33,054 nucleotides of DNA from contig SXZD01000252.1 of the NCBI GenBank assembly GCA_005788065.1, positions 1-33,054 of the forward strand, in the 5' to 3' direction. Shown here in pieces: positions 1 through 33,054 of this stretch (position 1 is its first letter; the number at the start of each line of letters is the position of its first letter). This stretch comes from Burkholderiales bacterium. Its GTDB lineage: Bacteria; Pseudomonadota; Gammaproteobacteria; Burkholderiales; Burkholderiaceae_B. The notes below the pieces were generated by a model. It was not told the origin of the DNA. It searched no databases and saw nothing but the letters and a program-made list of their open reading frames with translations. The position numbers and the translations under genes were made by a program.

Positions 1-441
1 ATCATCGCCCAGGGCGTCTATGCCTATCACTTCCTGGTGGAGTTGGCCCATCTGGTCACGCGCACAGCCAGCCATCAACTGGATGAGACAGGCATCATGC
101 TGATGGTGCTGGGGCTGATTGACGTGGTCATGATTTCCAACCTGCTGATCATGGTGATCATCGGTGGATATGAAACCTTCGTCAGCCGCCTGGGGCTTGA
201 AAATCACCCCGACCAGCCCGAATGGCTGGATCATGTCAATGCGTCAGTGCTGAAGGTGAAATTGAGCACGGCCATCATCGGCATATCATCGATACATCTG
301 CTCAAGACGTTCATCAATGCGGCGCAATATGATGACCGCGTCATCATCGCACAGACAGCCATCCATATCGTGTTTTTGCTCTCAGCATTGGCCATTGCAG
401 CCACAGACCGGCTGATGCATCACGAACCGGCGCACCACTGA
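1..441 (+). CDS. yqhA: YqhA/UPF0114 family inner-membrane protein, 5' end outside window
   Basis: Frame 1 is open from base 1, and the listed ORF 37..441 starts at an in-frame internal GTG. The translation (GGYETFVSRL, ISSIHLLKTF, hydrophobic helices, C-terminal DRLxHH) matches E. coli YqhA from memory. Confidence 0.7.
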   Translation: MIAQGVYAYHFLVELAHLVTRTASHQLDETGIMLMVLGLIDVVMISNLLIMVIIGGYETFVSRLGLENHPDQPEWLDHVNASVLKVKLSTAIIGISSIHLLKTFINAAQYDDRVIIAQTAIHIVFLLSALAIAATDRLMHHEPAHH

Positions 442-460
442 CAGCGCGGCAACTGCAACG

Positions 461-1888
461 CTATTGAGCCACGGTGGCGGCGTCGACCGCCACCGTAAAC
501 CAGAACGTGGAGCCCTTGCCCTCTTCGCTTTCCACGTTCGCTGTTCCACCCATCAGCCCTGCCAGCTTGCGCACCACCACCAGACCCAGACCGGTGCCCA
601 GACTGGAAAACCCGCTTTCCTTGACCTGCACATATTCCTGGAACAAGCGGTCCTGATTCACTTTGGAGATACCCGGTCCGGTATCAATGACAGAGAAACG
701 CAGCATGGGACCGGTTGTTTTATGGGAGGCGCCCGATTTTTCTCCCGCCTCCGGTGGCACACGGATGGACGACGGCGCATCAGTCAACCACTGAACACGC
801 AATTGCACCCCACCCTTGGTCGTAAACTTGATGGCATTGCCCAAGAGATTGGACATCATCTGTGTCAGGCGCGGTGCGTCCAGATCGAAAGGCTGCTCTG
901 GCACACCCTCAACGGTTACTGCGAAATCAAGCCCGCGCGCTTCGGCTTGCACCTGATACAGGTTGGATATTTTTTCCAGCAGTTCCGGCAGAGCAACCGG
1001 CGCGGTGTTCAACACCAGTTTGCCTGCATCGATCTTGCTGTTGTCCAGCAGGTTGTTCAAAACCTCTGATGTGTTGTCCACCGCTTGCCGGATGGCCGTG
1101 AACGCGCGCTGCTTCATGGCATCCGTCGCGTTCGGATGCGACAGTAGCTGCACGCCCGACTTCACGCCGGCCAGTGGCGTGCGTATCTCATGCGACAGCA
1201 TGGCCAAAAACTCGTCCTTGTAACGCAGCACAGCCTCTGCCTGCGCTTTGCCGATCTCGGCCGAATTGCGGGCGCCCTGCTCGGACACCAGGTCATTCAC
1301 AGCCCGCGCGACAACGCTGGAATAGTTATCGGTCAGCGCATAGATGCAGATGCACAGACCACAATAGAAAGCATACGATGGCATCAGCACCGGAATATTG
1401 GTGCCGTGCATGCCGGGAATGAATCCCAGCATTTCAGCGCCCACAATGCCCGACAGCCACGTCAGCGCCACCAGCAGCGCATTGCGGGCAGCGGCATGGC
1501 CAAGGATGAGACCGGCAAACGGAATCAGAATGGCGACCGCTGCGTTCAGCGGCGCCCTGACCCCGGCGCCCACGGTCACCTGAAACAGCGTGATGGCCGC
1601 CAACATGCCTGCGCAGATGGCATAAACCGCCCGGTCGATGCGATCCTTGCGCAGATACAACAACGAGGCGGCACCAAAGAAAACACACACCAGCGCGACC
1701 ACGCCCCGCTTGGGTTCATAGGCCCCCAGAAAAGGCAGCAAGGTCACCAGCGCGTTGACGCTAGCCAATGCCATGAAACTCAGCGCCACGGTAAATACGG
1801 ACCGACGCGAATAACGCGGCACGTAGGCTTCATGCAGCGTGTTGGCGGTGATGTCGCCTGTGTCGGACGGGGAGACTGGCTGAACCAT
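461..1888 (-). CDS. membrane sensor histidine kinase (polytopic N-terminal module + HisKA + HATPase_c, no receiver)
   Basis: 475-aa ORF with about 5-6 hydrophobic helices in the first ~200 aa. Kinase motifs present: H-box FLAMLSHEIRTPLAGV, N-box LLGNAIKFT, G1 DTGPGI, G2 GTGLGLVVVRKL. ATG at 1888. Confidence 0.85.
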   Translation of the reverse strand: MVQPVSPSDTGDITANTLHEAYVPRYSRRSVFTVALSFMALASVNALVTLLPFLGAYEPKRGVVALVCVFFGAASLLYLRKDRIDRAVYAICAGMLAAITLFQVTVGAGVRAPLNAAVAILIPFAGLILGHAAARNALLVALTWLSGIVGAEMLGFIPGMHGTNIPVLMPSYAFYCGLCICIYALTDNYSSVVARAVNDLVSEQGARNSAEIGKAQAEAVLRYKDEFLAMLSHEIRTPLAGVKSGVQLLSHPNATDAMKQRAFTAIRQAVDNTSEVLNNLLDNSKIDAGKLVLNTAPVALPELLEKISNLYQVQAEARGLDFAVTVEGVPEQPFDLDAPRLTQMMSNLLGNAIKFTTKGGVQLRVQWLTDAPSSIRVPPEAGEKSGASHKTTGPMLRFSVIDTGPGISKVNQDRLFQEYVQVKESGFSSLGTGLGLVVVRKLAGLMGGTANVESEEGKGSTFWFTVAVDAATVAQ

Positions 1889-1901
1889 CAGATTGTTTCG
1901 A

Positions 1902-2474
1902 TCACGCAGCCCGTGTTTGCTGTTTCACTTGCTCGCCGAAATCGGGAAACAAACGCCTTTCCATCCATTTTGGCATTTTTTTCCAACCCAGCGGATTGCT
2001 CTCCCGGGGGCATCCCTCGGTGTAGATACGCGTACCCATGATGTAATCGAACCAAGGTTTGCTGATGCACCAATTGGCACCCGGATTGCGTCCCATGTGG
2101 TGGTCATAATGCCATTGCAGGTTTTCGCGAGCCCAGTCCGGGTTGTCGTGGGCATGCTTGTGGGTCCGGTAGTAATTGATGGCGCAATACCACAGCGTGG
2201 CGGTAAAAAAGGGAGCCACCGGAAAGAGCGGAGCCACTGCCACACTGGCGCCAATCAGCGCCCAACTCTCTTTGCCCTGCGCATGGAAACCCAACGGAAA
2301 ACGCTCGTCGTACATGGGGTCTTTGAAACCGTTTTGACGAACCAGGCGGTGGTGTTCATGAAAATGAAAACCCCAGAAACTGTTTTGCTCCCGGCCCATC
2401 TCATGCAGAACATATTTGTGCATGACCCATTCAGCCGCATTACCAGCCAGCAACCCCAACGGAATACCGATCAT
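1902..2474 (-). CDS. fatty acid hydroxylase superfamily (sterol-desaturase-like) di-iron membrane enzyme
   Basis: 190-aa ORF with clustered His boxes HKYVLH, HFHEHH, HKHAH and HYDHH, typical of membrane di-iron hydroxylases/desaturases. Its stop lies 13 nt upstream of the kinase start at 1888, so the two are probably co-transcribed. Confidence 0.6.
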   Translation of the reverse strand: MIGIPLGLLAGNAAEWVMHKYVLHEMGREQNSFWGFHFHEHHRLVRQNGFKDPMYDERFPLGFHAQGKESWALIGASVAVAPLFPVAPFFTATLWYCAINYYRTHKHAHDNPDWARENLQWHYDHHMGRNPGANWCISKPWFDYIMGTRIYTEGCPRESNPLGWKKMPKWMERRLFPDFGEQVKQQTRAA

Positions 2475-2603
2475 TGTCTTCCCCGCACCACGCTTTTATG
2501 GATGCGCTGGGCAGCTTTTTGTGTGAAGTGCATGGATTGTGCGCTGCCCGCATCGCCTCACAAGCATGTTAACGCATTTCAGGGCGCTGGCGGAGGCGGA
2601 TGA

Positions 2604-2984
2604 TCAATTTGGGGTCGAGCGTATTTGAGCAGCCGTCAACACCATTTCAACCCGGTATTCCGGTTTGGCCAATATTGCCTGAATACAGGCTCGCACCGGA
2701 GCAGTACCATCGGGAACCCATTGGTCCCACACGGTATTCATGCCATCGTAATCGACCATATCGCGCAGATAAATGGTGACTTGCAACAAATGGGCTGGAC
2801 TGCTGCCTGCATTGGTCAATAAGCGGTCCATACTGGCGAGCACATTTTGGGTCTGCGCGACAATATCGCCATCGAGATTGGAGGGAACCTCGACGATATA
2901 AACACAGCCATTGTGAATGACCGCATCGGAAAACCGTCGGGTTGTTCCGATGCGTTGTATGTCAGCATTGTGTGAATCAGTCAT
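2604..2984 (-). CDS. RidA/YjgF/L-PSP family protein
   Basis: 126-aa ORF of the size and pattern typical of RidA-family proteins (FSDAVIHNGCVYI, VTIYLRDM, PVRACIQA). It starts 15 nt downstream of the H-NS-like gene's stop. Confidence 0.75.
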   Translation of the reverse strand: MTDSHNADIQRIGTTRRFSDAVIHNGCVYIVEVPSNLDGDIVAQTQNVLASMDRLLTNAGSSPAHLLQVTIYLRDMVDYDGMNTVWDQWVPDGTAPVRACIQAILAKPEYRVEMVLTAAQIRSTPN

Positions 2985-2998
2985 TCGCGTGAAACTGC

Positions 2999-3313
2999 TC
3001 AGATCGCAAATGACTCAATCTTTTTGCCCGCATTAAGGGCATCTGCCAGCCATTTGGGTCGTTTGCCGCGGCCTGTCCAAGTGTTGGCGACATTTTGGGG
3101 GTCGCGGTATTTAACTTCGACCGGTTTACGGGTAGTTGCCTTCGCAGCTTTACCGCCAATATCGTCAACGGTAATACCGAGTTTATCCATCAGTTTGATG
3201 ACTTCGGCCACAGAACCGTCTTTGGCTTTTCTGCTGTCAAGCTCTGCTTGGGCAGATGCGATCAGCTTTTCCAATTCAGCTGATGTCATTTTTGAAAGTT
3301 CACGTTTTGCCAT
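2999..3313 (-). CDS. H-NS family nucleoid-associated protein (Bv3F/BpH3-like)
   Basis: 104-aa ORF with an N-terminal coiled-coil (SAELEKLIASAQAELD), a lysine-rich linker, and the C-terminal H-NS DNA-binding signature TWTGRGKRPKW. Confidence 0.85.
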   Translation of the reverse strand: MAKRELSKMTSAELEKLIASAQAELDSRKAKDGSVAEVIKLMDKLGITVDDIGGKAAKATTRKPVEVKYRDPQNVANTWTGRGKRPKWLADALNAGKKIESFAI

Positions 3314-3708
3314 GATAAATACCCCGGTTTATGTAAAAGTAAGAGCAGACAATAATGCAATTAAAAAAGAAAATCAAATCGGGTTATTCTCCAAACCCCT
3401 GAAAACAAGTATCCATACCCAATAATGGTTAATTGAGCTCTTAAAGACATTATTTTCGATAGACGACCTTCAAAATAATACGCGGATGGCACTGCAAATT
3501 AAGCGTAAGGGTTATTACTGAGAAACCAAAGTGACACAATTCAAGGTATCAATCTTGCCAAGACATCAGATCAAGACGCCAAAACGCTTTTGCGTAAAAA
3601 TCCGCTTCTACAAAATCGCAAGTTTTTGTTGCCTGTCATCAGGTTGTCACATTGCACGCAGACACTTGCTCTATAGTTTGAGACACGTTGTAATCCGCAG
3701 GTAAATCC
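3314..3708. promoter_or_regulatory. AT-rich divergent intergenic region between the H-NS-like gene and the phoX-like gene
   Basis: This is by eye the most AT-rich stretch of the window, with runs such as aattaaaaaagaaaatcaaat and cattattttcgata. No ORF of 60 aa or more is attributable to it. It is expected to hold both divergent promoters. Confidence 0.5.
3633..3677 (+). promoter_or_regulatory. Pho box (CTGTCAT-CAGG-TTGTCAC) plus -10-like TATAGT upstream of the phoX-like gene
   Basis: Two 7-bp direct repeats lie 11 bp apart at 3633-3650. They match the PhoB half-site CTGTCAT 7/7 and 6/7. TATAGT sits at 3672-3677, and the ATG is at 3709. The spacer CAGG is not AT-rich as in the E. coli consensus. 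Confidence 0.55.
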
Positions 3709-5082
3709 ATGAATCAGCGCACCATTTCCCCATCTGGCCAGCAACGTCGACGTCTGCTGCAGTCCATGCTTTTCAGTGCCGGCGGTGCCATGCTGCCGCC
3801 CATGCTGACCGGATGCGGCAGTGAGGCCACCGGTCCTGCCGCGACGGGCGGTATTGTCACCCCGAACAACACAACCGCCAGTGCGCTGGCCAACACACCG
3901 CTGTTTTCCAATATCGGCCCGCTGCGAGATCCGGATGCCAACGGCGTGCGGACACCCGCCGGTTTCTCCACACGCGTGGTGGCCATCAACAACCAGCCGC
4001 CCGTGGCCGGTGGCAGCTACAACTGGCATATTTTCAATGACGGCGGCGGCGTGCTCGCATTGCCGGATGGTGGCTGGATTTATTGCTCCAACAGCGAAGT
4101 GCCAGGATTTACCTCCATCGGATTTCAGGAACCGCGTCTGGCTCGCTTCACCAACCAACTCGCATTCGCACCCGGGCTGGGCGGTGCCAGCGCATTGCGG
4201 TTTGCACGTGATGGCACTGTCGTAGACGCTTACCGGATTCTGTCGAACACCACATTCAACTGCGCAGGCGTGATCACACCGTGGGGCACGTGGCTGTCCT
4301 GCGAAGAGATTCCGGAAGGTCTGGTGTGGGAGTGCGACCCGCTGGGACGTAACGCCGCGGTTGCGAAACCCGCGCTGGGAAAGTTTGCGCACGAAGCTGT
4401 TGCCATTGATGCGTCGCGCAAAGTCTTCTACATGACTGAAGACCAACCCGATGGTCGCTTCTACCGCTGGGTGCCCACTGCGAGCGACTGGCCTTCAGGC
4501 TCGCCCCGAGCAAGGATGGAAAACGGTACGCTGCAAGTTTTGAAAGTCGGCGGACTCGGACTCGTCGGTGCATTGACCGCACCGCAACCCATCACATGGG
4601 TCACCGCACAAAATCCGTCAGCCGGACAAAATGAAAACCGGATCGCGGGCACAGGCGTGTTCGACGGCGGTGAAGGCATCTGGTATCACAATGACTTCGT
4701 GTTTTTCACCACCAAAGGCGACGACACGGTCTGGGCGGTGGATACCGTACGCAATACGATCGAAGTACTGTACCGCGCCAATCCGGCCCTGCCGGCGCGC
4801 GACTTCCTGACCGGGGTGGACAACATCACCGTCACGCCGTTCGGAGAAATCCTGATCGCAGAAGACGGTGGCGACATGCAGGTCGTGGTCATGAACAGAG
4901 ACCGCACCCTCAAGCCCCTGTTGCAGATTGTGGGACAGGACCAATCCGAAGTAGCGGGCATTGCGTTCAACCCGGACTTCACCCGCATGTACTTCACCAG
5001 CGATCGCGGAGGTCCGGCGCCCGGTGGCGGCTACACCAACGGCTTGGGCATGCTGTACGAATTGAGGCTTCCGCCTCGTTAA
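3709..5082 (+). CDS. PhoX-like / DUF839 family secreted phosphatase (Tat signal + lipobox)
   Basis: 457-aa ORF. The N-terminus QQRRRLLQSMLF...MLTGC combines a twin-arginine motif with a lipobox Cys. The beta-propeller-type body carries the DUF839/PhoX hallmark TPWGTWLSCEE. A Pho box lies upstream. Confidence 0.7.
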   Translation: MNQRTISPSGQQRRRLLQSMLFSAGGAMLPPMLTGCGSEATGPAATGGIVTPNNTTASALANTPLFSNIGPLRDPDANGVRTPAGFSTRVVAINNQPPVAGGSYNWHIFNDGGGVLALPDGGWIYCSNSEVPGFTSIGFQEPRLARFTNQLAFAPGLGGASALRFARDGTVVDAYRILSNTTFNCAGVITPWGTWLSCEEIPEGLVWECDPLGRNAAVAKPALGKFAHEAVAIDASRKVFYMTEDQPDGRFYRWVPTASDWPSGSPRARMENGTLQVLKVGGLGLVGALTAPQPITWVTAQNPSAGQNENRIAGTGVFDGGEGIWYHNDFVFFTTKGDDTVWAVDTVRNTIEVLYRANPALPARDFLTGVDNITVTPFGEILIAEDGGDMQVVVMNRDRTLKPLLQIVGQDQSEVAGIAFNPDFTRMYFTSDRGGPAPGGGYTNGLGMLYELRLPPR

Positions 5083-5145
5083 AGTAGGCCGAAGAACATC
5101 ACGCCTTGTTCTGCCCCACCACGCACTGCGCTACCCGGCTCAACG

Positions 5146-7671
5146 TCACGGCGTGACAATGTTGAACAGGCCATCAGGCTTGTCCAGCAGGCGAAAGAAC
5201 TGCCCGAGTTTGACCACACTGCCATCAATTTTTGTCTGCGATGATGTGAGCAGCGCAGCACCGCCAGCCTGTCCCGTCAGCATTTCAATGAAAAACGATT
5301 TGGTCAGGCGCAATGTGGCATCCGCGGGCGGAGCAGCATCCACTTTTTCATGGTTCAAGATGCTGCGACGCAAATGCAGCGCATACGTTTCGCGCGTATC
5401 GGTAAACACCAGGTTGATGCGCAACTGCAAACCCGCTGCACGTTCCGGATTGATCGCTGCGGCCATGCTTTCCAGAAAACGCTCAATCGGCGTGTACATC
5501 AGCATGTCCAGGAAATTACTGCGATCCAGACCGGTTTTAGGCGAGCCCTGACGCAACTCCAGCGCGCCGGTCAGATACGCATTTCGCCAGGTTGTAGCCT
5601 CTGCCGCAAATCCCATTTTTTCAAAACTGGTGGCCAGCAATTCCCGCGCCTGCTTGTTATCGGGCTCAGCAAACACGGCGTGTTTACCCAACTCCGCAAC
5701 CCAGCGATGCTCCCCGGCCTGTTGCGCACTGCGCATTTTGGCAATCACCGCATCGATACCGCCGGCCAACTCGACATAGCGATTTGCAGCCTCCACCGGG
5801 GGCAGCGGATTGAGATTGGACGGATGCGCGTCATACCATCCCAGATAAAACTGATAGATGCCCTTGATGTTGTGCCGCACGGTTCCGTAGTACCCGCGGG
5901 TTCCGAGATGACTGTCCAATTCGGGCGGCAGTTTGATCTGCTCTGAAATCTCGGCAGACGTGAAACCCGCATTCATCATGCGCACGGTCTGGTCATGCAA
6001 GTACCGATACACATCACGCTGCAGCGTCATGTGCTCAACAATCGCATCGCGCCCCCACACCGGCCAATTGTGCTGGTTGAACATGACGTCGCTTCTCTCG
6101 GCATAGGCCAGCATCTCGTCCATATAGCGAGACCATTTGAGTGCATCACGCACTTTGGCTCCACGCAGCGTGTACAGGTTGTGCAGTGTCATGCCAAACA
6201 GTTCAGCGCCGCCAAATGCACGCAGGTCGGGCAGATGAAAAACAAACTCGGATGGCGCCTCGCTGCCCGGTACGTTGTGAAACACAAAACGCCGTCCGTC
6301 CAGCGTCAATTCCTCCACCCGTTTTTCGATGATGCGATTGGGCTCGACAATACCGAAACTGCCGTAGGCTACCGCCTTGCCCAGCCCGTTGTCCACCAGA
6401 CCGCTTGCATCGCGCGGCAACTGGCTGCCATACATGTACATGGATCGGCGTGCCATGGCCATCCCGACCATGACGTTTTCACTGGTGACCTCTTCCATGA
6501 AGCCAGCGGGAGCCACCACGGGAATGCGACCCGACTTCGCATCATCCTGACTGATGACACCCAGCACACCACCAAAATGGTCAACGTGACTGTGAGTAAA
6601 GATGACCGCACTCACCGATTTGTTGCCCAGATGCTGGCGCGCAAATGCGATGGCTGCGGTCGCAGTCTCGCGGGTGGTCAAGGGGTCCACCACAATCCAG
6701 CCGGTCTTGCCTTCAATGAGGGTCATATTGGCCAGATCAAAACCGCGCAATTGCCAGATGCCTTCACTGACCTTGAACAGGCCTGTCCGATTGTTCAGCA
6801 AGGCCTGTCGCCACAAACTGGCATTGACTGTCGCAGGCGCTGCACCCTGCAAAAAATCAAAGCTGTCATAGTCCCAGATCAATTTGCCTTTGGCATCTTT
6901 TACCTGACCGGAAGGACGGGCAATCAGTCCACGGTTAGCCAGGTCAAGTGACGCCGCATCAGCACCCGCGGACAGCTTGTCGGCGGTCGCTGCGTTGGTT
7001 GTGGCTACGTTGTTGGTGAAACTGCCGGGAGAAGCAGGCACCGATGCGTTACCCGCCTTTGAAACAGACTCGCAGCGAAAGGTGGCACGGTCTTTTTCAA
7101 GGGCAGACAGAACAGCCTCGCTGCGGTCGCGCACCAACAGTCGCATCAGCACCAACGCGGTCTGTCCCGGTGCCTGCACGGTTTGCTCAAAAACACTGGG
7201 CGAAGTTGCGTTATCGCTGCTTGCCGCCGTGTCGTTTGCAGCATTCGCCTTTGACGAGGCGCCGGTCTTCGCACCACCATTTGCCTGAATCCGGATACTG
7301 ACCGGCAGGCCCTGCGCCTGTCGGTCATTGAGCACATGAAAATTATCCGAATTGCCATCGTACAAAGCAATGGACCAATAGTCCTTTGATGCTGGCGCAA
7401 GCTGAATGACAGCATCTGCTGACGACAGGTCAACACGACAAATGGCATACAGCAGATCGGGGCTGGGCATGACGACTTCGCGACTGCTCTCCGAGGCCAG
7501 CGGTGGCAAGACAACACCCTGCCCTTTGTCGAGCAGGCGTGTGCTGACCTTGTGCATGATCAGCCGCGGCAATGCCCACAGCGATACCTCGTGCGCAGCA
7601 AACGCAACAGCAGCAAACACACATGCTGCAGCCACAACCCGTCGTCCGGACATGAAAGGAGCGTTGCTCAT
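5146..7671 (-). CDS. fusion protein: N-terminal membrane anchor + DUF1254-like domain, C-terminal MBL-fold alkyl/aryl-sulfatase (SdsA1/Pisa1/YjcS type)
   Basis: - N-terminal ~200 aa: TM helix, then PSPDLLYAICRVDL...DYWSIALYDGNSDNF, which is DUF1254-like.
- A Ser/Ala/Asn-rich linker follows.
- C-terminal part: MBL motif FTHSHVDHFGG, an alkyl-sulfatase dimerisation region (YYGTVRHNIKGIYQFYLGWYDAHPSNLNPL) and an SCP2-like C-terminus.
- I place the start at ATG 7671 rather than the listed GTG 7677. That ATG forms an ATGA overlap with the upstream stop. Confidence 0.8.
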   Translation of the reverse strand: MSNAPFMSGRRVVAAACVFAAVAFAAHEVSLWALPRLIMHKVSTRLLDKGQGVVLPPLASESSREVVMPSPDLLYAICRVDLSSADAVIQLAPASKDYWSIALYDGNSDNFHVLNDRQAQGLPVSIRIQANGGAKTGASSKANAANDTAASSDNATSPSVFEQTVQAPGQTALVLMRLLVRDRSEAVLSALEKDRATFRCESVSKAGNASVPASPGSFTNNVATTNAATADKLSAGADAASLDLANRGLIARPSGQVKDAKGKLIWDYDSFDFLQGAAPATVNASLWRQALLNNRTGLFKVSEGIWQLRGFDLANMTLIEGKTGWIVVDPLTTRETATAAIAFARQHLGNKSVSAVIFTHSHVDHFGGVLGVISQDDAKSGRIPVVAPAGFMEEVTSENVMVGMAMARRSMYMYGSQLPRDASGLVDNGLGKAVAYGSFGIVEPNRIIEKRVEELTLDGRRFVFHNVPGSEAPSEFVFHLPDLRAFGGAELFGMTLHNLYTLRGAKVRDALKWSRYMDEMLAYAERSDVMFNQHNWPVWGRDAIVEHMTLQRDVYRYLHDQTVRMMNAGFTSAEISEQIKLPPELDSHLGTRGYYGTVRHNIKGIYQFYLGWYDAHPSNLNPLPPVEAANRYVELAGGIDAVIAKMRSAQQAGEHRWVAELGKHAVFAEPDNKQARELLATSFEKMGFAAEATTWRNAYLTGALELRQGSPKTGLDRSNFLDMLMYTPIERFLESMAAAINPERAAGLQLRINLVFTDTRETYALHLRRSILNHEKVDAAPPADATLRLTKSFFIEMLTGQAGGAALLTSSQTKIDGSVVKLGQFFRLLDKPDGLFNIVTP

Positions 7672-8261
7672 GAGCACACCCCGACCGACTCGATACGCGG
7701 TGCATCCAGGGTGCCCGGATCTTTCTGCAGGGTATCGGACGGGTTGTAAAGCCTCAGGGTAAACACAAGCCCACGGTCACCGGGCGTTCGCATATCCGGC
7801 GACTGGCCGTCTGCCGTTTGATCTGACGGTGAGCTTCGCGCTACAAACCGCCCCTGTGCATCTGTCTTGATACGTGCGCCGTTGATACTGAAATGCTGCT
7901 GCGCATCTGCAAACAGGAAATGATCATCCGCATATGCCGTGATGCTCCACCAACGGGCATCAGGCTTGACACCCTCGATACGGTACTCGCAGCGACTGCG
8001 CAAGTCACGACCTGATGAGTCCGTCCGCGCCACATAGTAGATCGTTTCTTCAGGACCCAGTGCCAGCAGGCCGCCCACTGCAACCCGCGCCCGCGTTACA
8101 TTGTCCGCCGCCACTGATCCGGCCAACAGATGGGCTCTCCACGGACCCGCACTGATTGCAACCGTGTCAGGACGCTTTACCGTCCATGCTGTCCATCCGA
8201 TACCACTGGCCATTGCCGCCAGACCCAAACCACCCCAGAACAGCACGGTTTTCAGATTCAT
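7668..8261 (-). CDS. membrane-anchored DUF1214 domain protein
   Basis: The start is taken at MNLKTVLFWGG (ATG 8261), which forms an ATGA overlap with the sulfatase stop (8258-8260). The listed ORF's Arg-rich 58-aa extension is implausible. The motif WWSITAYADDHFLF...FSINGARIKTDAQGRF is DUF1214-like. Confidence 0.65.
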   Translation of the reverse strand: MNLKTVLFWGGLGLAAMASGIGWTAWTVKRPDTVAISAGPWRAHLLAGSVAADNVTRARVAVGGLLALGPEETIYYVARTDSSGRDLRSRCEYRIEGVKPDARWWSITAYADDHFLFADAQQHFSINGARIKTDAQGRFVARSSPSDQTADGQSPDMRTPGDRGLVFTLRLYNPSDTLQKDPGTLDAPRIESVGVCS

Positions 8262-10129
8262 TTTCTTTTGATCCAATCGGGTCCGGGCAACTCGGCGCCC
8301 ATGTCTTCGCCCACTTCCTGTGCGATCAGCGCATTGAGTTTCGCATTCAGTGCCATGACGGTTTTGACGCTGTCGTTTGTCGTAGCGTCGTTTCCTGCAA
8401 TTCCGGTTTTCGCGTTGTCGGCAGTCAGCCCCCATGCCAGATTGTTCATCTCCAGCGGGTCATTCTGCGTATCGTAGAGTTCCAATTGATTGTTCTGCAG
8501 CAATTGCTCCAGCGTCACGGGAACATGATGACCGGTTGCCGGAAAGTAGCGCGCAAACTTGTAACGTCCATCATGCAGACCGCGGAACAAGGCAGGACGC
8601 GTGAGGCGGGGCAATGGGCGTATACCTTTGAGCAAATTGCGCGCTGGCATCCACTTGTCACTGACGATGCCCTTCCTCACCATCTGTTCGATAAAATCGC
8701 TGTCCAGATAATGCGTGGTGTCGTAGTTAAACAGAATGCCCCGCTTGTCGCGCTGAGTTAACTCATGCGGCTTGGCAACAGCCTGGGCCACGCTGACACC
8801 ATTGAGTTGCGGATAAGCCTGAGCAACGCGCGAAGGGTCTGCCCCGGCCCACTCCAGCAATGTCGGGATCAAATCCACTGCGCTGCCCAATGCGCGGGTC
8901 GTCTGACCGCCCTTCGCATCGGGGTGCACGACCATCATCGGCACACGCGTGTTTTCGTCATACATGAAGGGACCTTTTTGACGCAGTCCATGTGCACCGG
9001 CCATCTCGCCGTGATCGGATGTGAACACCACCACCGTGTTTCCCGCTTGGCCACTTTCTTTCAGGGCATTCAAAATGCTTATTACATTTTGATCAGCATC
9101 GCGTATGCAATTGTAATAATACGATTGATAGGCCTGCCAACTGCTTTGTTCATCGGGTACCCGCCCGTATGCCATGTCGCAGAATTCCCGGTAATTGTCA
9201 TGCGCCCACGGCTTGCTGGACAAATCGTCACTGCGGTTGGCGGGCAGATCAAAATCCCAATGCTTCCGGTAAAGCGCAACATCCGGCGCACCGGCCAATG
9301 GCGCCAGATAGTCCGGGTGCGCACGCGAGGCAATCTGCGCCGCACCGGTTGCGTAGTACATCACATCATGCGGGTTGACCAGGTTGACGCACAGGCACCA
9401 AGGCTGAGCCGTTGCGACAGAAGATGATTCTGAGGATGAGCCTCTCGCGCGCGCCCGTATCCACTCTGCCGACTGCGAAGCGATCTGCGCATCCACCCGA
9501 AAACCGGTCCATGTTGAGCCGTGCGGATCACCATCAAAATTGAAATCAGAGAAGCCCCAGGGTTCCAGCGCATGCTGCGAATTGGGATACTGCCCATAGG
9601 TCAGTTCATGCCGTGCATGCAGATGGCTCAAATGCCATTTGCCCTTGTAGGCTGTGTAATAGCCATTGGCGCGGAAATAATGACCGAGTGTGGCCATGTC
9701 GATCGGGGGCTCACGATCCGGGTAGGCACCTAAGTTTGAAATTATGCGCGTGCGCTGCGTATATTGCCCGAAATACAGATTGGACCGCGAAGGCGAACAC
9801 GGCGTGGTGTTCACATGCCAGCGCTCAAACACGGTGCCATGCGCAGCCAACCATTCATGCCCGGGCAGCGGCAAACCGCGGGGCAAGGCAGCGCGCTCCT
9901 GGTCGGTGACGATCAGCAGCACGTTGGGGGCACGCGATCCTTGCGGCAGCACGCGGGGCAGATTGCGCTGCACGCTTTTCAGGTTTTGAAGACCACCTGC
10001 ATCCACTGCAGCAGCAGATCCGGAGGAACCCTGCAGACGTCCCAGACCGTAGCTGGCGGCCAGTGCACCACTGAGCGCACCGGCCTGAAGCAGGCGTCTT
10101 CGCAGCGACGCTCGCTCGCTGTCGCTCAC
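8258..10129 (-). CDS. Cys-type (formylglycine-dependent) sulfatase with Tat signal peptide
   Basis: 623-aa ORF with a GTG start directly after the TAA of the small upstream ORF. It has the Tat motif SLRRRLLQAG, the metal site LLIVTDQ, the CxPxR FGly motif PCSPSRSNLYFG (Cys codon 9797-9799), and FTSDHGE. Confidence 0.85.
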   Translation of the reverse strand: MSDSERASLRRRLLQAGALSGALAASYGLGRLQGSSGSAAAVDAGGLQNLKSVQRNLPRVLPQGSRAPNVLLIVTDQERAALPRGLPLPGHEWLAAHGTVFERWHVNTTPCSPSRSNLYFGQYTQRTRIISNLGAYPDREPPIDMATLGHYFRANGYYTAYKGKWHLSHLHARHELTYGQYPNSQHALEPWGFSDFNFDGDPHGSTWTGFRVDAQIASQSAEWIRARARGSSSESSSVATAQPWCLCVNLVNPHDVMYYATGAAQIASRAHPDYLAPLAGAPDVALYRKHWDFDLPANRSDDLSSKPWAHDNYREFCDMAYGRVPDEQSSWQAYQSYYYNCIRDADQNVISILNALKESGQAGNTVVVFTSDHGEMAGAHGLRQKGPFMYDENTRVPMMVVHPDAKGGQTTRALGSAVDLIPTLLEWAGADPSRVAQAYPQLNGVSVAQAVAKPHELTQRDKRGILFNYDTTHYLDSDFIEQMVRKGIVSDKWMPARNLLKGIRPLPRLTRPALFRGLHDGRYKFARYFPATGHHVPVTLEQLLQNNQLELYDTQNDPLEMNNLAWGLTADNAKTGIAGNDATTNDSVKTVMALNAKLNALIAQEVGEDMGAELPGPDWIKRK

Positions 10130-10309
10130 TTACTGTCCTGCCCTTCTGAGTGCGTCCGTACTGAATTCTGCGCCCGAGGGCGTCAGATCTTGCCCCAGAG
10201 GCGCGACTTCAGCTTCGGACAGACCGGCCCGCGCAGGCAGCGTGAAAAGCACTATGGCAGAAAGCGCCAGACAGGAACGGCGCAGCGTACGGATACTCGG
10301 GATGGTCAT
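10130..10309 (-). CDS. 59-aa signal-peptide ORF, possibly an N-terminal remnant of a DUF1329-type periplasmic protein
   Basis: Not in the ORF track because it falls below the cutoff. I translated it by hand as MTIPSIRTLRRSCLALSAIVLFTLPARAGLSEAEVAPLGQDLTPSGAEFSTDALRRAGQ*. The RBS GGGAGA lies 8 nt upstream of the ATG. The TAA abuts the sulfatase GTG. The LTPxGAE motif after the signal peptide recalls DUF1329 N-termini, from memory only. Confidence 0.3.
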   Translation of the reverse strand: MTIPSIRTLRRSCLALSAIVLFTLPARAGLSEAEVAPLGQDLTPSGAEFSTDALRRAGQ

Positions 10310-10456
10310 GGTGCATGTCTCCCTGACGCATGAGTGGCTGAATCATGTCGCAGGCTTTTTATACTGCCAAGCCTTTTTTAAGACGTTCGTTTTAGCATGG
10401 AACGAGAAGGATTCACAAGATATCGGCGGCAGATCAGAAGCCGCTGCTGCACTGCA

Positions 10457-11875
10457 TCACGCCGCAGCGCGACGAAGCTCAAACGACACGGAAGCAATGC
10501 AGCCCTGCCCCGCCAGACTCAGGATGTCGGCCTCACCACCGGTCGCGTCGGCCCAGCGCTTCAACGCCCGCAAACCGCCCAGCCCCGCGGCGTTAGGATC
10601 TTCAACGTCCTGCGGGTCCGTTTTGACGGCAGACCTGCCGTCAGTTCTCAGGCCAGGGGAAGTGCCGCCCTGCGGGGTTTGTGCGTCGACCCTTTCCCGA
10701 AAAAACGCGCGCATGCGCCGCATCACAGGCTCTGAAATACCCGCACCGGTATCCGAAACAACAAGACGCCATGCGAGGCTGTCTGAATGGGGCGCATTGC
10801 GGTTGGTGCACTCCAGCCGCACCAGAATGCTCCCCTGAATCGTGTATCGGACCGCATTATCGAGCACGGCATTGATGGCATCCAGATACAGTTGGGTAGG
10901 CCCTACGCAAGCCGGCGCGAACTCTGCATCAATATCCTGCACAAGCGAAAGCCCCTTGGCCTGTGCTGCCCGCGCCCAGTGGTCGCAGCGGATCTGCAGT
11001 ATCTGCACCGGCGCACACAACTCCAGGTCAAGCCCGCCAGCCGACAGCTTGCGCGCAGACCCCAGCGCCGTTTCTAGAAACTGCATCACGCGTGTCGACA
11101 TGCGGCTGATACTGCCCGCATCGGTTGCAGCAGGCCTGTCCTCTGCCTGCATTGACTCGATGGCCTGCACCATGCCATGCAAGGGAACTTCAATATCGGT
11201 CGACAGCGATTTCAAAAACCGCTCCTTGCTGCTCTGCGCATGCTCGATAACGGCAAGCGTTTGCTTCAGGGCCTCACGACGCTGCCGTAAGGCCTGCTCA
11301 AGCTGTGCCGACTGTCTGTCCATGAAAATGGAAAAGCCCAGCGCAAGCAGGTACATGATCGTCAGACAGAGCAGATTGACCTCGGTGTTGACGAAGCGAT
11401 CGCCCACCGGCCCGCTGATGAAACCACCCAGTTCCGCCAGTGCAGCCGCAGCGAGCAGGACACTTGCAAAGACCATCACGGCAAGTCCCGCACGCAGACC
11501 AAACACCGTCAAGGTCAATAGCAGTGCGAATGCGGTGAATGGAGAACTGGCCGACCGCGTTCCCAATTCAAGACCGAACAGGCTGAAGGCGATGATGCCG
11601 AGTACCAGCACAATGACGATCGCGGCGATGAAAGTATTTCGGCCGGATCGGATGAAAGGGATGCAAGCCAGCGAGATGAACGCAATCAGCCCGCCTTGCA
11701 GGACCTGCTTCTGTGCCAGCAGGTCGCCATTCAGAGCGGGGACCGCACGCAAAGCCACCAGCAGGAGACCCAGTAGCACACCACAGGCTGCAAACGACAT
11801 GAAGGCCGAGCGTGCTGAGGTGCACTCGATGTGCTCGATCAAGTCGGTGACCGGCATGCGTTCATCGACGCTCAT
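10457..11875 (-). CDS. histidine-kinase-like membrane protein with a degenerate H-box (pseudo-kinase?)
   Basis: 472 aa with a polytopic N-terminus. The position of the H-box reads FLKSLSTDIEVPLHG, with Thr (codon 11198-11200) where the paralogs have SHEIRTP/SHAIRTP. N-box LDNAVRYT and G1 DTGAGI are kept. The G2 region carries an insertion (…GLRTDGRSAVKTDPQDVEDPNAAGLGGL). The ATG overlaps the upstream kinase's TGA as TGATG. Confidence 0.75.
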   Translation of the reverse strand: MSVDERMPVTDLIEHIECTSARSAFMSFAACGVLLGLLLVALRAVPALNGDLLAQKQVLQGGLIAFISLACIPFIRSGRNTFIAAIVIVLVLGIIAFSLFGLELGTRSASSPFTAFALLLTLTVFGLRAGLAVMVFASVLLAAAALAELGGFISGPVGDRFVNTEVNLLCLTIMYLLALGFSIFMDRQSAQLEQALRQRREALKQTLAVIEHAQSSKERFLKSLSTDIEVPLHGMVQAIESMQAEDRPAATDAGSISRMSTRVMQFLETALGSARKLSAGGLDLELCAPVQILQIRCDHWARAAQAKGLSLVQDIDAEFAPACVGPTQLYLDAINAVLDNAVRYTIQGSILVRLECTNRNAPHSDSLAWRLVVSDTGAGISEPVMRRMRAFFRERVDAQTPQGGTSPGLRTDGRSAVKTDPQDVEDPNAAGLGGLRALKRWADATGGEADILSLAGQGCIASVSFELRRAAA

Positions 11876-13242
11876 CAGACGCCTCCTGACGGATTGGGCT
11901 GGCTCGCCCGTTGCAGCGGCAACACCAACCAGAAGCGGCTGCCCTGCCCGGGTTCACTGCTGACCTGCAGACTGCCACCCATCAGCCCGCTGAGTTCCTG
12001 CGCCAGCGCAAGGCCGATGCCGGTGCCCGCCGTCTGATTGGCTGCATCGGTGGCACTCTGGGTGAAAGGCTGAAAAATGCGGTTCAAAATGTCGGCATCA
12101 ATACCTGGACCGGTATCGCTGACCGTGAAAGTCCAAACCACGCTGGCCTCATCCATGTCCAGGGGAAGCGCCGACAATGAAACGCTGTCACCTGTACGGG
12201 CAAATTTCACCGCATTGGACAGCAAAATGCTCAGCACCTGATGCAGGCGCTTCTCATCCACCAGCACATGGGCAGAAACTGCCGCATCTGCATGCAAGAA
12301 CCAGTGCAACGCTTTTTCCGCGGCAGACGCTTTGAACTGTGCAAACAAGGACGCTAGAAAAACACCAAGATCGCATGATTTCAAGTCAGTCACCATCAGC
12401 CCTCTGCGCGAGGACTTGAAGTCCAGCAGCGAATTGACGAATGCATCGAGTTCGCGCGCTGAACGTCTCAGCGACCTGAGATACACCTCCCGCTTGCTGG
12501 CGGGCACGCGATCATCCTTGAGCAACTGCAGACCGCTCTGTATGCCCACCATCGGCGTACGGATGGCATGAGAGAGCGATGCAAAAAACGCCTCAGACTC
12601 TTGCTGGGCTTGTTCGCGCTGGGCAATTGCATGCTCCAGCGCCTGCGCCTCTGCGATCAACTCGGACTGAACGGCCTGGTTGCGCCTGAAAAAAGATCGG
12701 CTGACAACAAATACCACCATCAGCAGAAGAATGACCGCGGCCAGACTGGTCAAGATCGACCCTTGCCGATCGGGCGTCGGAGCAAAGACCGGGTAGGCTT
12801 TTTCAATTGCATATGTGGAACCCAGCAGCAAAAAACCCAAGCCGGTTGCAAACCATCCCGCCCTGTGACCAAAAAACAGGGTTGCCGTGCAAATGATCGT
12901 GATATAGAGAACAAAACCGCTGGATTTCAGTCCGTAACCAACTCCGAACACACCCACTGCGGTCACAGCAAGCAAGCCCAGAAAAATCAGAGTCATGGCC
13001 GCTTTCAGGTGCCCCCTGCGAGACAGGCCGATGATGGCAGCGCCGTTGATGACATTGCCAGCCAGTACCCAGGCGATGGTGCGGGCAGCCGCGCTTGGGT
13101 TGTTCATGACCAGAACGACTATCAATCCGAGCGACCCGAAGCAGACGAGTTGACCGCCAAATGTCAGTACGCGGGCAATATCGTCAATCTGTTTCCAGGT
13201 GCCGGCGCGGGAGCCGGTTTCATTCATGCCGTACAGGGGCAT
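11875..13242 (-). CDS. membrane sensor histidine kinase (polytopic sensor + HisKA + HATPase_c)
   Basis: 455 aa. Motifs: H-box FFASLSHAIRTPMVGI, N-box LLSNAVKFA, G1 DTGPGI, F-box FQPFTQ, G2 GTGIGLALAQEL. Confidence 0.85.
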   Translation of the reverse strand: MPLYGMNETGSRAGTWKQIDDIARVLTFGGQLVCFGSLGLIVVLVMNNPSAAARTIAWVLAGNVINGAAIIGLSRRGHLKAAMTLIFLGLLAVTAVGVFGVGYGLKSSGFVLYITIICTATLFFGHRAGWFATGLGFLLLGSTYAIEKAYPVFAPTPDRQGSILTSLAAVILLLMVVFVVSRSFFRRNQAVQSELIAEAQALEHAIAQREQAQQESEAFFASLSHAIRTPMVGIQSGLQLLKDDRVPASKREVYLRSLRRSARELDAFVNSLLDFKSSRRGLMVTDLKSCDLGVFLASLFAQFKASAAEKALHWFLHADAAVSAHVLVDEKRLHQVLSILLSNAVKFARTGDSVSLSALPLDMDEASVVWTFTVSDTGPGIDADILNRIFQPFTQSATDAANQTAGTGIGLALAQELSGLMGGSLQVSSEPGQGSRFWLVLPLQRASQPNPSGGV

Positions 13243-13388
13243 CGGTTTGTCTCAGTTTTTTGGTATCTGAATAATTTTTTGTTTGTCATCCGAGTTTAAC
13301 CGATCTGGCCGACTCAAGAACCCTGAATGCGGGCAACAAAAAGTCCTTTTAAAACGAAATGCGACATAAGAGGTAACAACCGCGGATA

Positions 13389-13420
13389 CGGATACAATCG
13401 CGATGGATTCAATGTATCCG
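13389..13420. repeat. inverted repeat CGGATACA-N16-TGTATCCG in the divergent kinase / MRJP promoter region
   Basis: Perfect 8-bp arms read directly from the sequence, ending 20 nt upstream of the MRJP-like ATG (13440). Function unknown; an operator or a 5'-UTR hairpin are both possible. Confidence 0.3.
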
Positions 13421-13439
13421 ACAACCTTCAGGCACTTTC

Positions 13440-14573
13440 ATGAAACGCACCCTCTGGACACTTTTTTTCCTGCTGCTTTTACTGACAGCTGCCGCCAGTT
13501 TTACCTATGACCGCTACGGTGGCGGGCAGCCGTATGCCGATCTGTCAACGCAGCCCGCGCTGCCGCCTGAGGCACTGGAAAAAGTGCTGGACTACCCGGA
13601 ACCGCTGGCCAACGTGGCTGTTGCAGCCGATGGTCGCGTATTTTTTACGGTACACCCGGAATCGCGTCCGACCGGTGCCAAACTGCTGGTCAAAGATCTC
13701 GACGGGCAGATACGCCCCTACCCGGATGAAGCTTCCCAGACGGTCTTGTTCGACGCTGTGATGGGTGTGGTCATCAATGCCGGCAATACGCTCTACACCA
13801 TCGACCATGGGCAGCATGCCAGCGGCAAGCCGCGAATACTCGGTTTTGATCTGGGAACCAACAAACCGGTGTTTGACTATGTATTCCCGGGCGAAGTCGC
13901 ACCGCTGGGTTCGATGCTGCAGGACCTGCAGGTGGACAGTCGCGGCGAGTTTGCGTATCTGGCAGATGTCGGCTTCCTGAACAAGCGTCCGGGACTGGTG
14001 GTGCTGGACATGAAAAAGCGGGAATCGTGGCGGGCCCTTGACCGGCATGAGTCGGTCACTCCGCAAAACTGGAAAATCCGTACACCGACAAAAGACATGG
14101 TTTTTTTCGGCGGTCTGGTAGTGCTCAAACCCGGCGTTGATGGCATTGCCATTTCGAAGGATGATGCAACCATCGTCTATGGCGCGATGTCGCACGATAC
14201 CCTGTATGCAGTCCCGACCGCTGCCCTGCGCGAGAAGCGGGGCGCCAACGCCGAATCAGCGGTCAAGGCGATCGGCAAGAAACCGTTGAACGACGGACTG
14301 TCGATGGATTGGGACGGTAATGTTTTTATCACCGATGTCGAGCATGGCAGCGTCATGAAAATGACACCCGACGGCACATTGAGTACCGTGGTGCGCGATG
14401 CAGCCCGCATCCGTTGGGCCGATGCGCTGTCGTTCGGGCCAGATGACTGGCTGTATGTTGCTGACTCGGCGATCCCGGACCAGATGCTGCGCACCAAGGC
14501 GCACATGGCCTCGCAGGCGCCCTACGCCATTTTCCGCTTCAAACCAGGAACACGCGGAGTACCGGGTCAATAA
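13440..14573 (+). CDS. major royal jelly / yellow family protein (secreted beta-propeller)
   Basis: 377 aa with an N-terminal signal/anchor (LWTLFFLLLLLTAAA). MRJP-like blocks are present: LQDLQVDSRGEFAYLADVG, PGLVVLDMKKRESWRAL, DGIAIS, LSMDWDGNVFITD. Confidence 0.65.
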   Translation: MKRTLWTLFFLLLLLTAAASFTYDRYGGGQPYADLSTQPALPPEALEKVLDYPEPLANVAVAADGRVFFTVHPESRPTGAKLLVKDLDGQIRPYPDEASQTVLFDAVMGVVINAGNTLYTIDHGQHASGKPRILGFDLGTNKPVFDYVFPGEVAPLGSMLQDLQVDSRGEFAYLADVGFLNKRPGLVVLDMKKRESWRALDRHESVTPQNWKIRTPTKDMVFFGGLVVLKPGVDGIAISKDDATIVYGAMSHDTLYAVPTAALREKRGANAESAVKAIGKKPLNDGLSMDWDGNVFITDVEHGSVMKMTPDGTLSTVVRDAARIRWADALSFGPDDWLYVADSAIPDQMLRTKAHMASQAPYAIFRFKPGTRGVPGQ

Positions 14574-14647
14574 GTGCGGGCTCCTGTTGCGCCGCTTGAA
14601 ATCCCCCGTGCTGTGTTCAAAGTGCACAACCTTATCGGAGACGCCAC

Positions 14648-15952
14648 ATGCTCGCCTATCTTAAACAGCCCGGGGTGGCGCCCATCGTCCTGTCGGCTGC
14701 CTGCATCATGATGGTGACCATGGGAATACGGCAATCCACCGGACTGCTGGTCAGCCCGATCAACACAGCCAGTGGACTGGGCATAGCCAGCATCAGTTTT
14801 GCGCTGGCCATCGGGCAATTCATGTGGGGTGCGGCGCAACCCATTGCCGGTGCCATTGCAGACCGCTATGGCCCGTCGCGCGTGTTGATGACCGCACTGC
14901 TGATGTTGGCGATCGGATGCGCGGCCACACCGCTGCTGTATGGCAGCACATGGGGGCTGACGCTAGCCATGGGATTTCTCATGGCAGTGGGTTCAGGCGG
15001 TGCCAGTTTTTCTGTTCTGATGGGGGCCGCAGCGCAAAAACTGCCTGAGCGGGTGCGCGGGCCGGCATCCGGTTTTGTCAATGCGGGGGGATCATTCGGG
15101 CAGTTTGTGTTCGCACCGGCTTTGCAAAAAATGATACAGACCGCGGGCTGGATGAATGGCCTGTTTGCACTGGCTTTGGTGTCGCTGGCTGCCTTGCCTT
15201 TGATCAGGACGCTGGTGGGCGACAAAGCGCGCGACAAGGGGGATGGCAAGACAGCGCACGAGGTGCAAAACAACGAGACCAACGCGGCTTCGGCAAACCC
15301 AAGCGGCGGCCACGGCGACAGCGGAAATGCCGCACTGCAGACCGCTCCCACGCAAGAAAGTCTTGGCACTGCAATCCGGGAAGCGTTCAGGGACCGCAGT
15401 TACTGGTTGCTGCATGCGGGGTTTTTCACATGCGGATTTCACATCGCTTTTTTGATCACGCACCTTCCCGGTGAGATAGACCTCTGCGGCTTACCGGCCG
15501 CCGTGGCGAGCACATCGATTGCCATCATCGGACTGTCCAATATCGCTGGCAGTCTGCTGGCGGGTGCCAGCCTGACCCGCTGGTTGGGCAAACATGTGCT
15601 GTTTGTGATGTACGGGTCGCGCGCAGTGATGATTGCTCTGTATCTGGCGCTGCCAAAGACCGAAATGACGTTTTATGTGTTTGCCATCGGCTTGGGTTTG
15701 ACATGGCTGGCAACGGTTCCGCCGACGGCGTCCATTGTGGGCAAACTGTTCGGCCCCCGCTATCTGGGCACGCTGTTTGGACTGACGGTGCTGTCGCATC
15801 AGATCGGCGGATTTCTGGGCGCATGGCTGGGTGGCCTTGCGATTGTGAAAACAGGCGATTATGCGTGGATGTGGTGGGCAGATATTGCGCTGGCTGCGAT
15901 GGCTGCAGGCGCTAATCTGCCGATACGGGAAGAAAAGGTCCTGCGCGTTTAA
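14648..15952 (+). CDS. MFS transporter (oxalate/formate-antiporter-like subfamily) with a long central loop
   Basis: 434 aa with two bundles of about 6 hydrophobic helices. The MFS loop motif GAIADRYGPSRV is present. The hydrophilic central loop runs roughly aa 190-250. Confidence 0.8.
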   Translation: MLAYLKQPGVAPIVLSAACIMMVTMGIRQSTGLLVSPINTASGLGIASISFALAIGQFMWGAAQPIAGAIADRYGPSRVLMTALLMLAIGCAATPLLYGSTWGLTLAMGFLMAVGSGGASFSVLMGAAAQKLPERVRGPASGFVNAGGSFGQFVFAPALQKMIQTAGWMNGLFALALVSLAALPLIRTLVGDKARDKGDGKTAHEVQNNETNAASANPSGGHGDSGNAALQTAPTQESLGTAIREAFRDRSYWLLHAGFFTCGFHIAFLITHLPGEIDLCGLPAAVASTSIAIIGLSNIAGSLLAGASLTRWLGKHVLFVMYGSRAVMIALYLALPKTEMTFYVFAIGLGLTWLATVPPTASIVGKLFGPRYLGTLFGLTVLSHQIGGFLGAWLGGLAIVKTGDYAWMWWADIALAAMAAGANLPIREEKVLRV

Positions 15953-16458
15953 CCCCTCAACACGGCAAAAGACCGCTGACTGACCATCTTCACCAGTTTT
16001 TCCTGCACAAACAGCGGGCCAATCAGCAGAAAAACCAGATCGTCGCCAAAGGACGGCTTGGCCTTTTCAATGTGGTGAGCCACAAACTGGAATATCCAAG
16101 CCGCAACCCAGATCACACCGCACACCACAGCCAATGAGGCGCCCGACGACTCGACAGCGGCAATGGCTGCCAGACTGGCGACAGACCACAGGCCGCCGTC
16201 AATGAAACTCTTGAGCCCCAGACGCGCATAAAAAGCAAGTATCGGCACAAATGCCAGCAAACCCAGATTCAGTGACAGGCCGGTGAGTTCAGAAAACCGG
16301 TCAGCCAATTGCGGCATGACAGAATCCAGTTTCACCGCCCACAACAGGCCCGCGGACGCAAAGAAAATCAGTGGAACGCACACCAGATGAATGATCTGGT
16401 TGCTGATGTTGCGGTGGCTGCGGGCATATTCGACGATGAATTGTTCACGGCTTCTCAT
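15949..16458 (-). CDS. DUF962 / Mpo1-like membrane protein
   Basis: 169 aa. The N-terminus EYARSHRNISNQIIHLVCVPLIF is typical of the DUF962 (YGL010w/Mpo1) family. Its stop overlaps the MFS stop in a shared TTAA. Confidence 0.6.
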   Translation of the reverse strand: MRSREQFIVEYARSHRNISNQIIHLVCVPLIFFASAGLLWAVKLDSVMPQLADRFSELTGLSLNLGLLAFVPILAFYARLGLKSFIDGGLWSVASLAAIAAVESSGASLAVVCGVIWVAAWIFQFVAHHIEKAKPSFGDDLVFLLIGPLFVQEKLVKMVSQRSFAVLRG

Positions 16459-16643
16459 GGGGGTCTCCTGTGCGAATCGGATTAAACGCGGGTAGAAACA
16501 AGTGCTGCCTGTTCCTTGTTGCGCACAGTGTATGCCGGGAGGCTGGCTTGACCTGTCATCTGGATGACAGTTACATAAAAATCGTCAGCACCCGGTTTTT
16601 CATGAACCATACTTTCTGAAGTTAACCGAACCGTCACAAACAA

Positions 16644-16676
16644 GGGGTTCGCGCTTCCTGACCGGCGGCGAACCCC
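16644..16676 (-). terminator. candidate rho-independent terminator downstream of the VCBS-type gene
   Basis: A 9-bp GC-rich stem (GGGGTTCGC / GCGAACCCC) with a ~15-nt loop. On the minus strand it is followed by TTGTTTGTG. It lies 13 nt after the stop at 16689. The loop is long and the U-tract is interrupted. Confidence 0.4.
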
Positions 16677-16688
16677 CACCCTTGACGC

Positions 16689-18287
16689 TCAGGTGATCAG
16701 CGTGGCCAGACTGTAGCTCACATCAATTGCATTGACCGGCTGCACGTTTGCGTTATCGCCGGGCAATACAAACCCCAAATCACTTGGCAGGCTGTCCGGT
16801 GCATCACCGTTCAGATTGTGCGCGCCGTATGCATAGTATTGCGTCGTTTGCAGTCCGCCTTTGATCACCACGCCCAGCAGGTCAGAATTTGCGGTGATGT
16901 TCGCATTCTGCGCCTGCAGCGCCGTCAACAATGACGCGATGGAAACATCCACATCGTCATTGAATGCAGAACCCACATCGATTTTGACCGTGTAATAACC
17001 ATCGCCGTCCGGAGCCGGTTTTACATCACCTGACTCTTGCCTGAATATCAGCGTGATGTTGGAAACATCCTGACCCCACACCGGAAAATCATTGCTGGAA
17101 GGCGGTGGTGGTGGCGGGGGTGGTGGTGGCGGGGGCGGCGGAACATCCGGGTCGCCATCGACAATGAATGTGACAGTCGCCGTATCTTGCGCACCATGGT
17201 TATCCGTCATGGTGTACTGGAAAGAGAGCTTGACCTGCTCTGTGAAAGCCAGATAATCGTATGCGCCGTTGGGGTCAAATGTCCACGTACCGTCGGCATT
17301 GAAAGTGAGATTGCCCTGCCCGTCAAACGAGTTTTCAACCAACGACCATACATGCGTATCAAGCCTGTCCACATCGCTGTCATTGCCCGTAACATCACCG
17401 GTCAGCACATCATCGCGGTGCACCAAACCGCCGTTGTCATCCAGCGCGACGGGGCCATCATTCACGCCGTGAACCGTCACTGTAAACGTGGCTGAATCCG
17501 TGCTCCACGATGTTGTCTCATCCTGATTTCGACCACTGAAGATGAACTCGAAATCGATATGCTCCCCCTCTGAGAGCGGGTCCCCGATATCAGCATCCAA
17601 TACGTACTGGCCATTGCTGCTCAATTGCAAGATTGCAATCGGATCATTCTGGCTCCACAACGTAAGGGGCGTATCGAAATCGCCACCGCTCCACTCAGTC
17701 AAAAGTGTGGAACCCGGCAGATGAACAGCATCAAGCAGATTGCCTGCGACCTGTTGGTCTTCATACACAAGTGCATTCTGGTTGGTCAGATCCAGCGCCA
17801 CAGAAGTCAGCTCCAGCAACTTGGAAGACAGCGATCGATCGCCCCCTTCCGTGCCGACCGACGTAAGACGCACACCGAAGTCAACGTTTGAAAAATCTGC
17901 CAGCGTGAGTGCCCGTGCTGAACTGGACAAGGTGAAACTGTATTGGCGGATGTCATCCGTGCCGATACCGGCTGTACCGACTGCAATGCCCACATCGTAA
18001 CCACCGTCAGAACCCAGAAGGCCTGACATATTCGATCCGTTACCCAAGTCACGGACAGAATCATTGCCAATGCGTAATGTGGCGGATGTTGCAACAACTG
18101 AGAGCGACGACAGAATGCTTTCATCTGCGATATCGAAGAAAATGCCGCGCAGGTCGCCAATCAGGCCAGCACTCTGTGTGATGTTGAAAGACAGAGAACC
18201 ATCTGCACTCTCCGTGATGGTGACCCACACCGCCGGATTGCCGGCGGATGTTGATCGGTCATTGACCTGAAACGTCATGCTACCCAT
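16689..18287 (-). CDS. large acidic VCBS/cadherin-like repeat protein with polyproline linker (probably exported, no Sec signal)
   Basis: I place the start at ATG 18287 (MGSMTFQV), with RBS AAGGGGG 6 nt upstream. The listed TTG at 18326 is less likely. The VCBS-type block is TVTVHGVNDGPVALDD...TGNDSDVD...FNADGTWTFDPNGAYDYLAFTEQVKLSFQYTMTDNHGAQDTATVTFIV. A P14 run follows, then a ~130-aa unassigned C-terminal domain. Confidence 0.6.
   Translation of the reverse strand: MGSMTFQVNDRSTSAGNPAVWVTITESADGSLSFNITQSAGLIGDLRGIFFDIADESILSSLSVVATSATLRIGNDSVRDLGNGSNMSGLLGSDGGYDVGIAVGTAGIGTDDIRQYSFTLSSSARALTLADFSNVDFGVRLTSVGTEGGDRSLSSKLLELTSVALDLTNQNALVYEDQQVAGNLLDAVHLPGSTLLTEWSGGDFDTPLTLWSQNDPIAILQLSSNGQYVLDADIGDPLSEGEHIDFEFIFSGRNQDETTSWSTDSATFTVTVHGVNDGPVALDDNGGLVHRDDVLTGDVTGNDSDVDRLDTHVWSLVENSFDGQGNLTFNADGTWTFDPNGAYDYLAFTEQVKLSFQYTMTDNHGAQDTATVTFIVDGDPDVPPPPPPPPPPPPPPSSNDFPVWGQDVSNITLIFRQESGDVKPAPDGDGYYTVKIDVGSAFNDDVDVSIASLLTALQAQNANITANSDLLGVVIKGGLQTTQYYAYGAHNLNGDAPDSLPSDLGFVLPGDNANVQPVNAIDVSYSLATLIT
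17100..17141 (-). repeat. 14 consecutive proline codons (low-complexity GGN/CCN tract) inside the VCBS-type gene
   Basis: Read directly on the plus strand as aggcggtggtggtggcgggggtggtggtggcgggggcggcgg. It contains an internal near-duplication, ggtggtggtggcggggg x2. Confidence 0.9.
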
Positions 18288-18332
18288 ACAGAACCCCCTT
18301 GTCGGATACGTCTGAGATGGGTTCAATGTAGT

Positions 18333-18344
18333 TGAGTTAACTCA
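18333..18344. promoter_or_regulatory. perfect 12-bp palindrome TGAGTTAACTCA upstream of the VCBS-type gene
   Basis: Seen directly in the sequence, about 46 nt upstream of ATG 18287 in the 61-nt gap after the PNPOx-like gene's stop. It may be an operator or may be chance. Confidence 0.2.
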
Positions 18345-18388
18345 GCATGACGGTGCGTTAAATGACAATGCGACTGGGACACCAAGCG

Positions 18389-18943
18389 CTAGGGAACCAG
18401 ACGCGCCTGCTGCCAGACCTGCGTTGACGCACTCCATTCAAAGCGTTGCCGCATATGCTCATCGCGGGCCAGTTTAAGGCTGTCGATCAGATCAACAACG
18501 ACATTGAGAACAACAAAATGGCGACGTGCCACGGCGAGGTCATAGCCGCCCTGCCCGGGGTCGGCCAAGACAACACCCGGCGCGTCCGTACTGCCGTAGT
18601 CGCGGCGTGCATGGTCGGGTATTGACTGCCAATAAGATTCGATACGCGCGGGGTCCTGCTCGGCTGCAGCCAAGCCAGTGGCACGTAGTTGCAGATTGTG
18701 CTGCGGGTTCCAGAACAGCAGCGCCACCTGCTCGCACCGGGCAATGTGCTGCATTTTTTCGCTACGGCTGTCAGTGAAAAAAACAAGTTGCCGTTGTGCT
18801 GGCAGCACCTTTCGCAAAATGACGCTGCGAGCGGCGGGGCCTTGTTCGCTTGCGGTGCAGAAACCCACTACCCGCCAGGGATGCCTGCGGTCAACGCTGG
18901 CACGCACGAGGGTCTGCCATGTTTCATCCACTGACAGCGTCAT
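18389..18943 (-). CDS. pyridoxamine 5'-phosphate oxidase (PNPOx)-like FMN-binding family protein
   Basis: 184 aa with the split-barrel family pattern (ARSVILRKV...LVFFTDSRSEKMQHI...VALLFWNPQHNLQLRATG...YWQSIP). It starts 34 nt after the AAA+ gene's stop. Confidence 0.65.
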   Translation of the reverse strand: MTLSVDETWQTLVRASVDRRHPWRVVGFCTASEQGPAARSVILRKVLPAQRQLVFFTDSRSEKMQHIARCEQVALLFWNPQHNLQLRATGLAAAEQDPARIESYWQSIPDHARRDYGSTDAPGVVLADPGQGGYDLAVARRHFVVLNVVVDLIDSLKLARDEHMRQRFEWSASTQVWQQARLVP

Positions 18944-18977
18944 CGCCCCCCCTGCAATTGGATTTGTTCAGTCACTC

Positions 18978-20423
18978 TCACCCCAACTCCCGCAGGCTCT
19001 CTGCAATAGCCCATCTCATATCGCATTCTTCGAGTGTCATCAAGTGCGAATCTGACACGGTGTCCAAAGAGGACGCTCCCGCCAGACGATCGGCCTGCGC
19101 CATGGTGGCTTTCTCAAAACAGTTACGCACGAAGCGCGCATTGCCCGACTCGATCACATGTCGGTGCGCCTGATCCTGCATCAAGACGCGGGCCAAGCGG
19201 ACCGCATCCGGTGTCAGCGTCATGCCGTATCGCGCTGCGATACGCAGCAAAATGTCGCACAACTGCGCTGCATCATAATCTTCAAAATTGAAGTAGCGGG
19301 TGAAGCGCGATTTGAGACCGGGGTTGGATTGTATGAAGGTCTGCATGCGGTCGGTATAACCCGCCACAATGACCACCAGACTGTCGCGTCGGTCTTCCAT
19401 CAGTTTCAACAGGGTTTCGATCGCCTCGCCGCCGAAATCATTTTCTCCACGCACCAGCGCATAGGCCTCATCAATGAACAGTACACCCTCATCGGCTTGA
19501 TTGACGACACGCTTGACCTTCAAGGCGGTCTGCCCCACATAGGCTGCCACCAAACCGCTACGGTCGGTCTCAACCAGATGTCCTTTTTTCAATACGCCGA
19601 GTGCCTTGAATATGCGGGCGAGCAAACGCGCCACGGTGGTTTTGCCGGTACCGGGGCCACCGTAAAACACCATGTGACGCGTCACGTCCAGTTGCGGCAG
19701 ACTGCGCTGGCTGCGCAGCCGATTGACCTGCAACAGGTTTACAAGACTGATGACCTCTGCCTTGACGTTATCAAGACCGACCAATTGGGACAATTCGGAG
19801 AGCGCTGCATCCAGCGCGTCTTTCGATGCCACATCGTCGGACACTGCTTGTGCTGACGTGTTTAGTGGCGACCTTAGTGACGGGTTTAATGACGGGTTTA
19901 ATGACGGGTTTAATGACGGGTTTGACATGCGGGGCAATTGCTCCTGTGTTTGTGCTTCCGCGCTGCCATCCAGGCCTGCCATGAATCGCAGTACATCATC
20001 GGCATGGGCCGTTCCCTCTAACGTATCCGAGTCGCGCAGCAAAGCGACCGAGCGTGGGCAGGGTTCCAGTATTTCTCGCAGATAGGCAATGTAGTCGGGC
20101 GACTGCAGCATGGACTTCCAGACGCGCATGCGCCCCCGTACCGATATGTCGCCACTCTCGTCGCTGCGCTCCTCACCGCGGACACGGTCCATCCACGTTT
20201 CAAGCTCTGCAATCCACTGTCCCTGTTGCGCAGTCAACTCCGCACAGTCTTTCCAGAACCATTGCTGCAGGTAGTAGACGTCTCCGAGCAAAAGAGCAAA
20301 CGCAGCGGCCCGGTCGGTTTCGTCCGGTGCCTCATCCACTTTCATGGCAGCAGCCAAGGCGGGCCCGACCCGAGCATTCAGGGCAGTCAGCTCTTTTTCA
20401 AACTGGCTGAAAGTCGGTTGCAT
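18978..20423 (-). CDS. AAA+ ATPase of the CbbX/SpoVK/EccA clade with an unassigned ~230-aa N-terminal domain
   Basis: 481 aa. Motifs: Walker A FYGGPGTGKTTVA, Walker B VLFIDEAYAL, sensor/arginine region VVIVAGYTDRM...NPGLKSRF. The N-terminal region is unrecognised and contains an (NPSL)4 repeat. The ATG lies 3 nt after the higA-like stop. Confidence 0.85.
   Translation of the reverse strand: MQPTFSQFEKELTALNARVGPALAAAMKVDEAPDETDRAAAFALLLGDVYYLQQWFWKDCAELTAQQGQWIAELETWMDRVRGEERSDESGDISVRGRMRVWKSMLQSPDYIAYLREILEPCPRSVALLRDSDTLEGTAHADDVLRFMAGLDGSAEAQTQEQLPRMSNPSLNPSLNPSLNPSLRSPLNTSAQAVSDDVASKDALDAALSELSQLVGLDNVKAEVISLVNLLQVNRLRSQRSLPQLDVTRHMVFYGGPGTGKTTVARLLARIFKALGVLKKGHLVETDRSGLVAAYVGQTALKVKRVVNQADEGVLFIDEAYALVRGENDFGGEAIETLLKLMEDRRDSLVVIVAGYTDRMQTFIQSNPGLKSRFTRYFNFEDYDAAQLCDILLRIAARYGMTLTPDAVRLARVLMQDQAHRHVIESGNARFVRNCFEKATMAQADRLAGASSLDTVSDSHLMTLEECDMRWAIAESLRELG
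19867..19926. repeat. in-frame 12-bp tandem repeat (gacgggtttaat x3, plus one near-copy and one more degenerate flanking copy) encoding NPSL repeats
   Basis: Three perfect units lie at 19879-19914. A degenerate unit sits on each side. The translation is SNPSLNPSLNPSLNPSLRSPLN within the AAA+ N-terminal region. Confidence 0.9.
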
Positions 20424-20426
20424 ATC

Positions 20427-20765
20427 TCAACCAGCGCCCAACGAGAAAGAGCCGCCAGAAACCACTTCAAGAATGGCCTTTGGATTTGACTGCGCAATGG
20501 CCAACAGCGTTCGCGCTGCGCCGCTTGGCTGCTTTCTGCCCTGCTCCCATCCTTGCAAGGTTCGAACCGATACGCCCAAAAGTGCTGCAAACTGCGACTG
20601 TGACAAGCCGGTCTTCTGCCGGGCTTCAACGACTGGAGAACAAACCACCTGAGTGTGCCCCGATTTCATCTCCTTGACCGCTTGGAGGAGATCTGCGGCA
20701 AGATCACGCTGCGATTCATATGCAGCGAGCTTTTCATCATTCAAGGGTTTGCGTCTGGAGGGCAT
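20427..20765 (-). CDS. higA: HigA-2-like HTH (XRE/YiaG-type) antitoxin
   Basis: The start is set at MPSRRKPLNDEKL (ATG 20765), with a strong RBS AAGGAG 7 nt upstream. The HTH is LSQSQFAALLGVSVRTLQGWEQGRKQPSGAARTLL. It overlaps the toxin's 3' end by 29 nt. Confidence 0.7.
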   Translation of the reverse strand: MPSRRKPLNDEKLAAYESQRDLAADLLQAVKEMKSGHTQVVCSPVVEARQKTGLSQSQFAALLGVSVRTLQGWEQGRKQPSGAARTLLAIAQSNPKAILEVVSGGSFSLGAG

Positions 20766-21060
20766 TTCGAATCTCCTTAAGTTTGGAAGCGCTGAGGTTT
20801 TCAGTTCGCGATTTGGCATGTAGCGTGAGCAACACGATCTCGCAATTCTCGTTCAGAACAAAGTAGATCACCCGCACGCCAGCCGATTTGCCTGCGCCAG
20901 ACCTTGCCCAGCGCACTTTTCTGATACCTCCCGACTGAGGTACTACATCGCCTGCACCTGGGTGCAGTGCGATAAACGATGCAAAGTCGGCACGCTCATC
21001 TTCAGACCAATACAAGGGCCACTGTCGCTGGAACAAGCGCGTCTCGACCACGGTAAACAT
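20737..21060 (-). CDS. higB: HigB-2/RelE-superfamily toxin (COG4737-like)
   Basis: The start is set at MFTVVETRLF (ATG 21060). The signature GGIRKVRWARSGAGKSAGVRVIYFV...LLTLHAKS is present. The toxin-first gene order is typical of higBA. Confidence 0.7.
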   Translation of the reverse strand: MFTVVETRLFQRQWPLYWSEDERADFASFIALHPGAGDVVPQSGGIRKVRWARSGAGKSAGVRVIYFVLNENCEIVLLTLHAKSRTENLSASKLKEIRNALQTQTLE

Positions 21061-21073
21061 CCCGATCATACTC

Positions 21074-21110
21074 CCAAGGCGTATAGCTTTCAAGATTGAA
21101 AGCCTCTTGG
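21074..21110. promoter_or_regulatory. extended palindrome (CCAAG...GCTTTCAA-GA-TTGAAAGC...CTTGG), a candidate higBA operator and/or terminator hairpin
   Basis: Perfect 8-bp arms at 21086-21103 sit inside 5-bp outer arms. The element lies 14-50 nt upstream of the higB ATG and 49 nt downstream of the hydrolase stop. Confidence 0.4.
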
Positions 21111-21158
21111 CTTTATGTGGTCACACAAGCGCTACTTGTTCCATGCAAACTCTCAGTA

Positions 21159-22085
21159 TTAACCCTTGTGAGAATATGCGACGCTGGTATGCACCCACTC
21201 CAGTATGCCCTTGGTAACCGCATCGGGGGCCTCGCACTGCGGATAATGACCGATACCCGGTAACTCCACGCAGTCGACAGGCCCGAGCAACTCGCGATAG
21301 CGCGCCACCATGTGCGCACCGGAGACCGGATCATCCAGACCATTGATCAGGCGGATCGGAACGGGACTGTCGCGCAGCGCGCCCAGCCAGTCCTCACGCC
21401 GACGACGGCGGTCCGCTATATAGCGGATCAACCGGTGAAAATTCCGATGTCCGTTCTTGTGCGATACCAGTTGCCAGAAGTATGCGAGTTCCTCGGCAGA
21501 TGGCTGCGTGTTGGCAGCGAATACGGCGGCAAATGACCGGTAAAAAGCGGTCTCGTTGCCCAGCCTCGCGATCAGCCAACCCATCGGTGAATGCAATAGC
21601 TTCTGGATGAAACGGGCGCGGTGCGTTTCCGGAAACAGACCGCCGTTGAGAAAGAGCATGCCCTGTGATAGCCATGGGCGTGCCGGTCCATCCGTTCTCT
21701 GACGATGCAAAATTTCTTGCCCGATGCTCACACCATAATCATGTACGACCGTGATGGCGCGTTTGACGCCCATGCGTGAAAGTACCGCATCGACAAGATC
21801 CGTCTGCTGCTCGATGCTGTAATCGAAATCAGCCGGTTTGTCAGAAAAACCGAAACCCAGCAGATCCATGGCCACAACGCGGTGGCGTTCGCCAAGTGCG
21901 GGCCAGATCGCCTGAAAATCCCATGTCGACGTCGGAAATCCGTGGATGAGCACGATGGTTGGAACATCGCCACCGGGCGGCACGCCTGCGGGCAGAGTGT
22001 CGCGGCAGAACACCTGGAACCCCCTCCAGTCCATATAAAACCCGGACAGCTTCCAATCGGCTGGCCTCATCAATACGTGCGCCAC
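21159..22085 (-). CDS. alpha/beta-fold hydrolase (epoxide hydrolase / haloalkane dehalogenase-like, Asp nucleophile HDYG)
   Basis: 308 aa. It has the oxyanion motif VLIHGFPTSTWDF and the nucleophile elbow VVHDYGVSIG. A C-terminal His is present in GIGHYPQCE. The GTG start has RBS GGGAG about 8 nt upstream. Confidence 0.85.
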   Translation of the reverse strand: MAHVLMRPADWKLSGFYMDWRGFQVFCRDTLPAGVPPGGDVPTIVLIHGFPTSTWDFQAIWPALGERHRVVAMDLLGFGFSDKPADFDYSIEQQTDLVDAVLSRMGVKRAITVVHDYGVSIGQEILHRQRTDGPARPWLSQGMLFLNGGLFPETHRARFIQKLLHSPMGWLIARLGNETAFYRSFAAVFAANTQPSAEELAYFWQLVSHKNGHRNFHRLIRYIADRRRRREDWLGALRDSPVPIRLINGLDDPVSGAHMVARYRELLGPVDCVELPGIGHYPQCEAPDAVTKGILEWVHTSVAYSHKG

Positions 22086-22172
22086 ATCCAGTCTCCCTCT
22101 TTGACATCGCGATTTGCAGTTTAACCCCAGACGCTTGAAGTGATGATGGTATGCACGCGCGACTTGAAAAAC

Positions 22173-23363
22173 TCAGAGCAAACGCCGCAATCCCACCAAA
22201 CCCAGAAGCGGTCCGGGCAACAGAAACCAGGCGACATGCACACCCATGTCGCCAACCCATTTCATGCCCAACTGTATCGATACGACTGTGATCGCAAATC
22301 CGACGGCATTCTGAAATGCCAATGCACTGCCCACCATCTGCGGCGGGCAGGCCTTGGCTGACAGCGCCGAGTAATGCGGCGAGTCAGCAATCGCCGATAC
22401 GCTCCAGACCAGCAGCAGCAACCACTTGCACCAGAGCGGCCACCCCACCGCAAACGGAAACAGCGCACAACACACGACGGAACCGGCAAGCGCCAACGCT
22501 GCGACGCGCGCACTGCCGATGCGTCGGCTGAGCACGCCACCCAGCACGCAACCAGCCGCGCCCACACCGATGATGACAAACGCCGACATCGACTGTGCGG
22601 CACTAGCGGGCTGCGCCATCTGCATGAGACTGAGCAAGGCCGGTATCAGCGCCCAGAACGCATACAGTTCCCATTGATGTCCGAAATAGCCCAATGCCGA
22701 TGCCCGAAAAGCGGGTATGGAAAACGTGCGGAACACATCGCCCCATTTGACGCCGTGCTGCACGCGCTTCAGATGGGGACCATCGCCCAACGCATGAATC
22801 ATGCATGCGGCCAACGCAGCGAGTGCGGATGCCAGCAGCAATGGCCACTGCCACGGCAAGCCACCGCCCAGCGCCCTGAAACCATGTGGCAGCGAGATGC
22901 CCAGGGTCAGCATGCCCACCAGCCATGCCAACGCGGCACCGGCCTTGTCTGGCATCCAACTGACCACCAGTTTCATGCCCAATGGATAAATACCGGCAAG
23001 ACAAAGACCCACCAGGAACCGGATGAGCATGCCACCGGCCAGTCCCTGCGCAAAGAACACGAATGATGCATTCAGGGCTGCACCCGTGATGGCACATACC
23101 GAGAAAATGCGACTGGCCGGGAACCGGTCTGCCAGACCGGTAATGGAAAAAATCAAGGTGCCCGTGATGAAGCCGATCTGCACCGCGTTGGTCAAGGTAC
23201 CGATGTCAGCCAGTGTCATGCCCCAGGCCAGCATGAGATCGTCAGCCGCACTGTTGGCAGAAAACCAGAGCGATGTGCCAAACAGTTGTGCCACCACGAT
23301 GGGAACAAGCGGACTGTCGGCGATACGGGCGCGGGTCAGACTGGGTTGACCCCGGCCGCTCAT
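22173..23363 (-). CDS. MFS transporter
   Basis: 396 aa, with 12 hydrophobic segments by eye. The ATG forms an ATGA overlap with the yaeQ stop. Confidence 0.8.
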   Translation of the reverse strand: MSGRGQPSLTRARIADSPLVPIVVAQLFGTSLWFSANSAADDLMLAWGMTLADIGTLTNAVQIGFITGTLIFSITGLADRFPASRIFSVCAITGAALNASFVFFAQGLAGGMLIRFLVGLCLAGIYPLGMKLVVSWMPDKAGAALAWLVGMLTLGISLPHGFRALGGGLPWQWPLLLASALAALAACMIHALGDGPHLKRVQHGVKWGDVFRTFSIPAFRASALGYFGHQWELYAFWALIPALLSLMQMAQPASAAQSMSAFVIIGVGAAGCVLGGVLSRRIGSARVAALALAGSVVCCALFPFAVGWPLWCKWLLLLVWSVSAIADSPHYSALSAKACPPQMVGSALAFQNAVGFAITVVSIQLGMKWVGDMGVHVAWFLLPGPLLGLVGLRRLL

Positions 23364-23890
23364 GGCGCGTCCAACGCTTCAACGCGCACGCTGTCCTCCC
23401 CGATGTAGACCAGGCCCTCCTGTATGGTCCACGACAGTTGCATGTTGCGTTGCGCCAGTTTGACCAATTTCGCACAATCCTCGGGGCTGACCTGAAGCAT
23501 CGAAAAATTGTTCAGGCGAGCCAATGCAGACCTGTTCTGCTCGCGCCACAGGTCAACAGCACGACCGCCATAAGCCAGCAGCACAACGCGCCCGGACCGG
23601 CCACAGGCCTTGCGCAACCGCGACTCGTCCGGCAAGCCGAGCTCGATCCACAGCCGTATGACGCCTGCGGGGTCTATCTCCCACAGGGCCGGCTCATCAT
23701 CGGTGGAGATGCCTTTGCCGAATCGCAGATCTTCACTGGCATGCAATGCAAATGCGAGCAGGCGCAGCATGACCCGCTCGGAGGTTTCAGACGGGTGCTG
23801 CGCCACCGTCAACGAATAGTCCGCAAAATGCGAACGATCCAGATCTGAAACGGTCAGAGCCACCTTCCACACCGTCGATTTCAATGCCAT
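23360..23890 (-). CDS. yaeQ: YaeQ family protein (PD-(D/E)XK-like fold family)
   Basis: The start is set at [22 protein letters not shown] (ATG 23890, RBS GGGAGG upstream). This is near-identical in pattern to the E. coli YaeQ N-terminus MALKATIYKA..ADLDRN; [16 protein letters not shown] is also conserved. Confidence 0.85.
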
Positions 23891-23991
23891 GCGTGAGCAC
23901 CTCCCAAACAAGCCGGGATTGTAAAGCACTGAACCCTACCTCGCTGCCTGCGCTCGCGCGGCACTCCTGCAGAACGGAAGCAAGCCTAAAA

Positions 23992-24011
23992 TACTGTATG
24001 AAAAAACAGTA
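23992..24011. promoter_or_regulatory. LexA (SOS) box TACTGTATGAAAAAACAGTA
   Basis: A perfect match to TACTGT-N8-ACAGTA (core CTGT-N8-ACAG) in the yaeQ / vapB divergent spacer. It lies 102 nt from the yaeQ ATG and 143 nt from the vapB ATG. A TAAAAT hexamer abuts it on the plus strand (23987-23992). Confidence 0.6.
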
Positions 24012-24101
24012 CACTGCGCTTGTCATTTTTGAACAAACAACCCCTGCGAAGCAAATTGCCACGACGATGAGCGACCCGAGCACACATTCACACCTTGCAT
24101 T

Positions 24102-24141
24102 TGCATCAAAAATGATGCATTGTGGCATCAATCATGATGTC
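24102..24141 (+). promoter_or_regulatory. candidate VapB operator: inverted repeat TGCATCA-AAAA-TGATGCA plus a second imperfect copy GCATCA-ATCA-TGATGT
   Basis: Perfect 7-bp arms at 24102-24119 and an imperfect repeat at 24125-24140, both directly upstream of the vapB ATG (24154). This is the typical position for TA autoregulation. Confidence 0.4.
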
Positions 24142-24153
24142 AGCGAGAACAAC

Positions 24154-24357
24154 ATGCGCACCACAGTCAGCATCGACGACGAATTGTATGAACGGGCCCT
24201 GGAGTTGGCAGACCCCGCCATGGAGAAAGCGGACCTGTTTCGTGAAGCCATCAAAACCTTCATCCGCATGCAGGCAGCCAAGCGACTTGCGGCAATGGGA
24301 GGCGCACAACCCGACATGCCCGCCATCCCCAGACGGCGGCCCGGCAAGTCATCATGA
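24154..24357 (+). CDS. vapB: VapB-type ribbon-helix-helix antitoxin
   Basis: 67 aa from [18 protein letters not shown] to the C-terminal ...[10 protein letters not shown]. The TGA overlaps the vapC ATG as ATGA. The listed ORF 23884..24357 is an in-frame upstream extension with no family support. Confidence 0.75.
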
Positions 24358-24731
24358 AAAATGTTCTGGTAGACGCTTCTGTCTGGGTGTCCCATTTCAG
24401 ACGCCCAGACCCTGAATTGGTACAACTGCTGCTTCTGGACAGGGTTCTGGTTCATCCGCTTGTGATCGGCGAAATTGCGTGCGGCACGCCTCCTGACCGA
24501 CATCAAACACTTCAAAACCTGCGCTCGCTTCGCAAGGCACACCAGGCCAGCCTGGACGAGACGCTCGGCTTCATGGAGCAGCGCAGACTGTACGGGCGCG
24601 GATGCGGATTGACCGATATTGCCCTGCTCGCTTCGGTGAAACTCAGCCCTGCTGCGCGGCTCTGGACTGCTGACAAACGACTGTCTGCTCTTGCAAGTGA
24701 GCTCGATGTCAACCACCTGCCGGTTCACTGA
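24354..24731 (+). CDS. vapC: VapC PIN-domain ribonuclease toxin
   Basis: 125 aa. The PIN acidic residues are in their usual positions: VLVDASVW (D7), VIGEIACG (E), GLTDIALL (D), LWTADKRL (D). Confidence 0.85.
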
Positions 24732-24824
24732 AACAGACACTTTAAAATGTTTTTTTACCGCATATTTATGTGATAGCGTTCGGTTACAAAAATTGTTAAT
24801 CCGACCATAACGACTGACAGATCC

Positions 24825-26600
24825 ATGACGCAACTCGTCCGCCTGTTCTATACCAGCAAGGCAGAACGGCGCACCCCAGACGCGACACAGCAGATACTCA
24901 CGCAAAGTGTGGGTAACAACACCCTGCGCGGTATCACCGGCGTACTGCTGCAGGTGGACAGACGCTACCTGCAGGTGCTCGAAGGCCCCAAAGACGCTGT
25001 CATGGCGCTTTTCACCAAATTGCAGGCGGATCCGCGCCACCGCGCAATCAAAATCCACTTCGAACAGACTATCACCGAGCGCATGTTCGACAGTTGGGCA
25101 ATGGCTTCGCCCGCCGTGGGCAACCTGCAGATCAAATCCACACTCGAATTGTTGACCAGTCAGAACCCCGCTTCCCAAGAGATCGGATTAACGTATCTGA
25201 AGTACTGGCTGACCACACAGGCCGCCGACAAACGACTGCTTCCGGATGGTGACGCTGCTGAACTGGGCGCCCCCATTCTGGTGGATGACTTCATGGCGGC
25301 GCAGCGCCGCTCACGCGACTTCTCCATCATTGCGTTCTGCGCGGCCATCCTGATTGCCGTGCTGATGGACATCTCTTTCTACATCTCGGATTATCTGGGG
25401 GGGAACGCCGAGAGTCTGCGCATGGTGCACTCCCACTCGTTATCTGCATTCGGGCTTATCCTCTCGATCTACGTCGCCAACCGGCAAGACCTCAGCAAAG
25501 GCGTTGCCATATTCCAGATCACCGCTTTCATCAGTGTGGCCTTGCACATGCTGTATGCCGGCTATGGCATCTACGCCCCCAGCCTGCCTTATCTGGGCCT
25601 CGCTATTGTGTCGGGCATCATCAGCAACCGACACGATCAACACTTCAAACTGCTGTTTGCCTGTCTCGGGCTCATCGTCATGGCAGCCTTGTTGTCGGCC
25701 GTTTCGGTAGATACCGGACAGTTCTCCAAACCCGTACCACTGCATCACGCCACTGTAGCGGGCTTGCTGTTTCCGCTGGTCTGTGCGCTTATACTTGATG
25801 CGCAGCGCCATCGCACGTCGGTTACGCAGCTCTTCGGCGCGCACCTGTTGAGCGACCTGAGCAAGACCATCGACCGACTGCGGTCTGCCATGACCGCACG
25901 CAATTATTTTTTCTCGGCCATTTCGCACGAAATCCGAACACCCATGGCCGGTGCGGCTGCATCGGTATCGCTGCTCAAACATCCCAATGCCAGCGAGACT
26001 ATCAAAGAGCGAAGCCTCAAATCGCTGGACCAGTCACTGACCAACTTGAACCGTCTGCTCAACGATCTGCTGGATATCAGCAAACTGGAGTCTGGTTCCT
26101 TTCAACTGGCCAATTCCGCATTTGACCCGATAGAGCTTACCCGAGAAACTGTCGAGTTCTTCCAGCCCAACATACTTGAAAAGGGCAACACGCTCGACCT
26201 GCAGTTACCGACAGACGCACTGACGGTGATAGGTGACAGCATGCGCCTGCAACAGATGATCGCCAACCTGGTCAGCAACGCGGTGAAGTTCACGGACAAG
26301 GGGCACATCACCGTGCGGCTCAAGCGCATGGATACGGGTGGACTCGCGCTCTCAGGCTATACCACCTTGCGTTGCGAAGTCAGTGACACGGGCATCGGCA
26401 TACCGGCGGAAGACCTGCCATACCTTTTCCAGCCGTTTTCCCAAGCCAGCCAGCATGGTTATTCAAAGATCAAGGGGACCGGGCTTGGCCTGGCCATCGT
26501 AGCCAGTCTTGCCAAGCAGATGGAAGGTGAAACTGGCGTGGACAGTGTGGAGGGCCAGGGTTCTACGTTCTGGTTCACCATCCGCCTGCCAATCAAGTAG
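24825..26600 (+). CDS. BLUF domain - polytopic membrane module - HisKA - HATPase_c histidine kinase
   Basis: 591 aa.
- aa 4-96 are BLUF: RLFYTS (Y9), [19 protein letters not shown] (Q50), DPRH, FDSWAM (W91, M93).
- About 6 hydrophobic helices span roughly aa 165-330.
- Kinase motifs: H-box [16 protein letters not shown]-box [10 protein letters not shown]1 DTGIGI, F-box FQPFSQ, G2 GTGLGLAIV. Confidence 0.8.
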
Positions 26601-27189
26601 CCAACAAGGCCGTGCCCGCCAAACCCACCGCCACCACAATGGCGGTGTAGAGCAAACCGATACCGATGCCGGCTGCCACAAACAGGCCATCGCGCGCCAT
26701 GCGTCCCAGACAGATGGCGATGATGGAACCGGACGGTCCGATGTTGCCACCCGGCATGGGCAGGAAAATGAAAAACGCCATCAACAGGATGAGCGGTGCC
26801 TGCAGCAGCAACATGATCGGATGACTGGACGCGAGAAACGTCAGGCGCACCCGCGTGGCACCGGCAGCCACCTCATACAGGCGCGTCAACCACTCCATGA
26901 GTTTGTCAGCCACCTTGAAGGGAATGGTCCGTCGGGCCACAAAGTCCGGCAGACCCACTCCGGGGCGGTTGATGACCATCAGCAACGTCAGTGGCACCAA
27001 GGCAATCGAGAACACCATACCCGAAAACGGTACCGGCAAAATGGTCAAGCCGCAGACAAAAATCATTAGCGCAAGGTTTGAGCTGTCTCCGAGACTAGCC
27101 GCCAACAGGCCAAGTTGAACCGGGTTGCCGGGATTGGACTGTATCTGCTGGTGAACTGCTTTGACGTTTTGCAAAAGGGCATGAAGCAT
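26593..27189 (-). CDS. exoD: ExoD family (exopolysaccharide synthesis) membrane protein
   Basis: 198 aa with the ExoD-like layout: ...[40 protein letters not shown]...[10 protein letters not shown], followed by C-terminal TM helices. Its 3' end overlaps the convergent kinase gene by 8 nt. Confidence 0.65.
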
Positions 27190-27214
27190 GGGGTCTGCCT
27201 GAATTGGGGATTAG

Positions 27215-27258
27215 CTGAAACAGGGTTTGCCTGAAACAGGATTGTCCTCTGAGACAGG
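27215..27258. repeat. three direct copies of CTGA(A/G)ACAGG in the exoD / phnD-like divergent spacer
   Basis: Copies lie at 27215-27224, 27231-27240 and 27249-27258, with starts spaced 16 and 18 nt apart. On the exoD strand they read CCTGT(T/C)TCAG, and the nearest copy is about 25 nt from the exoD ATG. Confidence 0.35.
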
Positions 27259-27406
27259 TCATCCATTATCCACCATCCCGGCCAGTGCGTTTAAGACTCC
27301 GTATTAACCATGAGGGGTGATCCATCCCATGAAATAAGCCGGCAAATCACGTAGTATTGACCATTGAGGTTTTTCACACACATTAGCTGACGGAGCAGAA
27401 ATCACC

Positions 27407-28339
27407 ATGATCGTTGAAACACGCCATGCGCATGCATCACATCTGAACGCGACAAGCCAAGCGCCCCGCACCCTGCGCGGGCTGATGGGTAGCGCACTGG
27501 CAGCACTTGCAACCGTCGCAGCCCTTGCAACGGGCAGCATTGCGCACGCGCAAACGTCCCTGAAAATCACCTCCATCCCGGAAGAAGCAGCAACCGAGCA
27601 GATCCGCAAGATCAAGCCCTTGGCCGACTATCTGACCGCTGAGTTGGGCATGCCTGTCGAATTCACGCCGGTCAACGACTATCCCGCTGCTGTCGAGAGC
27701 CTGGTCAACAAAAAAGTGGACGTGGTGTGGTTCGGTGGATTTACCTACGTGCAAGCCAAACTGCGTTCAGGAAACAAGGTCATTCCGATCATCCAGCGCG
27801 AGGAAGATACACAGTTCCAGTCCGTGTTCATAGCCAAGACCAATTCCGGCATCAAGGACCTGAAAGATCTGAAGGGCAAGAACGTGTCGTTCGGCTCACA
27901 ATCCAGCACGTCAGGTCACCTCATGCCACGCAGCTTTCTGATGGATGCGGGTCTGAACCCTGAAAAAGATTTCAAACGTGTGGCTTATTCCAAAGCGCAT
28001 GATGCCACCATCGCATCAGTGGTGAGCGGACAGGTGGATGCAGCCGCGCTCGACATCACCGTGTGGAAGAAATTCGTCACCGAAGGCAAAGTGGATACGA
28101 ACGACACCAACGTCTTCCATACGACACCCGGTTATTTCAACTACAACTGGTCAGTGCATCAGGACATGAGCCCTGCCCTGCGCGAAAAAATTGCCCAGGC
28201 TTTTCTCAAGATGGACCCCAAAAATCCGGCACACGCTGAACTGCTGAAGCTGAACAGGGCCACACGCTACATCCGCACCGATGCCAAAAACTATGCGGGT
28301 ATCGAAGCAGCAGGCCGCTCGGCCGGTCTGATCGACTGA
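27407..28339 (+). CDS. phnD: PhnD-family periplasmic substrate-binding protein (phosphonate/phosphite-type ABC importer)
   Basis: 310 aa with a signal peptide ending AHAQ. PhnD-like blocks are present: LKITSIPEE...LADYL...PVEFTPVNDYPAAVESL...VDVVWFGGFTYV, SFGSQSSTSGHLMPR. The actual substrate cannot be read from the sequence. Confidence 0.75.
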   Translation: MIVETRHAHASHLNATSQAPRTLRGLMGSALAALATVAALATGSIAHAQTSLKITSIPEEAATEQIRKIKPLADYLTAELGMPVEFTPVNDYPAAVESLVNKKVDVVWFGGFTYVQAKLRSGNKVIPIIQREEDTQFQSVFIAKTNSGIKDLKDLKGKNVSFGSQSSTSGHLMPRSFLMDAGLNPEKDFKRVAYSKAHDATIASVVSGQVDAAALDITVWKKFVTEGKVDTNDTNVFHTTPGYFNYNWSVHQDMSPALREKIAQAFLKMDPKNPAHAELLKLNRATRYIRTDAKNYAGIEAAGRSAGLID

Positions 28340-28348
28340 GGATCTGCG

Positions 28349-29185
28349 ATGGAGATCAGTGCCCGCAATCTGTGTGGCAAGCACCCGGCGGCACCGTCGG
28401 GTGCGCCACATGCAATCGACCATCTGTCAGTGCAGATTGCATCGGGCGAACATGTGGCTCTCATCGGCCCCTCAGGTTCGGGCAAGACAACGCTGATCCA
28501 ATTGCTAGCAGCCGGGCTCAAGCCTTCATTGGGCGAGGTGCTGCACAACGGTCAAAACCCCTGGCAACTGGACAAATCCGACCTGCAGCAGTTTCGCAAA
28601 CATCTGATCGTCGCACCGCAGGTGCCGCCGCTGCCACCACGGCAGCGCGTGGTCACTGCCATATTGGCTGGACGACTGCCGCAGCAGAGCATCGGGCAGA
28701 GCCTGCGCTCGCTTTTTTATCCCAGCGACATACCCGGTGCGCATGCCGCACTCGACCAGTTCGGTCTGGCAGACAAACTGTTTGAACGGGTAGACCGCTT
28801 GTCTGGCGGCGAACGGCAGCGTGTTGCGCTGGCACGCTTGCTGATGAGCAACGCCAAGTTGTGGCTGATTGACGAACCGCTGTCGGCACTCGACCCCAAC
28901 AGCGCCCTGCAGGCCATCGACACATTGACGCGTATCGCCAAAGAACGTGGCGTCACGCTGGTGGTCACACTGCATCAGGTGGAGACAGCCCTGCAGTTTT
29001 TCCCGCGGGTATTGGCGCTCAGAAAAGGACAACTCGAGTTTGATCTGCCCGCAGCGGAGGTCAGCCGACAACGCCTGCAACAACTCTACGGAGATCAGGC
29101 CTATGAGCTGGAGCAACCGGCGGTGCTGCCTGTCGGCTTTGAGGCAACCGGCGTTGCCACGTCACAGGTGATGACCTGCAGATGA
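28349..29185 (+). CDS. phnC: PhnC-like ABC transporter ATP-binding protein
   Basis: Walker A GPSGSGKTT, signature LSGGERQRVALARLL, Walker B LWLIDEP. RBS GAGGA lies 6 nt upstream. The stop overlaps the next ATG as ATGA. Confidence 0.85.
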   Translation: MEISARNLCGKHPAAPSGAPHAIDHLSVQIASGEHVALIGPSGSGKTTLIQLLAAGLKPSLGEVLHNGQNPWQLDKSDLQQFRKHLIVAPQVPPLPPRQRVVTAILAGRLPQQSIGQSLRSLFYPSDIPGAHAALDQFGLADKLFERVDRLSGGERQRVALARLLMSNAKLWLIDEPLSALDPNSALQAIDTLTRIAKERGVTLVVTLHQVETALQFFPRVLALRKGQLEFDLPAAEVSRQRLQQLYGDQAYELEQPAVLPVGFEATGVATSQVMTCR

Positions 29186-30033
29186 GTCAGGCCGCATCCG
29201 TTCTCCTGCATCCACATGCTGCACGCGACCCGAGTTTTGTCAGTCGCGTGTTGCTCAGTCTGGTGGCGATTGCCCTTTGCGTGCCGCTTTTCCCGCTGAC
29301 CGAATTCAATCCGGCTCGGTTGCTCACTCCCGAGGCCCTGAAGTCCATGGGCAAGTTTCTCGCGGAGTTTGTTCCGCCGGCGGTGGGGGGCGAGTTCCTG
29401 TTGATGGTTGCGCGAGAAACGTGGCGCACGGTTGCGATCGCAACAGCGGGGCTGACGCTGGCGCTGTTCGGTGCCATTCCGATGGCCCTGATGGCTACCC
29501 GTCCCTTGAGTCTTTCTGCGCTCAACAATGCCGGCAAAATGGCGTGGATACCGACCGGTATCCGTCAGGGTGTGCGCACCCTGATGGTGGTGCTGCGAAC
29601 CATCCCCGAACTGGTCTGGGCGTTGGCTTTTGTTCGTGTGGTTGGGTTGGGACCGACCGCCGGCGTGCTGGCCATCGCGCTGACCTATGCGGGCATGCTG
29701 GGCAAGGTCTACGCCGAAATACTTGAGAGCAGCGACCGACATGCCAGCGACACCCTGATGCGAAATGGTGCCAGCCGCTTGCAGGCATTTTTGTATGGGC
29801 TGCTGCCGCAGAATGCATCCGAGCTGACGAGTTACACGGTCTACCGCTGGGAATGTGCCATCCGCAGTTCGGTGGTGATGGGATTTGTGGGCGCAGGTGG
29901 ACTGGGGCAGGAACTGGACAATTCCATGCGCCTGTTCAATGGTGGTGAAGTGGCCACGATGTTGCTGGTGTTCATCTTGCTGGTGGCTGCGGCCGATCAG
30001 GTCAGCCGTGTGCTGCGCCGCATGTTGGGATGA
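29182..30033 (+). CDS. phnE: PhnE-like ABC transporter permease (1 of 2)
   Basis: 283 aa, polytopic. The PhnE-type EAA region reads RTIPELVWALAFVRVVGLGPTAGVLAIALTYAGMLGKVYAEILE. Confidence 0.8.
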   Translation: MSQAASVLLHPHAARDPSFVSRVLLSLVAIALCVPLFPLTEFNPARLLTPEALKSMGKFLAEFVPPAVGGEFLLMVARETWRTVAIATAGLTLALFGAIPMALMATRPLSLSALNNAGKMAWIPTGIRQGVRTLMVVLRTIPELVWALAFVRVVGLGPTAGVLAIALTYAGMLGKVYAEILESSDRHASDTLMRNGASRLQAFLYGLLPQNASELTSYTVYRWECAIRSSVVMGFVGAGGLGQELDNSMRLFNGGEVATMLLVFILLVAAADQVSRVLRRMLG

Positions 30034-30043
30034 AGGGGCATAC

Positions 30044-30856
30044 ATGAACACCCACCACGCTGCAAATGAAACCTTCAAACTGGCGCCGCAACTGTTTCAT
30101 GCGCGCTGCGTGGTCTGCTGGGTGCTAACCGGCATCGTGGTCTTGATTGTGGCGAGCTTTGCCACACTCGGACTGGCCTTCCAAGAATTTTTTTCATGGG
30201 AATCGGCCCAGAGCATGGGCCGCTTTCTGGCAGAGTTTGCCAATCCGAACCTCAAGCCACTCTTTCTGAAACAGGTAGCCATCGCCAGTCTCGAGACACT
30301 GGCCATGTCGGCACTGGGCACGCTGCTGGCCGTTGTGGCCGGTTTGATGCTGGCCTTGCCAGCGGCGCGCTTGAAAGGTGCAAGTGGCAGCATCATGCAG
30401 ACCCTGCTCAATGTGCTGCGCTCCATTCCTGAAATGGTGTGGGCGGCCTTGCTGCTGATTGCTGCAGGTCTTGGCCCGTTTGCGGGCACGCTTGCGCTGG
30501 CCATTCACACCACCGGCGTGCTGGGTAGACTGTACGCAGAAACCATCGAAAACGCAGACCCGGGGCCCGCACAGGCATTGGTGCTGCAAGGTACGAGCCG
30601 CGGTCAGGTGTTCTGGTATGCCACGCTACCGCAGATACTGCCGCAGGTGATTGCGTATGCCCTGTATCGCTGGGAAAACAATATCCGCGCTGCCGCCATT
30701 CTGGGTGTGGTCGGCGCAGGGGGACTGGGGCAGATGCTGACCTTTCATCTGGGCCTGTTCCAGATGAGCAAAACCGCGACAGTCCTGTTTGCCATGATCC
30801 TGCTGGTGCTGGCGGTCGATTGGCTCAGTCTGGCCATGCGGCGGCGGATGATGTGA
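30044..30856 (+). CDS. phnE: PhnE-like ABC transporter permease (2 of 2)
   Basis: The start is set at MNTHHAANE (ATG 30044, RBS AAGGGG upstream), because the listed ORF's first 53 aa overlap the preceding gene. It is paralogous to the previous permease (RSIPEMVWAALLLIAAGLGPFAGTLALAIHTTGVLGRLYAETIE). Confidence 0.8.
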   Translation: MNTHHAANETFKLAPQLFHARCVVCWVLTGIVVLIVASFATLGLAFQEFFSWESAQSMGRFLAEFANPNLKPLFLKQVAIASLETLAMSALGTLLAVVAGLMLALPAARLKGASGSIMQTLLNVLRSIPEMVWAALLLIAAGLGPFAGTLALAIHTTGVLGRLYAETIENADPGPAQALVLQGTSRGQVFWYATLPQILPQVIAYALYRWENNIRAAAILGVVGAGGLGQMLTFHLGLFQMSKTATVLFAMILLVLAVDWLSLAMRRRMM

Positions 30857-30877
30857 TGCATGCAAGGTGGACTCATC

Positions 30878-31342
30878 GTGCAGATCTGGGTTGACGCGGA
30901 CGCCTGCCCGGGCGTCATCAAAGACATACTGTTCCGTGCGGCAGACCGTGCGAAAGTGTCAGTCACGCTGGTGGCCAACCAGATGCTCAGAACACCCCCC
31001 TCCCCTTATATCCGGGCCTTGGTGGTGCCATCCGGCTTTGATGTGGCCGACCAGCGCATCGCGCAAGAGACCAACAGTGGCGATCTGGTCATCACGGCCG
31101 ATATTCCACTCGCCTCGCTCGTTATTGCAAAGGGTGCAACGGTCATCGACCCACGGGGCGAAGTGCTGACGATTGCAAACATTGAAGAGCGTCTGACCAT
31201 GCGCAATTTCATGGACGAATTGCGTGGCAGTGGCGTGCAAACCGGGGGCCCCGCGGCATTCTCCGCATCCGACCGGAAAGCATTCGCAGGACGGTTGGAT
31301 GCGTGGCTGATGAAGCGACAGAAAATGTTGCAGGGGCGATAA
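30878..31342 (+). CDS. yaiI: YaiI/YqxD (UPF0178, DUF188) family protein
   Basis: It aligns along its whole length to E. coli YaiI from memory ([54 protein letters not shown]). I prefer GTG 30878, which has RBS AGGTGGA 7 nt upstream and gives the family-typical N-terminus, over the listed ATG 30860. Confidence 0.85.
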
Positions 31343-31412
31343 GCCAGTCACAGCCCTTCGAAGATCAATCTTCTTCTGCCCGGCGCAACACCTCTGCTGC
31401 AAAGCGAGCGAC

Positions 31413-31520
31413 TCAAACGCCCAGATACTTTGCAATCAGTTCCGGCTGGGCTTTCAGTTGCGTGCTGTTGATCTCCCCCCAATTTTCTAGTTTCACCCTG
31501 TCCAGTCTGTGGGAGGACAT
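31413..31520 (-). pseudogene. C-terminal remnant of a LivG/LivF-type (branched-chain amino acid/urea) ABC ATPase
   Basis: My hand translation gives ...HRLDRVKLENWGEINSTQLKAQPELIAKYLGV*. The pattern DR..v.eNG.i...g....l...Pe.i.aYLG is the characteristic C-terminus of this ATPase family. Nothing corresponding to Walker motifs lies upstream. Confidence 0.4.
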
Positions 31521-31539
31521 CACAGGTCTCACTGCTGAT

Positions 31540-31665
31540 ACACCACGTCAGTTCACCAAAAAGCGCGACGTGTATTTCTACAATCTGTATGCCAACTACA
31601 ACTACGGCAAGGGCATGGGCAAGTCGCTGCAATCCCTGAACACGGGTTTTGTGTATCAGTTCTGA
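31540..31665 (+). pseudogene. C-terminal remnant of a Gram-negative porin (beta-barrel terminal strands ending ...GFVYQF)
   Basis: The tail of listed ORF 31303..31665 reads TPRQFTKKRDVYFYNLYANYNYGKGMGKSLQSLNTGFVYQF*. This resembles the porin C-terminus (y.lSKRT.lY...; terminal aromatic-x-F). The upstream 70 aa of that ORF look like non-coding read-through. Confidence 0.4.
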
Positions 31666-31679
31666 TGTAATGCGAACGA

Positions 31680-31704
31680 CGCCCCTGCACGAACGGCAGG
31701 GGCG
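31680..31704. terminator. GC-rich hairpin between convergent units, a candidate bidirectional terminator
   Basis: CGCCCCTGC-acgaacg-GCAGGGGCG, a perfect 9-bp stem with a 7-nt loop. It sits 15 nt after the porin-remnant stop and 8 nt after the stop of the minus-strand RD-rich gene. The flanking T-tracts are weak. Confidence 0.5.
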
Positions 31705-31711
31705 CTGTCGC

Positions 31712-32242
31712 TTATTTCGTCAGAATGCCGATCATCGCCTCAGTGGCTGCACGGGTCGGATCAACGCTGCCAGCGCCACCGACGGTGCCCACGGCACGTC
31801 CATCACGGTCATATACGGTCTGCGAGCTGGAGACACCGGTTCCGATGGGACGACCATCGCGATCAATGATGACACCTGACGGCTGACGTGTTCCGATAAA
31901 ACGGCCATCCCGGTCGTACACGGCATTACCATCGCGGCGGGTATAACGGTCATTGCGACCGTCATCATCACGACGTGAGTAACGTCCGTCGTCATCGCGA
32001 TCACGACGCTTTTCAGCCTTGCGATCTTCGTTGCGCTCATGTGCCCTGCGGCTGACTTCCTGGCCGTGATTGCGAGGCTCATCACGGTAGTCGCGACGAT
32101 CACGGTATTCGCGACGTTCGCGCGAGTCGCGATCATCACGCTCATAGCGGTCACGGTCACGTTTGTCGGAATCTGCCCATGCGACCGAGGTTGTCATCAG
32201 CAAAGCCAAGGCAGTTGAGGTGAGAATTGTGCGTGCGTTCAT
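31712..32242 (-). CDS. secreted Arg/Asp/Glu-rich low-complexity protein with three (V/I)xDRDGRx(I/V)GT repeats, function unknown
   Basis: 176 aa. RBS GGAG lies 6 nt upstream of the ATG. The Sec signal peptide MNARTILTSTALALLMTTSVAWA|D is clear. About 85 residues that are mostly R/D/E/K/Y follow. Then come VYDRDGRFIGT, IIDRDGRPIGT and VYDRDGRAVGT. Confidence 0.7.
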   Translation of the reverse strand: MNARTILTSTALALLMTTSVAWADSDKRDRDRYERDDRDSRERREYRDRRDYRDEPRNHGQEVSRRAHERNEDRKAEKRRDRDDDGRYSRRDDDGRNDRYTRRDGNAVYDRDGRFIGTRQPSGVIIDRDGRPIGTGVSSSQTVYDRDGRAVGTVGGAGSVDPTRAATEAMIGILTK

Positions 32243-32351
32243 GTACTGCTCCGGTGATATATATTGTTGACATCAGTTTAAACGCACGGGCAGGTCTTCC
32301 GTTGTCACACACTGGAGGGGGAATCCTGAGACGGTGGCTGACAGTGCGGCG

Positions 32352-32400
32352 CATCAACCGCAAACATCAACCGCAAACATCAACCGCAAACATCAACCGG
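32352..32400. repeat. 13-bp intergenic tandem repeat (CATCAACCGCAAA x3 plus a 10-nt partial copy)
   Basis: Three perfect copies at 32352-32390, followed by CATCAACCGG. It lies 110 nt upstream of the RD-rich gene's ATG and 344 nt upstream of the desaturase ATG. Confidence 0.9.
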
Positions 32401-32613
32401 ACCGAAAGGGCTATCCACCGACTCATATCGGCAGGCCGTCTGCTGGCCCGTCATGTCATACCAATCAAGCGTTCTAGGATCCATGTGGTATCGGTTTTCA
32501 ATCGGAAGGCGTTCAATGCCCCACGCCGACGAGTATAGTCCACCGCCTGATCAAACCCCGTTTGAATGAAAGCGTGCGTCGAGTCGGCGCGCACAGGGTG
32601 CCTGCCGCCATCC

Positions 32614-32643
32614 TTGACAATAGAGTGATCCCTCCATAAGTAT
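32614..32643 (+). promoter_or_regulatory. candidate sigma70 promoter for the desaturase gene (TTGACA-N17-TAAGTAT)
   Basis: A perfect -35 hexamer lies at 32614-32619, with an imperfect -10 starting at 32637. The element is about 100 nt upstream of ATG 32744. This rests on a pattern match only. Confidence 0.25.
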
Positions 32644-32743
32644 GGTGTACAGTTGTGCACAATAAGTCGGCTGTGGCATAGCGAGATCTACAGCCAAAGC
32701 GATGTCTGAGCCGATACACACACACTGAAAGCGAGGCATCAAC

Positions 32744-33054
32744 ATGGGCATTCCCACACACTTGAGTCCGGGCGAAATCGAGGAGTTCGGCCGCGAAATG
32801 GACGCCATCCGCAACGAGGTCATGGACTCCCGCGGCGCCAGAGACCGTCAATACATTCTGCGTGTCATCCGCGCTCAGCGCCTGTTGGCCCTCTCGGGCC
32901 GCATCGTTATGATGCTGTCCCTGCTTGCTTCGCCCTGGAGCCAATTGGCCTGGGCTGACATGACGTTGTTTTTGGTGGTCATGGGGACCGGCGCGTTCAT
33001 GCTGGGCCTGGCCAAAATCATCGAAAACATGGAAATCGGTCACAACGTCATGCA
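32744..33054 (+). CDS. membrane fatty acid desaturase, 3' end outside window
   Basis: Absent from the ORF track because it has no stop within the window. My hand translation is MGIPTHLSPGEIEEFGREMDAIRNEVMDSRGARDRQYILRVIRAQRLLALSGRIVMMLS...LAKIIENMEIGHNVMH. RBS GAGG lies 7 nt upstream. It ends at the first His box (HNVMH) of acyl-CoA/lipid desaturases. The antisense ORF 32513..33043 is a shadow. Confidence 0.7.
   Translation, partial: MGIPTHLSPGEIEEFGREMDAIRNEVMDSRGARDRQYILRVIRAQRLLALSGRIVMMLSLLASPWSQLAWADMTLFLVVMGTGAFMLGLAKIIENMEIGHNVM

Follow-up and report, generated by a model that had tools for sequence, protein, structure and literature searches.

A predicted blue-light-modulated membrane histidine kinase carrying a fused short-BLUF unit, from a rare metagenomic family

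The window, which is the whole 33,054-nucleotide stretch of Burkholderiales bacterium DNA analysed here, carried a complete gene encoding a BLUF domain, six transmembrane (TM) helices and a histidine kinase core (6TM-kinase). Its parts are listed in Table 1. Judged by its sequence, the product is a real and very rare bacterial sensor kinase with a complete flavin-based blue-light sensor domain.

Table 1. Positions of the gene and of the parts of its product in the window
Feature	Position	Strand	Description	Basis
Complete BLUF-6TM-histidine kinase gene	24825..26600	+	591 aa + stop codon, ATG start	ORF listing, Pfam
BLUF core	24825..25109	+	aa 1-95 (Y9, S28, N31/N32, Q50, R71/H72, W91, M93)	Pfam PF04940, alignments to solved BLUF proteins
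BLUF C-terminal helical cap	25110..25217	+	alpha3 aa 100-110, alpha4 aa 115-131	Homologue alignment, AF2 helices
Variable tether	25218..25319	+	aa 132-165, ends in positively charged juxtamembrane RRSR	Low conservation, low pLDDT
Six-helix membrane module	25320..25802	+	aa 166-326	Hydropathy, AF2 TM helices
Helical connector	25803..25895	+	aa 327-357, TM6 into DHp helix	AF2
DHp/HisKA	25896..26096	+	aa 358-424, H-box SHEIRTP, phospho-acceptor H368 at 25926-25928	PF00512 E=8e-14
Catalytic ATP-binding (CA) domain	26097..26597	+	aa 425-591, N/G1/F/G2 boxes intact	PF02518 aa 470-589 E=1.9e-29

It was considered whether the fusion was an artefact, arising from chimeric assembly or from a frameshift or mis-called gene that joined a short BLUF gene to a downstream membrane-kinase gene. 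As such an origin would allow, all family members are known from metagenomic assemblies, and a number of the database entries (P0122, P0123, P0124 and P0127) are incomplete, truncated sequences. However, the same 591-aa protein with the same neighbours was present in two independent assemblies, ERZ27257036 and SRR8894380. The uninterrupted architecture also recurred in P0002-P0004 and P0128, four diverged full-length homologues (38-55% identity) found in other samples, and P0128 was present in two samples, with its truncated form P0123 in a third. Since the gene and its context recurred in two assemblies and four further full-length homologues were found, the fusion was genuine, and an artefact was extremely improbable. 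A scan for promoters and terminators around the gene gave counts not above chance.

The BLUF hallmarks named in the preliminary description (RLFYTS, NN..GITGVLL, YLQVLEG, DPRH and FDSWAM) were all present. The PF04940 match covered aa 4-94 with E=1.1e-24 and 86.8 bits (cutoff 25), spanning profile positions 1-92 of 92, and like the HisKA and HATPase_c matches it was far above the curated threshold. In phmmer, 22 solved BLUF chains were matched, and the solved proteins aligned included BlrB 2byc (E=4e-12), bPAC 5m27, Tll0078, PixD, BlrP1, OaPAC and AppA. Y9, Q50 and W91/M93 fell on the photocycle Tyr (AppA Y21, PixD Y8), Gln (AppA Q63, PixD Q50) and Trp/Met of these proteins in the sequence alignments, and Y9, Q50, N31/N32, W91 and M93 lined up with their BlrB and bPAC counterparts. 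Within the five full-length family members Y9, S28, N31, N32, Q50, R71, H72 and W91 were invariant and M93 was kept in 4/5, while BLUF-core identity was 36-55% (mean pairwise 41%).

The helical cap that follows the core had the same mean pairwise identity, 41%, and held the family motif GL(T/S)(Y/F)LKYxLTT. Stand-alone BLUF proteins of 140-165 aa aligned with the query up to residues 118-135. These were its closest BLUF relatives, and aa 1-135 aligned end to end with entire proteins of this kind at 33-46% identity. Among the BLUF ORFs of reference genomes, the 83 closest ones all encoded short proteins. By these alignments, aa 1-135 form a complete short-BLUF unit, consisting of the core and the alpha3/alpha4 cap.

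Structure models were built with AF2. The first model, built from four sequences, had a pLDDT of 59.7 and was too poor for use, and the second reached a pLDDT of 73.8 with a pTM of 0.41. In the BLUF domain, strands were placed at 4-13, 38-44, 47-55 and 72-83 and helices at 18-34 and 56-68. Together with the two cap helices this secondary structure was compatible with the BLUF fold, but at a pLDDT of only 61-85, and the beta5 region (89-100) was below 50. Residues 130-151 had a pLDDT below 50 in both models. This stretch lies mostly in the tether, where mean pairwise identity was only 13% but the length was constant at 31-34 aa.

Hydropathy predicted six hydrophobic helices, and AF2 also gave six (153-191, 196-220, 223-244, 255-266, 271-293 and 306-385; TM-region pLDDT 80-91), in agreement with the estimate of about six in the preliminary description. 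The membrane module had a mean family identity of 39%, with invariant polar residues D182, H241, H307 and H308 and a conserved periplasmic-loop motif, AGYGxxAPxLPxLG. Permissive Pfam and NCBIfam scans gave no curated-family match to this module, and only sub-threshold noise (MFS, Yip1 and DUF1304) was obtained. The number of K+R residues was 8-12 in each of the four predicted cytoplasmic segments versus 0-2 in each of the three periplasmic loops, in 4/4 aligned members. By the positive-inside rule this distribution indicated an N-in/C-in topology. The predicted topology thus confirmed that BLUF and kinase share the cytoplasmic compartment, as had been proposed for BLUF. In the AF2 model one unbroken helix, 306-385, spanned TM6 to DHp. 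The connector within it was exactly 31 residues long in 5/5 full-length members, though only 29% identical.

The kinase core was complete, with an intact SHEIRTP, as originally described. H368, E369, T372, N485, D521xGxG and G551xGxG were intact and invariant in the family. The stretch S-H368-E-I-R-T372-P contained both the H-box His and the E/DxxT/N phosphatase motif, and the nucleotide-binding boxes read N485, DTGIGI, FQPF and GTGLGL. DHp was the most conserved region in the family (65%). Foldseek matched the cores of HK853, WalK, DivL and GacS with E~1e-14 and target TM-scores of ~0.8. Apart from M93, the photocycle residues were invariant despite the divergence of the BLUF core, and so were the kinase catalytic residues, which argues for purifying selection on both activities. 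A hybrid histidine kinase of the TorS/BarA/LuxQ/ArcB type was rejected because the protein ends at the CA domain, without REC. NCBIfam hybrid-kinase matches were limited to the kinase core and far below the equivalog cutoffs (TorS, 200 bits versus 676).

The BLUF-6TM-HK family was defined as P0001-P0004 and P0128, plus fragments. Its members shared, in collinear order, BLUF, the cap motif GLxxLKYxLT, the 6TM module, the 31-aa connector and the HisKA core. The AGYGxxAPxLPxLG loop, HH before TM6 and LLKHP(K/N)A in the HisKA core were further markers. A set of ~15 billion proteins yielded approximately nine family sequences. When aa 95-345 were used in an exhaustive HMMER scan, the only matches were this family and P0126, and a search of a word-indexed protein database with aa 1-345 gave no more than P0001, P0002 and one BLUF+B12-like protein. 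The family was absent among 185,579 species-representative reference genomes. In the genome-collection scan, 375/375 confirmed relatives matched via BLUF, and the 80 loci kept all matched only inside query residues 1-135. A metagenome-contig scan with linker/TM patterns returned zero relatives, and the 8-sequence alignment was too divergent to yield search patterns. The family is therefore tiny, extremely rare and known from metagenomes only.

The membrane module and kinase core also occurred without BLUF. Three uncharacterised metagenomic 6TM kinases of 422-446 aa, P0126, P0130 and P0131, were homologous to the query along their whole length, with an alignment (37% identity, E=9e-78) that began at TM1 and reached the C-terminus, but lacked any counterpart of residues 1-166, which comprise BLUF, cap and tether. 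For this group, in-frame stops were found upstream and there was no BLUF anywhere in the locus. This locus belongs to a related organism and showed partial synteny with the window, with 57% identity for the hydrolase and 86% for DUF188. By homology, then, the 6TM-kinase chassis also exists in a form without BLUF. P0123 was rejected as a BLUF-less example, being 5'-truncated at a contig edge, and its mate in the 90%-identity cluster, P0128, is a full-length BLUF protein.

The preliminary description had regarded three other kinases in the window (461..1888, 10457..11875 and 11875..13242, all on the - strand) as BLUF-less paralogues of the TM+kinase core. Their existence and gross layout were as described, each with about six N-terminal TM helices. 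However, homology of the TM regions was undetectable. Comparison with the query gave BLASTP E=0.01-1 (no composition correction) and an hhalign probability of 1.8%, and comparison with the bridging relative P0126 gave BLASTP E=0.1-0.7. The kinase cores were 37, 35 and 23% identical to that of the query, versus 39-44% for unrelated hybrid kinases from the database, and kinship therefore did not extend beyond the generic kinase core. Kinase 461..1888 and the P0126 locus gave a long tblastn alignment, which was rejected as TM homology since it was carried by the kinase core. The idea that BLUF was added to an existing kinase, with a natural control lacking BLUF, held through P0126, P0130 and P0131 and not through the window kinases. 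One of these, 10457..11875, was without the phospho-acceptor His.

The protein was compared with known light-regulated and membrane-embedded systems. In BlrP1 (BLUF-EAL) and bPAC/OaPAC (BLUF-cyclase), BLUF is likewise N-terminal and carries the same set of photocycle residues, and C-terminal helices after BLUF pass the signal to a dimeric enzymatic output. However, the EAL or cyclase domain that forms their output is soluble and is attached either directly or via a coiled coil, whereas in the query a tether predicted to be disordered and a six-helix membrane module precede the output, which is a histidine kinase. The short proteins BlrB, PixD/Slr1694, Tll0078, BlsA and PapB aligned with aa 1-135 over the whole length, cap included, and their light-dependent contact with partners is the mode proposed here for the query. 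They are free and soluble and act in trans, whereas in the query a covalent tether links the unit to its presumed membrane-bound target.

In the LOV kinases (LovK, EL346 and Brucella LOV-HK), bacteriophytochromes and histidine-kinase rhodopsins, a light-sensor module is likewise combined with a HisKA/HATPase_c core, and the fold of the query core was canonical. The LOV and phytochrome kinases are soluble proteins in which a helical linker connects the sensor to DHp (PMC6798134). In the query, by contrast, BLUF is separated from DHp by a non-photoactive membrane module. Rhodopsin kinases hold their chromophore within the membrane domain, whereas the query has a cytoplasmic flavin-sensor domain. 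DesK, AgrC and RegB/PrrB are membrane-embedded kinases whose sensor module is a polytopic TM unit and which lack a periplasmic domain, and RegB/PrrB has six TM helices and a conserved quinone site in a periplasmic loop. The query resembled this type in its six TM helices with short loops, in the continuation of the last TM helix into DHp, and in its conserved short periplasmic-loop motif and intramembrane polar residues. It differed in that its TM module had no detected homology to curated families and in that none of these kinases is known to have an N-terminal photoreceptor.

The most likely function of the protein, as read from its sequence, is that of a blue-light-modulated membrane-integral orphan sensor kinase. 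We consider it probable that it is of the homodimer type, with a short-BLUF unit fused to a pre-existing 6TM-kinase, and that it signals by docking. The short-BLUF unit (aa 1-135) would be joined at the cytoplasmic N-terminus of the 6TM-kinase chassis by a flexible tether of ~20-30 residues. We infer flavin binding, a photocycle, light control of the kinase and its sign, docking and a second input, in the following manner. A non-covalently bound flavin would be excited by blue light, and proton-coupled electron transfer involving Tyr9/Gln50 would rearrange the hydrogen-bond network to give a red-shifted signalling state. Strand beta5 (Trp91/Met93) and the alpha3/alpha4 cap would then shift. 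In BlrP1, the PACs, AppA and PixD the BLUF signal exits via beta5 and the C-terminal helices, and short BLUF proteins work through light-dependent protein-protein contacts.

The signal would most likely be passed on through light-dependent docking or undocking of the BLUF/cap unit, since the tether was unconserved and predicted to be disordered. The docking site may be a cytoplasmic element of the same dimer, namely the TM-loop face, the rigid TM6-to-DHp connector or DHp/CA, and a change in docking would alter the kinase/phosphatase balance at His368. With a pTM of 0.41, inter-domain contacts could not be read from the AF2 model, so docking is put forward as a proposal only. The 6TM module, rigidly coupled to DHp, would probably supply a second, membrane-derived input, which would make the protein a dual-input kinase.

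The retention of tether length (31-34 aa) despite sequence drift spoke against docking, as the tether might have a structural role instead of being a loose leash. It would suit mechanical coupling, in which BLUF dimerisation or a change in alpha4 acts through the linker on TM1 and the TM bundle and then on the TM6-DHp helix by piston, rotation or scissor movement. The signal would then run through the membrane module, as in PAC coiled-coil coupling, instead of arriving by docking onto the kinase. This reading was consistent with the AF2 TM1 helix, which begins at residue 153, about 10 residues before the membrane, and with the well conserved TM module (39%) and its rigid link to DHp. BLUF signals in bPAC and OaPAC are established to travel along helical handles. 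However, residues 130-151, with their low pLDDT and essentially unconserved sequence, are a poor basis for rigidity, and BLUF-less P0126 indicates that no N-terminal input is needed for the TM module to work. Mechanical coupling was therefore judged rather unlikely.

P0126 also bears on whether BLUF is a working light sensor at all. If the chassis functions without it, BLUF might be a flavin/redox or temperature sensor, a dimerisation or scaffold module, or a relic, and the 6TM module the sole true input. BLUF proteins such as BlsA, BluF/YcgF and AppA integrate temperature or redox signals, and the host is apparently an uncultured betaproteobacterium-like organism that may or may not be exposed to light. 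The Leu at the Met93 position of P0002 pointed the same way and spoke against the main reading. A relic would, however, be expected to lose its photocycle residues, whereas Tyr9, Gln50, Asn31/32, Ser28 and Trp91 were invariant at 36-55% identity, with Met93 in 4/5, and the Pfam match spanned the full model length. A BLUF that does not sense light was thus considered quite improbable, and light-dependent docking remained the preferred reading.

No characterised BLUF histidine kinase was found in the searchable literature, as the preliminary description had presumed. Sensor kinases with BLUF units exist but have yet to be characterised (Möglich 2019; photoreceptor-kinase review PMC6798134), and a 2025 review of light-activated enzymes gives only PACs and BlrP1 as BLUF enzymes and LOV proteins as flavin-based kinases (PMC12177928). 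The same search of the literature yielded no description of a BLUF-TM-kinase, and an earlier listing in surveys of BLUF modular diversity is possible. To call the architecture undescribed went too far, because the co-occurrence of BLUF and kinase is known from databases. It is the BLUF-tether-6TM-kinase arrangement and its family that appear to be undescribed.

The protein may, as a tentative interpretation, be the first natural membrane-integral flavin photoreceptor kinase, in which a fused short-BLUF unit makes a tethered, light-switched intramolecular contact and a second signal enters via an unclassified 6TM module. Non-retinal photoreceptors are generally regarded as soluble (PMC6798134; PMC12558739), and the predicted membrane-integral BLUF kinase would be an exception. 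BLUF signalling has so far been worked out only for soluble EAL/cyclase enzymes and stand-alone proteins, and the flavin-based light-regulated histidine kinases studied to date are LOV proteins. The fusion is a hint that short BLUF proteins may be functionally connected to kinases elsewhere as well. If the interpretation is true, the fusion would be a 'Rosetta stone' from which histidine kinases could be predicted as the signalling route of some orphan stand-alone BLUF proteins, and the protein would be a light-triggerable model for transmembrane sensor-kinase signalling. Progress on the full-length structure and mechanism of such kinases has been held back, in part by stimuli that are unknown or difficult to deliver. 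A transmembrane kinase that nature has equipped with its own light switch, studied alongside the BLUF-less control P0126, would bring the problem within experimental reach. The protein could also be a starting point for two-component optogenetic tools that respond to blue light and are orthogonal to LOV-based systems. These expectations are tempered by the tiny, metagenome-only family and by the shuffling of sensor domains onto kinases, which is common in principle.

A scan of the window, the extended contig and the surroundings of P0128 detected its positive control but no receiver domain. The sensor kinase is thus an orphan at its locus, and its cognate response regulator would be encoded elsewhere in the genome. 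No conserved neighbour, partner or regulon was found across the gene neighbourhoods of the members, which spoke against the main reading. The neighbourhoods differed, with vapBC/exoD in the window, glmS beside P0004 and flagellar genes beside P0128. An flhD-like neighbour of P0128 scored 25 bits versus a cutoff of 90, which was a weak hint only.

The BLUF kinase gene was found to be one unbroken open reading frame (24825..26600, + strand) with an ATG start and a product of 591 amino acids. A Pfam search of the product gave three strong domain matches without mutual overlap (see the table). When residues 1-160 were compared by sequence with all PDB chains, 22 solved BLUF proteins were matched, including BlrB (4e-12), bPAC, Tll0078, PixD, BlrP1, OaPAC and AppA, and Y9, Q50 and W91/M93 were aligned with the photocycle Tyr, Gln and Trp/Met of the solved proteins. 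Six hydrophobic helices separated BLUF from the kinase by hydropathy. The AlphaFold2 (AF2) helices were 153-191, 196-220, 223-244, 255-266, 271-293 and 306-385, with a pLDDT of 80-91 in the transmembrane (TM) region. The H, N, G1, F and G2 boxes were all intact, and the kinase core model superposed on HK853, WalK, DivL and GacS (Foldseek E~1e-14; target TM-scores ~0.8). These results agreed with the preliminary description, which had reported a BLUF domain with its hallmark residues, about six hydrophobic helices and a complete HisKA/HATPase_c core. Its cytoplasmic placement of BLUF was also upheld. Lys and Arg numbered 8-12 in four predicted cytoplasmic segments versus 0-2 in three periplasmic loops. 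This positive-inside pattern was clear in all four aligned members, indicating that the N- and C-terminus would both be inside, with BLUF and kinase on the same, cytoplasmic side of the membrane.

Features of the BLUF kinase, its neighbourhood and its full-length homologues (nucleotide positions in the window; aa, amino acid residues; conservation, mean pairwise identity over the five full-length family members)
Feature	Position or length	Strand	Details
Other membrane kinase	461..1888	-	~6 TM helices at the N-terminus, directly joined to core
Other membrane kinase	10457..11875	-	~6 TM helices at the N-terminus, directly joined to core
Other membrane kinase	11875..13242	-	~6 TM helices at the N-terminus, directly joined to core
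vapB/vapC (PIN) toxin-antitoxin	24112..24731	+	directly upstream of BLUF kinase, same strand
exoD-family membrane-protein gene	26593..27189	-	convergent, tail to tail; 8-nt overlap with kinase 3' end
BLUF (Pfam)	aa 4-94		E=1.1e-24; 86.8 bits, gathering cutoff 25; profile positions 1-92 of 92
HisKA (Pfam)	aa 358-424		E=8e-14
HATPase_c (Pfam)	aa 470-589		E=1.9e-29
BLUF core	aa 1-95		conservation 42%
alpha3/alpha4 cap	aa 96-131		conservation 41%
Tether	aa 132-165		conservation 13%; length constant at 31-34 aa
TM module	aa 166-326		conservation 39%
TM6-to-DHp connector	aa 327-357		conservation 29%; exactly 31 residues in 5/5
DHp (HisKA domain)	aa 358-424		conservation 65%
CA (ATP-binding domain)	aa 425-591		conservation 49%
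P0002	604 aa		55% identity; SRR24432705; full length, same collinear architecture
P0003	590 aa		48% identity; SRR24432705; full length, same collinear architecture
P0004	593 aa		45% identity; JGI sample; full length, same collinear architecture
P0128	595 aa		~38% identity; two samples, truncated form P0123 in a third; full length, same architecture

The BLUF-6TM-kinase is a real gene and a member of a real but very small family. An identical protein with identical neighbours was present in two independent assemblies (ENA ERZ27257036, on a 53-kb contig, and SRA run SRR8894380). This, together with the collinear full-length homologues P0002, P0003, P0004 and P0128, excluded for practical purposes that the fusion was an assembly artefact. 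In a 5.8-billion-cluster protein database, BLUF was found in none of the best 120 matches to the full-length query, and matches outside the family covered the kinase core only. When the linker and TM region (residues 95-345) was run exhaustively with HMMER against 1.84 billion representatives, eight proteins were returned: the BLUF-kinase family, the fragments P0122, P0124 and P0127, a spurious repetitive protein, P0123 and the BLUF-less kinase P0126. Among 185,579 species-representative genomes, 375 BLUF relatives were found by pattern matching. In the 80 loci retained from these, the match was confined to query residues 1-135, and all 83 BLUF ORFs were short and stand-alone, none being fused to a kinase. 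The JGI metagenome-contig collection, when scanned, yielded no relatives. The gene comes from an uncultured host, whose YaeQ protein, encoded nearby, was at most 61-63% identical to those of named Rhodocyclales betaproteobacteria (Fluviibacter, Azonexus).

Conservation was then considered by region. Y9, N31, N32, Q50, R71, H72 and W91 of BLUF were invariant in the five members, with Leu at the M93 position in P0002. H368, E369, T372, N485, DxGxG and GxGxG were invariant in the kinase. The membrane module had invariant D182, H241, H307 and H308 and a motif AGYGxxAPxLPxLG in the short periplasmic loop between TM3 and TM4; it could be assigned to no family of Pfam or NCBIfam, even when thresholds were relaxed. 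Stand-alone BLUF proteins (140-165 aa) aligned from query residue ~4 to 118-135, so the helices carrying the family motif GL(T/S)(Y/F)LKYxLTT were covered. The first 135 residues therefore amount to an entire short-BLUF protein with its core and cap. Residues 130-151 had pLDDT <50 in both AF2 models, and TM6 and DHp formed one continuous AF2 helix (306-385).

In BLUF photochemistry, blue light drives proton-coupled electron transfer among Tyr, flavin and Gln, followed by a hydrogen-bond switch. In the BLUF kinase, the same transfer would involve Tyr9, flavin and Gln50, and the switch would shift strand beta5 (W91/M93) and the alpha3/alpha4 cap. Light would alter how the BLUF/cap unit docks onto cytoplasmic parts of the kinase dimer. 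We favoured this model of a tethered regulator because cap and core are equally conserved, the next ~20-30 residues are unconserved and predicted to be disordered, and BLUF and kinase are placed on the same membrane side. Such docking resembles the action of short BLUF proteins on partners and the contact of the BlrP1 BLUF with its EAL dimer. As the chief alternative, the signal would be passed on mechanically by way of the linker and TM1; the conserved length of the tether is consistent with this. A BLUF domain that is not photoactive was considered unlikely, since the photocycle residues are invariant. The rigid, length-invariant TM6-DHp helix, the conserved polar residues and the occurrence of the module without BLUF suggested that the 6TM module may itself be a sensor. 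The BLUF kinase would then combine light with a membrane-derived cue.

The characterised BLUF outputs in a 2025 review were only EAL domains (BlrP1), adenylyl cyclases (PACs) and partner proteins, and its flavin-based kinases were LOV proteins (PMC12177928). A review of BLUF signalling did not mention kinases or membrane proteins (PMC5899715). According to a review of photoreceptor kinases, BLUF units do occur in sensor kinases but are uncharacterised there, most photoreceptor classes are soluble, and full-length structures of transmembrane SHKs have so far been elusive (PMC6798134). No paper on a BLUF histidine kinase or membrane-spanning BLUF protein came up in the full-text literature searched, whose coverage excludes the Kaushik et al. 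2019 survey of BLUF modular diversity. The parts and the idea of a photosensor plus kinase are already known, and co-occurrence of BLUF and kinase has been noted in the literature. The earlier wording of an undescribed photoreceptor architecture was thus too strong; its point on the lack of characterisation held. The BLUF-tether-6TM-kinase arrangement, the family and the membrane module appear to be undescribed and uncharacterised. The protein is worth testing for photoreceptor or two-component specialists; the surprise is moderate, the family tiny and the function putative.

The three other membrane kinases of the window had been taken for paralogues of the TM and kinase parts. Their architectural resemblance held; homology of the TM module did not. 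In full-length BLASTP, only residues 345-588 of the query aligned (37, 34 and 22% identity). TM-only comparisons were at noise level, profile-profile comparison of the TM regions gave 1.8% probability, and comparison with the bridging relative P0126 gave E=0.1-0.7. The cores were 37, 35 and 23% identical to the query, versus 39-44% for unrelated database hybrid kinases. In a neighbour-joining tree without bootstrap, only the kinase at 461..1888 was a weak sister of the family. Homology was therefore confined to the kinase core. The tandem kinase genes at 10457..11875 and 11875..13242 overlapped by 1 nt. In the downstream one (10457..11875), the phospho-acceptor His was replaced by Thr (H-box SLSTDIEVPL), the G2 box was degenerate (GTSPGL) and Pfam gave no HisKA match; the product looks like a His-less pseudo-kinase partnered with the canonical kinase.

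A natural control lacking BLUF, for which the window kinases had been proposed, does exist in another organism. P0126 (446 aa; cluster mates P0130 and P0131) was 37% identical to the query (E=9e-78) over an alignment reaching from TM1 (residue 167) to the C-terminus. Its TM module alone matched that of the query with E=8e-15 in a five-sequence test set and E=1.5e-5 in the 1.84-billion-protein scan. Upstream of P0126 were in-frame stop codons and an intergenic stretch of just 106 bp, and its locus contained no BLUF at all. That locus (L089 8920-18899) and window 21159..31342 have in common a divergent alpha/beta-hydrolase (57%) and a downstream DUF188 gene (86% amino acid identity), indicating a related organism and partial synteny. 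The kinases of the two loci, at 37%, have diverged far more than these neighbours. P0126 behaves as a true BLUF-less relative. P0123 was rejected as another example, because its reading frame stays open up to the end of the contig and P0128, a member of the same cluster, is full length and includes BLUF. The most economical history would be that a short-BLUF gene became fused to a 6TM-kinase gene that already existed, at the latter's 5' end.

No receiver domain was detected in the window, in the extended contig or beside P0128 by a six-frame search in which the positive control was detected, so the BLUF kinase was regarded as an orphan. All four membrane histidine kinases in the 33-kb window were orphans by this measure. 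Further upstream of the BLUF kinase were yaeQ, an MFS transporter gene and a hydrolase gene, and downstream were a phosphonate-type ABC transporter (27407..30856) and DUF188. A RelE/MqsA-like pair lay at ~20.4-21.1 kb (- strand), ~4 kb upstream of vapBC, and a HicB-like gene lay on the parent contig just outside the window. Window 3709..10129 was a nutrient-scavenging cluster with a PhoX-like phosphatase, an alkyl sulfatase fused to DUF1254, DUF1214 and an arylsulfatase.

Neighbourhoods varied among homologues. glmS adjoined P0004. A distance of 134 bp separated P0128 (L087 189-5351; also L088 and L085) from a weak flhD-like gene downstream of it, which scored 25 bits in NCBIfam, where the cutoff is 90; next came an unclassified 193-aa gene and then convergent flgL and flgK. 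The arrangement recurred in three samples, two of which extended to flgL/flgK, giving a hint that the kinase may be tied to flagella or motility in this single lineage. A kinase gene was at most 1 kb away in 5 of 79 stand-alone BLUF loci, a weak enrichment (Poisson P ~0.008-0.1 by assumed background). In Leifsonia sp. ALI-44-B (L080 7970-10366), a stand-alone BLUF ORF began 4 nt after the end of a histidine-kinase ORF of the same strand, apparently an unfused HK-BLUF operon. The sole match to the N-terminal query outside the family was P0121, a JGI metagenome protein of 379 aa in which BLUF is followed by a B12-binding/SCHIC-like domain, an AppA-like architecture.
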